A stretch of 64,000 nt of DNA from a virus. Each line of letters opens with the position of its first letter. Position 1 is the stretch's first letter. The notes under the pieces were generated by a model. The model was not told the origin of the DNA. It saw only the letters and a list, made by a program, of their open reading frames with translations, and did no database searches. Positions 1 to 64,000 of the stretch are shown here, one piece after another. The position numbers were made by a program, and so were the translations under genes. The stretch is from positions 1 to 64,000 of the IMG/VR virus record IMGVR_UViG_3300004369_000001. The stretch is one strand, 5' to 3'.

Positions 1-1305
1 TGTATTATTAGCGCCAAACAGAAGATTACCACTCGTATCATTAACTTTGATATAGTTAAGATAGTTGAATCCTCTGTATCCAGTGGTTGCAGTAAGTTCT
101 TGGTCAAGCTCAAAATCTTCTTTTGTGTTTCCATCGGCAAAGGAGATTCTGTTATTTTGAAGTTGCCAGTTATCAACACCAGCAGCGGCGATGCTAACAA
201 AACCGCCCTCATAACTGTTAGCGGGATCCCATGCAGTTACATCAAAGTCTTCCTGGTTGAAGGATGCTAGACCTTTCTGTGGGTAGGAAGCAGATCCGAG
301 ATATCTCCAAGAGCCTGTGTCAGAGGAGTCTGTATGTGTAGGCTCGCCGCCGCCTGCAGGTATATCAAGGATAGCCTCATAAAGGCGACTACCTGAATTT
401 TTGACTTTATCATAACGAGAATATGCTACGGCATTATCATAGTCTGCCTCTTCGGATCCCTCGGTTGCTGTTGCAATGGGAATCGTGAGTGCCTGCGTCA
501 ATCGACCATAACGGTCAACTGTAAATTCTGTTGTATTGACTGTGCGGTCACTGGGAAGATTGACCGAGATCAGAGGAGTGTCAAGGTTTCCAGTGGGGTT
601 ATAGTAACCAACCACCACAGTGGTATCTGCAAGGTCGATGAATGGGTTAGCAGTTTGAGCATTACCATTCTGGACAATGACACGACCACTACCACCAGTG
701 ATGGTGCGAGTTGTAATGGTGCCTTCTGCTTGACGAGACATCAAACCAAAGGAGGTCATGCCTGCAATAGAAGTCAGGTCACTGTCCAACGGTTGAGCGT
801 CAGCAATACCGAAGTCACTCAGGGTTGTCGGGTTATCGGCGTCAACGATACGACCACGAGAGTCAACTGTAATTCTTGTATATGTGCCTGTTGCTTCTAG
901 GTCATTCTCATCGTAGTGGGGAAGTGCCACCACATAATTCAATTCAGCAGTAATGGTCAGGTTTGCGGATCCATCAAACGTGCCACTACCAGACATGTCG
1001 CCCCCAAGCGAGATCTGTCTAGCGTTTGCGAGTCTAGTTGCAGTGGAAGAGTTACCAACCAGTGAAGCAGTAATAGCACCTGCTTCAAAGTTACCATCAG
1101 CGTCTCTCTTAACAAGAGTATTGGCGGTGTTGGATTCAGTCTCCAGTGGTCGCTCATACTTAAGCGAGTTCCATGGAGTAACACCATCACCGATTTTGAT
1201 ACGCGAAGTGTCAATCTCAATTCCCAATTCGCCTTGGGCGAGAATGGGGTTGATGTTTGCCCATTGCTGAGCACCATCTCTTCTAAGTTGAATTCTATTT
1301 GCCAT
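1..1305 (-). CDS. Tail fibre / structural protein, 5' part (runs off window edge); Mtd-N/hyaluronidase-N-like N-terminus plus a CBM5/12-like segment
   Basis: Not in the ORF track; translated manually from ATG at 1305: MANRIQLRRDGAQQWANINPILAQGELGIEIDTSRIKIGDGVTPWNSLKY... The frame is open to position 1. It contains the fibre motifs ATRLANARQISLGGDMSGSGTFDGSANLTI and TVDSRGRIV. A late promoter lies upstream. Confidence 0.8.
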   Translation of the reverse strand, partial: MANRIQLRRDGAQQWANINPILAQGELGIEIDTSRIKIGDGVTPWNSLKYERPLETESNTANTLVKRDADGNFEAGAITASLVGNSSTATRLANARQISLGGDMSGSGTFDGSANLTITAELNYVVALPHYDENDLEATGTYTRITVDSRGRIVDADNPTTLSDFGIADAQPLDSDLTSIAGMTSFGLMSRQAEGTITTRTITGGSGRVIVQNGNAQTANPFIDLADTTVVVGYYNPTGNLDTPLISVNLPSDRTVNTTEFTVDRYGRLTQALTIPIATATEGSEEADYDNAVAYSRYDKVKNSGSRLYEAILDIPAGGGEPTHTDSSDTGSWRYLGSASYPQKGLASFNQEDFDVTAWDPANSYEGGFVSIAAAGVDNWQLQNNRISFADGNTKEDFELDQELTATTGYRGFNYLNYIKVNDTSGNLLFGANNT

Positions 1306-1344
1306 TGCTTAAGGACCCTTGCAACTGCACAGTGCTATATGAGT

Positions 1345-1352
1345 TATTTATG
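1345..1352 (-). promoter_or_regulatory. T4-type late promoter (CATAAATA)
   Basis: Variant of TATAAATA 40 nt upstream of the fibre gene start, just after a terminator. Confidence 0.65.
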
Positions 1353-1358
1353 CCAAAT

Positions 1359-1382
1359 AAAAAAGAGTCCCCGCAGGGACTC
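1359..1382 (-). terminator. Rho-independent terminator
   Basis: Minus strand reads GAGTCCC-TGCG-GGGACTC-TTTTTT immediately after the 1388..1615 stop. Confidence 0.85.
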
Positions 1383-1387
1383 AAAGA

Positions 1388-1615
1388 TCACTCGGTTACT
1401 TCTGTGAGTCCCTCTTCTGCGGTTTCAATTTCAACCTCAGGGGGATTCAAATACTCTAGAGTTTCGATAGCACCTAGAAGTTTCAGTGCAGTTTGCTCAT
1501 TCTCACGGATCTTCTGAGACATTTGCTTATTCTCAGTGATCAAATTCTCATAACGAGTTTTGAATGAGGCAAGAAGCTCATCGGGGGACATGGATTCAGT
1601 TTGGGTGGCAGTCAT
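1388..1615 (-). CDS. Small coiled-coil hypothetical protein (KLxGAIExL family)
   Basis: 75-aa ORF with ATGA coupling to the upstream gene, a heptad pattern and motif KLLGAIETLEYL. Confidence 0.75.
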   Translation of the reverse strand: MTATQTESMSPDELLASFKTRYENLITENKQMSQKIRENEQTALKLLGAIETLEYLNPPEVEIETAEEGLTEVTE

Positions 1616-1851
1616 TGATTTTTCTCCAATAATGTCTTCAGCAGATCCTTAATTTCATTCAGATCTGATTTTACAGTTTCAACTTCATTTTGTAAAGCCT
1701 CTACCGTGGTTTCTTTTTGCTGCCTCTTGTTGTATGCAGCCATGTATCTTTCGTATTCTACTTTATTTGTGTTGATTACAGCATTTGATTTGGGGTCTCT
1801 AAACCATCCGACTTTGCCTTCAACAGGTTGTAATTGTGATTCATCTATCAT
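1612..1851 (-). CDS. Small hypothetical protein with C-terminal coiled coil
   Basis: 79-aa ORF (VEG...RDPKSNAVINT...YERY), typical of the gene following the large DUF4815 protein in T4-like marine phages. Confidence 0.75.
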   Translation of the reverse strand: MIDESQLQPVEGKVGWFRDPKSNAVINTNKVEYERYMAAYNKRQQKETTVEALQNEVETVKSDLNEIKDLLKTLLEKNQ

Positions 1852-1854
1852 AGC

Positions 1855-1883
1855 TTGACAACTTCAATAATAATAATTAGAAT
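1855..1883 (+). promoter_or_regulatory. sigma70-consensus promoter facing antisense to the late operon
   Basis: TTGACA (1855-1860), 17-nt spacer, TAGAAT (1878-1883), in a 74-nt intergenic gap. Confidence 0.6.
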
Positions 1884-1925
1884 AAGCTTGTCGGTTTTCA
1901 GGATTGGTTTGAGTACTTAAATACA

Positions 1926-4900
1926 TCAAGTAGCCAAAGCAATTGATCTAAAGTCCATGATTTGAGGGACAATAGCCTGGTTTCTAGACTTCATAACAAT
2001 CTTGACTTGGAAAGAGTTAAAACTTAGACCTGTCTTCTCATATGTATAATCTCTAAATTCAAAGACATCAGAAGCTGAGATCTCAGCAATCGGGAAGACT
2101 TCAATCCAGTTAACAGTTTCAACATCAACATCAGCACCCGATTCAAATGCTTTGATGTAGACACGAATTTCCACACCTTGAGGTCTGTAGGCACCAAAGT
2201 CAATCTTCAGAGTCCTAGACAGTTGCGCTAGGTTTGCAATTCTCGTAAGATAAACTGCATCGTTTTGGTCTCCAACTGGAAGCAGAGAAACATCAGACTG
2301 AGTATCAATTAGAGAGTTAATACCCAAAGATTGAGGACCACCTGGCCAAGAGTTGATTCTATTACTGACACAAATCAGAGATGTGCGATCAAGGTCAACG
2401 TATGGTGAGAGGTTGGTATTCTCAGTTTCCATGGCAATGTCAAGGCTGATGGACTTGTTACCACCAAGTTTGTTACTCTCGTTAACTTGAGAGCAAACCA
2501 TTTGAGGAGTTACAAAGTAGTTTTCAACGTTGAGCGTAATATCGTAATACTGACCATTGTTGACAAAAGATGCCTGGTCAATTACGGATGTGCCATCGCC
2601 AACAGATGTTGCTGTCGTAGTATTTACACGAGCAGCCATCGATGTTTCTGGGAAAATCATGGTAGCGATCGAAGGACGCAGTGTCTCAAATTGGAAGTTT
2701 TGAGAAGCAAGGACGTTTCCACCACCACCTCGGATACCATTTGTGGCAACCGATGTTGTATTTAGTAAGTAATGATCCAACCAGGGATCGTCAATACTTG
2801 AGTGGACCTTGTTGATTTCCGTCAGAGGAATGCCATCAAAGTTGTAGCAGAAGACGGTTGCACCAGTTGGGTGATCAACGTCTGCAGTGCCATTAGCACC
2901 TCTACCATTAGTGGCAACAGTGATTACTTGACCGTTGGAGGAGATTGCAGAATACTGAATGATCTCATTACCAATGATCAGATAACCAGGATTGAGGTTA
3001 CCGATAGAAGCACCATTTACGAATGTGTGGAATCCACCAGCAGTCTCAACGTTAATTGAAGTTGCCCCTGCAGAGAGAGAAGATGTCAAAGTTGTAGGAG
3101 GCACTTCGGAAACCACTCCACTGATTTCCACGTTGTTGGTGCGTTGGTGCATACAATGATTCTTGTGATACACCAGGACCTTTCTATCCTTACTCTGATA
3201 CGAAGGTGCAGCAGTCGGGAATTGGTTGTAGGTGTCGCCAGAGTATGCGATGCTAGTAATAGTAGCGGTCACAACACCACCATTCTCAGAAATTGTATCG
3301 GACAGGTCGAATGCCTTATCGACATAATTTACATAAAGGACTGGGTTTGCTGCAGGGTTGCCATCGGGAAGGGTGTCACCTGTTTGATAGAAAGCAGTAA
3401 CAGTCGCAGTAGCATTGGATGTAGATCCAGCAATAATATCTACCTCTGTGGTGGGACCACCAGGAGCTCCAGGTCTGGGAGAGAAGTCACCGTTGGAAAC
3501 GGTGGACAGTTGGAAGATTGCAGTGGATTGGGAGGAAATAATTCCTTGGAATGCATCTCCATTTCCATCCAAGAAACCAGCAGACCATGTGCCTTGAATG
3601 TCGGTAAGAGTAATTGTCTCTGGATCTGTGGTTGAGTCGAAAGCAACAACTGTGCCCTCTGCATTAGAAGGAGACTGCTTCAATCGAGCACCAATCGTAT
3701 AGGAGTTATTTGTGCCAGCGGGAAGCGAAAGCACTTGCTCAGGTTGAATCGTGACCAGAGGATTATTCTTCAAAGTCGTGAAACCACCATTGGTCTCTCC
3801 CATAGAGACATTATCCAGAGTTATTGTGCCAGTAGGAGATGTAAAGTTTGCCTTATAAATTGTAAACTTCAAGTCCTCATACTGGTCAGCAGTCCAGGTA
3901 GATGCGTTTTGTGACTTAAAGAGCACACCTGCATATGGTTGCTCGGAGATCGTCCTATTACCAGACTTTTCAACGTCACCCATTCTGGAGATCCAGACTT
4001 GATATTCGTTGGAGTCGGACAGGAGCACAAAGCAGTATTCAACAGACTGTTTGATGTATACAGGGGATCTAAATTCAAATCGTGTTGGAATTTCAGCACT
4101 TTCTGAGATCTCAACATCTTCAGCATTGATCGTGATGTCCGACAGAGGCAGAATATCCTTGGTGGGATTGCCATTCTCCATTGTGCGAATTTGCATGGAG
4201 ATTGGAATATTGCCATCTCTAGACCTGAAGAAGATATCAACACCAGTGATGAAGATACCACCTTCCTCATCGACAATGAAGGATTGTGCCAGAGGGTCAT
4301 ACCAACCAATCTGACGAGTCTCTGATCTTGTGCCAGTAACGATAGTCCTTTCATCGTTAACTGTGTCTCTGACGATCTCAGCATTTCTAACTGCCAGAAT
4401 ATTCTCTCTAACAGTCTGAAGAATACCAGTTGCTTTATATTCTGTGTCTGCCGAAGAATCAACAGCACCAGCAATTCTGCTATTCTGAGCGTTAGTCGTG
4501 AAACGCACAGTCCTTGTGCCAGTTGCCCAACGTGGATTTGAATCGATCTTGGGACTGGGGATAAAGAATGTGCCTTTGAAGTTACCGACGTTATCTGTCA
4601 GGAGACGACGATCTTTAACATATGCTGCAGCGCCAGAAGTCAAACCAACCAACAACTCACCAATTTTCACGTTGCCTTGATATGTGCCATTTGCTGTTGC
4701 TGCCATCTCATTGATGTCAACATTCAGATACGGCGTATTCGATGCGTAGGAAGATGGCAGAGTCTCTGTGCCTTGACCATATGGGTTGGTTACATACCCG
4801 TCATCGGCAGATGCAACCTTCAATCTCACCTTAGATTCCGTGCCGATGACAGTTTCACCGACAACAAAGGGAATCTGGTTGCTATTGTCAATAGTGGGAT

Positions 4901-7900
4901 CGGGAGGAATTGTGGTTGCAGGGATGGAGTTGCCCTCGGAGCTGGGAGCAATGACATCTCTAGCAACGTTGCTGTTTGTGCCAGACTTATTTAACTCGAT
5001 CACCTTCGGGGTGATGTATGCACTCACATCCACACCGTCAAAGAAGCAATAGATTCTGGATCTGGGCTTCATTCTATAAACATCAAATGCCAGGTTTCTG
5101 GAGCGAATCCAGGGCACTGCTGTTTGGGACAGCATGGAGTCACCCATGGATCTACGCTCAATCCTGGGCACAACTCTTGTGCGAATACCTTGACGAGACT
5201 GGTTGGATCTCACTTGGAAAGTGCGTCTATCGTGAATGAATTCCAGACCTCTACCTCTGGTGCCAACCCAACCACCACCGCCATGGGTGCTACCAGATCT
5301 ATTGATGATTCTGTCAGTTGAAACCAGAGATTCGGAAGACCAGTTAGTCCTCCAACCACCCCATTGAATAGGTGCAAATCCTGTATTGGGATCAATATTC
5401 AATTCTCTAGAAACACTGGAGAAGTCACCTTCGACGTTTTCCACACGAGCTGGGAGACGGTTTGTTTCCAACCAGTCATCGGAAGAGGGTGTCAAGTCAA
5501 TACGACCAATAAAGGTAAAGACGTTAAATGGGTTGACGTTTTCGCTTCTAGATGCATATGGTTGCTTAACCACCTCAACACTTTCATAGGGAAGCATCGC
5601 AATATTTGCTGGGGTAACAACAATATTCTGAGACTTCTGAGTATTGATTTGTAGGGGGACGTTAGATGTATAGTGGGACGGACGAAGAATACCCTCTTGG
5701 AAATCGAGAGAGCACTTGTAGTCAGCACTATTGACATCACCAATCTTATGATCGGTAAAGTCATCCACCACAAATCCATTCTTCAAACGATCGAAACCGT
5801 TTTCGTCATAAGATCTTGTAGCATCTGTTTGCACTTCAAGAAGTGAAAGTGCTGTATAGTATTCGACGTTATTGATTCTCTTCTCCAGATCACCAATATC
5901 CTTCATCGTATAACGACGAATTACTTCCTGGGTGATGATGGTATCCCTTTGGGGATCATACATATACGGTTTGTGCTTGAAGATCGCCAGGCACATTGCA
6001 TTCTGAATATTTTCTGGCTCTTCGGGATTCTCAGCAGAGATACCGTATTGTAGTCTTAGTTTGTTGTCGTGGGTGAGGAATAGTTTATCTGTCCTTGGCA
6101 GATAGTATTCGTAGTCGCAACGGAATTCCGTTTCTGCTTTAGGAATATCAAACAGAGTAGCAACTGCAGCATTTCCAGCACCTTGATTTGTTGTGCTGAA
6201 TACACGAGCATCGAAATCGAGGGTTGCACAAGTCACCTCAAATGGACCTGTCACCGTGCCGTTACCTGTCGCCAATTCTCCAACTGCAGGACGGAAGTCA
6301 ATTTGGTCTCTAACATTCTTAGTAGATCCCTGCAGAATAGGTGCAGGAATTTCATCGAAGTCGATACCAGTATATGACTGTGCAGAGAAATAGTCACCAG
6401 ATGCTTCATGGATGAAGTAGTCGAAGACAATCATCAATTGTCTGGTCGGTGGAGTAACTCCAGGTTGTCTGACCAGTTTGGAGACGTTATAGAAGAAAGG
6501 TGTTTGACCAGAATTGAGAGTGAAGAGGTCAGTAACAACCTTACTACCCTTAACTACAGATCCATCAGCGTCGTCGATAGTTGCTCTCAGGACATTTCCA
6601 TCAGAGTCTTCACCGATGATTCTTTCGCCAGGATTGAATTCGATATTATTGAGGTTGACATTATAAAGACGCAGTGTTGCGTTAATGAAGCTAACAACAG
6701 TTGCTCTAGCACCAGATGTCTCGCCAGTGATAACAGTGCCAGGAGCAAAGAAAACTGCTTCACTCAGCACACTATATGGAATTTGAGGTGCTCCGTCAGT
6801 TTCCGATTCATATACGGCGTGAATCTTGTAGACATCGTTTAGACCGAAGGAGATCTCCTGGTCTTCGATACGAGTGCCATATAGGTTGCCATAAAGCAGA
6901 CCATACTTTTGAATATCGTTATTCTTACTGGTGCGAGTGACTTTAAGGGCACGCATCTTAGATGCGGTCTTAATCTTTCTGCTCACGATATTCTTAGATA
7001 CGAGAGCAGTCAGTTTTATTGTTGTCACTCCAGTCAAACCATCAATGGTCATAGACTGGCGATTAGCACCGAAGGTAACTGTTAGCGTGCCCGCTTCATC
7101 CAGTGCTTCCAGATCCAAGTTGTCGCCAACAGCGTATGAAGATCCAGACTGTGCAAGAATTGTAAGTTGATAGTTTTCATCATCGAGTGAAGCAAACTGC
7201 TCAGATTCTGGCAGTGCCACAGTCAAACCGCCAGACACAACTGTCTTATTTGTGAATGTGCGGTAGACGAAGAAAGATTCGTCGCTTAGAGACTTCATCG
7301 ACTCTCTGGGGAGATCGACGCTCAACTGACCCGAAGGTTGAGTTGTGTTGAAGACAAACGGTCTATATCTAACAACGGTGGTGTAATTGCCATCTGCAAT
7401 GCTGCCTTTAGTTAAAGCAGTATCGAGCAAGGCTGTTTGTGCCTGATAATCGAATACTGGAGCGCCACCAACGTTATTGCCTGATGTGTGGTTGATAGTA
7501 GACTTTGTGATCTTCTTAACAATGAGACTTGTGTCACCTTCAAATCCAGATTCACCATCTGGGGAAAGCACGTCTCCAGGACGAAGATCTTCTTCAAACT
7601 TAGATCCATTGAGACCAGTAATAATGGCACCAGACTGGTCAACAGTTATGGTTGATCCACGCACAGCCTGGGCATCATTCAGTAGAAGGTTAGCAACAAA
7701 CGAGACGGCACTGTTGCTGTTATAACCAACAGCGGATCTTGCATCAGTTAACTGATAACTGAAAACAGCGTTAATTGTGCCGACAACTCTACCGTCCTTG
7801 GTGATAACTTCACCATCGGTAAAGATACCTGATACTTGCTCAAGACCAACATAAGTGCCACTTATATCTGTAGTGGCAAATCCTCTAGCACCAGAAATTC

Positions 7901-9362
7901 TACCAACCAGCAAGTCTCCAGGAGACACTGGGGAATTGCCAGCATCGAAGTTGAGTGCAGTAAACATCTGCACGTCCATTACATAGAGATCCCAAATGCC
8001 AGTTGCAGATTTCTGCAGTTGCACGCAGCGACATCTGCCAATTTTCTGACCCGTTACAGTAGATCCACCATTTAGAGTCCAACCATCATGAAAATCGAGG
8101 ACTTGATATGCATCGGAAACACCTTCACCAGTAATATCAGGCCATCCATAAACATCATATACCTTCATGTATTGTCCCCATTCAATAGGGACAATGGCGT
8201 TGTTTACACCAGTAAAGTCTCTGGGTTTTTTGATATCGACATACTGGGGAGTAAGAAACTCTGTCCTATATCCTCTAATATATGCTTTACCAGGAGATAC
8301 TTCAATAGCAGCATATTCTTCACTGGCAGATTGCCCATCTCTGGAAACCTGACCAGGACCATACACACCGTTATTGAATCCGTCGTTTCTATGCTCTCTT
8401 AATTTAACATCGAATGTATCGATAACATAATCACCAGACTCTTCGTAAGTGCGACGAGCGAGTGATTTCTCAAGGACAGAGTAAGCCGTATCATTAACGA
8501 ATTGCTCAATCTTAGAATCTCTGATTCTGACCAATTCGATAAAATTCTTGTCAGTCTCGTCTTCAATTGGTTTCTTGACGAGTTGTGTGCTGATCTTGAA
8601 TCGGTGAGATCCAGGAGCAGAATAGTTTGATGTGCCAGCAGCGTTGTCATTCAGAGTCGGATCGTCTTCTGGAGTGACAATAGATTCCGAGACTTCAAGA
8701 CCAATCCTATAAGAGGGGTTATTAGTATATTGATCGAGGATGATATAAGATGATGGGACATTGATAAAATGTCCACGAATGAAGTAGACACCATTATTAA
8801 CGTATGCCGTAGCAGCAACTGCAGTAGCATTAACTGGGAGGAGTTGAGCGAAAGGAGATCCAACCTCAATAAGAGTTGTGCCGAAGGTCAGCTCTGAATC
8901 GGAAATGAGCTGCTCATTCTCTTGGAAACCTTTGACGCTGGTGGCAGAAACTGTATCTCCAGAATCGATATACTTCACATAAAGTGTGACGTATCCCTTA
9001 GACGATTCTGCAGCAGAGATGGAATAAAGGACCTTTGCTCGAATACCACTCGTTAGACCAGAAATGATCTTACCGTTGAGTTGAGTTCTGTAAGTTTCAA
9101 CGTCAACACCCAAGAATGCCTGCTGCAGAATAACTGCCTGCACATTTAGGTCATAACCCACTTGTCCAGGGATAACCATCGCACCTTCTTTGAAGAAGTG
9201 CTGACCCATGGACTCAATCTGATTCTGCAGAATGCTCTGCATAGTCGTGAGTTCTCTTGCCTGAATTGGGAATCCAGGTCTATACAACACTCGATAAAAA
9301 TTCTTATCCTTATCGAAGTCGTCGAAATACGGACTAATGTTGAGGTTGGTATTTTGTGGCAT
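1926..9362 (-). CDS. Large virion structural protein (DUF4815 / VrlC-like)
   Basis: 2478 aa. N-terminus MPQNTNLNISPYFDDFDKDKNFYRVLYRPGFPIQARELTTMQSILQNQIE; also RLKNGFVVDDF and DPLAQSF motifs characteristic of this family. Follows gp8. Confidence 0.85.
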   Translation of the reverse strand: MPQNTNLNISPYFDDFDKDKNFYRVLYRPGFPIQARELTTMQSILQNQIESMGQHFFKEGAMVIPGQVGYDLNVQAVILQQAFLGVDVETYRTQLNGKIISGLTSGIRAKVLYSISAAESSKGYVTLYVKYIDSGDTVSATSVKGFQENEQLISDSELTFGTTLIEVGSPFAQLLPVNATAVAATAYVNNGVYFIRGHFINVPSSYIILDQYTNNPSYRIGLEVSESIVTPEDDPTLNDNAAGTSNYSAPGSHRFKISTQLVKKPIEDETDKNFIELVRIRDSKIEQFVNDTAYSVLEKSLARRTYEESGDYVIDTFDVKLREHRNDGFNNGVYGPGQVSRDGQSASEEYAAIEVSPGKAYIRGYRTEFLTPQYVDIKKPRDFTGVNNAIVPIEWGQYMKVYDVYGWPDITGEGVSDAYQVLDFHDGWTLNGGSTVTGQKIGRCRCVQLQKSATGIWDLYVMDVQMFTALNFDAGNSPVSPGDLLVGRISGARGFATTDISGTYVGLEQVSGIFTDGEVITKDGRVVGTINAVFSYQLTDARSAVGYNSNSAVSFVANLLLNDAQAVRGSTITVDQSGAIITGLNGSKFEEDLRPGDVLSPDGESGFEGDTSLIVKKITKSTINHTSGNNVGGAPVFDYQAQTALLDTALTKGSIADGNYTTVVRYRPFVFNTTQPSGQLSVDLPRESMKSLSDESFFVYRTFTNKTVVSGGLTVALPESEQFASLDDENYQLTILAQSGSSYAVGDNLDLEALDEAGTLTVTFGANRQSMTIDGLTGVTTIKLTALVSKNIVSRKIKTASKMRALKVTRTSKNNDIQKYGLLYGNLYGTRIEDQEISFGLNDVYKIHAVYESETDGAPQIPYSVLSEAVFFAPGTVITGETSGARATVVSFINATLRLYNVNLNNIEFNPGERIIGEDSDGNVLRATIDDADGSVVKGSKVVTDLFTLNSGQTPFFYNVSKLVRQPGVTPPTRQLMIVFDYFIHEASGDYFSAQSYTGIDFDEIPAPILQGSTKNVRDQIDFRPAVGELATGNGTVTGPFEVTCATLDFDARVFSTTNQGAGNAAVATLFDIPKAETEFRCDYEYYLPRTDKLFLTHDNKLRLQYGISAENPEEPENIQNAMCLAIFKHKPYMYDPQRDTIITQEVIRRYTMKDIGDLEKRINNVEYYTALSLLEVQTDATRSYDENGFDRLKNGFVVDDFTDHKIGDVNSADYKCSLDFQEGILRPSHYTSNVPLQINTQKSQNIVVTPANIAMLPYESVEVVKQPYASRSENVNPFNVFTFIGRIDLTPSSDDWLETNRLPARVENVEGDFSSVSRELNIDPNTGFAPIQWGGWRTNWSSESLVSTDRIINRSGSTHGGGGWVGTRGRGLEFIHDRRTFQVRSNQSRQGIRTRVVPRIERRSMGDSMLSQTAVPWIRSRNLAFDVYRMKPRSRIYCFFDGVDVSAYITPKVIELNKSGTNSNVARDVIAPSSEGNSIPATTIPPDPTIDNSNQIPFVVGETVIGTESKVRLKVASADDGYVTNPYGQGTETLPSSYASNTPYLNVDINEMAATANGTYQGNVKIGELLVGLTSGAAAYVKDRRLLTDNVGNFKGTFFIPSPKIDSNPRWATGTRTVRFTTNAQNSRIAGAVDSSADTEYKATGILQTVRENILAVRNAEIVRDTVNDERTIVTGTRSETRQIGWYDPLAQSFIVDEEGGIFITGVDIFFRSRDGNIPISMQIRTMENGNPTKDILPLSDITINAEDVEISESAEIPTRFEFRSPVYIKQSVEYCFVLLSDSNEYQVWISRMGDVEKSGNRTISEQPYAGVLFKSQNASTWTADQYEDLKFTIYKANFTSPTGTITLDNVSMGETNGGFTTLKNNPLVTIQPEQVLSLPAGTNNSYTIGARLKQSPSNAEGTVVAFDSTTDPETITLTDIQGTWSAGFLDGNGDAFQGIISSQSTAIFQLSTVSNGDFSPRPGAPGGPTTEVDIIAGSTSNATATVTAFYQTGDTLPDGNPAANPVLYVNYVDKAFDLSDTISENGGVVTATITSIAYSGDTYNQFPTAAPSYQSKDRKVLVYHKNHCMHQRTNNVEISGVVSEVPPTTLTSSLSAGATSINVETAGGFHTFVNGASIGNLNPGYLIIGNEIIQYSAISSNGQVITVATNGRGANGTADVDHPTGATVFCYNFDGIPLTEINKVHSSIDDPWLDHYLLNTTSVATNGIRGGGGNVLASQNFQFETLRPSIATMIFPETSMAARVNTTTATSVGDGTSVIDQASFVNNGQYYDITLNVENYFVTPQMVCSQVNESNKLGGNKSISLDIAMETENTNLSPYVDLDRTSLICVSNRINSWPGGPQSLGINSLIDTQSDVSLLPVGDQNDAVYLTRIANLAQLSRTLKIDFGAYRPQGVEIRVYIKAFESGADVDVETVNWIEVFPIAEISASDVFEFRDYTYEKTGLSFNSFQVKIVMKSRNQAIVPQIMDFRSIALAT

Positions 9363-9365
9363 CTC

Positions 9366-10901
9366 TTAGAACTCGATTACGACTTTGATGTCTTCAATTT
9401 GGTCACCAGCACGGGTGATGGGACCTCTATTATCTATGTAAATAATTCTTCCCGAATTTGGCTCAATCTCAGGATCGGCATAACCATTTGTAAATGCCAT
9501 ACCCAAGTCATATTCAGTGTTGTTGATAACACGAGTAGAAGTGCCAGACACAATCGGGAAGTTAATGTCTGGGTCGCCAGATGTGCCAGAGATAGATCCG
9601 ACAATCGGGTTGCCACCGTCAAACTCTGTCAAACTACCAGTGATCTCGGGGAAGATACCGTCGATTCTGTTTTGATAATATTTGAGCACTTTGGTGGTGC
9701 TATTCCAAGAAACCACACGACCGCGAGCAGTTACCTGCTGACCACCAACAGTCCTAGACTGGGTGATAATTTCATCAGTGCTATAGTTTCCAGTAAAGGT
9801 TGGCGAGAAAATCGCTGCCTTTGTGCCAGATAGAGTCAACTCAGAAGTCAACTCCTTTGTGCCATATCTATTCGGGTTGAGGACAAGACCGATGCGACGG
9901 TAGTCGTTATCAGTCGGGAAGTCACCACTACCTTCATCGTATGTGAATTTGGTGTTAATCATCACACGATAACCACCCAACTCACCATCAGGACCGCCGC
10001 CATGACCGATCGGAGGGGGAATGATAACTTCAACGTTAGCGCCAGATCCTGCACCAGCACCAATACCGTTTACTTCATCAATGACCACCTTACCAAAGGT
10101 GTATCCAGATCCACCAGAAGTCACAGTTGCAGTGACCAATTTACCACCGTCAACCACAAGAGAGACACGACCACCAACGCCATCGCCCTTGATGGGCACG
10201 TTTTCATATGTGCCGTTGTTGTAGCCTGTGCCAGAAGATCCAATAACAACAGTATCAATCTCACCACCAACAGCATCACCAATCACAGCAGTGTCACTCA
10301 ACACTGGCATATATTCGTTGGAGAAGAATTTCAACACCTGACCAACAGGAATGGTGTAGAGATATTTCCAGCGATATCCATCAGCAGTTGTGATGATAGA
10401 TGTGGAAGTGCCAGTTGGCTCAATGGTTGAAGGTTTGCCGTTAGGGTCGGAGGGAGAGGTGCCGTTATAGATGCACTTGTAAACTTGATAGGATGAGTTA
10501 ACGACGTAGAAGTCAGCATCAAAAAGTTTAGTTGCACCAGAAGATGCGGTTTTTGTAGAGGAGTAGTCATGACGATACATGTCATAGACGTAACCCAAAC
10601 CACCAGTAGTTTGCTCTGGGGGAATCCAATTCACACGACGAATAACCTGAATTGTGTCATTTGCCAACACACGCTTAAGGGAGATCATGTCAGCGTAATC
10701 GTCAGCAAACTCTTGCAGAGAGTCTGTCGGATCGGGCGGATCATTTTCATTATCCCAAGATTGGGGACGACCGATAAACACATAGAGTCTGTCTCTATCG
10801 CTGCCAGCATCCAAGTCGGACTGTGCAGAATCAGGACCCTCAAGTGATTTAATAAATCGCTTTGCGGTAAAAATTCTAAATTGATCGGTAAGTAGCGCCA
10901 T
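9366..10901 (-). CDS. gp8: Baseplate wedge subunit gp8
   Basis: 511 aa; LYVFIGRPQSW, YQVYKCIYN, DGYRWKYLYTI and C-terminal IIYIDNRGPITRAGDQIEDIKVVIEF match T4 gp8-family motifs. Confidence 0.9.
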   Translation of the reverse strand: MALLTDQFRIFTAKRFIKSLEGPDSAQSDLDAGSDRDRLYVFIGRPQSWDNENDPPDPTDSLQEFADDYADMISLKRVLANDTIQVIRRVNWIPPEQTTGGLGYVYDMYRHDYSSTKTASSGATKLFDADFYVVNSSYQVYKCIYNGTSPSDPNGKPSTIEPTGTSTSIITTADGYRWKYLYTIPVGQVLKFFSNEYMPVLSDTAVIGDAVGGEIDTVVIGSSGTGYNNGTYENVPIKGDGVGGRVSLVVDGGKLVTATVTSGGSGYTFGKVVIDEVNGIGAGAGSGANVEVIIPPPIGHGGGPDGELGGYRVMINTKFTYDEGSGDFPTDNDYRRIGLVLNPNRYGTKELTSELTLSGTKAAIFSPTFTGNYSTDEIITQSRTVGGQQVTARGRVVSWNSTTKVLKYYQNRIDGIFPEITGSLTEFDGGNPIVGSISGTSGDPDINFPIVSGTSTRVINNTEYDLGMAFTNGYADPEIEPNSGRIIYIDNRGPITRAGDQIEDIKVVIEF

Positions 10902-10926
10902 CTAACTAATCGGATCTCCCACTCTT

Positions 10927-10934
10927 TATTTATG
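10927..10934 (-). promoter_or_regulatory. T4-type late promoter (CATAAATA)
   Basis: In the short gap upstream of gp8. Confidence 0.65.
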
Positions 10935-10938
10935 GACT

Positions 10939-12780
10939 TTATTCGTCCTCGTTTCTGACACGGTTTGTGTACTCTGCAACAATCATGTTGGAAGTTGCAC
11001 CAGATGCCTGTCCTTGGATTTGCTCACTCTTCTGAAACTTCGGACTCACGCCAGGTGTAATGCTTTCAACTGTGATGTAATATTCACCAGATTTATCTGC
11101 ATTCGCAGCAAATGCAGTAACTGTTGCAGAAACGTTTGTTGTCTGACCGACAACAGTTTCTCCAATGACATAGTTTGCATTACCCTTGTTATTGACAAGA
11201 ATGACAGACTGAGATATGTGAGTATCACCATCACCAAGAGATCCAGCACCAATGATTGTTGCTAGTTGCTGAGGGGATCCACCGTCATAAACTTTGTCTG
11301 CCAATTGGAATAGAGTTAGGTTAACGCCACCCAATTCCTCTTCAATACCGTATTTGGATGATGCAATACCACCATCCAGATTTGTATCAAACTCAAATTC
11401 TGTCCCAGTGTTTACGAGGTCGGGAATGCCATCACCAACACCGTCCAATTCATCATCATCTTCAAACTTTCTATTGAGGATGAGACTGAGGGGAGTTGTG
11501 AATGCAACAATGTCGTCGTTAGGTGACTCAACCAAAACGTGTGGAGAAACGCCAGTTGCAGACGACTGTGCAGATCCTGCAACAAACTGAATAGACTTTG
11601 TTTTATCTGCAGAGTTACCACCGTCAATAAATGCAAGCTCGTCAACCTCAAAGGTTAGATACAAAGCGTGATCGATGGGATCCCAGTCATATACAATTGC
11701 GATCCTATTACTTGCGTTGTTTTGATACCTCTTTACTTGGTCAGTAACGTTGAAGACATATTGGGATACGCCATCGACATCATCCTGTAGTGTGTCGAGA
11801 AACACTTTTTGATCGTACCTGAAGTTTGTGCCTCTGTCACAACCAGTAAATGATGTTGATGTCTTACCTGTATATCTGACAATCTCTTTGTTAATGAGAA
11901 GTTTTCCAGATCCAGGGTAGGGAGCTGTTGTCTCTACGTTGATAGTGGTGTCGCTTGGGGAAACATTCTTAATAAGACCTGTAAGGTTATATAAGATCGA
12001 ATTAAGTGACTGTCTGTTTCTCTGCTTTCTGATTAAGTTTGTATCTCTAGCAAAGACAATTTTTGGAGGAGATGAATAACCATTACCAGGACTATCAATA
12101 TCGATATTAGTAATTTTACCGAGATTGATGTATGCCTTTGCAGTTGCACCTCTACCGCCACCACCAATAAGTTGAATGATTGGAGCAGTCTCAAAGAATT
12201 CACCTTGATTCGTGATGGTAACCCCAGTAACTTTACCAAACTGGTTTACACCGACAACTCCAGTGGCACCATCACCACCCCCACCACTGATGATGACGTT
12301 TGCATCTTCTGGTGTATAGTTTCTTCCTTCTCTTTCAATCTTAAGACCAGTAACAACTCCTGTTACTGGAATCAATTCAGCACCAGATCCACCACCACCT
12401 TGCACGTCCACAGTGGTGTTGGAGAAGTAGTTGTCACCATTGGATGTGATCTGAATATAATCAATCTCCCCAGTGTCTGTCAGGAAGACCTTACCTTCAG
12501 CACCATAAGCACCTTCATCTGTGCTATCGACAATCAAACGCAGGGGATCATACCCTTCACCTGGGTCTATGACCTTCACTGCAAGAATTCTGCCATTACT
12601 AATAATAGGACTCAACACGGCTTCCCTAACTGGGGTGCCACAATTGCCAATTGTCAATTTGGGAGGATCGTTTGGGTCATATCCCGACCCACCATCGACA
12701 ACAAAAACATCCCTAACCCCATATACACTATTGAATATGGGAGAGATTAAAGCACCAGAACCAGGGACTACTCTTGGCAT
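10939..12780 (-). CDS. Virion structural protein with GxGY-P..GGGG beta repeats
   Basis: 613 aa; repeated I.I.xxGxGY...P.I.I.GGGG.GA.A units like those in the gp7-like protein; lies between the gp9-like gene and gp8. Confidence 0.75.
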   Translation of the reverse strand: MPRVVPGSGALISPIFNSVYGVRDVFVVDGGSGYDPNDPPKLTIGNCGTPVREAVLSPIISNGRILAVKVIDPGEGYDPLRLIVDSTDEGAYGAEGKVFLTDTGEIDYIQITSNGDNYFSNTTVDVQGGGGSGAELIPVTGVVTGLKIEREGRNYTPEDANVIISGGGGDGATGVVGVNQFGKVTGVTITNQGEFFETAPIIQLIGGGGRGATAKAYINLGKITNIDIDSPGNGYSSPPKIVFARDTNLIRKQRNRQSLNSILYNLTGLIKNVSPSDTTINVETTAPYPGSGKLLINKEIVRYTGKTSTSFTGCDRGTNFRYDQKVFLDTLQDDVDGVSQYVFNVTDQVKRYQNNASNRIAIVYDWDPIDHALYLTFEVDELAFIDGGNSADKTKSIQFVAGSAQSSATGVSPHVLVESPNDDIVAFTTPLSLILNRKFEDDDELDGVGDGIPDLVNTGTEFEFDTNLDGGIASSKYGIEEELGGVNLTLFQLADKVYDGGSPQQLATIIGAGSLGDGDTHISQSVILVNNKGNANYVIGETVVGQTTNVSATVTAFAANADKSGEYYITVESITPGVSPKFQKSEQIQGQASGATSNMIVAEYTNRVRNEDE

Positions 12781-14255
12781 TAGACGACTACGATATTACC
12801 GACCATCAGGGGATGGATTGTGCATTGATAAACATACGTTGTGCCAGCGGCAAGCGACTGAGGCACAGTCCATAACTGGACACCCATCTGGTTTCCAGTA
12901 ACACCAGATACTGCAGATCCACCATTCGAGACGCGAATCTCTAGAGGATGGCTAGTAGCATTATTTTGGAATCTATAAGTAAATCCACGATAGACGTAGA
13001 TCGTGGGATCTGCCTGACCAGAGAATCCAGCACCAGTCAGAGTGTATTCGGTGCTTCCAGTGGCACTGAATATAATGTTACTTGCAGGGGAGTCAACAGC
13101 ATCCCATTGGTTAACACCGTAAATGATATTATCACCTTGAGATGCTGCGGGTAGTTTGAATGCAGTTGCCTGATCAATGGTCAGAGTTGATCCTGCAAGT
13201 TGCGTTGTGATCGTTGTGCTGCCAGTAATTGTAAACTCATCTGTAGCACTGGTAGCAGTGTAAGATCCACCCTGAGAGTCGTTGATGGTTTGCAGGACAT
13301 TCTGCACGACGTTGGGTGAGTCGTTAGTGATTGTCAGGTTGTTGGAATTCAGATTGGTGCTAATGCCACTACCGCCAACAAAGTTAATAGTGTCATTGGT
13401 GACCGTTGCATTTCTGCTGCCATTATCGGCACCGATTGTTGCAAATAAGTTTTGATCTGGATCTCCCAGAGCACCCGTCATGTCAATTGTCAGAGTATCT
13501 CCAGTGATGGATGTGGAGATGTTTGTGCCACCTGCAATAATTAAGGTATCGTTTGGAGCCGAGGCAGTTGTGGTGCCAGTGTCTGCATCAATGGTCTCAA
13601 ATAAGTTTGGACTAGATGCTGCGCCGCCTTCGCCAGTAGCATCGTTGGCAGGCTCCCATGCACCATTGGTATCATTCCACTTAAGGACTTGACCATCGGA
13701 AGGACCACCATTGACGGTTGTGTCAACGTCGGCAAGGATTGAAATGCCATCTCTGGAATCGAGAATTCTAATCCACTGCCCACCGTGAGCAAAATAACCA
13801 TTACCAGGATCATGTGCATGGGCAAACATACCATGGTGATCACCAGCAGTAGGCAGTGCTGCTACGTTTTCATAGTCACCAACATATTTTAGATAACCGT
13901 CTTGACCATCGATATATACCTTTCTGCTACCCTGACTACCTGCCTTGAGATCGATGTCCCCGACGCCATTGGGCTCAATAACAATATTTCCATTGTCTTC
14001 CGAGACAACTTTGAATTCCCCAACATTGAGGTCTGCACTGAGTCGATCGAGATGACCCTCAGCAAAGACAGATCCATTCCAACGCAACACCTGACCTGCC
14101 AAAGGTGCATTGATGTTGATTTGGAGATTGGTGTCGTTTCCTAATGAAGTATAGATTTCATCGATAACGGAATTGATTTTAATCGCACCGTCTCGTAGAG
14201 TATCACCTGTGCCGTCATTAGCGGCAGATCCAACGTTAAGATTTTGCTTTGCCAT
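12780..14255 (-). CDS. gp9/gp10-like baseplate-fibre connector with C-terminal cupredoxin (plastocyanin-like) domain
   Basis: N-terminus MAKQNLNVGSAANDGTGDTLRDGAIKIN is the gp9/gp10 N-terminal motif. C-terminus YRGFTYRF..SHPLEI...YVYQCTIHPLMVGNIVV has H/C/H/M type-1 copper ligand spacing. Confidence 0.75.
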   Translation of the reverse strand: MAKQNLNVGSAANDGTGDTLRDGAIKINSVIDEIYTSLGNDTNLQININAPLAGQVLRWNGSVFAEGHLDRLSADLNVGEFKVVSEDNGNIVIEPNGVGDIDLKAGSQGSRKVYIDGQDGYLKYVGDYENVAALPTAGDHHGMFAHAHDPGNGYFAHGGQWIRILDSRDGISILADVDTTVNGGPSDGQVLKWNDTNGAWEPANDATGEGGAASSPNLFETIDADTGTTTASAPNDTLIIAGGTNISTSITGDTLTIDMTGALGDPDQNLFATIGADNGSRNATVTNDTINFVGGSGISTNLNSNNLTITNDSPNVVQNVLQTINDSQGGSYTATSATDEFTITGSTTITTQLAGSTLTIDQATAFKLPAASQGDNIIYGVNQWDAVDSPASNIIFSATGSTEYTLTGAGFSGQADPTIYVYRGFTYRFQNNATSHPLEIRVSNGGSAVSGVTGNQMGVQLWTVPQSLAAGTTYVYQCTIHPLMVGNIVVV

Positions 14256-14277
14256 GGGAGGTAGTTTTCTACAGTGT

Positions 14278-14284
14278 TATTTAG
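14278..14284 (-). promoter_or_regulatory. T4-type late promoter (CTAAATA)
   Basis: Overlaps the stop of the YHYH gene, 23 nt upstream of the next start. Confidence 0.55.
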
Positions 14285-15879
14285 GTGCCATCAAAGGTTT
14301 GTGTCGTGGAGTCGAATGTTGAAGACGTGAAGGACAGATCAGCACCAGTCTGACCAGGACCACCACCCAAGACTGTTAATGTTGCAACATCTGACATCAG
14401 AGGTGAGTTTTCAGCTGGGGCAGGAGCACCAACGGGACCTCTAATCTCACACTTATATCTATACCCAGACATATATGCCAGGGCAGTAAAGGTGAGATTA
14501 TTGCTGGTTGCACCAGTAACTTGAGCATATGCAAAACCACCATCTGTCGATCTATACCAGCGATAACTGATAGGACCGTTTTCTGGCAGGATTTGTGCCG
14601 AGATGCTGAATGTAACTGACTGACCAGAGTTTGTAGATACGTTTTGGGGTTGTGCTGTAATTTGCAGAGTCGGTGGGGCTGGTGCTTCCCCACCACCACC
14701 TGACGGCGGAGGAGCGGGTGCAGCAGCACCATTGTTTGCAGGTTGGTTGATGGTTTCCCTTAGGGTAGATCCAATCATGTATGGAAATGCTGGATCATCT
14801 ACATCAGATTCCTGGGTAGAAAGGAAGTATGCATATGTGCCATTGGGAAATTCTGGGGTGACGCAAAATCTGCCATTATGATAATCTAGGTCACCGAGAC
14901 CCTCAATATACTCCCAGTCCTGCATCAGAGACCCTGCAGGTGGGTTTTGTGGTGTGTTACCGTAATCAGGTCTCCCATCAACCTCAATATTTCTTGTGCG
15001 ATACTGTGAAAGCATTGTCCTTGTATTTTGCGTTGCTTCCCAAGGATCTTCATAACCATAAGGTCCGTAGATGGGGAATCCATCAAAGGCAAATCCGACA
15101 AGTTTTGAATGACCGTCTGGATGTCTTAGGTTGTCGCCATTAAACTGACTACCACCGTAGTAGTCGTTGTAATTTGCCATGGCAGCATTCGCTTTCCAGC
15201 AGTCAAGGAAATGCGTGTCATGGTAGTGATACTGACCAGTTTGCTCTGGGTGTCCACCACAGGAATCATCACCAAAATCTACTGGCGATCCCTCAAAGTG
15301 AGCATTCCAGTTAAACCCCACAGGAGGATTACCACCATTTCCAGCACTGGGGTTAAAGAAAACAACACCATTAGCAGCAATGCCAATTGCGCCCAGTGGA
15401 GTTGCCGTGCGACCGTTTCTCTGGTCATAGTATGTGTAAGTCCTTCCTTCTCCATATGCAATAGTTTGTGGATCAGCAACAATAAGGTCTAAACGATCAT
15501 CTTCTGCTAACCAACACTCCCCAGCAATAGACGTGAATACTGGTCCTCTAAAAATAAACTTTTGCTTCCTTCCATCGGAAAATACAAAAAGCAAATTATC
15601 TCCAGGGACAATTAGTCCACTAGAGAAGAGAGAATTATCAGCGAGGGATATATTGATCGAGATGACGAATCCAGTTTGAGAAAATACATTATCATCAAAC
15701 TGCCTAGGTGTCCCAAACTGACCGCCACGATATAAAAACGTATGCTCGAAATCCTGCTCTGTTACAGAATTTGGATTGTTTTGATTCGGGAAAGTGCCGT
15801 AGGATACGGGAGTTGGCAATCCATCTCCCGTAACGGTTAGCGTCCTATCTGCTGATTCGTAGATTGCGGTTGCGGTCAT
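14281..15879 (-). CDS. YHYH-domain protein with C-terminal Ig-like domain
   Basis: GAIGIAANGVVFFNP, GGHP..GQYHYH, HSKLVGFAFDGFPIYGPYGY and DLDYHNGRFCVTPEFPNGTYAYF motifs; then a Pro/Gly linker and an Ig-like segment ITAQPQNVS...YRWYRS...YRYKCEI. Confidence 0.85.
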   Translation of the reverse strand: MTATAIYESADRTLTVTGDGLPTPVSYGTFPNQNNPNSVTEQDFEHTFLYRGGQFGTPRQFDDNVFSQTGFVISINISLADNSLFSSGLIVPGDNLLFVFSDGRKQKFIFRGPVFTSIAGECWLAEDDRLDLIVADPQTIAYGEGRTYTYYDQRNGRTATPLGAIGIAANGVVFFNPSAGNGGNPPVGFNWNAHFEGSPVDFGDDSCGGHPEQTGQYHYHDTHFLDCWKANAAMANYNDYYGGSQFNGDNLRHPDGHSKLVGFAFDGFPIYGPYGYEDPWEATQNTRTMLSQYRTRNIEVDGRPDYGNTPQNPPAGSLMQDWEYIEGLGDLDYHNGRFCVTPEFPNGTYAYFLSTQESDVDDPAFPYMIGSTLRETINQPANNGAAAPAPPPSGGGGEAPAPPTLQITAQPQNVSTNSGQSVTFSISAQILPENGPISYRWYRSTDGGFAYAQVTGATSNNLTFTALAYMSGYRYKCEIRGPVGAPAPAENSPLMSDVATLTVLGGGPGQTGADLSFTSSTFDSTTQTFDGT

Positions 15880-18800
15880 GCGTCGTCAAAAATTTGAGCA
15901 GGACTGAAGTTGGTGATTATTGTCGTGCCAATCTGGACCGACAGGATTGCGGAGTAACTGTAAACAGGTGTTGCGCCTGCTGCAGTGATTGCGACTCTAT
16001 ATTCATCACCATCATCTTGTTGTGTAGTAATACCTGTGTTGAAGATTGCTGAGTTGGCACCAACGATGTTAGACCATGAGGTCTGACCATATTCTTTCTT
16101 CTGCCACTGGTAATTCAATGTAGTTGTATTTATCGCCCCATCAGATGCCCTTCTAAATTCACCCACAACGGTGAAGGATGCAGTCTGACCTTGGTTGACT
16201 GTCACGTTAACGGGGTTGCTGAGGATTGCAATCAGACCTTCATCAACGATGATTGGGTTACCCGATGGATCGGTTGCCTCACCTGCGTAGATGTCCTGAC
16301 CGTTATTCACGGGCTCGCCCACAGGAGTTACAAAATCATCATCGACTGTGGTCTCGATCTGCACAACAGGAAGACCATATCCGACACCACTAGATTTAAC
16401 TTCAACTCTAGAGACTCCCATCATCGGGGTCACGCGAGCATCAAAACCAGTAGAGGAAATGATTTCAACGTTTGGTTTCGAGGTATATCCATCTCCAGGG
16501 TTGGTGATGCTAGCAGTGACGACTTGTCCGAGCGTGATTTCGGAAAGTGCCTCGGCATTACGACCCTTGACCGATCCTGTGTATTCAAAGGTAATCAAGG
16601 AGTTGGAAGATTCGATCAGAGCGACCTCACGAGCGAATTCTTCACCCTCAATTTCCAATTGGTCTCCAGACTCAATTGGAGGCACAACCGTTGCAGAGAT
16701 CACGTCAGCGTCGGATCCAATGTAGGAGAATCCAACAAATGTAGATCCAGCGCGAGGCACTTCAGAGAAGATGATTCTAGATCCGACAATTTCGTAAGAA
16801 ATACCAGGCTCTTGGATGATACCATTGAGAGAGATTAGGATATTATTCTCTGGCAGGATGGTGGCAGAAGAGACACCTTCTGTCAGTGTCAGGGAGTAGA
16901 AGATGCCATCCAACTTCAGGTTGAATGAAGACTTCAGCGAGTCAAACTCAAAACTGATATCATCAAGTTGACGGAGTTTGCCGATATAGTAACCGATGAA
17001 TTCGGATCCAATCTCGGGTGGCTCGGTAAACTGAATCTGGTCGGAGAATGCTGTATACGCTGCTCCAGGGGGTTGCAGGATGCCATTCACGAAGATTAGC
17101 ATGTGACCAGCAGGATCTGGGAAGTATGCCTGACCATTCTCGATAGACAGAGAGAAGTCAGCTTGCTGTCCATCAAATCCACGGAAGTAGCGATCGACTC
17201 TGCCAGTCAGAGTTGATGCCGTAGTAACACCAGCAGCCCAACCATCGTCACTTCTGAGGCTCATGTTGTTGGTGAATGCACCAACTGCTTGCTCCACCCA
17301 AATTCTAGCGGTAATACCATTCTGCTCAACAGCAGCAACCTTGCCATAAGATTGGTAGGCGGTCTCAGTTACACTAGAAACAGTTGCGTAGATTGTCGGG
17401 AATGCTGTGCCAACTTCAAACTTACCGATGTTATTGCCAGAGATATTCAGATCGGAAACAGGAGCGCCAGATCCAACAGGTTGGATATTGGCAATCCAAA
17501 GTTTGTGAGGTGTGACTGGATTTGTGGTGCCGTCATATGGTTGATACTTAGTGACGATAGCGGTGAATCCAGGATTCTTGATAACCGTGCCTTGCAGCAG
17601 GTTAACCTCATCTCCAGGTCTGAAAGTTGTAGCAATGCCAGCCTCAGTAAATGTAGAAGCAATATTCAATTCATAGACAGCGACGCCATGGATAATGTCG
17701 TTAACTTCAATGACGCCATTCGGTTGATAGATGCCTTGGACATCGAGAATGTAGTCAGTGAGGCTACCGTAGATAATATCGTTGCTTTCCCAACCGCTCT
17801 GGATTGTCTCAACATCCATAACAACACGACCACCTTCGTTACTGATGATGGATCCTGTCTTATTGTTGTAGAAGACGATATCTGCTTCGGTGTTGTCTGC
17901 TTTCTTGAAGATCTTGTCACCGTTAGCATAATCACCAAGATCAACGTTGATCAACATACGATCAGTCATAACCTCAATGGTGCCTTCTGTGAGGGAATCT
18001 TCTCCCACGAGGACATTGCCATTGACCCAAGCACCGCCAGTCTTGTCAATTACTTTAACAATCGCATAGCTATTGTTGTCATAGTAATTGACTTGTAGAA
18101 TTTGACCGATTGAGAGATTGTCACCGCTAAGATGAATTCTCTCACCATTCTCGAATGTGGAAGCCTGAGTATCTGTAAGGCTGAGACGGATATACATGAA
18201 GGTTTCTTTGATCACAGCAGTGTTAAACGACTGTGCAGAAATCTCAGCATGGACATCAGAAGTTGTGCCATACAGCACGTCAGCATTCAGAATTCCACCT
18301 TGGATCGGAGTTGTGTTGTCTGGGTTTCCATAAGTTGTAGTTTCTCTAACGATGCCAGATCTGACAACAACTTGGAAAAGGTGCTGATTTGTATCAGATG
18401 TGTCCAGAGCAAACGGTTGATATCTTGCATCATGTGTGCTATATTCACCAATCTCGAAGAAGGTAGAATCGGCATTGAGGACATAGTAATATGTCTGATT
18501 GATACCACTCAGAAGATTGCCAGATGTGGGAATATATTGGACAACATCGCCACGACGGAAGAAGTTGGCACGGTTGATTCTAACTCTGTATTCTGCTCTA
18601 TCATATCCAACTGGAACTGTTGGGGTGAGCACCACAAGTTGAGGATCTGTATTCCAATCATATCCCTCATCATAGGTTGTGCTAAGATTCACAACGTCAG
18701 TGGAAGGCACAAATGTTGTCTTGGTTTCTGTGGGGAATTGCGATCTCTCCAGAGCATACTCGAATGGGTTGATGGAAGAATCCATGTCATACTCAGTGGA

Positions 18801-21800
18801 TTCTTGATCCCACTCAGGTCTATTGGGTGGAATGTAGATGCCAGGAGTTGTGATGTAGGGTTGCCAACCAGCAGAGGTGGGAGAATAGATGATTGATTTC
18901 ACATACTCTCTGATACGAGTTAGGTGGTAGATCAGGTGTGTGCGAGTAACGTTTGTGTAGACAATGAAGTTGCCATCGCCATCAAACCAAGTTGACAGTT
19001 TATCAAACGCAGCGTTATTGCCTTTGGTGATGATATCGTAGATTACAGCGTCAATAACTTGATCTGCAAAGTCAGCATCGCCTGCATATGCGGGATAGAA
19101 GGTGACTGTCTGATCGTATGCTCTCTTCTTGATTGCTTCTCTGTTGAAGTGGATCAGGCGTGCATCAACCTTATTGCTGTTAGTGCCAGAGGCAAAGGCA
19201 GTCATATAGAGGTCAAAGAGGGTGTTAATTGCCTGACGCACGTCATAGCAGCTACCCATGTTGTATTCGGTTGGGGCAATATATGTGCCATCAACCTTGG
19301 TAACAGTAGATCCGTAGTAATTCAGACCGTTACCTGCAATGCCTTCATTAACACCTTGGATAAGGATGTCCATGAGTGTTGTGATGGCACCTGCTTGAGT
19401 TGCACATGCTTGATTCCAATCTGCCGTGCCCGTGCTGCCCACACTGAAGTCCCAAGTAACATCCAGATCTCTGATTGGGAGGTCTCCAGAATACTTACAT
19501 GGCCAAATATTTGGCAGAGATCCTGTGTAGGTGGCAGCACTCTTAGGATATGTAACAAGATTTCCACCACTAGGATCGGCAATCGTATCAGTTACGACTT
19601 GGATGAGTGCATTGACTTCGGTATCCACATCGGTGTCGCTGATTGCTGTGTCAATCGCTTTAACGCTGTAGGTGTTACCAGGAGAAACTGTTGGGTTGCC
19701 GCCTTGATAGATTTGCTTAGCAATATCTCTAGCGGTGTTGAAGATCCAGATGGACTCAGTGCTCTGAGAAGTAATATGCTGAAGATTGCCTTGGGAAATA
19801 TAGAATTCTGCAGATGTTACCATCATGTTATCGCCACCATTCTGCAGGTTCCAAGACATCCAGTAGATTAGATCTGCAACGTCGTGGACGCAGTTGATGT
19901 TACCACCAGGGATGGTCAGACTGGGATATTGAGCAACTCCACGCAGGACTGCTTCCTCAGCGATGAAACGGACGTTTTCTTCAATAGATCTTGCAGCAGC
20001 AATTCTGTTGTCGCTGGCACCATTTCTCTCGTAAGATTCAAATGTATAGGAGCTATCATTGTGACCGTCAATGTTGAAACGACCGAAACCGTTTCTAATT
20101 GTCAGAATTGCCATATCTCTGGCAAACTTAAACACAGTCTTAGTTGCTTCTTCCTCACCTTCAATGTGTGAGAGGAATCCATCTTCTCTAATGTAGAGTT
20201 TACCTGCTTCGTAGATTTCGGCGTTGCCACCAAATCTGATGTCATGGACCAGAGCATCAAGAATTCCAACAACGTCATCAATGCAATTTTGCTGACCACC
20301 AGGGACTTGGAAGTCTGCAAACTTGGACAAGTCATTCATCATGCCAACTGCTTCCTTGGCAATGATGTGCTTGTTGCGCTCGATCATATTTGCAGCGTCA
20401 ACATAGCTATTGGACTGAGATCTTGCCTGGTCGTATTGCTTGGGATCTAGAGTAACATCAGAATCTCTATATGCAGATCTGTTTGTGTATACTGCAGTGT
20501 AGTATTCATCTTGATAGATGGCAGCAGCACCCTGCCCAGCAGCAGTCTCTCCAGGAGACAGCAGCAGATTATTCACTGCCTTCTCACAAAGAGTCTTGGC
20601 AAACTCAAACGCATCGAGCATCGGTTGCAACTCATTTGTAATAAAGAGAATCTCGTTATCACTATTGAGATAGAAATCAATAGCAGCTTGTGTCTGATAG
20701 TTTCCACCAGTTGCTAAGTCGCCAATGATTGCGGGCAAGATGTGTTCCTTGAGGTCTCTGATGCAAGCAGATCTATCGGGAATGATCAAAGTCTGGACGT
20801 TATTGCCACCAAGACTAATGGTATACAGATTCTCGATATGTCCGACTGTCTCCTCGGCAATATAATCGCGGTTTTTCCAGATCAGATCACCAGCGTTTCT
20901 GAATCTATGACCAGTGGGTGCCAACTCATCAGCAATTGTATCACCCAGAGTATCAAGGCGAGACTCAACTGCAGATGTGCCACTCAGAGAATGGGGGACA
21001 CGCAGTTTTGTCGTATATGTGCCAGTCAGATCAGTATCGCTAGTGCTAATAACATACTGACACAGTTTGACAACTTCTCTCCAAGCATAGAGTGTTTGAA
21101 GCAGCTCGTTACCGATAAACTTAAGATCACCACCCTTGTTTCTATAGAAGCGGGAATTTACAATGACGTTGTAGTTACCACCATCTCTAAGGTCAGAAAC
21201 GATTGCAGGGATAATATAGTCCTTTGTATCTCGGATACAAATGTTAGTGCCATCCAAACCACCCTGATAGTCACCAGGGATGATGAAGTCTGGATAATGT
21301 GCCTGCATAATGCCCACTGCTTCTTCAGCAATCCACGCACGGTTAAGATTGATGATATCAGCAGCATCTTTAGCGAGTTGATTACCAAGATCAACCTCTT
21401 CAATCGTGATACGTTTTGCTTCGTAGTCAATAGCGCCAAGAGTAGCAGAAGAGAGGTTAGTATCCTCAAGTGTGGCATACACATCACCAGTGCCAACAAT
21501 GATTGGTTGCTGAGCATTCAGACCCAGGACAACGCCAAGGCGAGTGAAGTCAACTGAGGTTGCAACAGTGAATGCTGCAGTGAAATCTGCATAACCCTTT
21601 CTAACGCAGATGTTATCGAGGTAACCCTCAAAGTTATTTGCACCAGCAGCATCAGCGCCAATGTGCATTTCTTGACTGATGCCATAGTTGTTATTATCTA
21701 CGGCACTTGCCACTTCAGCACCATTCAGGAAAATGCGAATGGTTGATGTTGTGACATCTTTAGCCACTGCAATGTGATACCATGTGTCGGTTGCCATTGC

Positions 21801-24800
21801 AGCAGTAGTGGTCTGCACAACAGTTACCCCGTTTTGAGACAGAGTGATGTTGTTGCCACTATTACCAACTGTCAGATCACAACCCAGCGTATCCACAGCA
21901 TCGAGACTATTATCAAACAAAGTCTGGGTGCCATTAAAGTTGTCGAAACGGAATCTACCTTCAAAGGTGAATGATCCATTTTCAAATCCAAAGTCATATG
22001 TGCGAGTTGCTTCTCTGATGTAAGAAGATCCACCAACAACAAACTCATAGCTTGATGTGTTATTGAGGATCGTGCTGTCATATACGATGTTACTCAGATT
22101 GACAGAGTTGACCTCAAGCGTGCTGTTTGTAATGTATTCGCCAATCTGGAAAGTCCCAGTAACGTTGCCTGTATAGATCCACTTCAGACCAGAGTTTGCA
22201 CCTTTAATGATTGCACTTGCACCAGAAGTCATGCCCTTGAGCACTTCATCAGCGAAGAAGAGATTGTTGCCACCATCTGCATTTTTGTATGCAAACTTAG
22301 TGACGCGAATAACTTCACCAGTCTGATAACCACCGTCGGTGATGATGTATTCGGTGGGAGCAGTGCGAGTAGCGTGCGACATGTTGCCGTTGGCATACGA
22401 CAACGTATAGACACTCAGGAGACTCTGGAAGAGCGATGTTTGAGTGTTGCAGGGGGTGAGTGACTGATCGGGTGTAATTGTGGTATTAAAGAATTGCTTT
22501 TTACCATGGACACCAGTAATAGACACTCTCGGGTAGAAGTAATCTCCCTCATCGTGGGTGAAGTGCAGATGCTGCAGAATGACCTGGGATCCATTACCAA
22601 ATCCAACGGTCCCATCAACTGTTAGAGTGATTGTGCCATTTACCTCGTCATAAGTAGCACTCATGACGTTATGAGTTGTGGTTGCAGTGCTAACTTTACC
22701 AGATCCAACGTAGGTGAAGGAATCTCCAGGTTGGAGGGTCACAATCGGAGCAGCAACCGTAAATGTGTTGCCAGTCAGATTGGAAACTGCATGGGAGGTG
22801 GCAGAGTTTCTAATGACATCTTGTGCAATAGTAGATACTTCTGCATAAATGTCGGTAACTTGCTGTGCTATTGCTGTGGAGTTATCATACGCGATGGAAT
22901 ATGTGCCAGAGTCATAGACTCTGCTGTTTCCACCATATTTCATGTCGTAAGCAATTGCTTCGATAACATCTTTAATGTCGTCGATACAATCGGAATCATT
23001 GCCAGGAGAAACTGTAAATCCAGGATTCGCAGCCTTATAGACAAACAGTGCTTCAGCAGCAATCATCTCTTTGTTTCTGAGCAGCAGGTCTGCAGCGTCA
23101 ATGTATTCGCCGTTGTGAGCACCGCCGTAAGCAGCAACTGGATCTGCATAGAGACCAACAATCTTAGGACCACCAAGACCCTCGGAGGTGTAAGAGATTG
23201 CACCTGTCAGGTTGTGGGTATTCTCAGCAGACAGGGAGGTTGTGACAATATTTGCCAACTCTCTGACGGTTTGCTGGATATCCAAGCAATTGGTTAGACT
23301 CTGATTATTGCCATTTGCATAGTTGGTGTCATATGTATAACCAGGAGCAGCGCCACCATAAGTTGTGGGATCGTAGAGGACTTCAAGATCCTTAACAAAC
23401 ATAAGGTTATTCATGGCGTAATACATCATATCCCTTGCCTTATTCAGGGCAGTGATGGATTCGGGGACTTCGCCATACAAACCATTCAGCAGATACTCAC
23501 CAGTCTCATCGAAGTAGTTTTCTGCAAAGAATTGGGAGTTGAATTCGCCATTAGATCCAACGTCATTGGCGATAGCATCGACAAAGTAACCGATGTCACG
23601 TCTGCACTTATCTTGGTTGATTGTGAAGGAAGGATTAGATGCTTCTGGAGCATCGTTGAGGTTTCCAGCAGTAAGAGATTCATCCTGCCATGTCCAAATG
23701 GTAGTAACTGCTGCCCTTACATCACTACAAGACTCTGGGTCGTTGTTGGATGTATTGCTGCCAGGAGTGCCATAAGGATCACCAGGAGACTGGTCTGCAG
23801 TCAGAGATTCGTCAACATAACCTATTGCTTGATCTGCGCTGTTGACTGCTGTCCAGAGACCACCATAGTTATTTGTGATCGAGGCATCGACATACTCTTT
23901 TGCTTTACCGAGCATGTAGATCAACTCAGCAGTAACGCGATCGTAGCTGATGGCATTATTGGAGAAATACTCGTTGATCCACTTCAGGGCATACTGGTTA
24001 CCGCCAGAGTGTAGGTCAAGAGCCATGCACTCTGTCCAAAGTCTGATGTCTGCAAGATATCCATCCTTGTCACCTGCAAGCGTGCCAGGATACTGAGTCT
24101 TCATGTCATCATATGCATTCAAGACAATCTTGTCGAGATTCTTGAAGATGATACGAGTTGCGTCCTTGTATCTGGAAAGTGGATTTGTCTGGACATCGCC
24201 AGGATAGTAGAAGTCAGGATGGATAACAGCAATCCATCTTTCAGCTCTATCCACAATCTCATCTTTGTTGAGACGGATCAGACGAGCAGCATCAAATGCT
24301 CTTGGAGTAGCATTTGTCCTAACGTTGCTGTAGAAGAGGGATCTATTTCTGAGCTCATCTCCCTTAGCAAATACACCACCCTGCAGATTCTCATACTCAA
24401 TTTCAGTGCTTCTGATTTGCTCGAAGTCGAGGAAGTCTTCGTTGATTCTGGTCTCAGGATTATAAATCTCAACAGGAGTGATGCTAGACTGCGAGATATC
24501 ATCGAGGATGATATTCGGGTTTTGAATTGCAACAAGTCTCTCATAGATGAGACCGAAGAAAGTAGATCCAGCGTTGATGATCAGTGTGTCAACAGGTTGA
24601 CCATTATTGGGGTCGAGATAGGGACTGATAAAGATGATCTGGGAAACAATCTTACTTGTCGCTGAGTAGATATACTCATTGAGTTTTAGATCGAAGATGC
24701 CAGTTTCATACTTTGCTGTGCCTGATGTTTTGCTAACAAGCAGTGTGTCAGTGAGGTCTCCGTCTTCATCAATATTTGTAGACTCAACAATAGCAGTATC

Positions 24801-27800
24801 TCCTTCAAAGTTAGTGATAGACTCACCAAACTTGTAGATACCTTCGGTATTCAGTAACACTACACTATCGACAATTGCGCTAAAGAGTGTAGTCCTCTTG
24901 ATCAACTCACTGATTTGGAAAGGACCATCAGTGATATTGATCACATCCAAATGGAATGTGCCAGAGTCAACAACAGTTGCATATGCCGCAGAGAAGTCGC
25001 CTCTAACTTGCTGACCAATTGTCGGGAAGATACCCTGGGGATTGACAAGATTGATTCTATAGACAGGGACAGTGGCAACTCGGATTGTGCGATATCTAAC
25101 TTGAGATGCTGCCTTAGGCGGCTCATCGAAAACGATCTGCCCGCCAACCACAGTGTATGCAATTTCAGGAGATTGAATCACACCATTGAGGGTGATCATC
25201 AACTGATTATCATTAACGATTACCTGCTCGCCTTCCACTGTAATTGGGAATGCTTTTGCCACACCATCAAAGTCGCCAGAGATATCGTCGATCTTCTTGA
25301 CAATAGATGTCAAAATTTCCTCAGAAGATGTCAGTCTTCTATTTCTAAACAAGACTTCAGTATTGTTGTAGTCCGTATAGACTGGCTCAGCAGCACCAAA
25401 TGAGGTGATCTGGTTAACGTTGGAATATTCGTTGATATTGACTTGCTTAATAAACTCAGTGCCAACACGACGACCAGAAACGTCCTTACCACCAGTCAGC
25501 TGCAACTGACCAAACATCTTAAATCCAGCAGGGTGGTTGTTATCCAGCATCTGCTTCTTCCACTTGGTAATGGGAATTTCAGAGCTGATAACGTAGGAGA
25601 AGTTTTGATAGAAGAAGGAGTCTTGAATCTTCTGGATGATTTCTGACGGCTTACCCACATCATCGATGAATCGACCAGGAGTCTGAGTCAGGGAGTCGAT
25701 ATTCAAGACACCTTTTGCGATGCTCAGGTTGTCAATAATACCAGATGCCTTAGACACCTCACCAGTAACCTTTTCGCCAACAACAAAGTTTCCTTGATAG
25801 TTGACAATCTTGAGAATCTTAGGACCAGACTGCCAACCCGTATTCGTGGAAACATAACCAGTTGCAGATGCCAACTCTGGGGAAGATCCTTGGTAGATCT
25901 TTTCACCAGACAGGAATCTGGAGGTTGCCACCACTGCTTCCGCTCTACCACCAAACACCTCAGTGAGAAGTGTTTGACGACCTTCGCCTTGGGTCAGGAA
26001 AGTGATAAAGTCACCAGCACCAGCGGATTCTGGGGTCAGTGCAAATCTCAGTTGATCAGAATCAAGACCATCAGCGATTGCATAGTAAATCTGACCCTCA
26101 ACCAACTGAGTCAAACCAACGCTGCTCGGTTTGGGAAGGATGCCAACGGTGTTGCCAACGTCATCTGCACGCAACTGGACTTCTGCACCAGTTGTAATGC
26201 CGTGGGGGAAGTTAAACTGCAGATAGTTGAGGTCCAGGTTAACGACGTAGTTAAACTCAGACTTCAGGGTGACAACAGGCTCGGATGAGTATCCAGCACC
26301 AGGATTCTTGATCTGAATCTCATTCAGACGGTTATTCCTAACAATAGCAACTGCTTCAGCACCTGTGCCACCGCCACCGCTAATAACAACGGCAGGAGGA
26401 GAGGTGTAACCACTACCAGGATCGGTAATCTTGATCTCTGTGAGAATAGAAGTATTGAAGAGTTGCAGGTTAACTGGGAAGGAGATTTCGGGACGGAGAG
26501 TGTAGTCGTGGGAATAACCGAAACCAAATTCATTATTCTTCAGTCTCTTGATCTTACCGATATTTCTACCAGTCAAGAAGACAGATGCACCACTACCTTC
26601 TTGAGGAATGACCACATTCAGTGCAGCACCAGATCCAGCGAGAGTGGGTCCGAGAATGCCAGGGATACCATCAACATCGATAGAAGCAGTGGTATATCCT
26701 TTACCAGGATCCGAAACGGACGTTGCCGAGATTGCACCAGATCCAGTTTCATCGTCAAGAGTGACTGTGATTGTTGCAAGACCACCTTCACCATCACCAC
26801 TGATGGGCACTTGATAGTAAACGCCAGGCTGATATTCCGTGCCGCCATCAATGATTTCGATTCTTTCAATCTGACGGTATGAAGCAATGTCAGCAACTAC
26901 AGGGAGTTTCTGATAGAATCCACCAGGAGACACAAGTTTGATTGTGTTGATGGGACCAATTGCCTTAACTGAGGTCGTGGAATAGAAGCTATATGGATTG
27001 CCAAATTGATCGTCCTGAATCTCTGCCTGAGTTGTCTCTGGCTCGGTTTCCAGTGGGAATTTGAATTCTGTTTGACTGGTAACCTGCGAAATCTTAAATG
27101 TGCCATCAAAAGGTGTCTTGATGACATCAACGAAAGAGTTGGCACCAACAGGAGAGTTTACTCCAACTCTAGAAGGATCGAAGTAATAAGAAATGTTAGT
27201 AACGTTACCGATAGCGGAGAATTTCACATAAGGAGAGATCGAAACTCCTGCTACACCAGGGGTGCCAACTCTAATGATGTTGTTGAAGGAGTATTCCAGT
27301 TTATACTGGTTGTCCTGTGCAAATGACAGGTAATAACCAAAGTTAGACCCATCACTAACATCGAAAATATATTGGTGATTTCTGATAAACACCAGGGTTG
27401 GGTGCTTAGCATAGATTCTCACGTTGCCGATAGATCCATTACTGAATTCGGGCTCACCCGTTGCAGTCCCTCTAATCTTGAAGATAAACTCTCTAGACCC
27501 AAAGATTTCTTGGACAAAGAAAGATCCATTGAATTCATCAGCAGTGAATCCTTCTGTAAACAACACTTCATTCACAACATAGTTGTGAGGAGTGACAGAG
27601 GTTGCATAAATTAGATCGGTGAGAGCATTGGCAGTCCTCTTAATGTCCTTCTTAAGTGTGCAAGTCACTTCGACTTTTTTAACCGAAGGTAGACCACTAA
27701 TAGTGAGGATTTTCTCCTTATCCAGACCCTGATCATCCACAGTGACATTTGCAGAGCTCAGAGCAATCACATCACCAGGAATATATGCAGAGGAGGGTTG

Positions 27801-30800
27801 AGTTTCAATGATCTTGACTTGATAGTTTGCTCCAGCATCAAATCCAAGGAATCTCGCATAGTCAGACAATGCAGACTCAGTGGAAACCCAAGTCCAGGTA
27901 ACACCACCATCGCTAGCATCTCCAGAAAGATGCACTGGAGCAGTTGTGCCAGATGTGCCAGCAACTGAAGCCTGATAGATATTTCTCTTCCAGAAAACTT
28001 TATACCCAACAGGATATAGGACATGGGAATCCCATCTCTCCATATCTTGACCAAGATACTGAGGTCTAGGATATGGCTCTTCTTGGATATCGATAACAAA
28101 CTCACCAGCAGTCCTAATAAACACCCAAGTGATAGATCCATCACTTGTAGCACCTGTGGTGTGTGTTGGTGGATTTACACCAGATGTGCCACCTGCTTGT
28201 GCCTCATAGATTCTCTGAGCATAATAAACTCTATCTCCAGTTGCGTATGCAGTTGCAGTTTGCCAGAGGTTTTCATCTTCAATACCAACAAACTTACCAG
28301 AAAGAGTGTTGATATCTTGAGGGTTATCAGATTGGAGAAGATCAGTATCATTAAATGTGCCGAAGATCTTACCAACTCTATAGGTGTTACCTAGACCAGG
28401 ATCATTGAAAGTGCCCTCGGGGACATCAACAATGGTGCCATACGCTTGGACAACACCGCTGTCATTAACCTGTTGCAGGAGTGCTCCCTTGGTAAATTTG
28501 GCGTTTTGATTGATTGTAAATTCGTAGATGTTATCAATCTTGCTGTAGTTTGCATCCTTGATATAGAATTTGGGAATCACATTAGGAGTGACAAACATCT
28601 TCTTGCCATTCTTAACGGGAATGGTAGAAGACTTGGACCCTAGGGTCTGCTTAGTATTTGTCCAGACATATGTCTGAATGGTTGTGTAGAGTGACGGTGC
28701 ATCAGAGAAGTCGAGCAGTTGCAAACCACCAGCACCAAGATCCCACTGATCGATTGCAGGTTGTGATGTAACCGTAGTCCAAGTTGCAGCAGTAAACTCA
28801 GATATTGTTAGATTAGTGTGGTTTGTTGCTTCTGTCAGAGTATATACATTTCTTACAGAGGCATGTGATCTGTCGATCTTAACAGCAACAATGTCGCTCT
28901 CAATAGAAGTTACAGTAAACTGAGTTGTTGGCAGGACAAAACTAGCGCCATCGGGGAATTCTGCCTTGCTAGAGATAACCACATCATCAATATTACCGAT
29001 AAAGCACAGAGAAGAAGTTTGTGTAGCATCGCCACCGATACCAACGTCTCCCATGTTTACATCGATCAGAGACTGATATGTTAGCTGTGGGTTGCCATTT
29101 ACAAATACAGTGAAGTCCCAAACGCCAACAGCAACGTTTTCCTTGACAAGTGCAATATGGACCCATGCATTAGATCCGAATGCAGTGTAGTTTGTAGTTG
29201 AGGTGGAAACAGAGACCTGAGCACCATTGATGCTCAACTCCATCTTGCCTTCATCAGCATCTCCATTGATTCCATTAACTCTCAGTTGAGCGCCAGAAGT
29301 CCCATCGATTTCCAGGACATCAAAGAAAATAGGAGTTGTGTTTAGAGCAGCATACTGCCCTGTAGACATGTTAAACCAACCAGCAACCGTCCAGTTGAGG
29401 CTGCTGCTATCAATGCCTTCGTAGAATGCTCTGTTGGGAGCATCCAATTTCAGAGATCCAGTGCCAAATCTATAGATTGAAGTGTCAATGTCGGCATTGC
29501 CAGGAAGTGCAGTGCTGTATGTGCCAATATTTCTCTTAGTTGTATCGTAACCCTCATCATTCTCATCATCAAATCTGAAGACTGCAAATTGCTCTGGCAC
29601 CAGTCTTTCGTTAATGACGATGATGTCACCAGAGTTGTCAACGACAGAAGTTTTGTTTCTAGATCCAATCTGATCAGTATTCTCAATTATCGATTGCTGT
29701 TGTAGGGTGCCATCAAACTTCAAGGAGTGGATGGTTGTTACCTTTCTATCTTCTGCATAGTCCAAAGCAGTTGTGATGACAATATTGCCAAACACATCAA
29801 CATGCAACCCAGTGACATTGATTGACTGGAAGTCTCCCTGAGGAGTCATTGTTTTGATGAATTTCCAAGGAGAAGTTTCTTGGACCTGACTCAGAGTAAA
29901 CCTACCAAACTGGATCTTCTCAAACTTACCAGAAGCATTGTTGTAGACATCCCAGATGATGAATACGTCACCATACTCATCGATATCAAACTTAGGATTC
30001 CTTACATATCCACCACCAATCGGAGGAATTTGTTTGACGTAATCCACTTCGATGTTTGCGCCATCGAAGAAGAATTCGCCATAGATTAGGTTATCTTCGT
30101 CGAAGTTGACACCAGTAAAGAAGAAGCGATCATTTGCGATCCACTTAATCTGTGTAATTGTCTCATCGCCACCAGGAGAGGCAATCTTACGCTTCTCTCT
30201 GATGTCTCCATCATTGTTAGATTGAATCACCCAAATATCATTTGGATCCAGTGCCTGAGTGTCTGTGTGTCCAACCAAGTAGATCGACTTGTTTTGATCT
30301 AGATAAATGTCTTGGACATAATCACGTCTTGTGGCACCAGAGATACCTGCAATGGATTTCTGCCACTGTAGAGTGCCTGTGGGGGCATTCTGAGCGTCTC
30401 TTTCGGAGATGTACTTACCAAACCACACATCTGGGTTATATGCTGTAGATACAGGATCATATGTTTGGCCTGCAACATAAATGGCATCGTTTTCTTCTGT
30501 GTCATCAACATACAGAGCAACGAATTCCATTCTCTTGTCGCCAGCATTATTTGGCAGCAGAGTCCTAACCCAAAGGACATCACCGTTGGCATCAAACTTA
30601 GCAAGAATGCCAAGCATATCGTCATCGGCAGTCTCTTCGAGAGATCCACAAATGTAATACTCTCTTCTAGAGGTCATCAATGAGTCATGGATCTGCAGAG
30701 TGCCACCATCATTGATATACTCAGACAACCAATATCTCGTCTTAGTGAAAGATTGAGGATGACTTACGCGAATCTGAGGAGGATTGTTGATATCAAAACC

Positions 30801-33800
30801 GTTACCAGAGTTGATGATATTAAAAGATCCAGCAACACCAGCAGAGTCAAGATTGATTTCAAATTCAGCGTCTTTACCAGTGTCACTGATCAACTCATAG
30901 GTTGGGGGAATTAACTGGGTGTAACCAGTGCCTTCCTGATCAACTGTGACCGACTCAATGCCAGACACAACTTTAACTTTGAAAGTTTTGTTGGTGTTTG
31001 AGATGATTGGCTCGGAGTTGACAATGATTTCATCGCCAGTAATCAAGTCATGATTCTCGGATGTGGTAATGACACCATAAGGTCTGTCACCAATAATTTC
31101 TTTGGTGTATGAGGTGATTGCAACACCTTTAATCGAATCAATAATACCAGATGCACCGAAACCTCCAGTGCCAGTATTATCAAAGAAGATGGTATCATTA
31201 ACCTGATAAGATTCACCAGGGTTTTCGATAACGAAACCATCAATCTGAGCAGTCTCGAATTGAGTAACTGTCTCAATGTCAATATCAACTTTAGATTGTG
31301 CGGAGACTTTCGGGAAGTAGTCATAAATCTGAAGAGTTGCCTCTTCTGTCATTTCTAGGACTTCCTGTTGCTCTAGAGCATCAATGATGCCATCCTCGTT
31401 ACTATCTTGGGTTTCAAAGATGATAGGATATCCTTCAATCTCAGTAGTGAGCACATCCGACTCTTGGTTGGGTTGACGCTCAACGTCAATATCCACCTCA
31501 ACGAAAGGCACACGATATCTAACAACATCCTTAGGAATATTTTCCTGAGTTGCACCCTGCCTCAAATTCCACTCATCGGGAAGGGAGTTGAATGCAGGTC
31601 CGAGGATGTATGGGAATTGTGGCACACCAGCATCCGAAGAATCAATAGTCACAAAGTATGCATAAGTGCCATCGGGATAATCTGGTGTCTTACAGAAACG
31701 ACCGTTATACTGGTCAAGGTCACCAGACTGGAAGATATATTCATAGTCAGGCACAAAGGATCCTGCAGGATACTCTGCAAGCAGAGGACCATCAATACGC
31801 TGAGGATTTGGATTTGTCAATGCATCAAAAACAATCTCATCTTTCAGTGTGTATGATGTGCGAAGTCTTCTGATGCCACTATTTTGATCAGTGGGATCTG
31901 CATATCCATAAGGACCATAGATGGGGTTGCCGTCATATGCCCAACCAAGAATAGGAGAGTGATCGTAGTTGGTTTCTAATTCTTGGAATCTATTTGTTTC
32001 TTGATTTAGGAATACGTTGTCACCAACCACATAACGCAATTCTTTTGGATCTGACAGGTGAGCATATTCACCACCATATTGGTTGTTGAGACCAGTGAAG
32101 GCATAACCTCTTGCATTGTCATACTTAGACTCTAATTCATATTCAAAGTTTTTATTCCAAGCAAACACATTTGCCTCAAAGGTGGCAAATTCACCAACCG
32201 CTTCGAGTCTTACTGTGGTATTACCCTGGGTATAATTGATACCTCTGTTGATAATTTCAATACCAATAACCTTACCAGCATCTTCACCAACGGTTGCAAT
32301 AGATGCTTTTGCAATTGCACCAAAACCATCACCATTGATAATGACCCTGGGGGCAGTTGTGTAGCGTCTACCAGAGTTAATTGTGGCAATAGACACAATA
32401 CGACCATTTAGGACGATTGGTTGTGCCAAAGCACCTTCACCCGAGGTTACAGTGACTTGGGGTAGGGATGTATAACCAGATCCAGGATTCAACAGAGTGA
32501 CACTCTGAATTGGACCGCGAATATTTGCAATAGCAGTAGCACCAGCGCCACCACCACCAGTGATTGTGATACTTGGTTGTGAAGTAAATCCACTACCAGC
32601 AGATGCCACCAGGATTCTGGTGATTACTCCATTGGTAACCACAGCGGTGCCAGATGCACCTGTGCCACCGCCACCAACAATAGAAATCAGTGGCGAGGAT
32701 GTGTAACCACTACCACCATTTGTGACTTCAAAGGATTCAACGCTACCGTTAACGGTAACAGATGCAGACGCGCCAGCTCCACCACCACCTTCAATCAAAA
32801 CCACTGGGGGAGCACCAGCATCATAGTTTTGACCAGGATTCAAAACATTGATCCCTGTAAGAGGACCATAGAGAATCGCTTCGGCAGATTTATATGTCCA
32901 GATAGAGACACCATTAACCCATGCACCGATAGCACTATTCGGTTTGATCTGTTCTCTCTCCGAGACGGTATTTACCACTCTCGGAATTCTGATCATCTTT
33001 CTCTGGTTACCAGGAATCAGAGCAGATCCAGTGAAGGGTCCAATCTTATAGTTTGGCAGACCAGATGCTGCCACATACACATAGTTATTATTGAAGAAAC
33101 TATTCTGAATATTAGTAGTAAATTCAGTAACAACTTTGTTGATAGATTCTTCTGTAGACTTACCTCTGTTGAGGTCAACAGAAAGAAGGATATTACCAAC
33201 GGGGACAATGGTGCTCGGGGTGTCAATTCTATACGAGAAAGTATAGTCATCAATACGAGAAGACACCAGGAATGTGCCGTTATAGATCACAGGGTTTGCA
33301 CCGTAAATTGTAACGGTATCTTCAACCAACAAACCGTGTGGTTGCTCAGTTGTCACTGTAGCAATCTGCAGAAGACCGCCAGGTTCGATGTTAGCAACCT
33401 GAATCAGTTTCTTGACATTATATAACCAAGATTCCAGTCTTTGCTCACCAGGAGAATCGGATCCCAAGGCAGCAACGTTAAGTTTATCGCCAGGCAGGTA
33501 ATAGGACCCAGTATCATCCAGAATTGTGCCTGCCGCTTCGGCAATACCAAGGACACGCATCTTGACCTGATTGGTCTGACCGAAGTTGGCATAGATGAAG
33601 ATATTTGAGCTAATTTTGGACCCAGGATCCCAATCCTCTACAACACCATTCTTACTTCTGGTGCATTCGATGAATTGGTTAAGAGACTTCTCTTTATACT
33701 GAATCTCCTCATTTTCTTCAATAAAGAAGGTGCCGTTTCTCTCTGGCCATCCAATAGTCGAGTCAACGGTGATAATCTGATCAGTTGTAGTCAGGGGCTC

Positions 33801-36251
33801 GACAAGACGAGTGTTATATGGAATCTTAAACTCACCGACCAGAGTTTCCTCAGAAATTACCAATTCATAGATTTCATCATCGCCTTTGATGATGGAAATG
33901 GCGTTTTCCACAAGTGCCGAAGCATACTTAACGTCCTGGTCAACTTCATCGGCATATTGGACGATTTCGGCATCAATTAGGTCTCTGGGGTTACCAGACA
34001 CCACTTGGGTCCTTAGAATGGTGTCTACGACCCATGTAGCTGCCGATGGAGAGATGATTTGATCCTTCGGATATGTAATTTCAACTTCTTCGCCAAAAAG
34101 AATCTTAAAGAGGAATTTGGCACCAAGAGCAGTGCCCTTAGCAAGATAGAAGTCTCTAATATTCTTGATGACTTCGGTTGGATTAACTTTAGTCGGATCA
34201 AGTTGAATTGTGGGCAGATATTGCTTTCTAAACTTCTCAAATAGTTGATAGATGAAAATAGCATCCAGATTTCTAACTACAGACCCAATTGGATGGTTAG
34301 AAATGCGGGTGTCAGATTCCTTTGCAAAGATTTGGTTACCATAACTGTCATATGCGACAGTAGAAGATACACCACGGACAACGCCGTTGAAAGAAGAGGG
34401 CACATAATTTCTACCAGACTCTTCGATTACAAAACCAGTGACTTCATCAAAACCGACATCGACAGATGCCTTAGCAGCACTAGGTTCGGCAATATAGATC
34501 TTTGGCGGGAATTGGGCAGAATATCCCGTGCCAAAGTTGGTGATGTTAATGTCAGTTATCTCACCGTTAAAAATAGTAGCAACAGCAGTGGCTCCACGAC
34601 CACCGATTGGCTCGCCATAGGCATCCTTTCGATCATCGACAATATAGACTGAGGGAGCATCTTCATAACCCTTACCTCCAGTAAGAAGTTCAATATCGGT
34701 CACGGCACCAGAAGCAACCGTAACATCCAGCACTTGAGCACCAATAGGATCAATAATACGGCATCTGGGGGGTGTTGTATATCCACGACCACGGTTAATG
34801 ATGGTCACCGAAGCAAGACCACCATTAGAATCTAAAGAGCACTCTGCCTGGGCGTTAATACCACCATCAGGAGCAGGATCGATATAAACTGTAGGTGGAT
34901 TGGAATATAGTCTGCCAGGAGCAGTAACTTGAATGCTCTCAACATTAAGACGACCCTCAGAGTCGATTGTGGCATCGCTGATCAGTGCCCCACCAGGATT
35001 CTGGAATGCAATAACTGGAATGAAGTCATATCCAGATCCAGAGTTGGTAATCTTGATACTCGATACCTGACCAGTGGAATCGTCTATTGTGAGGGAGACC
35101 GATGCTTGTCTACCAAACTCATTATTTGGAGAAGTAACAACAGGAATAGGTGGGTTGTATGAACTATAACCCTGACCACCAGCAATCAGTGTGATATCTT
35201 TAATACCACCAACCAAACTGTGAGCACATGCATACTCACCAACAGTATCTGTCTGAATTGTTACTCTAGGGGCAAAATCCAGTCTGTAACCAGATCCACC
35301 TTCTTTTACAAGAATATCACTCAGTTGTCCATTGGTGATATTACAAACAGCGGCACCACCTGCACCAAAAGAAGCGGGCACAAACTCAACTGCTCTGACC
35401 TGCATGGTATCCGAAGATCCCAATGCATACTTCATCACAAGTGTGTCGTAATAAACGTTATATTGCTCAAACGGACGCTGCACAGTGCCCGTGCGGTTTA
35501 CAATCAAACCTACGTCGGAAATGGGAGTGTATGGTTGACCATTAACTCTCAGAGGGTAATACTTAGACTGATCCCACTGAGACAAAGGAATATTGTCCAT
35601 CGTGACAATAACCTTATCGGCAAAACCAACCAAATAGATGATGCTGGTGAAACCCTCGTCATCGCCACCAATCGGAGACCTAGGAGCGGTCTCAAAAATA
35701 ATTTCAGTGCCATCGATGGAATAGTCTGTCCCAGGGATAAGAGTCTTACCATAAACGGACACAATGAGGTGATCTGCCGAAGCAGCAGATACGGGGGTGC
35801 CAAGATAGGTGAGGGGGAATCTCCTCCTAACACCATCAAATTGGAAATATGGATTTTCTAGGAATTGCTTCTTCTTATCGAATTCGTAGGGTGCAATACC
35901 AGGAGTCAGAATTGCATCAGGACCACGAGTTGTATTTTCGTAATATAAGATCTCATTATCGATCATCAGGGTGCCATTGGTCTCCTGATAACCGTTGATG
36001 TCCTCAACGACCACTTCTGCGTCGGACAACCCAACAGATTGCAGCACAGTTGTGCTACTTGTCAAAGAGTCTGACGTGTAGGTATCAACGTCCAACCAAT
36101 ACAGCAAATCATTTAGGATGTTGTATGGTCTGCCAATTTTTTCCTGAGATTTATAATACTCTTGCAGGAAAGCGATAAGTTGTCTGTCTTCCGACTTGAT
36201 AAAGTCAGGAAATTGCTGCTCTACCCTGTCGGAAACTCTTAGATTAGACAT
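15876..36251 (-). CDS. gp7: Giant gp7-like baseplate wedge initiator (6791 aa), multidomain
   Basis: Directly follows gp6. N-terminal VEQQFPDFIKSE..FLQEYYKSQE and IKNIRDFYLAKGT..FLFKILFGEEV motifs. Contains GxGY repeats, a YHYH-like domain, beta-propeller-like repeats, LamG-like and CBM5/12-like segments, phycobiliprotein-like repeats and a C-terminal Ig domain. Confidence 0.8.
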   Translation of the reverse strand: MSNLRVSDRVEQQFPDFIKSEDRQLIAFLQEYYKSQEKIGRPYNILNDLLYWLDVDTYTSDSLTSSTTVLQSVGLSDAEVVVEDINGYQETNGTLMIDNEILYYENTTRGPDAILTPGIAPYEFDKKKQFLENPYFQFDGVRRRFPLTYLGTPVSAASADHLIVSVYGKTLIPGTDYSIDGTEIIFETAPRSPIGGDDEGFTSIIYLVGFADKVIVTMDNIPLSQWDQSKYYPLRVNGQPYTPISDVGLIVNRTGTVQRPFEQYNVYYDTLVMKYALGSSDTMQVRAVEFVPASFGAGGAAVCNITNGQLSDILVKEGGSGYRLDFAPRVTIQTDTVGEYACAHSLVGGIKDITLIAGGQGYSSYNPPIPVVTSPNNEFGRQASVSLTIDDSTGQVSSIKITNSGSGYDFIPVIAFQNPGGALISDATIDSEGRLNVESIQVTAPGRLYSNPPTVYIDPAPDGGINAQAECSLDSNGGLASVTIINRGRGYTTPPRCRIIDPIGAQVLDVTVASGAVTDIELLTGGKGYEDAPSVYIVDDRKDAYGEPIGGRGATAVATIFNGEITDINITNFGTGYSAQFPPKIYIAEPSAAKASVDVGFDEVTGFVIEESGRNYVPSSFNGVVRGVSSTVAYDSYGNQIFAKESDTRISNHPIGSVVRNLDAIFIYQLFEKFRKQYLPTIQLDPTKVNPTEVIKNIRDFYLAKGTALGAKFLFKILFGEEVEITYPKDQIISPSAATWVVDTILRTQVVSGNPRDLIDAEIVQYADEVDQDVKYASALVENAISIIKGDDEIYELVISEETLVGEFKIPYNTRLVEPLTTTDQIITVDSTIGWPERNGTFFIEENEEIQYKEKSLNQFIECTRSKNGVVEDWDPGSKISSNIFIYANFGQTNQVKMRVLGIAEAAGTILDDTGSYYLPGDKLNVAALGSDSPGEQRLESWLYNVKKLIQVANIEPGGLLQIATVTTEQPHGLLVEDTVTIYGANPVIYNGTFLVSSRIDDYTFSYRIDTPSTIVPVGNILLSVDLNRGKSTEESINKVVTEFTTNIQNSFFNNNYVYVAASGLPNYKIGPFTGSALIPGNQRKMIRIPRVVNTVSEREQIKPNSAIGAWVNGVSIWTYKSAEAILYGPLTGINVLNPGQNYDAGAPPVVLIEGGGGAGASASVTVNGSVESFEVTNGGSGYTSSPLISIVGGGGTGASGTAVVTNGVITRILVASAGSGFTSQPSITITGGGGAGATAIANIRGPIQSVTLLNPGSGYTSLPQVTVTSGEGALAQPIVLNGRIVSIATINSGRRYTTAPRVIINGDGFGAIAKASIATVGEDAGKVIGIEIINRGINYTQGNTTVRLEAVGEFATFEANVFAWNKNFEYELESKYDNARGYAFTGLNNQYGGEYAHLSDPKELRYVVGDNVFLNQETNRFQELETNYDHSPILGWAYDGNPIYGPYGYADPTDQNSGIRRLRTSYTLKDEIVFDALTNPNPQRIDGPLLAEYPAGSFVPDYEYIFQSGDLDQYNGRFCKTPDYPDGTYAYFVTIDSSDAGVPQFPYILGPAFNSLPDEWNLRQGATQENIPKDVVRYRVPFVEVDIDVERQPNQESDVLTTEIEGYPIIFETQDSNEDGIIDALEQQEVLEMTEEATLQIYDYFPKVSAQSKVDIDIETVTQFETAQIDGFVIENPGESYQVNDTIFFDNTGTGGFGASGIIDSIKGVAITSYTKEIIGDRPYGVITTSENHDLITGDEIIVNSEPIISNTNKTFKVKVVSGIESVTVDQEGTGYTQLIPPTYELISDTGKDAEFEINLDSAGVAGSFNIINSGNGFDINNPPQIRVSHPQSFTKTRYWLSEYINDGGTLQIHDSLMTSRREYYICGSLEETADDDMLGILAKFDANGDVLWVRTLLPNNAGDKRMEFVALYVDDTEENDAIYVAGQTYDPVSTAYNPDVWFGKYISERDAQNAPTGTLQWQKSIAGISGATRRDYVQDIYLDQNKSIYLVGHTDTQALDPNDIWVIQSNNDGDIREKRKIASPGGDETITQIKWIANDRFFFTGVNFDEDNLIYGEFFFDGANIEVDYVKQIPPIGGGYVRNPKFDIDEYGDVFIIWDVYNNASGKFEKIQFGRFTLSQVQETSPWKFIKTMTPQGDFQSINVTGLHVDVFGNIVITTALDYAEDRKVTTIHSLKFDGTLQQQSIIENTDQIGSRNKTSVVDNSGDIIVINERLVPEQFAVFRFDDENDEGYDTTKRNIGTYSTALPGNADIDTSIYRFGTGSLKLDAPNRAFYEGIDSSSLNWTVAGWFNMSTGQYAALNTTPIFFDVLEIDGTSGAQLRVNGINGDADEGKMELSINGAQVSVSTSTTNYTAFGSNAWVHIALVKENVAVGVWDFTVFVNGNPQLTYQSLIDVNMGDVGIGGDATQTSSLCFIGNIDDVVISSKAEFPDGASFVLPTTQFTVTSIESDIVAVKIDRSHASVRNVYTLTEATNHTNLTISEFTAATWTTVTSQPAIDQWDLGAGGLQLLDFSDAPSLYTTIQTYVWTNTKQTLGSKSSTIPVKNGKKMFVTPNVIPKFYIKDANYSKIDNIYEFTINQNAKFTKGALLQQVNDSGVVQAYGTIVDVPEGTFNDPGLGNTYRVGKIFGTFNDTDLLQSDNPQDINTLSGKFVGIEDENLWQTATAYATGDRVYYAQRIYEAQAGGTSGVNPPTHTTGATSDGSITWVFIRTAGEFVIDIQEEPYPRPQYLGQDMERWDSHVLYPVGYKVFWKRNIYQASVAGTSGTTAPVHLSGDASDGGVTWTWVSTESALSDYARFLGFDAGANYQVKIIETQPSSAYIPGDVIALSSANVTVDDQGLDKEKILTISGLPSVKKVEVTCTLKKDIKRTANALTDLIYATSVTPHNYVVNEVLFTEGFTADEFNGSFFVQEIFGSREFIFKIRGTATGEPEFSNGSIGNVRIYAKHPTLVFIRNHQYIFDVSDGSNFGYYLSFAQDNQYKLEYSFNNIIRVGTPGVAGVSISPYVKFSAIGNVTNISYYFDPSRVGVNSPVGANSFVDVIKTPFDGTFKISQVTSQTEFKFPLETEPETTQAEIQDDQFGNPYSFYSTTSVKAIGPINTIKLVSPGGFYQKLPVVADIASYRQIERIEIIDGGTEYQPGVYYQVPISGDGEGGLATITVTLDDETGSGAISATSVSDPGKGYTTASIDVDGIPGILGPTLAGSGAALNVVIPQEGSGASVFLTGRNIGKIKRLKNNEFGFGYSHDYTLRPEISFPVNLQLFNTSILTEIKITDPGSGYTSPPAVVISGGGGTGAEAVAIVRNNRLNEIQIKNPGAGYSSEPVVTLKSEFNYVVNLDLNYLQFNFPHGITTGAEVQLRADDVGNTVGILPKPSSVGLTQLVEGQIYYAIADGLDSDQLRFALTPESAGAGDFITFLTQGEGRQTLLTEVFGGRAEAVVATSRFLSGEKIYQGSSPELASATGYVSTNTGWQSGPKILKIVNYQGNFVVGEKVTGEVSKASGIIDNLSIAKGVLNIDSLTQTPGRFIDDVGKPSEIIQKIQDSFFYQNFSYVISSEIPITKWKKQMLDNNHPAGFKMFGQLQLTGGKDVSGRRVGTEFIKQVNINEYSNVNQITSFGAAEPVYTDYNNTEVLFRNRRLTSSEEILTSIVKKIDDISGDFDGVAKAFPITVEGEQVIVNDNQLMITLNGVIQSPEIAYTVVGGQIVFDEPPKAASQVRYRTIRVATVPVYRINLVNPQGIFPTIGQQVRGDFSAAYATVVDSGTFHLDVINITDGPFQISELIKRTTLFSAIVDSVVLLNTEGIYKFGESITNFEGDTAIVESTNIDEDGDLTDTLLVSKTSGTAKYETGIFDLKLNEYIYSATSKIVSQIIFISPYLDPNNGQPVDTLIINAGSTFFGLIYERLVAIQNPNIILDDISQSSITPVEIYNPETRINEDFLDFEQIRSTEIEYENLQGGVFAKGDELRNRSLFYSNVRTNATPRAFDAARLIRLNKDEIVDRAERWIAVIHPDFYYPGDVQTNPLSRYKDATRIIFKNLDKIVLNAYDDMKTQYPGTLAGDKDGYLADIRLWTECMALDLHSGGNQYALKWINEYFSNNAISYDRVTAELIYMLGKAKEYVDASITNNYGGLWTAVNSADQAIGYVDESLTADQSPGDPYGTPGSNTSNNDPESCSDVRAAVTTIWTWQDESLTAGNLNDAPEASNPSFTINQDKCRRDIGYFVDAIANDVGSNGEFNSQFFAENYFDETGEYLLNGLYGEVPESITALNKARDMMYYAMNNLMFVKDLEVLYDPTTYGGAAPGYTYDTNYANGNNQSLTNCLDIQQTVRELANIVTTSLSAENTHNLTGAISYTSEGLGGPKIVGLYADPVAAYGGAHNGEYIDAADLLLRNKEMIAAEALFVYKAANPGFTVSPGNDSDCIDDIKDVIEAIAYDMKYGGNSRVYDSGTYSIAYDNSTAIAQQVTDIYAEVSTIAQDVIRNSATSHAVSNLTGNTFTVAAPIVTLQPGDSFTYVGSGKVSTATTTHNVMSATYDEVNGTITLTVDGTVGFGNGSQVILQHLHFTHDEGDYFYPRVSITGVHGKKQFFNTTITPDQSLTPCNTQTSLFQSLLSVYTLSYANGNMSHATRTAPTEYIITDGGYQTGEVIRVTKFAYKNADGGNNLFFADEVLKGMTSGASAIIKGANSGLKWIYTGNVTGTFQIGEYITNSTLEVNSVNLSNIVYDSTILNNTSSYEFVVGGSSYIREATRTYDFGFENGSFTFEGRFRFDNFNGTQTLFDNSLDAVDTLGCDLTVGNSGNNITLSQNGVTVVQTTTAAMATDTWYHIAVAKDVTTSTIRIFLNGAEVASAVDNNNYGISQEMHIGADAAGANNFEGYLDNICVRKGYADFTAAFTVATSVDFTRLGVVLGLNAQQPIIVGTGDVYATLEDTNLSSATLGAIDYEAKRITIEEVDLGNQLAKDAADIINLNRAWIAEEAVGIMQAHYPDFIIPGDYQGGLDGTNICIRDTKDYIIPAIVSDLRDGGNYNVIVNSRFYRNKGGDLKFIGNELLQTLYAWREVVKLCQYVISTSDTDLTGTYTTKLRVPHSLSGTSAVESRLDTLGDTIADELAPTGHRFRNAGDLIWKNRDYIAEETVGHIENLYTISLGGNNVQTLIIPDRSACIRDLKEHILPAIIGDLATGGNYQTQAAIDFYLNSDNEILFITNELQPMLDAFEFAKTLCEKAVNNLLLSPGETAAGQGAAAIYQDEYYTAVYTNRSAYRDSDVTLDPKQYDQARSQSNSYVDAANMIERNKHIIAKEAVGMMNDLSKFADFQVPGGQQNCIDDVVGILDALVHDIRFGGNAEIYEAGKLYIREDGFLSHIEGEEEATKTVFKFARDMAILTIRNGFGRFNIDGHNDSSYTFESYERNGASDNRIAAARSIEENVRFIAEEAVLRGVAQYPSLTIPGGNINCVHDVADLIYWMSWNLQNGGDNMMVTSAEFYISQGNLQHITSQSTESIWIFNTARDIAKQIYQGGNPTVSPGNTYSVKAIDTAISDTDVDTEVNALIQVVTDTIADPSGGNLVTYPKSAATYTGSLPNIWPCKYSGDLPIRDLDVTWDFSVGSTGTADWNQACATQAGAITTLMDILIQGVNEGIAGNGLNYYGSTVTKVDGTYIAPTEYNMGSCYDVRQAINTLFDLYMTAFASGTNSNKVDARLIHFNREAIKKRAYDQTVTFYPAYAGDADFADQVIDAVIYDIITKGNNAAFDKLSTWFDGDGNFIVYTNVTRTHLIYHLTRIREYVKSIIYSPTSAGWQPYITTPGIYIPPNRPEWDQESTEYDMDSSINPFEYALERSQFPTETKTTFVPSTDVVNLSTTYDEGYDWNTDPQLVVLTPTVPVGYDRAEYRVRINRANFFRRGDVVQYIPTSGNLLSGINQTYYYVLNADSTFFEIGEYSTHDARYQPFALDTSDTNQHLFQVVVRSGIVRETTTYGNPDNTTPIQGGILNADVLYGTTSDVHAEISAQSFNTAVIKETFMYIRLSLTDTQASTFENGERIHLSGDNLSIGQILQVNYYDNNSYAIVKVIDKTGGAWVNGNVLVGEDSLTEGTIEVMTDRMLINVDLGDYANGDKIFKKADNTEADIVFYNNKTGSIISNEGGRVVMDVETIQSGWESNDIIYGSLTDYILDVQGIYQPNGVIEVNDIIHGVAVYELNIASTFTEAGIATTFRPGDEVNLLQGTVIKNPGFTAIVTKYQPYDGTTNPVTPHKLWIANIQPVGSGAPVSDLNISGNNIGKFEVGTAFPTIYATVSSVTETAYQSYGKVAAVEQNGITARIWVEQAVGAFTNNMSLRSDDGWAAGVTTASTLTGRVDRYFRGFDGQQADFSLSIENGQAYFPDPAGHMLIFVNGILQPPGAAYTAFSDQIQFTEPPEIGSEFIGYYIGKLRQLDDISFEFDSLKSSFNLKLDGIFYSLTLTEGVSSATILPENNILISLNGIIQEPGISYEIVGSRIIFSEVPRAGSTFVGFSYIGSDADVISATVVPPIESGDQLEIEGEEFAREVALIESSNSLITFEYTGSVKGRNAEALSEITLGQVVTASITNPGDGYTSKPNVEIISSTGFDARVTPMMGVSRVEVKSSGVGYGLPVVQIETTVDDDFVTPVGEPVNNGQDIYAGEATDPSGNPIIVDEGLIAILSNPVNVTVNQGQTASFTVVGEFRRASDGAINTTTLNYQWQKKEYGQTSWSNIVGANSAIFNTGITTQQDDGDEYRVAITAAGATPVYSYSAILSVQIGTTIITNFSPAQIFDDA
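18850..24320 (-). repeat. Array of phycobiliprotein-like (globin-fold) helical repeats within the gp7-like protein
   Basis: Recurring unit R..DAA.LI..N...IA.EA......YP....PG(G)....C.(R/D/H)D....I.A...DL..GGN. Cys codons at 23604-6, 22986-8, 21237-9, 20763-5, 20283-5 and 19890-2. A LamG-like insert interrupts the array at ~21500-22250. Confidence 0.7.
27880..28270 (-). repeat. Two tandem CBM5/12-like (chitin-binding type) modules in the gp7-like protein
   Basis: WQTATAYATGDRVYYAQRIYEAQAGGTSG..PPTH..G..SDG.ITW and WDSHVLYPVGYKVFWKRNIYQASVAGTSG..APVH..G..SDG.VTW. Confidence 0.65.
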
Positions 36252-36255
36252 ATTC

Positions 36256-38337
36256 TCAGAAGCACTCGTCTAACTCGGGATACTGGAAAGTATCGGTGGG
36301 ATAATCAATGATATTTATTAGTGATGTGCCACCGCCAAAATTGAATCCATTGAAGTTATTTGGATCGAAAGATGGGATGGTAATATCGCTCACAGTGAAG
36401 TCAATTGGATTGACTTGTGGATTTAGAATGGTTGGATCTGTGCCAGGAGGCACGTTTAGGGATCCACCAGCAGGGTAAACCACAACTGGCACTCTTTGAG
36501 TGTCATCTGGAGTCAAAGCAATATTCAGAGGACCAACACAAACGATACCGTTTGTATAATCCACTGTGCCTACATTATTATTCAAAATTACTTCTTGCTC
36601 GTCTCTGACGGTGACAAGGATCATCCTTCCTCTGCCATCATCACGCAAGTTAACTGGGACGAGTGTTTGTGTTTGCTCCAGGCTGCTAAATGCAGGTGTC
36701 TGGATAAGTCCAGTGGTTACACCTGCCGCTACGAGGTCTTCAGTGTATCCAGTGGCATAGAATGTGCCAGATTTCACAACCGAGAAGGAAGGTAAGCAAC
36801 TTCCGCCATTTCCACCACCATCAGGTCCACCAGCGTAATCATCTGGGTTATAAAGAGCATTACCGAAGTCTAGGCACTGGTTAAATACCTGACCAAAATT
36901 GAAGTCGGTCAAGTTTTGACCCAGAGCAACTTGGGTTGTGTTGCCAGAGATGGACGGGTCGGAATTGTCGATCACAGCACCAAGTTTGGATGCCTCAATT
37001 CTTCCACCGTAACGGTTGGATGTGTTTTGTCTATTGTAGTTGTCAATATTCTTTAAGATCTTAGTTGCAAGATCATTTGAATTCAGATTCGTGTTATTGC
37101 CGTTGTAGTAAACATAGGTCTTAGGCAAGACGTAGAATACCTTCGGATCGATAACTTCAACACCAATGGAAGCAACGGCATATGCCTTGAGTTGATTCTT
37201 CAGTTTTGTTTTGGTTGTTTCATTAAGTGCAGATCCAGTTTGGGGTCTGACAGCAATATAGACCTTGCCGTAGATTGGTGGGTTTAGTCTTTCTCCACCA
37301 TAAGCAACAACACTCTTCGCCTGGGGATAGAGTTGTCTTACAATATTTTCATAATCCAACTCTGTAACAGCTCTGTTTTGAGTTGTATACAGTCTGGGAG
37401 CATTGTATTTGATCGACAGGGGAGTTTCTCTAGGCGTGCCGTCCCCAGCAGTCCTGACCGTGATGGTTTCGATCTGGGAAGATGCAATGACTCTACCTTG
37501 AGAATCGGTTGCTGTGCCAATGAATGTAAAGTCTCTGGAACCGTTTGCTTCTTCTCCTGCGGTCCTCACATAGTCAATTTTTACAAATTCGCCGTCGATC
37601 AATCTACGACCCAACACGCCATCACCAAAGACAAGGCGATACCTAAGGTCATCTACCTCTTCTAGGAAGTAAATACGGGAGTTTGAGTCCAAAGCAACTG
37701 CGTTGGTTGCTCTATTGTAGATGTCGATCTCACTTGATTGAATGGAAGGAGAGACATAAACAATCATTCTCTCGGTGTCAACATCTTCACTAGGAATAAC
37801 ATAATTTTGTGTCTTTGTGTTATTGACTGTGAATGAGTATGTTAAGAGATTGCCTTGATAAACTGGAATGCACTTAAACGAAGCAATACCAGTCTGTTGA
37901 TCAACAGAAGCAGTTTGTTGTGTGAGCAGGGTGAAAATATAGTTTTCGTTGACCGTCTCTGCAACGAAAGAATCGCCCTTTCTAATATTTACAAAGTCTG
38001 GAAAGGTCAGTCCATCGGATCCAATGTTTGTCTGGATATTGACAGTGACCTCTGCCATTGCGGCTTTGATGGAACGAGGTGTATAGTTAAGTTGCTTCGC
38101 AATTTTAACGATATTGTCTCTTACAGTAGCAGTCTCAAGGAATGCTTCATTCAAAGCCATGTTGGCATTGAATGCTGTATAGTAGGTATTATATGCTAGG
38201 ATATCGAGCAGATATGAAGCAGCAGATCCCTCAAAATCGTAGTCGGTAAATTCACTACGAGTTCTTAGGTAGGATCTAATAGACTCTTTAATTTCAAAAA
38301 AGTCTAAAGACGTTACTTCTGAGGGAATCGCTGACAT
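36256..38337 (-). CDS. gp6: Baseplate wedge subunit gp6
   Basis: LDFFEIKESIRSYL...FTDYDFEGS...LLDILAYNTYY..FNANM..NE.FL.TA, QNRAVT..DY and GKVYIA motifs; follows gp25. Confidence 0.93.
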   Translation of the reverse strand: MSAIPSEVTSLDFFEIKESIRSYLRTRSEFTDYDFEGSAASYLLDILAYNTYYTAFNANMALNEAFLETATVRDNIVKIAKQLNYTPRSIKAAMAEVTVNIQTNIGSDGLTFPDFVNIRKGDSFVAETVNENYIFTLLTQQTASVDQQTGIASFKCIPVYQGNLLTYSFTVNNTKTQNYVIPSEDVDTERMIVYVSPSIQSSEIDIYNRATNAVALDSNSRIYFLEEVDDLRYRLVFGDGVLGRRLIDGEFVKIDYVRTAGEEANGSRDFTFIGTATDSQGRVIASSQIETITVRTAGDGTPRETPLSIKYNAPRLYTTQNRAVTELDYENIVRQLYPQAKSVVAYGGERLNPPIYGKVYIAVRPQTGSALNETTKTKLKNQLKAYAVASIGVEVIDPKVFYVLPKTYVYYNGNNTNLNSNDLATKILKNIDNYNRQNTSNRYGGRIEASKLGAVIDNSDPSISGNTTQVALGQNLTDFNFGQVFNQCLDFGNALYNPDDYAGGPDGGGNGGSCLPSFSVVKSGTFYATGYTEDLVAAGVTTGLIQTPAFSSLEQTQTLVPVNLRDDGRGRMILVTVRDEQEVILNNNVGTVDYTNGIVCVGPLNIALTPDDTQRVPVVVYPAGGSLNVPPGTDPTILNPQVNPIDFTVSDITIPSFDPNNFNGFNFGGGTSLINIIDYPTDTFQYPELDECF

Positions 38338-38756
38338 TAGGCTTTCTCCAGCACGAAATCTACTTCCTTAACAATTTGCTCTCCTATAATTGAGTATCTC
38401 ACTGTGACCTCAATCTCATTTGTGTCATAACCATCTCGGACATCGACCCCCTTTACGGAGATTCTAGGTTCGAGTTTATTGAGCGTAGAGTAGATCTCGT
38501 CTTTGATCGCTTCCCCAGTAAAAACATCATATGGATCAAAAAGAAGAGCAGTTACTCTAGACCCAACATTATTTTGAAACGGTCGCTCTCCAACTGCAGT
38601 TTTAACCAGATTCATTACAGATTGCTTGATAGCATTATCATTCTTAACTGCACCAAAATCACGACTATTGGGATTGGCGTTAAACGTCATGTTAAAATCC
38701 CGATAGCCGCGACTTATGTTTTTATCTGACTTAAACTTGTAGGGCATTAGTGCCAA
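38337..38756 (-). CDS. gp25: Baseplate wedge subunit gp25
   Basis: AIKQSVMNLV.T..GERPFQ..VGS...EPRI motif of the GPW/gp25 family. Confidence 0.93.
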   Translation of the reverse strand: MALMPYKFKSDKNISRGYRDFNMTFNANPNSRDFGAVKNDNAIKQSVMNLVKTAVGERPFQNNVGSRVTALLFDPYDVFTGEAIKDEIYSTLNKLEPRISVKGVDVRDGYDTNEIEVTVRYSIIGEQIVKEVDFVLEKA

Positions 38757-38938
38757 CGCTCAACGAAATCGTCAAACCCGTTTTTACCACCACACCATCT
38801 CGAATTACGATCACCAGGCGGATCGTTTGGGTGCTTACGCACTTTACCAAGGTATTTATCACTTCTGGGATCGGTGATTAAAACCATTCCTGACGAGATG
38901 AATTCCTTACCTTGATCTGGAATTGGGTGATTAGCCAT
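38747..38938 (-). CDS. Small conserved hypothetical protein upstream of gp25
   Basis: MANHPIPDQG..FI.SGMVLITDPRSDKYL; the likely start is the second Met (38938), downstream of a perfect late promoter. Confidence 0.65.
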   Translation of the reverse strand: MANHPIPDQGKEFISSGMVLITDPRSDKYLGKVRKHPNDPPGDRNSRWCGGKNGFDDFVERWH

Positions 38939-38993
38939 CTGTCTCTCCATAAAGGGTCAACAGAACTTTTATAGTGGTTGCTATCACTACGAT

Positions 38994-39521
38994 TTATTTA
39001 TAGTCCCACCGCCAATGGTTGTTTGGTTTCTCCCACCAAAAATGTAAATCTGTCATATAGTCATCATAATACAAAGACACAAAGTCGCTTTTGAATTTGC
39101 TACTCATGTTTTCACACAAAGCGACTGTGTAGATATTATGCTCCTGGACAAACTGCTTCATCGAGTCAGTAATCCACTTGTAATTGCTTCCACGGATTAC
39201 TCCTGCTTCAATAAGCACAAACTGATCCCAGTCCAATACCCACTCTGCAAAATTGATTTCAAACTGGACTCTATATGGACCTGCTTGCTCATCTGGGAAG
39301 GGGACATTAACTGCTTCAATATGATAAATCTCCCCATCCACACTCAGGGCATGTGACAGGTGTTGAGTCACAATTCCTGAATAGTCTGGGGAGACGCACA
39401 AAAAGCAGGTCCTACTCGGATGAATATCTGGTTTAGAGACTTGTATTTTATATACTAGCTCTTCAATGAGTGCTAACTCTTGGTCTCTACTGATATAGAG
39501 TAGGTCTCTGCCGTTTGTCAT
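38994..39521 (-). CDS. Type I phosphoribosyltransferase-like protein with degenerate PRPP motif
   Basis: Layout and C-terminal LHFWWE resemble Gpt/HPRT (WIxFPWE), but the PRPP loop reads FVLIEAGVIRGSNY instead of VLxVDDxxxTGxT. Confidence 0.55.
   Translation of the reverse strand: MTNGRDLLYISRDQELALIEELVYKIQVSKPDIHPSRTCFLCVSPDYSGIVTQHLSHALSVDGEIYHIEAVNVPFPDEQAGPYRVQFEINFAEWVLDWDQFVLIEAGVIRGSNYKWITDSMKQFVQEHNIYTVALCENMSSKFKSDFVSLYYDDYMTDLHFWWEKPNNHWRWDYK
38995..39002 (-). promoter_or_regulatory. T4 late promoter (TATAAATA)
   Basis: Exact T4 gp55 consensus upstream of the gp25-gp6-gp7 operon. Confidence 0.8.
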
Positions 39522-39522
39522 G

Positions 39523-39699
39523 TCAAAAAAGGTTGAGTTGGTCTTCTAGATTTTTCCACGTTGGTGGATGGAAGTTGCAATATTCATTGAATGTAATTTT
39601 CATTTCTTTGTGGCTCAAACCACAATGGGATGCTGCTTTGGGCAAATTCCATTTTGCTTCAAAGAGCATCTCCATCGACTTACGGGTTTCTGGTCTCAT
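39523..39699 (-). CDS. 58-aa Fis-type HTH-like protein ending in QLNLF
   Basis: Manual translation: MRPETRKSMEMLFEAKWNLPKAASHCGLSHKEMKITFNEYCNFHPPTWKNLEDQLNLF; TAAATG coupling to the upstream gene. Confidence 0.7.
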   Translation of the reverse strand: MRPETRKSMEMLFEAKWNLPKAASHCGLSHKEMKITFNEYCNFHPPTWKNLEDQLNLF

Positions 39700-39846
39700 T
39701 TAGCGCCCTTGACCACGATAACGTTTTTTACGTCCATTGCGTGACGATGCTCCAAGGTGAGTATTCTTGCTGCGACCTTGACGAGTCTTCTTCGGGGGAC
39801 CTTCGGTGTAATTGGATCGAACCAGTCCGACTTTTGCTTTTGCCAT
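39700..39846 (-). CDS. 48-aa highly basic protein
   Basis: Manual translation: MAKAKVGLVRSNYTEGPPKKTRQGRSKNTHLGASSRNGRKKRYRGQGR. Confidence 0.7.
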   Translation of the reverse strand: MAKAKVGLVRSNYTEGPPKKTRQGRSKNTHLGASSRNGRKKRYRGQGR

Positions 39847-39877
39847 GAGTGACCTCAAACTACCTTGTAATTATACA

Positions 39878-40408
39878 TCATCCAGACCAGACTGTCATCG
39901 ACCCATATGCAACAACACTGCTGCAGGGATATGACCATCCTGGGAATCCAACGCCCAATGGATCAAGAATTCTTATCACAAGCCTCTTCAGGGCAAACGT
40001 GAAGAGAGTGGTCGGATATGCCGTCCTAGAGTGTCCAACGCCCTTATCCTCTAGAGTTAGCACAGAGCATGGAATAGGGGTCGGCACGGGGCACACAGCG
40101 TTGCCACAGGGGCACATATAGATGATAATGTTAGTGCAGGTGCTCGGGTGTGGAATAAACTTATCTCCTGCCAGCATGATTGGGAATCCATGCACCAAAA
40201 CAGTTGCCCTATCTGGTGTGATTGGGAAAATCGGTATTAGATTCAAAGGTGGCCACCAACAGGAATATTCTTTGATACGAATAGTCCTAGGTTTTGGTGG
40301 TGTCTTACATGGTTGAGTGCTATGGACCACAGGAGGCAAACACAATCCGTGTCCTGAGCAAGGAAGACCATTTAATGCTGCAACTGGTTTTACTAATCCG
40401 AATGGCAT
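39878..40408 (-). CDS. PAAR-like tail-spike tip protein (gp5.4-like), Cys-rich
   Basis: CSGHG, TVLVHGFPIMLAGD.FIPH, GH.R and C.SVVAYGS.TV motifs; start at 40408 overlaps the upstream stop (TAATG). Confidence 0.75.
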   Translation of the reverse strand: MPFGLVKPVAALNGLPCSGHGLCLPPVVHSTQPCKTPPKPRTIRIKEYSCWWPPLNLIPIFPITPDRATVLVHGFPIMLAGDKFIPHPSTCTNIIIYMCPCGNAVCPVPTPIPCSVLTLEDKGVGHSRTAYPTTLFTFALKRLVIRILDPLGVGFPGWSYPCSSVVAYGSMTVWSG

Positions 40409-43400
40409 TAGGTTACTCCCTCCAATGATCTGCCAATGTCGTATGGATACTGATCTTGACATTCATCGAAATATGGATTGCCCAAATTTCGGATTGTCTT
40501 ACTAAGTGCAGTTGTACCACCCGACAAATAATTCAAAACTTTGAATGTGCCCGAATATGGACCCATCTTCATTCTATATTTACCTTGGGTGATCCTACTA
40601 GGGTCAATAGCGATGGAAACGTCCGCAACACTCTCCAATGCAATACATCCATTACACAATCCAGTGCCACTGTTGTCTTGCTGAGAGAAGAAGAGCGAAT
40701 ATGGAGTCGCTGAAGTTGGTGGAGTGATTTCGTAGTAAGTTAGACCAGGAAGACCATTACCATTTGCGTCATAACCACAAAATACGTCCAAAGGACCATC
40801 TGTATTAGATCCCTTCCTCACATAGCGGTCCCAGCAGTCCTCAGGGATGCCTAGAGGGTCTGTAGGACACTCATTATCGTTAACACGGATAGAAGTGTAG
40901 ACTGCGCTGTCCTGCTCCTCCACAAAACCTTCTTCATCGGCAAGTGGATCTGCGGGATTGTAAGAATATGTGGTCCAGAATCCATAAGTGGAGTTTGGAG
41001 TATATTCGACGTTATCTCCCAGCCAAAGTTGGAATTGCTCGAATTCTGTGAAATTACTGCGATTATAGTCAAACGTATTTTCATCAGATCCCGTTGGGAC
41101 GAAAATTAGGTCATTGTTGTTGTTTGGATCACGATAGCAACGACCTGAGACAGTTCCACGACTACAATTCCAAGTTTTTGTGCCACCAGACACTTTTCTA
41201 CGCTCAGTCAAGCGTGGTTTCGGTAAGCCATTCAAAAATTCCATAAATTGCTGACCCTGAGATCCAGTTGTGGTCCCTTCAATGCTCAAATTGACTTGGA
41301 ATTGCGCTTCCTCGTCTTTTGGCGCACAATATTTGTATGGGAGGTAACCAAAAGCGACTGTTTTGCCATATGTGCGTGATTCTTCGTCTTCATCCGCTGC
41401 CATATAGGCACATGGCATCTGAAACCACTTCTTGATATTGTAAATAATCGGTTGAGCGACGTAAATGCAGCGATTTCCGCCAAAAGCACCATACAAACCG
41501 TTGAAAGCATCGGTAGTTTTCTCTGCTGTCTGAATATCTTGCTGAATTTCCGAGTGATACTTGCTCTGATATTCAGCAACGCCAGAATTTACATTCAAAA
41601 CGTCAAACATTCCGCTTGGAGGGAAGGCTTTTGTCAATGGCATCCCCATTGTGATGTCAATACAGTCAGCAGGGAGTGCTTGGCAGAAAGCAAATTGACC
41701 ATCTGGGTCAACTTCCGCCAATTCCATGTATGTGATTGGAATATTTGTCTTATTCCCCTCAGTCAAAACGCCAAAACTCTGCTTAATAATGTCTTGGAAG
41801 GGTGTCATGTCCTTTCCAAGCGTATCTGAGTCCAACATCCCACTCAAAGCATCGGGTTGTTTGCGAATACTCTCGTTATCGAGCTTAGATTCTGCCTCAA
41901 CTTGCAATCCTTGCTCGGCAATATAGACAACTGGCGGGTTTTGGGGGTCATAACCACTGCCACGATTGGTAATTGTGACCTTTCTGATGATTCCCGAGGG
42001 AGAAATGTCCGTGATTTTCGCTTCTGCTGCTTTATATTGCAAAACTGTGTCAAATTCACGCGATCTTTTGTTATAACCTTGCGCTACTTTGTTAAGAACT
42101 CGTCTCTGTTGGGCAGATCCAGTGCGATTTGTCTCCAATTGTGGGAATTGATTGATGTTTTCCTCGTATTGTGACTTGAATCCACGCCTAACTCCCTCTG
42201 CAGTGTCTTGTGCAGAGAATTCTTCGAGGATTTGTGGGTCGGAAATGACGATTTGGGGGTTGATATACCCCACTCCACCGTTGATGATGCTGATTTCTAC
42301 CACTTCACCCTGGGTATTGACCACTGCTTCTGCCTCAGCAAGGTCCAAAGTGCGGGTTGGTATCAATGCTTGAGGGTCAATCTTGACTTTATAGTATTGA
42401 ATATTCTTCTCAAACTCGTAAACACCCCAAAATGCGACCTTATCTGCGATGCCATACCCTGCCAAGACCACTGCAGTAGCACCATCTGCCGCAGTAATCG
42501 CCTGTTCGTAGGTAAATTTGTTGCCATCTACACCTTCATAGCGCGATAGGTCCATATAACCGCACTTCATTTTGTCTCCAAAGTAGAAAACGCGGTTGAT
42601 CAACCACCCTTGGAAGATCTCACCCTTCTTAAAACTACCCGAAGATGAGGTATAGCGGAAAAAGATACGCCTATCATTAGTGCCAGCAGTGGAAAATGAC
42701 TCCTCTAGACCACTACCCCCAGGTCCTTCCAGGGTAATCTTGGACTTTGTAGTCTTCCATGCATCTTCTCTGATCTGATAGAAGTGCGAATAGAATTCGG
42801 TATTGGGTATGCAGCAAGGATATGACTTTCCAGCCCCCCCAGTGCCTTCTGTGGTGCAAGTTGCGTTTGGACAACATGCTCTATCACTCAATTCATACTG
42901 AATGCCAAAGATCGGACCATTCCAGGGGTAGGTTGTGTCATACAGGTAATACATGAATTGGGAGTCATACCCATATTGAAACCCTAGGAATCGTGGCACA
43001 GCACCCTTGATGGCACCATTCAGACCATACAACCACTCGAAACGTGCTTCTTCATTGAGAATGGTAACACCAGATCCACCACCTTCAACGTTATCATTCA
43101 ATGGCCATCCATATCCATCGACAGCAGGGACACCAATGTCACTATTTCTGCGATATCTGAGGTATGAGTAGGTAGTAGTATTCCATGCATACCACCCAGA
43201 CTTGTCAATACACTGCCCTGTAGGACCAATCTTACCAATATCGATAATTCTCTTACTGCCTGCATCAGGTGCGTCACCACCAAAAACATAGCAGAGGATA
43301 CCCTGATACTCATATTCGCCATTCATGGCGTCTTTGGGGGCGATAGGACCGCCACTCAGGTTGACTTCGCCAGCAGGTGTGGTGGTATAGAAGTTGTCAG

Positions 43401-44028
43401 ACTCGGGTGTGCCGCTATGAATGACGTTATCTTTGAAATAGTGATACAGTGGTTGGATAGATTCACCACTCCCTAGGTAGTCTGCTGCAGCACCAGGAGT
43501 CGTAAACACATATCCCAACTTTGAGACATATCGATACGGCGCATCATTGTCACTTGCAGGGGGTGTAGCAGATAATGTAAGAATCGAATCATCATTATTT
43601 CTACCTCTGTAATGAGAATACAGCGGCACCGATCCTTGGACTTGTGTCCTCATAATAAAAAACACAGGAATATCGCCCTGTCTAGGCTCAGGGTTATATC
43701 CTCTTAAAACTTTACGCCACGATTCATCATCACCGACAGCATCTTCTTGTCTTAACTGATCTCGGTGTGTGTATTTGTGATCGTATTTTGCTCCACGATA
43801 CCAACGATATATTGGTTGTCTCTCGAATTCGCAATTATCTACACAGGTAGCCTCTTCATCGCCAATGTAATGCACATTATCTCTGCCAAGCGGCATCGAC
43901 CCAGGACCCTCGTCGAGGAAGGAGAGAGTGTATTCTGACCCATCGTAGTCAAACATAGGTCTCTCATAATCTTCCCCATCGATCGGGTTTGGGAAACTGC
44001 GACCTGTTTCAAGAATAAAGGCGGGCAT
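40408..44028 (-). CDS. Large virion structural protein (baseplate hub/spike-associated)
   Basis: 1206 aa; contains GxGY-P repeats (IINGGVGYINPQI, ITNRGSGYDPQNPP) and PLYHYF..DNFYT repeats, is Cys-rich, and sits immediately upstream of PAAR. Confidence 0.65.
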   Translation of the reverse strand: MPAFILETGRSFPNPIDGEDYERPMFDYDGSEYTLSFLDEGPGSMPLGRDNVHYIGDEEATCVDNCEFERQPIYRWYRGAKYDHKYTHRDQLRQEDAVGDDESWRKVLRGYNPEPRQGDIPVFFIMRTQVQGSVPLYSHYRGRNNDDSILTLSATPPASDNDAPYRYVSKLGYVFTTPGAAADYLGSGESIQPLYHYFKDNVIHSGTPESDNFYTTTPAGEVNLSGGPIAPKDAMNGEYEYQGILCYVFGGDAPDAGSKRIIDIGKIGPTGQCIDKSGWYAWNTTTYSYLRYRRNSDIGVPAVDGYGWPLNDNVEGGGSGVTILNEEARFEWLYGLNGAIKGAVPRFLGFQYGYDSQFMYYLYDTTYPWNGPIFGIQYELSDRACCPNATCTTEGTGGAGKSYPCCIPNTEFYSHFYQIREDAWKTTKSKITLEGPGGSGLEESFSTAGTNDRRIFFRYTSSSGSFKKGEIFQGWLINRVFYFGDKMKCGYMDLSRYEGVDGNKFTYEQAITAADGATAVVLAGYGIADKVAFWGVYEFEKNIQYYKVKIDPQALIPTRTLDLAEAEAVVNTQGEVVEISIINGGVGYINPQIVISDPQILEEFSAQDTAEGVRRGFKSQYEENINQFPQLETNRTGSAQQRRVLNKVAQGYNKRSREFDTVLQYKAAEAKITDISPSGIIRKVTITNRGSGYDPQNPPVVYIAEQGLQVEAESKLDNESIRKQPDALSGMLDSDTLGKDMTPFQDIIKQSFGVLTEGNKTNIPITYMELAEVDPDGQFAFCQALPADCIDITMGMPLTKAFPPSGMFDVLNVNSGVAEYQSKYHSEIQQDIQTAEKTTDAFNGLYGAFGGNRCIYVAQPIIYNIKKWFQMPCAYMAADEDEESRTYGKTVAFGYLPYKYCAPKDEEAQFQVNLSIEGTTTGSQGQQFMEFLNGLPKPRLTERRKVSGGTKTWNCSRGTVSGRCYRDPNNNNDLIFVPTGSDENTFDYNRSNFTEFEQFQLWLGDNVEYTPNSTYGFWTTYSYNPADPLADEEGFVEEQDSAVYTSIRVNDNECPTDPLGIPEDCWDRYVRKGSNTDGPLDVFCGYDANGNGLPGLTYYEITPPTSATPYSLFFSQQDNSGTGLCNGCIALESVADVSIAIDPSRITQGKYRMKMGPYSGTFKVLNYLSGGTTALSKTIRNLGNPYFDECQDQYPYDIGRSLEGVT

Positions 44029-44033
44029 TCAAT

Positions 44034-44315
44034 TTATTGAGCTTCCAGTTTATTTAGTCGCTCATACAGATCATCAAAGATCTGTTTCATGTTGAGATAT
44101 TCGTCCGCCCCTTGAGGTTTATACTGAATCATATCCGCCGAAGGCGGAGGGAGTTTCTGTAAAGCACCTTCACATATCGCCACTCGCTTGGATAGATTCT
44201 CAATTGCCTTGCCCACCTGTGTTAACAGATACGCTAACTGATCAGTATCACTCATATCTGGGGTGATGACAACCCCATCTGGGGTGGAGGATGTGTTATA
44301 GTTGATAGGATTCAT
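44034..44315 (-). CDS. Hypothetical coiled-coil protein
   Basis: 93-aa ORF (IQYKP...YLNM..IFDDLY.RLN.LE); a CTAAATA late promoter at 44051-57 lies inside its 3' end. Confidence 0.7.
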   Translation of the reverse strand: MNPINYNTSSTPDGVVITPDMSDTDQLAYLLTQVGKAIENLSKRVAICEGALQKLPPPSADMIQYKPQGADEYLNMKQIFDDLYERLNKLEAQ

Positions 44316-44355
44316 AGATGCTCAACGCGGTTTTGGTTTTTCGCGGTTTTTGAAA

Positions 44356-44526
44356 TTACTCAGATTCCTCAACCTTCTTAATGCAGATCGACCCATCGAT
44401 CTCCTCTGTGTATTCTAAAAGATCCCCTTCGACCCATCCAGTCTCGTCAAGTAACTCTTCGGGTAGGGTGATGAAACATTCTCCATGCTCATCTTCTTCC
44501 ACTGGGATTGTGTATCTTTTACTCAT
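44356..44526 (-). CDS. AbrB/MazE/SpoVT-type DNA-binding protein
   Basis: MSKRYTIPVEEDEHGECFITLPEELLDETGWVEGDLLEY...GSICIKK matches the swapped-hairpin pattern. Confidence 0.75.
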   Translation of the reverse strand: MSKRYTIPVEEDEHGECFITLPEELLDETGWVEGDLLEYTEEIDGSICIKKVEESE

Positions 44527-44871
44527 AGGTTTTGCAATACCTGTCATGTGTATGTAGACAAAACAATATTTGACAAAATTGCAAATACTGTATGAGTGGG
44601 TTACTTACCCCTGAAGCGTGTTACAAGTGCCTTGTAGGCGATCCTGAGAGTCTCTGAGAGGGTTATTGAAATATATTCTATTTGCTCTCTTGGCGTGACT
44701 CTGAGGGGAGTTTTTATACCCTCAAAATTTTTTTCAGAGGGGGGGACCCGTAGTTTCATTTTGATAATATGGGGAGATACATCGAGGTCGATGCTATACT
44801 TTTGTAGGTTAGGGACTTATGCGTTTTTAATATACACCATCACCCCCAAGAATACACTGCTCTCAGAGTAA

Positions 44872-45093
44872 CTAATAGTCCCCAACATGCACATCATAGC
44901 ATAACCCTTCAGTGATGCAATAATCACAGAATTGTTGATACTGTGTGAGGTAATCATCAAGGTCCAGGTCTATTAACTGTTGTGCTAATTCGACTTGCTC
45001 TTGTGGTGGTAATTGTCCCTCATCGTATAGATCAAGGAGCGTCTCTAGACTATCAGGAATAGAGGCGATCTTGCTGCCGTAGGTGTCACTCAT
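44872..45093 (-). CDS. Acidic hypothetical protein
   Basis: 73-aa ORF with ATGA coupling; last gene of the early block. Confidence 0.7.
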   Translation of the reverse strand: MSDTYGSKIASIPDSLETLLDLYDEGQLPPQEQVELAQQLIDLDLDDYLTQYQQFCDYCITEGLCYDVHVGDY

Positions 45094-45257
45094 GCGCCTG
45101 AGAATTGCTTTGCATCATTGATAGCGAGTTGCTGTGATTTGAATGGACCATACTTAGGACAACCATCGTAATTGTATGCCCAAAAGTATTTCCCACTCTT
45201 CTCCCATACTCTTATATCAACAGGAGGAATTGTTTGGAGTTGGATAGTATTACTCAC
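45090..45257 (-). CDS. 55-aa hypothetical protein
   Basis: Manual translation, GTG start: MSNTIQLQTIPPVDIRVWEKSGKYFWAYNYDGCPKYGPFKSQQLAINDAKQFSGA; GTGA/ATGA overlaps on both sides. Confidence 0.65.
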   Translation of the reverse strand: MSNTIQLQTIPPVDIRVWEKSGKYFWAYNYDGCPKYGPFKSQQLAINDAKQFSGA

Positions 45258-45379
45258 GACCAGTCTCCTCTAATGTCCTCTGAGAATTCAGGTCCTTCAC
45301 TATCATCATAGAGGTCTAGATCGTCCTCTGTTTCTTCACTCAGAAACTCGTCAATCCAATCGGTGTTAGGATCAATCAT
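45254..45379 (-). CDS. 41-aa extremely acidic peptide
   Basis: Manual translation: MIDPNTDWIDEFLSEETEDDLDLYDDSEGPEFSEDIRGDWS; coupled to both neighbours. Confidence 0.6.
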   Translation of the reverse strand: MIDPNTDWIDEFLSEETEDDLDLYDDSEGPEFSEDIRGDWS

Positions 45380-45567
45380 GACTCGTAGTCTCCCTGGGCG
45401 TAATCATCAACAGAATTCTTTCGTTGATACTTACCTGTGGAAAAGTCTGTGGAAAACTCATCATAATTGGTGGAGGATTTCTTACTATTACCCCACTGTC
45501 TTTTCTCTCGAATACTCTTAGGTCTCCGAGAGTTGTAAGGATCATTGCGTTTGTAAGTGCGTCCCAT
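45376..45567 (-). CDS. Small protein with basic N-terminus
   Basis: 63-aa ORF MGRTYKRND...; first gene after a sigma70 promoter. Confidence 0.7.
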   Translation of the reverse strand: MGRTYKRNDPYNSRRPKSIREKRQWGNSKKSSTNYDEFSTDFSTGKYQRKNSVDDYAQGDYES

Positions 45568-45816
45568 TAGTTATGTTTAAGAGGGTTTGAGTGAGTTACA
45601 AATAAGAGGATAAGTCTTATCTGAGTTATTGTCAAGTGGTCTGTGAGGGTTTGTGTAGTGTCCTCTGAGATCTTGCGAGATCTGAGTTGATGTGTTACAG
45701 TCCGAGGTAACTAAAAGATCACACATTTCTCGGAGTATTTAACACAAACATATGTTTTTTAAGGTATTTAGTTTTCCACATGTTTTTCCACAGGTTATAA
45801 AGATATCTGTGGAAAA
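45436..45816. promoter_or_regulatory. Cluster of cyanobacterial-type DnaA boxes (TTTTCCACA)
   Basis: Exact 9-mers at 45436-44(-), 45448-56(-), 45772-80(+), 45784-92(+) and 45808-16(-), plus one at 46394-402(-). Both tandem pairs have a 12-bp period. Confidence 0.6.
45607..45635 (-). promoter_or_regulatory. sigma70-like early promoter
   Basis: TTGACA-17 nt-TATCCT, 40 nt upstream of the 45567 start. Confidence 0.65.
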
Positions 45817-45834
45817 CTACGCGGAGAGTATCAT

Positions 45835-46458
45835 TTAGATGGGCACAAAGTTAACAGTGAGAGTGATACGATTAGGCGTAGCATTGCCTTCATAACCATG
45901 TGTAATCATGCTTGGATAGATTATAACATCACCTTCTTCCATAGGTGTTGTTGCTTCCGTAAGATTATAGGGAGAGTAACCTTTAGATGGAAATTGCATG
46001 ACTGGGTAATAGTTTGATGTGACATTACGTCTAAACTTTACAGGTGCATGTCCTTTCTCGTAGTTAATTAAAACGGTGGCAGAATACAAACAATTAGAGT
46101 GCTCATGTGGTGCATACAATGCTCCTTCACCTGCCATCTCTAAGTATGCTTCACTGATGGCAAGATTGACATCATAATTGTATGTCTGAGTATTGAAAAG
46201 ATTAGCAATTTCGATTAACTGTTGGGACAGTAATGGGGATTGCTCAATACACTCATTGCGTGATCCAATTTGTTTTACATTATGAGAGATTGACTCTCTT
46301 CCAGTTTCATCAACTAACTTAACTTTGTTGATGTAAGTGTAGATTTCATTTCGGAGGGCAGGATAATCTTTGAGAGCATATCGTCCTACAGGTTGTGGAA
46401 AAAGACCATAAATCTCCTGTGTTACTGTATCCTCTAGATTGTCAGATAAGTTAGTCAT
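45835..46458 (-). CDS. Putative 2OG-Fe(II) oxygenase (TIGR02466-like)
   Basis: HEH..C.YSA, EGDVIIYPS.I.H and R.TL.VNF motifs. Confidence 0.8.
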   Translation of the reverse strand: MTNLSDNLEDTVTQEIYGLFPQPVGRYALKDYPALRNEIYTYINKVKLVDETGRESISHNVKQIGSRNECIEQSPLLSQQLIEIANLFNTQTYNYDVNLAISEAYLEMAGEGALYAPHEHSNCLYSATVLINYEKGHAPVKFRRNVTSNYYPVMQFPSKGYSPYNLTEATTPMEEGDVIIYPSMITHGYEGNATPNRITLTVNFVPI

Positions 46459-46484
46459 TTGGGGCGGAGTTGTGTAATACTATT

Positions 46485-46697
46485 TTATACGAGCACATGG
46501 CGATAGTCAATAGTTTTGATGCACCAACCTGATGCACATGTGATCTCTTCAATTAGATCATCTTCATCATCTGCCTCCCAGATTGTTGTAATATACTCTT
46601 CACGAAGTTTCTCCTCCGTGCGTCGTTGATTCCATCGTCCTCCATCATCAGAATCAAGAGAACAATCAAACTCAATGTCAGTAACTTGGAATTGCAT
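46485..46697 (-). CDS. Acidic hypothetical protein
   Basis: 70 aa; WEADDEDDLIEEITCASGWCIK. Confidence 0.75.
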   Translation of the reverse strand: MQFQVTDIEFDCSLDSDDGGRWNQRRTEEKLREEYITTIWEADDEDDLIEEITCASGWCIKTIDYRHVLV

Positions 46698-46702
46698 TGT
46701 TG

Positions 46703-46876
46703 TTAAACAGTAGCAGGGGCGAGAGTAACAGTAACGCGGTGAAGATTTAATCCTGCGAGTTGCTCACCTACACGTTTGCAAATTACATCAGTGGGATTCT
46801 TTAGGCGAGTCTTTTCATACCAAATTGTGCGACATTGATCGTAGGTTTCAACTTCAATACGAACGGTTTGAGTCAT
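46703..46876 (-). CDS. 57-aa hypothetical protein
   Basis: Manual translation: MTQTVRIEVETYDQCRTIWYEKTRLKNPTDVICKRVGEQLAGLNLHRVTVTLAPATV; ATGA overlap. Confidence 0.65.
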   Translation of the reverse strand: MTQTVRIEVETYDQCRTIWYEKTRLKNPTDVICKRVGEQLAGLNLHRVTVTLAPATV

Positions 46877-47031
46877 TTTGCAGTGCGTTGAATGAGATCA
46901 GCAGTGAGATGAAGTGCTTCGCCTGTGTTATATCTTACACCAGGAAAGAGAAAGAAGGCAACAACAAAGATCAGACCAATAAGTTTCATTTTGTTGGGTG
47001 ATTTGAAGGTCAGATACTTACGTCGTGCCAT
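46873..47031 (-). CDS. 52-aa single-TM membrane protein
   Basis: Manual translation: MARRKYLTFKSPNKMKLIGLIFVVAFFLFPGVRYNTGEALHLTADLIQRTAK. Confidence 0.65.
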   Translation of the reverse strand: MARRKYLTFKSPNKMKLIGLIFVVAFFLFPGVRYNTGEALHLTADLIQRTAK

Positions 47032-47035
47032 TCAA

Positions 47036-47398
47036 TCAGGCAGCAAGAGGAAGAGCAGACTCACCAAGATTCAGACCAGAATAAAATAACACAACCTCGA
47101 AGGATTGAGTGCTGTTGTTATACTGACGCACATACCAAACATGATCCTTTTGAAATACACCTTCGCCAGCGATTGCATTAGCGTCGCAGATAGCATTGAG
47201 GCGTGATTTGGTAGTGTTGGATTGCCAACCACCATCAAACAGTTGCACACAATCATCACTCACAGTGGCGATATGATTGCCGTGCAGATATACACGAGAC
47301 ACATTATCTTGCTCATCAAATTGCACAGAAGTGTTGCCAGATTGCCAGTTGATAGAATCAGCGATTGCCTGATTCATTTGCTTTTCAATCTTACGCAT
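47036..47398 (-). CDS. Conserved early hypothetical protein
   Basis: Probable start MRKIEKQMNQAI (47398) downstream of a promoter cassette; VYLHGNHIA..GWQSNTTKSRLNA motif. Confidence 0.75.
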   Translation of the reverse strand: MRKIEKQMNQAIADSINWQSGNTSVQFDEQDNVSRVYLHGNHIATVSDDCVQLFDGGWQSNTTKSRLNAICDANAIAGEGVFQKDHVWYVRQYNNSTQSFEVVLFYSGLNLGESALPLAA

Positions 47399-47449
47399 GG
47401 TTTTGGAGTTAGAGTGAATGTGGAAGGTGCGATCCCCCCCACGACATTG

Positions 47450-47506
47450 AATATAAGGCATTTTGAGGGTCTGTGCCAGAAAAGTGGACACTGTGCCAAC
47501 TGGCAC
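47450..47506 (-). promoter_or_regulatory. Early promoter cassette (inverted repeat + -35/-10)
   Basis: GTGCCAGTtggcaCAGTGTCCAC..TGGCAC-17 nt-TATATT; 5'UTR hairpin GTGGGGGG...CCTTCCAC. Confidence 0.7.
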
Positions 47507-47510
47507 AATT

Positions 47511-47675
47511 TTACTTTCTAAACCTCGCGCAAACATCATCATAGGATGCACCTACAGGGATTTGTTTGCAAAAACGCTCCATCTTACTGTCCTGCATTTT
47601 GTTGACTGAATCAATAGCGGAGACGCCAATCATGCCACCAATGACAATAACAAATGTACCGAGGAAGATTCTCAT
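47511..47675 (-). CDS. 54-aa membrane micro-protein
   Basis: Manual translation: MRIFLGTFVIVIGGMIGVSAIDSVNKMQDSKMERFCKQIPVGASYDDVCARFRK. Confidence 0.65.
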   Translation of the reverse strand: MRIFLGTFVIVIGGMIGVSAIDSVNKMQDSKMERFCKQIPVGASYDDVCARFRK

Positions 47676-47800
47676 TTGTTTAGTGGAGAATTGTAGAAAC
47701 GGCGGAAAGCAGTGACAATAATAATGGCAGTGCTAATAACGCCAACGAGACCAAGAAAAGTCGTTGCATCGCCAGAGAAAGAATAGGTGTCAGGTGTCAT
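47672..47800 (-). CDS. 42-aa membrane micro-protein
   Basis: Manual translation: MTPDTYSFSGDATTFLGLVGVISTAIIIVTAFRRFYNSPLNK; ATGA overlaps. Confidence 0.65.
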   Translation of the reverse strand: MTPDTYSFSGDATTFLGLVGVISTAIIIVTAFRRFYNSPLNK

Positions 47801-47883
47801 CGGTAGATTGCTTTGAAGAAGAATACAATGCCAGCAACTGTAATAATACCAGTTGCAATCAGTGAGAGATTAACTATATCCAT
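47797..47883 (-). CDS. 28-aa membrane micro-protein
   Basis: Manual translation: MDIVNLSLIATGIITVAGIVFFFKAIYR; TGATG/ATGA overlaps. Confidence 0.55.
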   Translation of the reverse strand: MDIVNLSLIATGIITVAGIVFFFKAIYR

Positions 47884-48227
47884 CAGGCAGAGATCAGAGA
47901 TTCAAATGCATCACGATGTTGCTCTGCAAAGATAGCAACACATGGCGCGGTGTTGATATACTCAACGATGAAATCTTTGCACTCGGCAACAGTATCGAAT
48001 CCCGCAATGCGCGGATAGACCCACGCAATAGATCCATCAGCAAGTACTTGACTACGACGTGCATTTACACGATAGTTTCCCTCATCCTCAGAGTAATCTG
48101 CAGTGATAGTGAAAGCAGCGAGACGATTCTCACCCACCCAGATAGAATCTTCCTCAACCCAAATATCTTCACAATAGGCGACAGTATCCAGGCGCTTGGT
48201 GTAATCGATGGAGATGGCGTTGGTCAT
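47883..48227 (-). CDS. Early hypothetical protein
   Basis: Probable start MTNAISIDY just downstream of the promoter repeat. Confidence 0.7.
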   Translation of the reverse strand: MTNAISIDYTKRLDTVAYCEDIWVEEDSIWVGENRLAAFTITADYSEDEGNYRVNARRSQVLADGSIAWVYPRIAGFDTVAECKDFIVEYINTAPCVAIFAEQHRDAFESLISA

Positions 48228-48248
48228 TCGTTTTGTTTGTTGTGAGAG

Positions 48249-48307
48249 TATATTTGCACAGATCGGGTGCCTGTGCTCATTTAGTGTGCAGGTTGTCTGA
48301 CTGTCAC
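48249..48307 (-). repeat. Early promoter cassette repeat, copy 1
   Basis: AACCTGCACAC.AAATG.GCACAGGCACCCGATCTGTGCAAATATA, near-identical to copies at 49408 and 50468. Confidence 0.85.
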
Positions 48308-48516
48308 ATGCCATTCAGAAAGTCTGCCATTGCCTCATTATATTCTTCTTCAGTGAAGAAAGTGCGACCATGAATAGTCTTAGGAAACTGCTGTTTTGCA
48401 GCAGGTCGGTAACACTCAGCGACGGTGAATCCCTTCTCTTGAATGTAATCGGTGTAAACGTTTTGCATTGCGTTGTTGTAATTAGAAAACCACTTTGCGT
48501 CGTATTTTGGCATCAT
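48304..48516 (-). CDS. Early hypothetical protein
   Basis: Probable start MMPKYDAKWF via ATGA overlap. Confidence 0.65.
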   Translation of the reverse strand: MMPKYDAKWFSNYNNAMQNVYTDYIQEKGFTVAECYRPAAKQQFPKTIHGRTFFTEEEYNEAMADFLNGM

Positions 48517-48773
48517 GCCGCTGCCTGCTCCCACACGTTGTAAAACATGTCCCAAGCGTAAGTATCAGCAACGAAGGTCTGAATGTCACACTGATCGCAT
48601 ACCCAATCGTATGCCATATCTGCATCAGCGTTAGTATCAATCACGAAATCGTAGAGACCTTCGATTGCACTCTGAAAGTCCTTATCCTCAGCGAGAGAGA
48701 CAAAGAACTTGCCAGTTTCGTTGTCGATCATGATGCGCTTGCCAGTGATAGAGAAAGAAGGAGAGTGAGTCAT
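48513..48773 (-). CDS. Early acidic hypothetical protein
   Basis: Probable start MTHSPSFS downstream of a TATAAT cassette; DADMAYDWVCDQ motif. Confidence 0.7.
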   Translation of the reverse strand: MTHSPSFSITGKRIMIDNETGKFFVSLAEDKDFQSAIEGLYDFVIDTNADADMAYDWVCDQCDIQTFVADTYAWDMFYNVWEQAAA

Positions 48774-48795
48774 TTGCTTTGTTTGGTGTCCTACC

Positions 48796-48855
48796 ATTAT
48801 AAGCACGGCATCGGGCGACCTGGGGGCATCAGTGTGCCAGTGCGTCAACTGGCAT
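48796..48855 (-). promoter_or_regulatory. Early promoter cassette
   Basis: TGCCAGT-tgacgc-ACTGGCA inverted repeat followed by TATAAT. Confidence 0.7.
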
Positions 48856-49096
48856 CATTATGTTGAAAGTATGCTGCAATGATTCGCTCATCATCCTCAT
48901 TCAAATCATCGAATGGAAGAATACTCTTACACAGATCTTTCTTTGCATCATCAATACAATCATCCAGTTGATCGTAGAGATTAGTATAATCGAAATTGCG
49001 AGCGATATATTCTGCAATCAACGGCACATCATCCTCAGGGATATCATCAAAGTTGTCGAGAATGTAGTTGTTGATGTTGATTGTGAGTTTTGCCAT
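48845..49096 (-). CDS. Acidic hypothetical protein
   Basis: 83-aa Asp-rich ORF. Confidence 0.65.
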   Translation of the reverse strand: MAKLTININNYILDNFDDIPEDDVPLIAEYIARNFDYTNLYDQLDDCIDDAKKDLCKSILPFDDLNEDDERIIAAYFQHNDAS

Positions 49097-49131
49097 TATT
49101 CTAGTGAAAGAATGATTTGAAGTAATTTATA

Positions 49132-49383
49132 TCAGCAAGCGAGACACATTGCAGAGTTGAAGAGTTGCGGTTCGGTGTGCATATCAGTCACAACATAACC
49201 ATAACCCTCAACGCGAGAATCTACTTCACGTTGGAAATCTTTCTTGTTAATGTAACGCTTGGACTGTCGTGCATTGCAGAAAGTAACAATCTTCAGAATG
49301 TAGCGAGTGCTAATGTCACCATCGGCAAACTTGACGGGATAGAAGTCAACAACCATGTTGGCATCTTTGGAGGTGAGTTGCAT
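49132..49383 (-). CDS. Early hypothetical protein
   Basis: 83 aa, MQLTSKDANMVVDFYP; directly downstream of promoter repeat copy 2. Confidence 0.75.
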   Translation of the reverse strand: MQLTSKDANMVVDFYPVKFADGDISTRYILKIVTFCNARQSKRYINKKDFQREVDSRVEGYGYVVTDMHTEPQLFNSAMCLAC

Positions 49384-49407
49384 TTGCTCTCGTTTCTTTG
49401 ACCTTGT

Positions 49408-49467
49408 TATATTTGCACAGATCGGGTGCCTGTGCCCATTTTGTGTGCAGGTTGTTGGATTGGCACA
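49408..49467 (-). repeat. Early promoter cassette repeat, copy 2
   Basis: 49396-49435 is identical to 50456-50495 (40 nt). Confidence 0.85.
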
Positions 49468-49502
49468 CTACCCTAGTTTGGGTGCTGCTGGTGGTATGCT
49501 GC

Positions 49503-49676
49503 TCAATCCCACGGGTCTCGTGCCTGAGATCCCTGTCCCTGTCTTGCCTCAAATCGCTCTTTTTCGATGATTCTAGCAAGCACGACCTGATCATCCCGCC
49601 CGCACCTGAAACCATACAAAAAACCGATCTTATAACCCAAGGCGAGACCTATGACAGTGAAAGCAACACTTAGCAT
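49503..49676 (-). CDS. 57-aa membrane micro-protein ending DPWD
   Basis: Manual translation: MLSVAFTVIGLALGYKIGFLYGFRCGRDDQVVLARIIEKERFEARQGQGSQARDPWD. Confidence 0.55.
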   Translation of the reverse strand: MLSVAFTVIGLALGYKIGFLYGFRCGRDDQVVLARIIEKERFEARQGQGSQARDPWD

Positions 49677-49679
49677 GAT

Positions 49680-49868
49680 TCAGTAAGATTGATCGAGTTT
49701 CTTGTGATCGTTGTTTGCGAGAGATAATTGCCTCTCAAACTCAATACGCAATGAGATAAGATGCCTCCTCAAGAAATCCTTGAATGTTACATGTGGATCA
49801 TCAATTTGCTTCTCAATCTCATCAATTTGTGCAAGAATTGTTTCTAATGTTTGTGATGTATCAGACAT
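49680..49868 (-). CDS. Hypothetical protein
   Basis: 62-aa helical ORF in a coupled run. Confidence 0.65.
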   Translation of the reverse strand: MSDTSQTLETILAQIDEIEKQIDDPHVTFKDFLRRHLISLRIEFERQLSLANNDHKKLDQSY

Positions 49869-50061
49869 AGAGATTATTCATGAAAGTCCATTCATACTCG
49901 CTATCTTGAGGATCAACACCATCAACAATCCACTCTTCACATACAGCAATGGCATCCTCATTCTTTCCTTCCTTAACAAGATTAGTCAAGCGAAGGAAAT
50001 AGGTTTCACCCATGTTTTCGATGCTGGTTTCCTTCTCGTTGATGTCGTAATCCATGATCAT
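49861..50061 (-). CDS. Hypothetical protein
   Basis: 66-aa acidic ORF with ATGA overlap. Confidence 0.65.
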   Translation of the reverse strand: MIMDYDINEKETSIENMGETYFLRLTNLVKEGKNEDAIAVCEEWIVDGVDPQDSEYEWTFMNNLYV

Positions 50062-50261
50062 TTAGAATGTTGAAGTCGAATGATTTTTTGAAGCAAATCA
50101 GTGTGTGGAGTATTCTCAACGAGACCGCGAAGAATAGCGAGATCACACTTATTTAACTTTGTAATGAAGATATCTTCATCGAGATCTTCATCTTGTAGAG
50201 TTAGATCTGGATTCTCCCAAAAGTCGATCCAGTCACTATCATTTGCTGCAGAAGTGATCAT
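50058..50261 (-). CDS. Hypothetical protein
   Basis: Probable start MITSAAND via TGATG overlap. Confidence 0.6.
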   Translation of the reverse strand: MITSAANDSDWIDFWENPDLTLQDEDLDEDIFITKLNKCDLAILRGLVENTPHTDLLQKIIRLQHSK

Positions 50262-50446
50262 CAGAAAGGATTGCTCCAACGCTCATATTGTGAGAGAGTG
50301 ATATAACCCTCTTTGCACAGTTTATCAGTAAAGTCATTCCATTCAGTGCGCTTCCAAACTACATCATTCTTGAGTTTGGGATGTGCATTAGTGATGACTT
50401 TCCAGTTATACTTAAACTGCTGAAGTGCTTGTGCTTTGGTAGTCAT
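50261..50446 (-). CDS. Early hypothetical protein
   Basis: 61 aa, MTTKAQALQQF..WNDFTDKLCKEGYIT..QY..W.NPF; first gene after promoter repeat copy 3. Confidence 0.75.
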   Translation of the reverse strand: MTTKAQALQQFKYNWKVITNAHPKLKNDVVWKRTEWNDFTDKLCKEGYITLSQYERWSNPF

Positions 50447-50467
50447 GTCGAATTGCTTTGACCTTGT

Positions 50468-50527
50468 TATATTTGCACAGATCGGGTGCCTGTGCTCATT
50501 TGGTGTGCAGGTTATTCAAGTGGCACA
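50468..50527 (-). repeat. Early promoter cassette repeat, copy 3
   Basis: Same core as copies 1 and 2, with upstream arm GTGCCACT. Confidence 0.85.
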
Positions 50528-50760
50528 CGACCATCCGTGATTAGATTCAGTAGAGTCTGTGCGCGTGATCGATGTAGATCATGGTATGCAATCGCACCCT
50601 CAATAGCAGACACTAACTCATCATAACATTGCCGAGGATTTGTATCATCGGAGTTGAGATAATCATCGATTGCCTCTTCAAGACGTTGGCGACGTTGCTC
50701 AGAATACTTCTTATCCACTTCAGATTGCAGGTGGAAGGTGTAAGCGTCAGTCATAATCAA
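50512..50760 (-). CDS. Hypothetical protein
   Basis: 82 aa; YSEQRRQRLEEAIDDYL. Confidence 0.7.
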   Translation of the reverse strand: MIMTDAYTFHLQSEVDKKYSEQRRQRLEEAIDDYLNSDDTNPRQCYDELVSAIEGAIAYHDLHRSRAQTLLNLITDGRVPLE

Positions 50761-51029
50761 ACAAGTTGCAGTTGAGGGGCATTTGTAACTTTGAAAGTGT
50801 TACCATCAGTGCCGATGGAAACATTAGGGGGGAGAATGGAGTTGTTGTCAATAACCTCCCAAGTGTTGTCAGTCTCCTTGATGACAGCGAAACCAAAGAC
50901 ACCAGCAGTAGGCATCATAAACAAACCGTGCTTTTCTGCCTGCCTAGCAGATGCAAACCCACGGGCAGTGATAGTCCAGGTGATACCAGACTGATCACCA
51001 CCGAAGTATGCACAAATGAAGTCAGTCAC
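50757..51029 (-). CDS. Early hypothetical protein
   Basis: Probable GTG start (MTDFICAYFGG) after an A-rich leader and promoter cassette. Confidence 0.7.
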   Translation of the reverse strand: MTDFICAYFGGDQSGITWTITARGFASARQAEKHGLFMMPTAGVFGFAVIKETDNTWEVIDNNSILPPNVSIGTDGNTFKVTNAPQLQLV

Positions 51030-51056
51030 GTTGCTTTGTTTGTTTGTTACCTGAGT

Positions 51057-51114
51057 ATTGTAGGGCACAGCGGGTCACTGGGCGCTTGGAGTGTGGAGGT
51101 TTGTAGAGTGGCAC
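51057..51114 (-). promoter_or_regulatory. Early promoter cassette
   Basis: GTGCCACT-ctacaa-ACCTCCACAC ... TACAAT. Confidence 0.6.
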
Positions 51115-51116
51115 AA

Positions 51117-51287
51117 TCAACGATAGAGGGGCGATCGATTGAGTTGATAACCCTCACGCAATGCATGTATGATTATATTATCATACGAATGTGAGCGGAG
51201 AGGGATGTGTCGGTGCAACAAATAATCTTCACAATCTTCTGCTAATGCCTCTTTATCTTCGTGTGACATTGATTCGAGATCGATCAT
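51117..51287 (-). CDS. 56-aa hypothetical protein
   Basis: Manual translation: MIDLESMSHEDKEALAEDCEDYLLHRHIPLRSHSYDNIIIHALREGYQLNRSPLYR. Confidence 0.6.
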   Translation of the reverse strand: MIDLESMSHEDKEALAEDCEDYLLHRHIPLRSHSYDNIIIHALREGYQLNRSPLYR

Positions 51288-51344
51288 TGGTTGTCTTCAA
51301 ACAGAAACACAGTCTACTCTATGTATGGACTTCAGCACCGAAAC

Positions 51345-51878
51345 TTAAGGATGATTTCGGATTTCAGGTGGGACACAGATTAGTCCTAGAGTGAGTCTAA
51401 CTCCTCTAGATGGTGGATTGCCCCAGTGATGCAAATGGGATGGAAATATCACCATTCTATTCTCTTTGAATGGTATCCTGTGCAGTGATTCAGTAGAATG
51501 ATCTGCAAAGATCAAATCACCATCAATACCCTCCACCATGTAAACTACACTCATTGGACCAATCTCATCAGCATCAGTATGCTCTTCAGACAATAGTCCA
51601 ACACTTTGAAAGTTTAACAGTGTGCGTTGCACTTTATATCCAGGCAACAGATCATCATCATGAGTAACATCAGCGTTGAGATATTCAACAAACCAATCAT
51701 ACTCAGGACCAACCCATCTTCCATTGGATACCATCATCGTCCCGAAGAATCTGCTCTTTTGATAGTTACCATAGGGTGAGTTTGTGAAGCGCACAGGATA
51801 CTCTAGAAGGCGCTGTGATGCCTCTGAAAGCATCCAGGTAGGGTATCTATCATCGATGACCTTAATTAGATCTTTCAC
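51345..51878 (-). CDS. 2OG-Fe(II) oxygenase
   Basis: HTD...VVYM..G.LIF...NRMVIFPS..HH...R.TL motifs. Confidence 0.8.
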   Translation of the reverse strand: MKDLIKVIDDRYPTWMLSEASQRLLEYPVRFTNSPYGNYQKSRFFGTMMVSNGRWVGPEYDWFVEYLNADVTHDDDLLPGYKVQRTLLNFQSVGLLSEEHTDADEIGPMSVVYMVEGIDGDLIFADHSTESLHRIPFKENRMVIFPSHLHHWGNPPSRGVRLTLGLICVPPEIRNHP

Positions 51879-52063
51879 TTGAATCCTCCTCCTTTTGTCT
51901 TAGCATCAAGCACCTCAACATGTGATAGATGTTGTGGGAAGTTCCACCATGCTCTCATCACATCTTCATAATCATCTAGAATCTTGACACTACCATCGAC
52001 ACACCATACTTTATAACGATGTCGATCATATGGAGCATCTGATGTGCGTGTGAAGTGTGTCAT
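51875..52063 (-). CDS. Conserved hypothetical protein
   Basis: 62 aa; FT.TSDAPYDRH.YK...VEVLD....GF. Confidence 0.75.
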   Translation of the reverse strand: MTHFTRTSDAPYDRHRYKVWCVDGSVKILDDYEDVMRAWWNFPQHLSHVEVLDAKTKGGGFK

Positions 52064-52263
52064 TTGTTTTCTTCAATCAACCAATTATCATCTTGTGGAG
52101 CATCAACCCAAAACCAATAATCTGGGTTGTCCCATGCACTAACGAAGATGCGATTGCCCTTCTTGTGCTCTACTCTCACTTGGTTTTTGTTATTCAGATA
52201 ATTAGCAAGATCATTCCTTGCTTTTTCGCTGATAGGTATAACGGTGGCAGTATTTCTTAGCAT
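52060..52263 (-). CDS. Hypothetical protein
   Basis: 67 aa; V.PIS.KA.N..AN...YWFWV...D.NW. Confidence 0.7.
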   Translation of the reverse strand: MLRNTATVIPISEKARNDLANYLNNKNQVRVEHKKGNRIFVSAWDNPDYWFWVDAPQDDNWLIEENK

Positions 52264-52529
52264 GGTGGTGGCATTGCGGTGAATGGTGTGGTGAGATCTT
52301 TATCAATCTCACTTCCTACTTTCTTTGCATTTATAGGAGAATGAATTGCTCCTGTTTTCTTCTTGATAAATCCCCACACAGTTTTAACTGGTTCAGTGGT
52401 ATAAACGTAGGGATAGTGATGATGTAACCACACAACATCGTAAGTCTTGTTAAACTCAGCGACGCTGTAATGATACCCATCGGGTGCCTCATGAATCATG
52501 TGAGAATTGTCAATAGGTGAGGTTTGCAA
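52257..52529 (-). CDS. Conserved hypothetical protein
   Basis: 90 aa; HEAPDGY.Y..VKTVWGF...SPINAKKVG...TPFTAM (true start may be Met11 at 52499). Confidence 0.7.
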   Translation of the reverse strand: MQTSPIDNSHMIHEAPDGYHYSVAEFNKTYDVVWLHHHYPYVYTTEPVKTVWGFIKKKTGAIHSPINAKKVGSEIDKDLTTPFTAMPPPC

Positions 52530-53335
52530 AGTTTAGCACGTTTCTGTGCCATTTCACAGTAAGTTTGATCAATCTCAAAACCAATAAACTTCCTGCCCTC
52601 TTCTATACACACCTGAGCAGTTGTGCCACTACCCATGAAAGGATCAAGCACCACATCATTCTTATCACTCCAGGTGATAATATGACCTCTTGCTAACTCC
52701 TCAGGCATGGTTGCAGGGTGTTTGTATGACTCTTTGGATGATTGTCCAAACCCACCGCTATTCTTAATCTTCCAAATGTTGGTCCTTACACCATATTCTC
52801 TGATTTCTTTGCTCTTCTTGCCTGGGTCATGCATTGTCCCATCCTTGCGCCTGGTTTTAGCATTTCCGAAGGAAGTATAACCTGCCCATGCATTTTTCTT
52901 ATCTTGGATAAGATTGATGGTCTTAGGTTTGCCCTTGGAGAGGATAAAACAATACTCAAAGATTTGAGTATATCTCACGCTATTAGGACCAGAAGCAAAT
53001 GCTGTGCCTGTCTTTTCATAGATCATAGTATCATGTAGACGGAGACCATGAGCATCCATAAAGTATAGGCACTGACGAAAACTACTACCAGTTTCACTAC
53101 CTTTTACCGTTGCGTCGTTGACATTCCACATGATAACACCGCCAGGTTTCAATACCCTGACGATGCTATCTGCTACCCTCTTGAATACCTCATGGTCCCA
53201 CTTGCTGCTGTCATTGTATGTCCGCAGGTCATCGTAGGGAGGAGAGGTGATCACTAGATCCACACTCTCCTCATCCATGAGTTGCATCCCATCGATGCAA
53301 TTCATCAGGTAAGTATCATTGAGCGAGAGTTTCAT
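52496..53335 (-). CDS. Beta-class N4-cytosine/N6-adenine DNA methyltransferase
   Basis: Motif IV DLVITSPPY near the N-terminus, with HPA.MP and motif I VLDPFMGSGTT near the C-terminus. SPPY suggests m4C. Probable start MKLSLND. Confidence 0.92.
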   Translation of the reverse strand: MKLSLNDTYLMNCIDGMQLMDEESVDLVITSPPYDDLRTYNDSSKWDHEVFKRVADSIVRVLKPGGVIMWNVNDATVKGSETGSSFRQCLYFMDAHGLRLHDTMIYEKTGTAFASGPNSVRYTQIFEYCFILSKGKPKTINLIQDKKNAWAGYTSFGNAKTRRKDGTMHDPGKKSKEIREYGVRTNIWKIKNSGGFGQSSKESYKHPATMPEELARGHIITWSDKNDVVLDPFMGSGTTAQVCIEEGRKFIGFEIDQTYCEMAQKRAKLCKPHLLTILT

Positions 53336-53921
53336 ATTCGGTGTGGATAAACTTGGTGGTGCTTCTGATTTTACCATAGATCACAGTAATGCAAGCAGCA
53401 TCATCTTTGTGGATCTGCAGTTTGCTGAAACCGTTGTTATTCTTGCCAGTCTTTGTAACGCTGTCAGTCCACCCAGTCGCCTCATTAGTGGCGAGGGAGA
53501 GGTCAACAATAGCAGCGAAACAACGAGGGAAGATGTTACCAACCTGCTGCACTTTGCAGACAAAGACCTTATCAACCTTAGTCTTGCTGTGGTTGTTGCC
53601 AGTAGCGAAGGATGAAGTATCCTGACCCAGTGTCAGTTTATTCTCCAACTCTTCCTGCAACAGGATAGCATCATAACCAGTAGTCTCTTCGGTGATGTAA
53701 TCAACTCCGAGATTCTTGGCAGCATCCTCTAGAGCAGGGTTGAAGATGTTGGCAAGCAGTTTAGTCTTGTCAACAGTATTCTCACCAAAATACTCATCGA
53801 GATCGCCATAACGACCGCCAGAGATGATGCTGAGACCTTTAGAAAGACGCTGGGTGGTGAGGTTGAGAGCGGCAGGAATCAGGCGAAAGAGTTGATCAGC
53901 GAGTTGTGCGTTTGTTGCCAT
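53316..53921 (-). CDS. Putative PD-(D/E)xK nuclease / restriction-endonuclease-like protein
   Basis: GYDAILLQEELENKLT fits D-x(n)-ExK; overlaps the MTase start by 20 nt. The ORF itself is solid; the function is an inference. Confidence 0.5.
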   Translation of the reverse strand: MATNAQLADQLFRLIPAALNLTTQRLSKGLSIISGGRYGDLDEYFGENTVDKTKLLANIFNPALEDAAKNLGVDYITEETTGYDAILLQEELENKLTLGQDTSSFATGNNHSKTKVDKVFVCKVQQVGNIFPRCFAAIVDLSLATNEATGWTDSVTKTGKNNNGFSKLQIHKDDAACITVIYGKIRSTTKFIHTEYETLAQ

Positions 53922-53945
53922 TGATCGAATTGCTTTGACCTTACT

Positions 53946-54002
53946 AATATACAGACAAAATCACCGTGCGGTGCAAATAGTGGACGGTTTGGCAACTGGC
54001 AC
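53946..54002 (-). promoter_or_regulatory. Early promoter cassette
   Basis: GTGCCAGT-tgccaa-ACCGTCCAC..TTGCAC...TGTATATT; leader AAGGTCAAAGCAATTCGA shared with the 50446 gene. Confidence 0.7.
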
Positions 54003-54161
54003 ATCATTCCAATGTCTGATCACTCCTGCAACAATGAAACAATTAGTGATGAAATAAGTGACAAATATAATAGACCGTATACTAGCAATGTTGTCTGCTT
54101 CTCGTTTATCATGGGATGCTTTTTCTCCGAGTGCTTTACACCACAGTCGCCATAGTTTCAT
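53961..54161 (-). CDS. Small membrane protein
   Basis: WRLWCKALGEKA...AD.IA.IR..IF..Y.ITN.FIVAGV.RHWN, a motif typical of a small T4-like marine phage family. Confidence 0.75.
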   Translation of the reverse strand: MKLWRLWCKALGEKASHDKREADNIASIRSIIFVTYFITNCFIVAGVIRHWNDVPVAKPSTICTAR

Positions 54162-54388
54162 TCAAACTCTTCTACGATTGGATGATAGGGTAAAACAGGA
54201 ATTGGATGCTTTGTATCATAGTAACCCATCTTGTGCCAGTAGCAATCAAGCATCATCAATTCTTCAGTTGGATCTTTAATGTTATATGCATCAATGTATG
54301 GGTAGTAGTCATCACATTGCCTTACAATAGCAGCAGGCACCTCAATAGGTTTCCAGTGCAGTGGTTCTTGAATAATAATGGGTATCAT
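54158..54388 (-). CDS. Hypothetical protein
   Basis: 76 aa with ATGA overlaps. Confidence 0.65.
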   Translation of the reverse strand: MIPIIIQEPLHWKPIEVPAAIVRQCDDYYPYIDAYNIKDPTEELMMLDCYWHKMGYYDTKHPIPVLPYHPIVEEFE

Positions 54389-55623
54389 ACGAGTGCAGTA
54401 GGAGGGACACCTTTGATGAAGATCTCATCAACAACGCGCTGCAGGCGCTTGACAACTTGAGCACCATAATTCTGATGCACAGGCACAGTCACGAAACCAG
54501 TGGGTTTGCGATAGTTAGCAAATGCACCAGGAGTGAGAGCACCAGATTGCAAATCTGCAGCGTCATCTTTATGTAGACGGATCACACGTCCGATCGTTTG
54601 TGCCATCTCAACCACGTTAAGATTACGCAGCAGGATGCAATGAGTGAGACCAGGGACGTTGATACCTTCAGAGAGAATAGAGTAGTGGAAGATAACAAAC
54701 TTGCGTCCATCTTCCTTACCCCATGCAGTCAACGTGTCGAAGAATACTTCACGATTGACCTTCTTATCGTTGACATATGCACCAAACTTAGAGGTAACAT
54801 GGAGCACATCATAACCACGCTCTTTCAACTCTTGGAGGATAGAAGTGTGACCGATGATGTTACCGAGCACCTTGGAAGATGGCACAGCAACCAACACTTT
54901 AGCAGCGTGAGTCTCGTCCAGATTGTCTAGCACATCTTGAATAGATTGCGAGTGATGCACATGTGCCTCATCCTTACTGATGCTCTTGTTGATAGTGAAG
55001 GGCACAATAGTGGGAGGGATGATGCTACCACCAGCAATCAATTCAGGTGCAGGCACACTACAAATAACGTTGCCATACACATCTGCGTTATTCATACCAC
55101 GGCGGTCACGATGACTAATGCGAGGAGTAGCAGTAAAGAAGTAAGCAGAGGAAGCGATGTCACTAACACAAACAGTAGAAACAAAGAAAGACTTTGCAAC
55201 ACTGTTATGTGCTTCGTCAAAGTAAGCACAGTCAATAGTAATGCCAGAGTTAGCAACACGATGGAGAGAATGATAGGTGGTAAAGATAATGCAGGACTCA
55301 CCTGCAGCGCGAGCAGTGTTAGCGAAGAGAGCAATGTTGTCGCTCTTGGTGCTGCTGTAGAAGTGAGTTTCACCACTATGAGCATGACACACATGCACGT
55401 TGCTCTTATCAACAAACTGCATAAACTCATCGCAGAGTTGATTTGCGAGGAGAATACGAGGTGCGACAACTACAATAGTGGCACCTTTCTGCAGTTTGTT
55501 GATAGCATCTTGAATCATAATGAAGGTCTTGCCACCACCAGTGGGGACAATGATCTGACCTTTGTTATATGATTCCATCGCCTCTAGAGCACGCTGCTGG
55601 TGAGGGCGAAGAGTGATGGGCAT
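54385..55623 (-). CDS. SF2 DEAH helicase (ResIII / type III Res-like)
   Basis: LRPHQ, PTGGGKT, FDEAH, TATP, LSEGINVP and QTIGRVIR motifs; no nuclease domain apparent. Confidence 0.9.
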   Translation of the reverse strand: MPITLRPHQQRALEAMESYNKGQIIVPTGGGKTFIMIQDAINKLQKGATIVVVAPRILLANQLCDEFMQFVDKSNVHVCHAHSGETHFYSSTKSDNIALFANTARAAGESCIIFTTYHSLHRVANSGITIDCAYFDEAHNSVAKSFFVSTVCVSDIASSAYFFTATPRISHRDRRGMNNADVYGNVICSVPAPELIAGGSIIPPTIVPFTINKSISKDEAHVHHSQSIQDVLDNLDETHAAKVLVAVPSSKVLGNIIGHTSILQELKERGYDVLHVTSKFGAYVNDKKVNREVFFDTLTAWGKEDGRKFVIFHYSILSEGINVPGLTHCILLRNLNVVEMAQTIGRVIRLHKDDAADLQSGALTPGAFANYRKPTGFVTVPVHQNYGAQVVKRLQRVVDEIFIKGVPPTALV

Positions 55624-55649
55624 GGAGTGCTGGGCGCTTGTCTCCAGAT

Positions 55650-55703
55650 ATTATACACGAAAAAGGGCACCCATAGGTGCCCTGTGCCAGTCTGTTGACT
55701 GTC
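55650..55703 (-). promoter_or_regulatory. Early promoter cassette with embedded terminator hairpin
   Basis: GACAGT-caacag-ACTGGCACA-GGGCACC-TATG-GGTGCCC-TTTTT-CGTG-TATAAT. Confidence 0.75.
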
Positions 55704-56032
55704 TATCGTTTGTTTATATCAGGGAGCATATCATTCCCTGGGTGATCGTCAACAACTCCAGTATAGGATTTGCCATACTGTTTAATGGGTTCCATCTCTA
55801 CATCTTCCCATTGATGAGGGTAGATAACAATGCAACACTTGTTGACTCTATCAAATGCATGTTCGTCTTCAGTCTCATCCTTGCTGATGCATAGAGTGAC
55901 ATACTCATCTCCTACAAACTCGATATTGCCCTCAAAACCATTGAAACGGGCGCGAGCACCCTTCACAAAATACTTCATAATGTTTCTCAATTCAATAGCA
56001 GGACTATTACCGATTAGGAGTGGTGTTGTCAT
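55703..56032 (-). CDS. Hypothetical protein
   Basis: 109 aa; G.I.FVGDEYVTLCI...CCIVIYP.QW. Confidence 0.7.
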   Translation of the reverse strand: MTTPLLIGNSPAIELRNIMKYFVKGARARFNGFEGNIEFVGDEYVTLCISKDETEDEHAFDRVNKCCIVIYPHQWEDVEMEPIKQYGKSYTGVVDDHPGNDMLPDINKR

Positions 56033-56187
56033 TGATTAAGATGCAGTGTTTCTCGAATGTGTTTCAACAACTGCTCTTGTTTGGGTGATAAACCCCCGCT
56101 AGCGAGGTATTTATTACTGTAGAGAAAGAGCGATTGTTTGATGACCTTTTTCTCTTCGTCAGATAGGATTGCAGATTTTGCCCACAT
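56029..56187 (-). CDS. 52-aa hypothetical protein
   Basis: Manual translation: MWAKSAILSDEEKKVIKQSLFLYSNKYLASGGLSPKQEQLLKHIRETLHLNQ; a CTAAATA late promoter is at 56212-18. Confidence 0.6.
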   Translation of the reverse strand: MWAKSAILSDEEKKVIKQSLFLYSNKYLASGGLSPKQEQLLKHIRETLHLNQ

Positions 56188-56219
56188 CGTATCCCCCAAG
56201 CATGGATACCCTATTTAGA

Positions 56220-56936
56220 TTAAGTTTCATAGTATTTTGTATAGTTTGTATCACTAATTAACTCTTCTACTCTACTAGGACTAAAACCAGGCACACCTTG
56301 ATCATATTCTGTGTAGGGATGTAGTTGTTTAGATGCTGCATCTAGCAATTCATTCCTTTCATCGAGTGCCATAAACTTAAAGGCAAGCATATATCTATTC
56401 CACAAGAAGTATGGAGTAGGTGTGCGAGCACTGTGAGGTATTCTCCCATCAAAGATAACAACTCTGCCAGGTTTAGGACAGACAGCATGAAGAATATCTA
56501 GATTGTGATCATAGAATATAGTTTCACCACCATAGTTAGGTATCCAAAACTCATTCATATACACAATCATTGTGACCTGATTGTCACACCAATGTGGTGC
56601 ATCACAATGTATGCGTGGAGCATCACCAAACTTCAGCACATTCATATATGCACTGTAGAGATCTTTCCTGGGAGGTATTGGACAGCGGAGAGATTCCAAT
56701 CTATCTAACACATTCTCATAGAGAGGATTCAGACTGCATTGTGTGAAAGGTGTGGTGCCATGATGATCCACACTGTAGAAATCATGGGTGTAATATGTGC
56801 CACGAAGATCTACCTCTTCTATATTAGTTTGAGGCAGATCCTGTCTACCATGCCAGTAGGGCAATTCAATAACTCTCTGGCATATCTCACTGTCTAGAAT
56901 GTCAGTGTCAAATACTTGAATCAAGGGATGTTGCAT
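56220..56936 (-). CDS. 2OG-Fe(II) oxygenase (prolyl-hydroxylase-like)
   Basis: HCD...T.IVYMN..W....GGET.F...PKPGRVVIFDG.IPH.AR.P....R..LAFK. Confidence 0.88.
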   Translation of the reverse strand: MQHPLIQVFDTDILDSEICQRVIELPYWHGRQDLPQTNIEEVDLRGTYYTHDFYSVDHHGTTPFTQCSLNPLYENVLDRLESLRCPIPPRKDLYSAYMNVLKFGDAPRIHCDAPHWCDNQVTMIVYMNEFWIPNYGGETIFYDHNLDILHAVCPKPGRVVIFDGRIPHSARTPTPYFLWNRYMLAFKFMALDERNELLDAASKQLHPYTEYDQGVPGFSPSRVEELISDTNYTKYYET

Positions 56937-57589
56937 GATACTAGAGCAGTAATATTCAATGTCATTACATAACGTGTGCCCTGTCCATTGTTAGGACCAG
57001 TGCGATGACGTAACCATCCAGGAAAGAATAGCACGTCATTTGTCTTAACTGGTATATCTATCCAGTTATCTTCGTTGGGCATTTCATACTCATCAGACAC
57101 AGGTTCTGAGAGTTTGTATATATCAAATGGATTCTTGATCTGTAAGTTACCACTACCCTCAGGCACCTGTAGATAGGCAACCACGGCAACCGTGACATTT
57201 TGATGATGATGCTCTAGTGTAGTTGCACCAGGAGGATGTCTATTGATCCACGATTCTGTGATGTTTCGATATACTCTCTTCAGTGACCATCTATCCCAAA
57301 TGTCATCAACAACCATGGGGATATGATTGCCAGTAAAGTCTTCAAATACTTTCCATCCATGTGGAGGATCGTGCCTACATCTACCAACAGATGATGTGCC
57401 GCCCTTCTCAAGTGCAGAGTTACGATATACACTCTGAGGATCATCAATGATGTCTAGATAATAATCAGTCTCTGGGATTATTTCATTCCAGATGTCAGTG
57501 AAATCATATTGTGACCTGAAGATGAATGGATAGGGATTAACGGATTGAATACCATTTCCTATCAACTGGTCGGGTAAAGGATTTCGCAT
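56921..57589 (-). CDS. Putative 2OG-Fe(II) oxygenase (TIGR02466-like)
   Basis: SWIN.H......HHH...YL..P..SG.L...DVLFFPGWLRH...R. Confidence 0.85.
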   Translation of the reverse strand: MRNPLPDQLIGNGIQSVNPYPFIFRSQYDFTDIWNEIIPETDYYLDIIDDPQSVYRNSALEKGGTSSVGRCRHDPPHGWKVFEDFTGNHIPMVVDDIWDRWSLKRVYRNITESWINRHPPGATTLEHHHQNVTVAVVAYLQVPEGSGNLQIKNPFDIYKLSEPVSDEYEMPNEDNWIDIPVKTNDVLFFPGWLRHRTGPNNGQGTRYVMTLNITALVSCNIP

Positions 57590-58259
57590 GATACAAATGA
57601 TAGTGATGGACAGGAATACTTAAAGAGATTCTTTCTTCAGATGGTGATGCACAATGATAACATCTTGGTGGTATGTATAGAGCATCTCCAGGTTTCAATA
57701 TTACATCAATAGCAGGAGTGAATGAATCGTAGTTTACTGTTGGATCACCTGGGTCTGCTTGAATCACAAATGTTGCACGTCTTTCATTATATACACGCCA
57801 ATGAGTTGTGCCCTTCAACTGCACAATAAAGTTACTAGGTAGATCCTCATGAATATAAAAACTATTACTCTTTCCAAGACCACAATAGATCTGAAATTGT
57901 GAATCGCCAGGGAATATTGACTCCCATTCGCCCACCATTTCAGACCTACGTCTATCTCTGAATGAATAGTTGTTGATGATAATTGTGTGCCCATCTCTCA
58001 GGGCATGAAACAATTCCTCTTTCTCTTCAAAATCATAATTAGACCAACTACGAGCATATTTGGGCGGATTGATCTTTTCAATTCTATGACGACTGACAAC
58101 ATCAATATCAAAGAATTGTGGGTTGTTTAAGCAATACTCAACATCACTCCATGTGCAAATAGAATTACACTCTTCCTGATCGATTACACCCTCATAGTAG
58201 TGTGGGACATCATGATCCCAGTCTCTATCGTATAGTTTAATCGGCAATAATAACGTCAT
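57537..58259 (-). CDS. JmjC/cupin (ROXA/YcfD-like) hydroxylase
   Basis: SF..HED...FIVQLKG.THW.VY...L.PGD.LYIP...YH.A....RISLS. Confidence 0.85.
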   Translation of the reverse strand: MTLLLPIKLYDRDWDHDVPHYYEGVIDQEECNSICTWSDVEYCLNNPQFFDIDVVSRHRIEKINPPKYARSWSNYDFEEKEELFHALRDGHTIIINNYSFRDRRRSEMVGEWESIFPGDSQFQIYCGLGKSNSFYIHEDLPSNFIVQLKGTTHWRVYNERRATFVIQADPGDPTVNYDSFTPAIDVILKPGDALYIPPRCYHCASPSEERISLSIPVHHYHLYHAKSFTRPVDRKWYSIR

Positions 58260-58893
58260 CAGGCATACCGTGGAAGTTGAAGTTTAATACAATTCTATAC
58301 TGCGATTGCACAGGATTAGATGATCCGTGGTATCTATTACCATCAAACAATACAAACTTGTTTGCCTCTGGTTTATGTCTCTCACATACAGTGTATTCTT
58401 GATTGAATGTATTGTATATTCGATCATTCAATTCTTTGGTTGGATCATCAACCTGATCAAATAACACTGTGTCACCATCAGCATCATGGAAATAGAATAG
58501 TCCTGTGTGATGCTTAGTCTCGTGATCTGTGTGTGGTGTGTTGTAATCTTTGACATGATGACTATTATGCAGCATCGCAAGTCTCAGTCGAAAGATATTA
58601 AAACTACAACCAAGTCTGTCTTGAATGTGATCTACAATGGGAATGAATAGATCATAATATTGTGATACTGGTTCACTGTCATGACACAGCACATGAGTCC
58701 AACCACATGATGTTTGATCGGTTGGACTCATCCCAAATAGATTTTGATCACCAAACTTATACTCATACCCACTGCCATATGTGACATCATTGGGCAGGAA
58801 ATACCAAGGGAATCCCCTGCTCGTCATCACATCATTCAGGCGATTCAGATACGCTTTGGGTAAAAGATTCGATAGACTTCTGGATACTGCCAT
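58237..58893 (-). CDS. 2OG-Fe(II) oxygenase
   Basis: FPWY, PHTD...H.T.L.Y..D.DGDT.LF...P..N..VLFDG..YH.S..P...R.VLN.N. Confidence 0.85.
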   Translation of the reverse strand: MAVSRSLSNLLPKAYLNRLNDVMTSRGFPWYFLPNDVTYGSGYEYKFGDQNLFGMSPTDQTSCGWTHVLCHDSEPVSQYYDLFIPIVDHIQDRLGCSFNIFRLRLAMLHNSHHVKDYNTPHTDHETKHHTGLFYFHDADGDTVLFDQVDDPTKELNDRIYNTFNQEYTVCERHKPEANKFVLFDGNRYHGSSNPVQSQYRIVLNFNFHGMPDDVIIAD

Positions 58894-59512
58894 AGTTAAT
58901 ATGTGTTGAATACAACGTCACATTGAAAGAGTAAGAGATTCTCTCCTCACTGCCTTTATTTGTCTCTACTTTGTGCAGTGTGTCTGCTGGGAAGATAAAC
59001 AACTGATCAGGTTCGGGATCATATGCTGCTATCTCATTGTTTAATGGATTGGTGCCATGCACATAGTTATATGCTGTGCCCCAAGACTTAAACTTATGCA
59101 ACTCATCAAATGGTCGGAGAAATGTGATACCACCAGACTTTGGGGGCACCTTAGCATAATAAACACCAGCAAACATTGCACCAGGATGTGAGTGGCAATG
59201 ATTGAGATCTCCAGGTCCATTGATATTCAACCAACCATTAGTGATCAGCATGGCAAAATCTTTGAATCCAAGATCCTGACATGCTACATCCACTGCACTA
59301 TAGATTACCTCAGATAATCCCTTCCATGGTTCTATGGTGTGAATCATTTCACTTCCCCAATCATTTGATTGGTATCCACCTTCATTTGATGCTTGTCTAC
59401 CAGACATTGCACCACGATGGTCAATAGCAAAGTCAACGAATTGTTGGGTGTCTAGTCCACAATCCTTCTGGTGCCAGATACCTCTGGGAAACCAGTAATC
59501 ACATTTCAACAT
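58832..59512 (-). CDS. Putative 2OG-Fe(II) oxygenase (TIGR02466 family)
   Basis: SN.GGYQS, W.NIN..G..N..HSHP...F.GVYY, IFP..TLH.V..N....RIS.SFN. Confidence 0.88.
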   Translation of the reverse strand: MLKCDYWFPRGIWHQKDCGLDTQQFVDFAIDHRGAMSGRQASNEGGYQSNDWGSEMIHTIEPWKGLSEVIYSAVDVACQDLGFKDFAMLITNGWLNINGPGDLNHCHSHPGAMFAGVYYAKVPPKSGGITFLRPFDELHKFKSWGTAYNYVHGTNPLNNEIAAYDPEPDQLFIFPADTLHKVETNKGSEERISYSFNVTLYSTHINYGSIQKSIESFTQSVSESPE

Positions 59513-59514
59513 AA

Positions 59515-59886
59515 TTATTCAGCGAAAGTAAACTCTTTGTCGGTTACACTGGGATCCACATGGACACTATACAGATACAATGCTTCGATAGCACCCTGCA
59601 GTTTATTCAACTTATCTTTCTTCTCTTGCATACCCTCAAGGGACACACGAGTTACTGTAGATGAATAGGAAAGGTTATCCAATGCCTCAGTGAGTTTCTT
59701 ATACTCAGCGATAGTCTCTTCATACTGAGAAATAAGATCTGCTACCAGTTGATCATATGTCAACCTCACAGGATTGCCATTCTCATCACAGAAGATACCT
59801 AATCTCTCTTCTTTGCTGACACCTGCCAAATCATTGATGTCTACATTCTCAACTTCAGGCAGATTACTAAACGTTTGTGCTTCCAT
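59515..59886 (-). CDS. Coiled-coil hypothetical protein (KLxGAIExL family)
   Basis: 123 aa; KLQGAIEALYLY. Confidence 0.7.
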   Translation of the reverse strand: MEAQTFSNLPEVENVDINDLAGVSKEERLGIFCDENGNPVRLTYDQLVADLISQYEETIAEYKKLTEALDNLSYSSTVTRVSLEGMQEKKDKLNKLQGAIEALYLYSVHVDPSVTDKEFTFAE

Positions 59887-60737
59887 TAGTTAAACCTCTC
59901 TAGATTCTTATTTAGTGAGTTGATCTTGGCATGGTCTTTAATACGCTCATCCAAGGTTGTGTTTTCGATGAATGATTTAGTCTTCAAATAATCCATCATC
60001 TGCTCGCATTTGTAGTCATGCTCATTAGCAGTCTCTACAACAATTTGAAACTCACTAGAGTCCAACCATTTGCGAGGAATAGGGATCCATTGGCACAATG
60101 GTGTGCCTGCTTTTACAATGTGATCACCCTCCATAGCGTGCCAGAAGAGTTGCACATTGATTTCATATGAATACTGTGGATCCACTATACCATAAGGAGC
60201 ACTAAATCGCATGTCTTCATGATATGCAACTGGAATCTGCAAGATAACAATATCAGGGTGTGCTTGCACTCTCCAGGGTGTCTCCAACTTCACAACTTGA
60301 CCGAGGGTTGGCATACCTTTGTTGACAAGATCTCTCATCCCATCAGTCTGTCTCTCAATGTGTGACGTGACATACTTACCACCAACAAATAATTGTCTGG
60401 TGACCCACTGGAATGTGCCATCCTCTTTAGGACGAATAGCAAAATCTGCTGGGGCAGGGAGTATCCAACCACTGTCCATGATTGCAGTCAATGCAGGGCA
60501 AGTTGCGGCATGTTCTTTGATGCCATTGTCCTGCATCTTGAGGTTGTCGAATGTTTCTCTGAGTGCCATCACTGGGCACTCACTACGCTTCTTTGCCTGA
60601 TCTTTGACTACATCAACTCTCCACTTTCTCTTGAGTTTCTTAGAAGGATACAGAGGGAAAAACTCTGCAACACCAGCGTCCATAGAATAGAATCTAATCC
60701 ATGGTTTCTGAAACTTTGCTTTAATCTTTTTCCACAT
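59886..60737 (-). CDS. DUF6065-like (dUTPase-like fold) protein
   Basis: CPA....DSGWILPAP.D, K...PW, GIVD, IN and KAGTPL.Q.IP motifs. Confidence 0.6.
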   Translation of the reverse strand: MWKKIKAKFQKPWIRFYSMDAGVAEFFPLYPSKKLKRKWRVDVVKDQAKKRSECPVMALRETFDNLKMQDNGIKEHAATCPALTAIMDSGWILPAPADFAIRPKEDGTFQWVTRQLFVGGKYVTSHIERQTDGMRDLVNKGMPTLGQVVKLETPWRVQAHPDIVILQIPVAYHEDMRFSAPYGIVDPQYSYEINVQLFWHAMEGDHIVKAGTPLCQWIPIPRKWLDSSEFQIVVETANEHDYKCEQMMDYLKTKSFIENTTLDERIKDHAKINSLNKNLERFN

Positions 60738-62349
60738 AAATGTAGTCCCTCAAGTATTCGTAGTGTGTTGGAAGTTGTCTGACTGCATTATATATTGCCT
60801 TGCGATCCTCTTGCCATTGTTTGTGGTAATCATTGATTGTTGACTTCCTGACAGGATACAAGTGGTGTGCCTCATAAACATTAAACTCGTTGATTGGCGA
60901 GAAATCCTGACCAGCAGCGATGTAGATTAGACCAGCAAACTTATCTTCACTCCAGAAGTTTTTCCTGAGTCCATCAAACAACTGATAGTATTCCAACCTA
61001 GATTGTAGCATACTATGCCAAGTAAGGGGATCTTCCTTAATCTGGAAGAGATCATTCTTACCTGCAAAGTCTACATTTGCACAGTCTCTCCAGTATTTCG
61101 TATCATCACGACCTGTGAGGACATAATGCATCGTAATGAAATTCTTCATGGACTCGATAGCATTATCCACAGTGTAGTTGTATGAATCAACATCAATACG
61201 AGTGACCTGATTGCGTCTCATGAGAGTATCAATCAGATAAAGGATATTCTCATGAGTTGTCATCAAACCAGTAGATTCCAGTGGTTCTAAGAATCCATAT
61301 GCAAGACCGATACCAACAACATTTTGCACCCACGCCTTCTTACGCTTACCATGTCTGATGTTGATCAGTTTATATTGGGCAGCATCGGCAACCTTTGGAC
61401 TATACCTCTTCGCAATATATTCAACAAACTCTTCATAAGCAATGTCTGGGTCAATATACTTCTTGCTGAATACATATCCAGTGCCAACTCTATCCCACAG
61501 TGGGATATTCCACACCCAACCACTAGACAATCCAACACAGTCAGTATAGAGATCCATCTGATTCTCTCTGTCTGTATAGTCAACACGAGCAGCAAATGCT
61601 GTGTCATTAAACAGCACATCATTAAATGATACAAACTCAGATCCCATGATGCCTTCAAGCACCACAGATTTGAATCCTGTGCAGTCGATGAAGAGATCTG
61701 CCTTTACAACTTGAGCAGCACCTGTGCCATCATCAACAATCACAGATGAAAGTCTGCCGTCAGGTGTCTTCACACCACCAGACACAGTGCCATATACTCT
61801 GGTGATTGCATCTTTGCAATATTCTTTGTCTAGATACTCACCAAACTTCTCAGAGTCCATGTGATATGCAGTATCTTCAGAGAATCTCCAAGATGGATGC
61901 TCATTGCACACATAATCGGAAGTAATCCGATTTTCCTCTGCCATAATGGTATTTGGATTGAAGAATCTAGCAAACTCTTCAGGTGGATAGTGTTGAGGGA
62001 ATCTTGCCCTCAACTCAAAGAATGTCATGTAATCACTTCTATAATCAGAGTGATCAATTCTTCCGAATGGATACTGAAAACGCTCACCCTCTCCATCTCT
62101 GAAGTTTTGGAAAGCAATAGATGACTTGTAGGTTGCACTACAATATGGCATCCAATCTCTATCACTCAGACCCAGAAATCTGAAGAATCTGTTGATATGT
62201 CCAAGGGTAGATTCACCAACACCAATGATATTCCTATCTTTAGGTTCGATGATAGTAATATCTTTCTCAGGAAATGCACGCAGCAGGGCAGCAGCAGTCA
62301 TCCATCCCGAAGATCCCCCACCAACAACACAGAATGAATCAATTCGCAT
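60721..62349 (-). CDS. Flavin-dependent halogenase (tryptophan halogenase family)
   Basis: VVGGGSSGWMTA, GVGEST, catalytic Lys in ATYK, ADLFIDCTGF, GWVWNIPL and FLEPLESTG. Confidence 0.92.
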   Translation of the reverse strand: MRIDSFCVVGGGSSGWMTAAALLRAFPEKDITIIEPKDRNIIGVGESTLGHINRFFRFLGLSDRDWMPYCSATYKSSIAFQNFRDGEGERFQYPFGRIDHSDYRSDYMTFFELRARFPQHYPPEEFARFFNPNTIMAEENRITSDYVCNEHPSWRFSEDTAYHMDSEKFGEYLDKEYCKDAITRVYGTVSGGVKTPDGRLSSVIVDDGTGAAQVVKADLFIDCTGFKSVVLEGIMGSEFVSFNDVLFNDTAFAARVDYTDRENQMDLYTDCVGLSSGWVWNIPLWDRVGTGYVFSKKYIDPDIAYEEFVEYIAKRYSPKVADAAQYKLINIRHGKRKKAWVQNVVGIGLAYGFLEPLESTGLMTTHENILYLIDTLMRRNQVTRIDVDSYNYTVDNAIESMKNFITMHYVLTGRDDTKYWRDCANVDFAGKNDLFQIKEDPLTWHSMLQSRLEYYQLFDGLRKNFWSEDKFAGLIYIAAGQDFSPINEFNVYEAHHLYPVRKSTINDYHKQWQEDRKAIYNAVRQLPTHYEYLRDYIYVEKD

Positions 62350-63850
62350 ACAATGTCCTCAAGTAATAATGATACGGCACTTCACAATATCTATCCAAAT
62401 CCCAATGGTCGTAATTCCAACTAGGACTCCAACTATTCAAGTGTGAACCTTCTGGAATTGGACCATAAAACATAATTTCTTTTTCAATTACTTCATTGAA
62501 TGGATTCCATCCATGTCCCGCCATAACAGACATCAGTGAGTCACCAGTAAATCCATTGTTGAAGTTTAATTTACCAGAAAAGTTGAAAGACTCCTCCTGA
62601 AGAAGGACAGAAGCAGACTCAAGCATACCTTGCTGAGGATATTTAATGTTGGATACTGCTTGCCAATAACGTGTATCATTGCGTTGTGTCATACTATAAT
62701 GCAATGCAACGAAAGATGCAAATCCATCAAATGCAAAGTTGACTTGTTTGTTGAATGTGTCACGCATATATTGTGTGACAACATCTCTACCCTGTATCTG
62801 TCGGACAAATCTGAGCAAAAACTCATGCACAGATAGTAATCCATTTGACTCTAGTGGTTCTATAAAACCAGCAGACAATCCGATGGACAAAACATTATTC
62901 CACCAGATTTCTTTCTTTCGTCCAACTTTGAATTTAAGGTTTCTAAGCAGGACCAATTCGTCATGCTCATCACCGAGGTGTTGTTGAAACTCTTCACGAG
63001 CATCATCGTCTGAAATGTATTTGTCCGAATAAACATAACCTGTCCCGATTCTACTCCAAGTTGGCACTCTCCACACCCATCCAGAGGATAGTGCTGTGCA
63101 TTGAGTATACGGCACCATCTCAGATGCCTTGTCTTTGTATTGCAAACGTGTCACCCATGCAGAGTTATTGGGTAACCAGTCGGAGTAATCTACCCACTCA
63201 GATTGACTCAAAAGAGATTTGAATCCTGTGCAATCAATGTATAAATCACCATCATCATATCGTTTGCTGCCAATCATCAGGGACTGCACATACTTGTCCT
63301 CACCATACACAACACCATTTACATCAGCAAGTATGTGAGTGACTTTATCTTTGCAGTAATGATCTCTCAGATAATGAGCAAATTTGACAGCATCAAAATG
63401 AAACCCAGTGTTGTGCCTGAGTGAAAAATATGGGGCATTTATGGGCAGAATTGATCTTTCGGCACATTCTGCCGCCACGAAATAATCCCTGGCAAACTTA
63501 TCATTCTTCCACCCTTTCTTGTATGCATTCCAAAACCATACGTCTGGTGCTGGTGCATCATATCTGGGGGATCCAAAAGGATACTGCCAAGGATCATCCT
63601 TATCTTTGTGGAAGTTAGAAAACCTGACGCTAATCTTATACGTTGCGTCACAATGAGGCATCCAGTCCTCATCTGTGAGACCAAGATAGTGTATCCATGG
63701 TCTAAAATACTGAGTCGTAGACTCACCTACACCAACTGAAGGCACGTTGGGGGACTCTACGACTACAATATCAGATTGTGGAAATGCTTTCACCAGTGTG
63801 GCAGCAGTCATCCAACCAGATGATCCACCACCAATAATATAAAATTTCAT
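62339..63850 (-). CDS. Flavin-dependent halogenase (tryptophan halogenase family)
   Basis: IIGGGSSGWMTA, GVGEST, DATYK, IDCTGF, GWVWRVPT and FIEPLESNG. Confidence 0.92.
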   Translation of the reverse strand: MKFYIIGGGSSGWMTAATLVKAFPQSDIVVVESPNVPSVGVGESTTQYFRPWIHYLGLTDEDWMPHCDATYKISVRFSNFHKDKDDPWQYPFGSPRYDAPAPDVWFWNAYKKGWKNDKFARDYFVAAECAERSILPINAPYFSLRHNTGFHFDAVKFAHYLRDHYCKDKVTHILADVNGVVYGEDKYVQSLMIGSKRYDDGDLYIDCTGFKSLLSQSEWVDYSDWLPNNSAWVTRLQYKDKASEMVPYTQCTALSSGWVWRVPTWSRIGTGYVYSDKYISDDDAREEFQQHLGDEHDELVLLRNLKFKVGRKKEIWWNNVLSIGLSAGFIEPLESNGLLSVHEFLLRFVRQIQGRDVVTQYMRDTFNKQVNFAFDGFASFVALHYSMTQRNDTRYWQAVSNIKYPQQGMLESASVLLQEESFNFSGKLNFNNGFTGDSLMSVMAGHGWNPFNEVIEKEIMFYGPIPEGSHLNSWSPSWNYDHWDLDRYCEVPYHYYLRTLYAN

Positions 63851-63853
63851 AGA

Positions 63854-64000
63854 TTATTCAGGAAATGGTTCCCATGCTTTACGACCAGGGACTTGGACTT
63901 TGCGAATGTCCTCTACATACTCGGGAGCAGTAGATGGAGCAGGAGTTGTTGCTTTGACGTTTGTTATATGATCTCTGAAGCGAGTGCCACCATCGAGTTG
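63854..64000 (-). CDS. 3' end of a small protein (fibre-associated/chaperone-like)
   Basis: Manual translation: ...QLDGGTRFRDHITNVKATTPAPSTAPEYVEDIRKVQVPGRKAWEPFPE*; truncated by the window edge. Confidence 0.55.
   Translation of the reverse strand, partial: QLDGGTRFRDHITNVKATTPAPSTAPEYVEDIRKVQVPGRKAWEPFPE

Follow-up and report, generated by a model that had tools for sequence, protein, structure and literature searches.

A cyanophage baseplate-position protein with eight domains related to phycobiliproteins

The locus

The stretch analysed (the window) is 64,000 nt long, positions 1 to 64,000 of IMG/VR record IMGVR_UViG_3300004369_000001, from an uncultured marine cyanobacterial virus. It contains a giant ORF of 6791 codons on the minus strand, lying between a gp6-like baseplate wedge gene upstream and gp8/9/10-like baseplate genes (baseplate wedge or connector PHROGs) downstream (Table 1). 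This is the gene position of the T4 baseplate wedge protein gp7. Homologues are annotated "baseplate wedge initiator" or "virion structural protein", while the Pfam Baseplate_wedge match is weak (E 0.006, 16.4 bits against a cut-off of 27). T4 gp7 is about 1000 aa and is not known to have phycobiliprotein (PBP)-like domains.

An earlier note had described about 7-8 helical repeats in this protein, six with a Cys in a C-x-x-D motif, and proposed that they are phycobiliprotein-like with bilin-attachment sites. We found its observation to be correct: all six sequence strings it gave occur exactly, and the C-x-x-D cysteines fall at residues 4216, 4422, 5005, 5163, 5323 and 5454, the last four spaced 158, 160 and 131 residues apart. 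BLAST of segments of the region against the whole protein gave pairwise E-values down to 9e-15, and a family HMM found nine matches, with E from 1e-12 to 1e-28 for the full ones; no other ORF in the window matched. Cys makes up only 0.38% of the protein (26 of 6791), and for six of eight aligned domains to share Cys in one column has a chance of about 9e-14.

The count and the pattern in the note required two corrections. There are eight domains, since two of the nine HMM matches (3979-4019 and 4201-4303) are the halves of a single domain (A) that is split by a complete inserted domain (B). Moreover, compared with PBPs, 7 residues are missing between the PG(G)N loop and the Cys.

Table 1. Features of the giant ORF and its upstream neighbour. 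E-values are for the family HMM unless stated otherwise.
Coordinates	Strand	Feature	Residues	Site and Cys codon	Evidence
36256-38337		gp6-like baseplate wedge gene			phrog_219
15876..36251	-	Giant gp7-position baseplate or virion protein	6791 aa		ORF; gene order and homologue annotation
24195..24317	-	Domain A, N-terminal half (helices A/B only)	3979-4019		HMM positions 4-42 only; the pattern "B-only, full, E-H-only" is conserved in orthologues
23853..24176	-	Domain B, complete PBP-like domain inserted in the B-E loop of domain A	4026-4133	Degenerate (Y-L-A-D)	HMM positions 8-116, E 3e-12
23343..23651	-	Domain A, C-terminal half (helices E-H)	4201-4303	K-C4216-R-R-D; 23604-23606	HMM positions 31-127, E 8e-23
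22734..23117	-	Domain C	4379-4506	D-C4422-I-D-D; 22986-22988	E 5e-25
21609..21995	-	Concanavalin-A-like lectin domain (Laminin_G_3), between domains C and D	about 4753-4881		Pfam PF13385, E 1e-12, 48.9 bits
20919..21389	-	Domain D, the domain modelled	4955-5111	I-C5005-I-R-D; 21237-21239	AF2 model; C56, R58 and D59 invariant in 41 orthologues
20466..20924	-	Domain E	5110-5262	A-C5163-I-R-D; 20763-20765	E 1e-27; Cys and Asp invariant in the 41 orthologues
20031..20429	-	Domain F	5275-5407	N-C5323-I-D-D; 20283-20285	E 1e-28; Cys and Asp invariant in the 41 orthologues
19620..20027	-	Domain G, best single match to Pfam Phycobilisome	5409-5544	PGGN-I-N-C5454-V-H-D; 19890-19892	PF00502 22.0 bits, E 1.8e-4, profile positions 28-70; HMM E 4e-23
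18783..19193	-	Domain H, most similar to domain B	5687-5823	Cys site deleted	E 5e-13; BLAST of 4033-4133 against 5698-5796, E 8e-7

Relationship to phycobiliproteins

The domains are relatives of the host's light-harvesting phycobiliproteins by both sequence and predicted fold. Residues 3950-5850 score 53.3 bits (E 3.9e-14) against Pfam PF00502, whose cut-off is 22.2. Single domains are borderline (22.0, 19.0 and 14.8 bits), a search of the PDB with a single sequence found no PBP, and identity to PBPs is only 13-23%, which could be taken to suggest chance or convergent resemblance. However, profiles built from the 8 window repeats and from 83 phage repeats hit essentially only PBPs among 177,635 PDB sequences, with best E-values of 4.7e-5 and 8.8e-7 respectively, and the similarity extends over helices A/B to E. 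The K-C-x-R-D-I of the profile aligns residue for residue with K83-C84-A-R86-D87-I of CpcA.

An AlphaFold2 (AF2) model of domain D alone (pLDDT 91, pTM 0.88) superposes with VIA-align on PBP beta residues 31-177 at Z 17.5, with rmsd 1.9 A over 137 residues. In a search of 48,161 chains run without Foldseek, the top eight hits are PBPs or ApcE (Z 15.8-13.2; rmsd for the PBP matches is 1.9-2.7 A over the two analyses), and Foldseek gives TM 0.59-0.73. A non-globin fold, which the note had named in advance as grounds for rejecting its reading, was thus not what the model showed, and the chance or convergence explanation is close to refuted.

Relative to the alpha and beta subunits (CpcA/B, CpeA/B, ApcA/B, cryptophyte beta chains), the phage domains lack the N-terminal X-Y helical hairpin that forms the alpha/beta dimer, which in PBPs assembles into (alpha-beta)3 rings: alignments start at about PBP residue 31, only about 8 residues precede the first helix of each domain, and domains follow one another directly. 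They are not free subunits of ~160 aa but tandem or nested units inside giant virion proteins, eight here and up to 35 elsewhere. The ApcE (core-membrane linker, LCM) PB domain is likewise embedded in a large multidomain polypeptide and has an insertion in its B-E loop (4xxi_A: Z 14.9, rmsd 1.9 A). ApcE, which attaches its bilin without a lyase, has one PBP domain followed by linker repeats, sits inside the phycobilisome core and uses a Cys at a different position, whereas the phage domains keep the canonical Cys84 position.

The next-best structural matches are sensor globins and bilin-binding globin-like photoreceptor domains (globin-coupled sensors, the RsbR non-haem globin N-domain and photocobilin; Z 12.6-10.8), which show that this superfold is used as a signal-input module. 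These use haem, no cofactor, or B12 plus biliverdin, and are not in virions. They raise the possibility that the conserved site binds some other ligand (another tetrapyrrole, a metal or a host surface molecule) or that its Cys is a redox sensor, and variation at the Arg position (R, D, H) suggests that different domains may have different ligands. We consider this unlikely: the sequence profiles hit no haem globins, the conserved set (Cys, Arg, Asp, Asp+14, Asn+20, Tyr+30) has no equivalent of the proximal His, and the string K-C-x-R-D-I-G-Y is close to that of CpcA (K-C-A-R-D-I-G-Y; the phage family consensus reads K-C-x-R-D-V-G-Y).

Conservation of the putative attachment site

The family has at least 1256 representative proteins. 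In 1679 domains from 164 proteins, Cys is kept in 97%, Arg in 93% and Asp in 99%, at about 25% overall identity. In the 43 Cys-less domains, Arg falls from 95% to 51% and Asp from 100% to 74%, while the fold residues Asp+14 and Asn+20 do not fall; Cys is replaced by F, Y or W in 26 of the 43. In the protein studied here, Cys and Asp are present in six of the eight domains but Arg in only three. The Asp or His found at this position in the other three is conserved in orthologues (103 and 54 of 432 domains), and a carboxylate there does not suit a propionate. The 7-residue deletion also lies next to the pocket.

A rival explanation, less favoured but still possible, is that a PBP fold captured from a host is now only a building block of the baseplate or fibres, a rigid helical spacer or a receptor-binding surface without chromophore, with Cys, Arg and Asp kept for a structural reason such as an inter-domain or inter-subunit disulfide or a buried salt bridge. 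The long tandem arrays resemble other fibre repeats, the domains lie next to lectin-like modules (Laminin_G_3, CBM_5_12, YHYH), they lack the X-Y hairpin and have a shortened B-E loop, Arg is replaced in many gp7-type copies, and two of the eight domains here have lost the site altogether. Pigment is not known to have been reported on these virions, nor coloured or fluorescent cyanophage particles, although at roughly 36-100 bilins per virion we estimate that absorbance would be below easy notice. A purely structural role does not explain why the three residues that contact the bilin in PBPs are the most conserved positions, why they are lost together while fold residues stay, or why pocket-filling aromatics replace the Cys. 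There is one Cys per domain, on a helix face that lines the PBP pocket, which is a poor place for regular disulfides. Nor does it explain the restriction to cyanophages across unrelated tail genes, including those of the non-Kyanoviridae phage S-SKS1.

Interpretation

Our analysis establishes eight PBP-derived domains, each keeping the globin-like core from about PBP residue 31 to the C-terminus (helices A/B, E, F', G, H; predicted fold) without the X-Y hairpin and with the shortened segment before the Cys, strung in tandem, and in one case nested, in the outer part of the gp7-position protein, with the Cys84-x-Arg86-Asp87 site under strong selection across the phage family. What follows is inferred, namely bilin binding, an open pocket and light sensing. 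The six Cys-bearing domains most likely each bind a linear tetrapyrrole (bilin) by a thioether to that Cys, a reading to which we give a probability of about 0.45; the Asp would hold the pyrrole nitrogens and, where present, the Arg would hold a propionate. Loading would happen inside the infected, bilin-rich cell before baseplate assembly, and could be autocatalytic, as in ApcE, or use host S/U-type lyases or the phage CpeT. With six gp7 copies per T4-type baseplate, this would put about 36 chromophores on the periphery of each baseplate. The virus particle may thus carry pigment and respond to light. The most likely use would be a light-driven change in the baseplate or fibre that permits adsorption only in the light, though that such gating acts through these domains must be considered doubtful on present evidence. 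If cyanomyovirus particles do carry covalently bound bilins on PBP-derived domains of their baseplate and tail fibres and use them as photoreceptors, this would be the first light-sensing virion, and would give a purpose to the unexplained phage cpeT gene and perhaps to pebS, pcyA and ho1. We found no paper describing this.

The interpretation in the earlier note, that the baseplate or fibre may be chromophorylated and act as a light sensor, antenna or photoprotectant, is supported in part: its structural component holds, including the alignment of Cys and Asp with the bilin-binding Cys84 and Asp87, and the rest gains only indirect support, from the near-invariance and joint loss of the Cys-Arg-Asp triad, the finding that named carriers are all cyanophages, the containment of CpeT within the set of carriers and the match with light-dependent adsorption in three to four phages. 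Its alternative, mimicry of phycobilisome surfaces, has no support. A related possibility is that the domains act inside the infected cell, as decoy substrates or sinks for bilins and lyases, or as mimics that engage phycobilisome assembly or degradation factors, their place in virion proteins being secondary. Co-occurrence with cpeT, described below, and the unresolved roles of phage bilin genes (PMC3037559) are compatible with this, but it is very unlikely: the domains always lie inside giant baseplate or tail-fibre proteins whose homologues are annotated as virion structural proteins, a metabolic decoy would not need to be built into a 6791-aa baseplate protein, and the X-Y hairpin needed to join PBP assemblies is absent.

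Distribution, light-dependent adsorption and cpeT

Named carriers are all cyanophages. A tblastn search of 50,697 phage records found the domains only in Synechococcus and Prochlorococcus phages. A strict motif pattern hit at least 120 viral contigs but only 5 contigs among 185,579 prokaryote species genomes, and the two of these that were checked are cyanophage DNA. Fold hits in BFVD are cyanophage or uncultured-phage tail proteins only.

Three to four phages agree with a link to light-dependent adsorption. P-HM1 and P-HM2 do not adsorb in the dark, while P-SSM2 does, and adsorption of S-PM2 needs light but not photosynthesis (PMC6628666); P-HM1, P-HM2 and S-PM2 carry 6, 6 and 13 matches, and P-SSM2 carries none. 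These counts and those for CpeT below are small and not corrected for phylogeny, and the genomes that lack the domains may form one or two clades.

The presence of pebS and ho1 does not track the domains, as both occur in P-SSM2 and S-SSM7, which lack them. CpeT, in contrast, is contained within the set of carriers: of 23 genomes (including data from Sullivan 2010, Table 3), 15 have both, 4 have the domains only, 4 have neither and 0 have CpeT only. One of the four with the domains only is a complete 364-kb phage of unknown host, with no psbA, hli or cpeT. T-type lyases (CpcT/CpeT) are known to serve Cys-beta153, not the Cys82/84 position (PMC10452541), a point against the bilin-binding reading. 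cpeT lies directly upstream of a domain-bearing ORF in Syn1 and 1.4 kb upstream of one in S-PM2, and the genome studied here also has cpeT.

Phycobiliprotein-like domains of the giant baseplate protein

A single 6791-aa ORF lies between a gp6-like baseplate wedge gene and gp8/9/10-like baseplate genes, and its homologues in cultured cyanophages are annotated 'baseplate wedge initiator' or 'virion structural protein'. The virus has no close cultured relative: megablast of the region against the phage collection found nothing, and P-TIM40 is nearest at 64% protein identity. The observation in the earlier note holds, as the six repeat-core strings that it listed are all present and the C-x-x-D cysteines are at exactly the residues it gave (4216, 4422, 5005, 5163, 5323 and 5454). 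The repeats are real, with pairwise BLAST E-values down to 9e-15, and a family HMM finds nine matches in this ORF and none in any other ORF of the window. Cys is 0.38% of the protein, and six of eight aligned domains sharing Cys in one column is not chance (about 9e-14 by our arithmetic). Second cysteines in domains D and E (C5064, C5222) are not conserved in orthologues and were not treated as a second attachment site.

The domain arrangement is given in the table below. Domain A is split, one part matching only the first two helices and the other only helices E-H, and a complete but Cys-less domain B is inserted in the B-E loop of domain A, a nesting that is inferred from the profile matches. 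The order 'B-only | full | E-H-only' recurs in orthologues, and in some of these the domain equivalent to G is split by a 100-300-aa insertion at the same B-E loop, which appears to be a recurrent insertion site, as in the ApcE PB-loop. Cys and Asp of domains D, E and F are invariant in 41 orthologues. The other modules of the protein, together with many G-G-S-G-Y-type repeats near both of its ends, suggest a carbohydrate-binding periphery.

Coordinates of the features discussed (residue numbers in the window entries refer to the 6791-aa protein)
Sequence	Coordinates	Feature
Window	15876-36251 (-)	6791-aa baseplate ORF
Window ORF	3979-4019	Domain A, first two helices only
Window ORF	4026-4133	Domain B, complete, Cys-less (Y-L-A-D)
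Window ORF	4201-4303	Domain A, helices E-H only, K-C4216-R-R-D
Window ORF	4379-4506	Domain C, C-I-D-D
Window ORF	4955-5111	Domain D, C-I-R-D
Window ORF	5110-5262	Domain E, C-I-R-D
Window ORF	5275-5407	Domain F, C-I-D-D
Window ORF	5409-5544	Domain G, C-V-H-D
Window ORF	5687-5823	Domain H, site deleted
Window ORF	about 1343-1537, 2663-2693 and 4753-4881	YHYH domain (E 9e-30), weak CBM_5_12 match and Laminin_G_3 (concanavalin-like, lectin-like) domain, the last between domains C and D
Window	39878-40462 (-)	PAAR-motif-like ORF (phrog_281, E 1e-18) upstream of the baseplate genes
Window	1926-9362 (-)	2478-aa ORF of a PHROG family of unknown function (phrog_358)
This phage genome, outside the window	G000:C1:80271-80708 (-), locus L005:1489-1947	cpeT, divergent 152-aa CpeT-type lyase
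L020 (orthologue locus)	aa 2483-2522 and 2832-2923	Split domain equivalent to G
L063 (orthologue locus)	aa 2535-2567 and 2669-2765	Split domain equivalent to G
GU071105.1 (phage Syn1)	19950-20462 and 21450-26207	CpeT ORF, and 4026-aa ORF carrying PBP-like domains directly downstream
AJ630128.1 (S-PM2)	165928-177267	ORF p218, carrying PBP-like domains

Relation to phycobiliproteins

By sequence, the Pfam Phycobilisome profile (PF00502) scores 53.3 bits (E 3.9e-14, cut-off 22.2) on residues 3950-5850. Single domains are borderline, at 22.0 bits or less, and a single-sequence phmmer search of residues 4950-5850 against PDB sequences finds no phycobiliprotein (PBP), so that profiles were needed. 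A profile built only from the eight window repeats hits almost only PBPs among 177,635 PDB sequences (CpcA E 4.7e-5), while a profile of 83 repeats from this window and 76 related viral contigs hits 58 sequences at E 0.01 or better, all of them PBPs, with a best E of 8.8e-7. In these alignments the K-C-x-R-D-I of the profile lies on K83-C84-A-R86-D87-I of CpcA, and a 7-residue gap lies between the PG loop and the Cys.

By predicted fold, AlphaFold2 gives pLDDT 75 on residues 4950-5545 with 41 orthologues, and pLDDT 91 and pTM 0.88 on domain D alone with 83 repeats. Foldseek ranks PBPs first (TM 0.59-0.73, probability 1.0), and VIA-align gives Z 17.5 with rmsd 1.9 A over 137 residues, mapping model residues 6-162 onto PBP beta residues 31-177. 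A search of 48,161 chains run without Foldseek puts PBPs and ApcE at ranks 1-8 (Z 15.8-13.2), followed by globin-coupled sensors, RsbR and photocobilin domains at Z 12.6-10.8. The domains are therefore PBP homologues that keep the core from helix A/B to helix H and lack the X-Y hairpin.

Conservation and distribution of the family

The eight-repeat profile finds 1256 representative proteins at E 1e-3 or better among 1.84 billion, and 835 at E 1e-10 or better; many are giants with up to 35 copies. In 1679 domains from the listed proteins, the most conserved positions are Cys (97%), Arg+2 (93%), Asp+3 (99%), Asp+14 (98%) and Tyr+30 (98%). In the 43 domains without Cys, Arg drops from 95% to 51% and Asp+3 from 100% to 74%, while Asp+14 and Asn+20 do not drop. 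Cys is replaced in these by F, Y or W in 26 of 43 cases, and in the gp7-type set by Y or W in 17 of 17. Three residues that contact the bilin in PBPs are thus kept together and lost together, with an aromatic that could fill a pocket taking the place of Cys, although these counts are not corrected for phylogeny.

Searches by tblastn with three different family members against 50,697 phage records hit 251-366 records, all of them Synechococcus or Prochlorococcus phages, 'Cyanophage', or marine single-cell virus records. The carrier proteins are annotated gp7-like, 'short tail fibre', 'tail protein' or 'tail fiber', and one is in S-SKS1, which is outside Kyanoviridae. No stretch of the domain alignment was conserved enough to serve directly as a query of genome contigs, and a strict degenerate DNA pattern, back-translated from the motif, was used instead. 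This hits at least 120 viral contigs, but only 5 contigs, from three uncultured-bacterium assemblies (metagenome bins and the like), among 185,579 prokaryote species. One of the five is 99.9% identical to phage S-CREM1, and another matches only cyanophage tail genes. Members of the protein clusters bore no informative names; the 'Nanopelagicaceae' label belongs to a protein that is 65% identical to the S-RSM4 short tail fibre. Contigs and proteins binned as Acidimicrobiaceae, Rhodobacteraceae 'Water_Bin34' and Nanopelagicaceae MAGs (loci L105, CAYVOK010000024.1, and L106-L108, FZLS010000xx; proteins P0113/P0165) are cyanophage DNA, i.e. bin contamination in public genomes. Fold hits in BFVD are cyanophage or uncultured-phage tail proteins, followed by a sharp drop. 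One possible exception to the cyanophage restriction is IMGVR_UViG_3300021963_000021 (locus L135), a complete 364-kb viral genome with 11 PBP-like domains in three giant ORFs, with K-C-E-R-D-V-G-Y kept, but no psbA/psbD, hli or cpeT; it may be a carrier that is not a cyanophage.

Co-occurrence with bilin genes

The record under study (107,783 bp, 58% complete) encodes a divergent CpeT-type lyase (PF06206; 24.5 bits for the best stretch, 40.8 for the two stretches together in one frame), and no bilin reductase or haem oxygenase was found in the fragment. With this divergent CpeT, tblastn found only 135 records, too insensitive for a collection-wide co-occurrence count, and a search for CpeT relatives found only one cluster. 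Complex prediction of domain D with this CpeT scored 0.00, which is neither support nor evidence against binding.

We scanned 19 complete cyanophage genomes and two complete viral contigs with the domain profile, and scored two further isolates, Syn19 and S-SM1, from tblastn hits only; CpeT was checked directly in 12 genomes and taken for the rest from Table 3 of Sullivan et al. 2010. Both are present in 15 genomes, the domains only in 4, neither in 4 (P-SSM2, S-SM2, S-SSM7 and S-PRM1), and CpeT only in 0 (one-sided Fisher test about 0.008, uncorrected for phylogeny). Syn1 has a clear CpeT ORF (E 1.5e-35), contrary to that table, which lists none. In S-PM2, cpeT (p215) is 1.4 kb upstream of p218; the record places 16 tRNA features inside the coordinates of p218, yet a 3792-aa frame carrying the domains is open across them, so the tRNA coordinates look displaced. 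The idea that pebS and ho1 track the domains was rejected, because P-SSM2 and S-SSM7 have both genes but no domains.

Possible role in the virion

The interpretation in the earlier note, that the repeats are phycobiliprotein-like and may carry a bilin and sense light, is supported only in part. The homology, the preserved site and its joint loss come from the analysis itself, whereas bilin binding, the placing of chromophores on the baseplate and light-gated adsorption are inferred. Our best reading, to which we give a probability of about 0.45, is that the Cys-bearing domains bind a bilin in the infected cell and would place about 36 chromophores on each baseplate, assuming six gp7 copies as in T4. 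Against bilin binding, Arg is replaced by Asp or His in half of the sites of this protein, a deletion lies next to the pocket, the T-type lyase has a different site specificity (PMC10452541), and there is no experimental sign of pigment. The main rival, somewhat less likely, is a chromophore-free structural or adhesive module.

Light-gated adsorption would be the most likely use, though on present evidence it remains improbable overall. P-HM1 and P-HM2 do not adsorb in the dark, P-SSM2 does, and S-PM2 adsorption needs light but not photosynthesis (PMC6628666). The three light-dependent phages carry the domains (6, 6 and 13 matches) and P-SSM2 carries none; this fits the hypothesis, but amounts to three independent phages at most.

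Two long-standing puzzles of cyanophage biology become directly testable: (i) why adsorption of some cyanomyoviruses needs light but not host photosynthesis (PMC6628666), and (ii) why phages, including those of Prochlorococcus hosts that lack phycobilisomes, carry a T-type bilin lyase and bilin synthesis genes whose role 'remains a mystery' (PMC3037559). A PBP-derived domain with the chromophore site preserved, in more than a thousand virion proteins restricted, with the one possible exception, to cyanophages, is a concrete candidate for both. Full-text searches for phycobiliprotein-like domains or PF00502 in cyanophages and other phages found no description of these domains, although most subscription journals were outside their reach and prior publication is not excluded. 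If the domain binds pigment, it would be a new class of photoreceptor and the first pigmented or light-sensing virus particle, which would bear on diel infection dynamics in the ocean. Even if it binds nothing, it shows a host light-harvesting fold re-used as a tandem and nested building block of a phage tail.

Follow-up and report, generated by a model that had tools for sequence, protein, structure and literature searches.

The giant baseplate protein encoded in the window, by which we mean the whole stretch of 64,000 nt of a marine cyanophage analysed here (positions 1 to 64,000 of IMG/VR virus record IMGVR_UViG_3300004369_000001), contains a nested array whose domains are supported as phycobiliprotein-like, with five conserved Cys residues capping their helix H. 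Judged from its sequence conservation, the helix-H Cys (H-Cys) together with an equivalent of beta-Asp39 on helix A is a second site under selection of its own. This site would lie at the beta-Cys153/155 position of phycocyanin and phycoerythrin, separate from the C-x-x-D site on helix E, and we consider bilin attachment its most likely role, a reading that we hold to be evenly balanced.

The whole array lies on one ORF (Table 1), which matches phrog_701 and baseplate-wedge PHROGs, and whose orthologues in P-SSM4, P-SSM2 and S-MS29 are annotated as gp7 / baseplate wedge. The 6791-aa protein has 26 Cys residues, 17 of which fall within aa 4075–5668.

Table 1. Features of the giant baseplate ORF and the cpeT-like gene (nucleotide positions in the window unless stated; aa, residues of the giant protein).
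Feature	Position	Strand	Details
Giant ORF, gp7-like baseplate wedge / virion structural protein	15876..36251	-	6791 aa; carries the whole array
Nine phycobiliprotein-like units, U1–U9	18852..24302	-	aa 3984–5800; beta-rich and Laminin_G_3 inserts between
U1, helix A/B only	24186..24302	-	aa 3984–4022; Asp3987 = beta-39-equivalent; 'A/B-only' token
U2, complete unit	23667..24176	-	aa 4026–4195; C4175 caps helix H; superposition
U3, helices E-F'-G-H only	23226..23642	-	aa 4204–4342; C4216 in C-R-R-D motif; C4322 caps helix H
U4: A/B, E, G, insert, then helix H	22389..23105	-	aa 4383–4621; E-helix C4422; helix H from C4601
U5, complete unit	20919..21386	-	aa 4956–5111; E-helix C5005; own helix H without Cys (Thr5092 there)
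U6: A/B, E, F', G	20574..20909	-	aa 5115–5226; E-helix C5163; no local helix H; secondary structure
U7: A/B, E, F', G	20097..20411	-	aa 5281–5385; E-helix C5323; no local helix H; secondary structure
U8, complete unit	19578..20015	-	aa 5413–5558; E-helix C5454; own Cys-less helix H (aa 5540–5558)
U9, final unit	18852..19184	-	aa 5690–5800; both Cys absent in window phage
H-type helix, C4175	23667..23747	-	codon 23727–23729; 66/66 Cys; HMM E 5e-10
H-type helix, C4322	23226..23306	-	48/48 Cys; HMM E 2e-6
Helix H of U4, C4601	within 22389..23105	-	69/73 Cys; HMM E 1.5e-4
H-type helix, C5616	19338..19424	-	51/51 Cys; pLDDT 82–90; HMM E 2e-9
H-type helix, C5668	19188..19268	-	codon 19248–19250; 51/51 Cys; pLDDT 81–85; HMM E 8e-10
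CpeT-family ORF, 152 aa	about 80.3–80.7 kb of contig, outside window		PF06206, 40.8 bits

An earlier note, made from the sequence alone, had described five peptides in this ORF as Cys-initiated helices that close the repeats. All five are present as written, and AlphaFold2 models place each Cys at or just before a long helix. Four Cys precede their helix by one residue (C4175 before 4176–4195, C4322 before 4323–4341, C5616 before 5617–5638 and C5668 before 5669–5686), and helix 4601–4620 begins with C4601. Across 76 related phage contigs, the five positions together hold Cys in 285 of 289 aligned cases; Cys 4075, 4791, 4882, 5064, 5222 and 5585 vary freely across the same loci. An HMM seeded with the five helices converged on 241 matches in the window and its relatives, and all 111 distinct copies contain the Cys. 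Within the window protein, this HMM finds exactly the five sites at E ≤ 1e-3. Recurrence of the Cys-capped motif is far beyond chance.

Both sequence and structure support a phycobiliprotein (PBP)-like identity for the domains around the five Cys, with the Cys-capped helices as helix H. Pfam PF00502 matched aa 3900–5800 with a summed score of 53.3 bits (E 4e-14; cut-off 22.2), with every single stretch below threshold alone and only profile positions 28–84 matched. In hhalign comparisons with 12 genuine PBPs, the unit profiles reached 73–93% probability and the Cys of the C-x-x-D motif fell on PBP Cys82/84. C4216, C4422, C5005, C5163, C5323 and C5454 all align with PBP Cys82, and relatives show little or no variation at these positions. 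The E-helix Cys is absent from two units, U9 (where some relatives have it) and U2 of the window phage, which has Tyr4065 at the position that is Cys in 49 of 65 relatives. Significant hhalign alignments cover helices A/B to E only, and none extends to helix H. Nor was there any sequence preference for beta subunits, since the unit profiles match the alpha and APC groups equally or better.

Structural comparison covered the complete core. U2, U5 and U8 superposed on PBP beta chains with Z 15–17 and rmsd 1.8–2.4 Å over 126–139 aa (VIA-align), and Foldseek gave a probability of 1.00 against beta chains. For U2, model residues 49–220 lay on residues 32–172 of C-phycocyanin beta (rmsd 1.8 Å over 129 residues; Z 15–16.6). 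U5 (model 17–172) matched beta-chain residues 31–172 with Z 15–17 and rmsd 2.0–2.4 Å over about 131 aa, and U8 (model 474–619) matched residues 34–172 of 2bv8_B with Z 15.3 and rmsd 2.2 Å over 126 aa. All three matches thus start at helix A and run through helix H to its end (chain residues 31/34–172). Most structural alignments begin at chain residue 28–34, and the few that extend to residues 3–9 do so via the helix of a neighbouring unit. Z-scores were higher for beta chains by 1–3 units only.

The likeness to beta-155 could in principle be a coincidence, in which a helical repeat has a Cys at its start by chance. The H-motif profile does align best to residues 151–172 of beta subunits, with its Cys on Cys153 (a residue that is Cys in genuine CpcB sequences), but this match is not significant alone (P 0.07–0.39), and helical bundles readily reach middling structural Z-scores. 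Against coincidence, however, the superpositions reach Z 15–17 at about 2 Å over about 130 residues and cover the full globin core, and all 50 listed VIA-align rows are PBP chains. PF00502 and hhalign add independent sequence evidence, the Cys is present in every one of the 111 motif copies, and helix H is where the motif has its best local alignment in each of the four PBP groups tested. We therefore regard coincidence as highly improbable.

The earlier note had proposed that the second Cys overlays beta-155, and this held for U2, the unit tested structurally. Since helix H of U2 (model 202–220) ends on chain residue 172, C4175 (model 201) lies at about beta-Cys153 (consensus 155), a residue overlay extrapolated from the alignment end points. 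A second residue of the site was also conserved. In hhalign alignments, the Asp in the D-A-A motif that opens the helix falls on beta-Asp39, the residue that partners the Cys at the beta-155 site and holds the beta-155 bilin. In units with an H-Cys, Asp occupies the 39-equivalent position in 225 of 231 locus-cells, and Cys occupies the 40-equivalent position in none. In U5 and U8, which lack the H-Cys, Asp is found at the 39-equivalent position in under half of the loci (U8 of the window phage has Ala5418), and Cys is found at the 40-equivalent position in 49 of 76 and about 40 of 76 loci, respectively. In keeping with this covariation, U8 of one locus (L031) has both the Asp39-equivalent and an H-Cys. 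The second Cys thus alternates between the start of helix H and position 40 of helix A, the two being mutually exclusive, and the attaching Cys seems able to shift within the pocket.

Conserved Cys residues of extracellular proteins usually form disulfides, and the five Cys might be structural, linking the E-Cys and H-Cys within a unit, nested neighbours, or copies of the protein. Such bonds would make this virion protein more stable outside the cell, in oxic seawater, with the PBP fold serving only as a scaffold. In agreement with this, most relatives have exactly two conserved Cys per unit, E-type and H-type Cys alternate 1:1 in the S-PM2 and S-RIM44 tail proteins as disulfide pairs would, and C5616 with C5668, and C4175 with C4322, always co-occur where aligned. 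The E-Cys and H-Cys are nevertheless lost independently: U2 of the window phage and 15 other loci keep C4175 beside Tyr4065, and U5 and U8 retain the E-Cys without a second Cys in the lineage of the window phage. C-phycocyanin structures show a distance of about 35 Å between the beta-84 and beta-155 sites, and U2 fits this fold at 1.8 Å; a disulfide within a unit, including one between the H-Cys and the C-x-x-D Cys, is therefore disfavoured. One pocket is flanked by the start of helix H and by position 40 of helix A, and the mutual exclusion of Cys at the two is the opposite of what a bonded pair would give. Disulfides also leave unexplained why conservation of the Asp39-equivalent depends on the H-Cys. 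Overall, we consider a structural role for these Cys unlikely, although disulfides between units or between chains are possible.

The suggestion that the repeats are nested was borne out, as the B–E and G–H loops of units house other units and beta-rich domains. U2 lies inside the B–E loop of U1/U3, and the G–H loop of U4 contains a beta-rich insert (aa about 4487–4594) in a region where model confidence is lower. Some 'opening' helices are separated from the Cys-capped 'closing' helices because whole units and beta-rich domains have been inserted into the loops. From the order of the helices and the Asp rule, rather than from contacts, we infer that U1 is the outer half of a unit completed by U3 with its C4322 helix, and that the C5668 and C5616 helices close U6 and U7, respectively. 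Growth by domain-in-domain insertion, as also proposed from the sequence, agrees with two further observations. Relatives carry a beta-domain insert of ∼325 aa in the B–E loop of U8, and 'A/B-only' and 'E-only' helix tokens are in balance in every protein examined, one offsetting the other in the giant protein and its relatives. The array would have grown as entire units and beta-rich domains were placed into the B–E and G–H loops of existing units.

If the H-Cys is a bilin site, a T-type lyase, from the phage or its host, would be the natural candidate to serve it. A search for a cpeT-like gene elsewhere in the genome, as suggested with the original observation, found a PF06206 match that is separated from the giant gene by about 44 kb. 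T-type was also the sole lyase class in the 16 cyanomyoviruses tested, as had been expected of cyanophages; no CpeS / S-type lyase was found in these isolates. PBP-like units were present in all 11 cpeT-positive phages and in two of the five cpeT-negative phages (p = 0.018, kinship ignored), and the three phages without units all lack cpeT. In S-PM2, S-CAM4 and S-RIM44, a giant tail gene with such units follows cpeT on the same strand, with cpeT 0.3–1.5 kb upstream, although a single ancestral gene order may account for all three cases of synteny. The H-Cys motif itself was weakly associated with cpeT (Fisher p = 0.14; 16 phages, kinship ignored). The comparative evidence is thus mixed, and it is plausible that phage CpeT serves the H-Cys of these units.

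The exceptions to this association fit a different role for the site. Instead of a bilin, the Cys-Asp site could bind or react with, for example, a metal, a ligand on the host surface or a redox partner, or the helix-start thiol could serve folding or assembly while CpeT acts only on host phycoerythrin. P-SSM4 has cpeT despite Cys-free units, and a clear H-type Cys is missing from P-RSM4; therefore, phage CpeT must have a role independent of these sites. Conversely, an H-like Cys motif persists in S-SKS1 and ACG-2014f, both of which lack cpeT, and a Cys at the N-terminus of a helix is generally reactive, with a lowered pKa. However, the bilin-holding residue pairs of PBPs are retained at both sites: on helix E, a Cys and the Asp at the third position after it, and at the second site, the H-Cys and the Asp39-equivalent. 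In addition, only cyanophages carry the units, bilins being products of both their hosts and their AMG sets, and cpeT adjoins unit-bearing genes in three genera. A non-bilin role is, in our judgement, rather improbable.

For the preferred reading, bilin attachment, homology predicts that the infected cell would produce a bilin that becomes covalently attached to the H-Cys, giving up to 11 chromophores per chain on the baseplate and perhaps a light-related function of the units. A broader model, which we put forward tentatively as possible but doubtful, is that T4-like cyanophages carry bilin-bearing PBP domains in baseplate or tail proteins, with the helix-H Cys chromophorylated by their own T-type lyase. 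If true, pebS, pcyA and ho1 would, along with cpeT, gain a virion-directed function, and a light-absorbing or light-sensing organ of the particle could underlie light-dependent adsorption. P-HM1 and P-HM2 do not adsorb in the dark (Liu et al. 2019), and a virion protein whose PBP units keep both bilin-site pairs is a bench-testable candidate for the observations of Sullivan et al. and Liu et al. 2019. The analysis adds three aspects: a second beta-155-like site selected as a pair of Cys and Asp39-equivalent, an attaching Cys that is seemingly mobile within its pocket, and nesting by loop insertion as an unusual route to a repeat array. With pigment attached, the virions would be chromoproteins. 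Our searches of the published literature found no description of chromoprotein virions or of PBP-like domains in a cyanophage baseplate protein. Even without pigment, the array clearly exemplifies the recruitment of a fold from the host antenna to build the virion.

Among known systems, the units most resemble PBP beta subunits (CpcB, CpeB and cryptophyte beta chains; PF00502), sharing the globin-like core from helix A to H (Z 15–17), a Cys with Asp at the Cys82/84 site of helix E, a Cys at ∼153/155 that starts helix H with Asp 39, and a long G–H loop. They differ in being modules inside a 6791-aa baseplate protein rather than free 170-aa subunits, in being nested in one another's loops, in having no clear X–Y hairpin for alpha/beta pairing, and in a sequence likeness confined to helices A/B to E. 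The first Cys opens helix E in the phage units because their B–E loop is about 7 residues shorter than in PBP beta, and a bilin in these units, unlike in PBP beta, is predicted from homology only. CpcT, which acts on Cys-beta153 of phycocyanin, and CpeT have a counterpart in the CpeT-family protein of this genome, although here the gene is far from the giant gene and its association with the H-Cys is weak. Phytochromes and cyanobacteriochromes offer an analogy only, a lead rather than a test, in that two positions line a single bilin pocket and the covalent Cys can relocate from one to the other; their fold (GAF/PAS) is unrelated. The bilin-binding domain of ApcE (4xxi_A; Z 15.2, rmsd 1.9 Å over 118 aa) is likewise a PBP domain with a loop insertion within a larger multi-domain protein. 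However, ApcE is a phycobilisome component with a single such domain, to which the bilin is attached autocatalytically through a different Cys, whereas the phage protein has nine units and belongs to the virion.

All five cysteines under study lie in one giant gp7-like baseplate ORF, whose residue N is encoded by window codon 36251-3N+1 to 36251-3(N-1). The window belongs to a T4-like cyanomyovirus contig of 107.8 kb from IMG/VR (completeness estimate 58%), with P-TIM40, S-WAM1 and P-RSM6 as the closest isolates by protein identity; megablast against phage genomes gave no match. In PHROG, the giant ORF matched families of virion structural proteins and of baseplate wedge proteins, and its N-terminal 1000 aa matched genes labelled gp7/baseplate wedge in P-SSM4, P-SSM2 and others. 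Besides nine phycobiliprotein (PBP)-like units (U1-U9, aa 3984-5800), the protein carries the other domains listed in the table, which make it a patchwork of modules with putative binding roles.

Features of the giant ORF and of its PBP-like units (unit composition from the structural models)
Feature	Window position	Strand	Residues (aa)	Description
Giant ORF	15876-36251	minus	1-6791	Carries all five cysteines
YHYH domain	31641-32225		1343-1537	PF14240, E 2e-29
Two Laminin_G_3/concanavalin-like domains and a weak CBM_5_12 match	about 28900-29400 and 21600-22000			
Beta-rich repeat	22470-22793		4487-4594	Single degenerate, Cys-less copy
U1				Helix A/B only
U2				Complete; C4175 helix at its end
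U3				E-F'-G-H, with C4322
U4				Beta-rich insert separates G from the C4601 helix
U5				Complete
U6, U7, U8				A/B-E-F'-G each, then the three closing helices
First closing helix			5540-5558	Cys-less
Second closing helix			5617-5638	
Third closing helix			5669-5686	
U9				After the three closing helices
U8 B-E loop	20094-20105 region		breakpoints 5450/5451	Insertion hot spot

The earlier note had singled out five Cys-initiated helices, and the observation is real: all five peptides were found, at C4175, C4322, C4601, C5616 and C5668. Two AlphaFold2 models, built on alignments of the related loci and covering aa 4940-5800 (pLDDT 79, pTM 0.72) and aa 3975-4660 (pLDDT 64), placed four of these cysteines one residue ahead of a long helix and C4601 as the first helix residue. 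Across its 6791 residues the protein contains 26 Cys, of which 17 fall within aa 4075-5668. Among 76 related loci, the five helix-H cysteines (H-Cys) were kept in nearly all aligned cases (C4175, 66/66; C4322, 48/48; C4601, 69/73; C5616 and C5668, 51/51 each), as was the Cys of the C-x-x-D motif on helix E (E-Cys), while six further cysteines of the array region varied freely. An HMM seeded with the five helices converged at 241 matches, 111 of them distinct and all 111 with the Cys (consensus roughly N....[NT]-C-[AS]-D-V-Q-S-A-I-x-T-L); on the window protein it found these five sites and no others.

The units were compared with PBPs both in sequence and through the models. PF00502 (Phycobilisome) summed to 53.3 bits over aa 3900-5800 (E 4e-14), with no stretch passing alone and the match confined to profile positions 28-84, and a plain search of the same residues against PDB sequences returned nothing relevant. 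With hhalign, alignments of U2, U5, U7 and U8 matched genuine PBPs (references from Synechococcus RCC307 and Fischerella PCC 9431) at 73-93% probability over PBP residues 33-103, from helix A/B to helix E, and wherever the alignments extended that far the C-x-x-D Cys fell on PBP Cys82/84; no unit-profile sequence alignment passed beyond helix E. Foldseek matched the 861-aa model to PBP beta chains at probability 1.00, though with weak E-values (0.1). A second look by VIA-align, which supplied the matched ranges, gave Z 15-17 overall, superposing U5 (model 17..172) on chain residues 31..172 (rmsd 2.0-2.4 A, about 131 aa), U8 (model 474..619) on 2bv8_B 34..172 (2.2 A, 126 aa) and U2 (model 49..220) on C-phycocyanin beta 32..172 (1.8 A, 129 aa). 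Together, the superpositions of U2, U5 and U8 and the profile matches show that the units are PBP-fold domains as modelled, from helix A through the end of helix H; U3, U4, U6 and U7 were modelled within the two large segments rather than as isolated domains. Profile scores were negative for beta-subunit ancestry.

The arrangement of these units bears out the proposal that the array grew by domain-in-domain insertion. The Cys-less closing helix closes U8 (VIA-align), and in relatives the U8 B-E loop is the exact site of a beta-rich insert of about 325 aa. In a catalogue of 23 proteins, tokens with only A/B and tokens with only E balance (1/1 in the window; 2/2 in S-RIM44 and the related locus L022), and in the window and two related loci (L031, L066) two or three consecutive E helices are followed by an equal number of closing helices. 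Insertion into the B-E loop is thus well supported, and the nested-insertion idea is supported. The U8 B-E loop is a hot spot, where relatives' inserts range from roughly 320 to >1000 aa between flanking helices that retain about 50% identity. A beta-rich repeat with the signature F-T-C-x-x-D...H-x-Y-P-R-x-x-D-P sits inside B-E or G-H loops of PBP-like units; it reaches up to 20 or more copies in relatives, recurring all through the C-terminal halves in three loci (L035, L065, L066), and its conserved Cys and His might bind metal. In the literature, of which coverage was incomplete, we found no description of PBP-like domains in phage virion proteins.

Two lines of evidence gave one register for the H-Cys. 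Helix H of U2 spans model 202-221 and the superposition stops at model 220 on chain residue 172, so C4175 (model 201) falls on residue 153 if helix H is ungapped, an extrapolation from the range ends made for U2 only. Genuine CpcB sequences have their second bilin Cys at residue 153, and Asp39 is likewise present. Independently of the superposition, the H-motif profile found its best local match in beta subunits at residues 151-172, with Cys on Cys153; in alpha, APC and pooled PBP sets the best match again fell on helix H, these short alignments being without significance on their own (P 0.07-0.39). The beta-155-like position suggested previously is thus well supported for U2; superposition covered C4175 alone of the five, and for the other units the equivalence is plausible.

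The same proposal made the H-Cys candidate substrates of a phage CpeT, and a 152-aa CpeT-family ORF does occur on the contig, some 44 kb away from the giant gene, the only gene there that bears units. The psbA, pebS/pcyA and ho1 families were not found on the contig, which at 58% completeness says little. Among 16 isolates from 16 genera, cpeT occurred in 11 and CpeS in none. All 11 cpeT-positive phages had units; of the five without cpeT, S-CAM9, P-TIM68 and P-SSM2 lacked them (P-SSM2 matched neither the U2-U3 segment nor any unit profile), whereas ACG-2014f and S-SKS1 had at least one and retained an H-like Cys. Units were associated with cpeT (Fisher p=0.018, phylogeny ignored), and the helix-H Cys motif weakly so (p=0.14), P-RSM4 having no clear H motif. 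In S-PM2, S-CAM4 and S-RIM44, cpeT lies on the same strand, 0.3-1.5 kb upstream of a giant tail protein gene whose product (3780-4060 aa) has units with both Cys types; the three adjacencies may stem from one ancestral arrangement. The comparative evidence for the CpeT link is mixed, and we consider bilin attachment to the H-Cys and its service by phage CpeT a reasonable, unproven proposal.

In P-SSM4 gp7 (57144-79082) none of the three PBP-like units retains a site Cys: the helix-E site has Q, K and V, and the H motif is absent. The phage nonetheless keeps cpeT, and these units look like a natural 'apo' variant, which would be a useful control. A 2OG-Fe(II) oxygenase gene lies between cpeT and the giant tail gene in S-PM2 (165307-165888) and S-RIM44 (22376-22948), and window 56-64 kb holds an oxygenase and halogenase cluster, possible fibre-tailoring enzymes. 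RefSeq places 16 tRNA features inside the S-PM2 'short tail fiber protein' CDS (NC_006820.1, 165928-177267) and gives them its locus tag; no stop interrupts the reading frame of this CDS over 3779 aa, so the tRNA coordinates look like an annotation artefact.

In phycocyanin structures the beta-155 bilin is held by beta-Asp39, which hhalign aligned to the Asp opening each unit's first helix (D-A-A start). Counting loci, which are not independent events, units with H-Cys (U1/3, U2, U4, U6, U7) had Asp at this position in 225/231 locus-cells and never Cys at the next, 40-equivalent position, whereas U5 and U8, without H-Cys, had Asp in under half and Cys at the 40-equivalent in 49/76 and about 40/76 loci, respectively. 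In L031, U8 has regained the Asp and a helix-H Cys together. This pattern is what a pocket with a single covalent Cys on either wall would give, the Asp then being constrained only while the site is intact. We infer that the C5616 helix closes U7 and the C5668 helix U6, which fits this rule because U8 has Ala at the 39-equivalent and a Cys-less helix H. The 40-equivalent Cys (equivalents of window aa 4963 and 5419) occurs in many relatives, restricted to U5 and U8, and may be an attachment Cys relocated within the same pocket. E-Cys and H-Cys might instead pair 1:1 as a disulfide, and their 1:1 alternation in the S-PM2 and S-RIM44 tail proteins is compatible with either reading; inter-unit or inter-chain disulfides are also possible. 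We place 1:1 pairing below two separate sites, since each of the two Cys can be lost without the other: C4175 is kept in the window phage and 15 other loci despite Tyr4065, and U5 and U8 of the window phage's lineage have the E-helix Cys alone. The two-site reading also accords with the close fit of U2 to the phycocyanin fold, in which the two bilin sites stand about 35 A apart.
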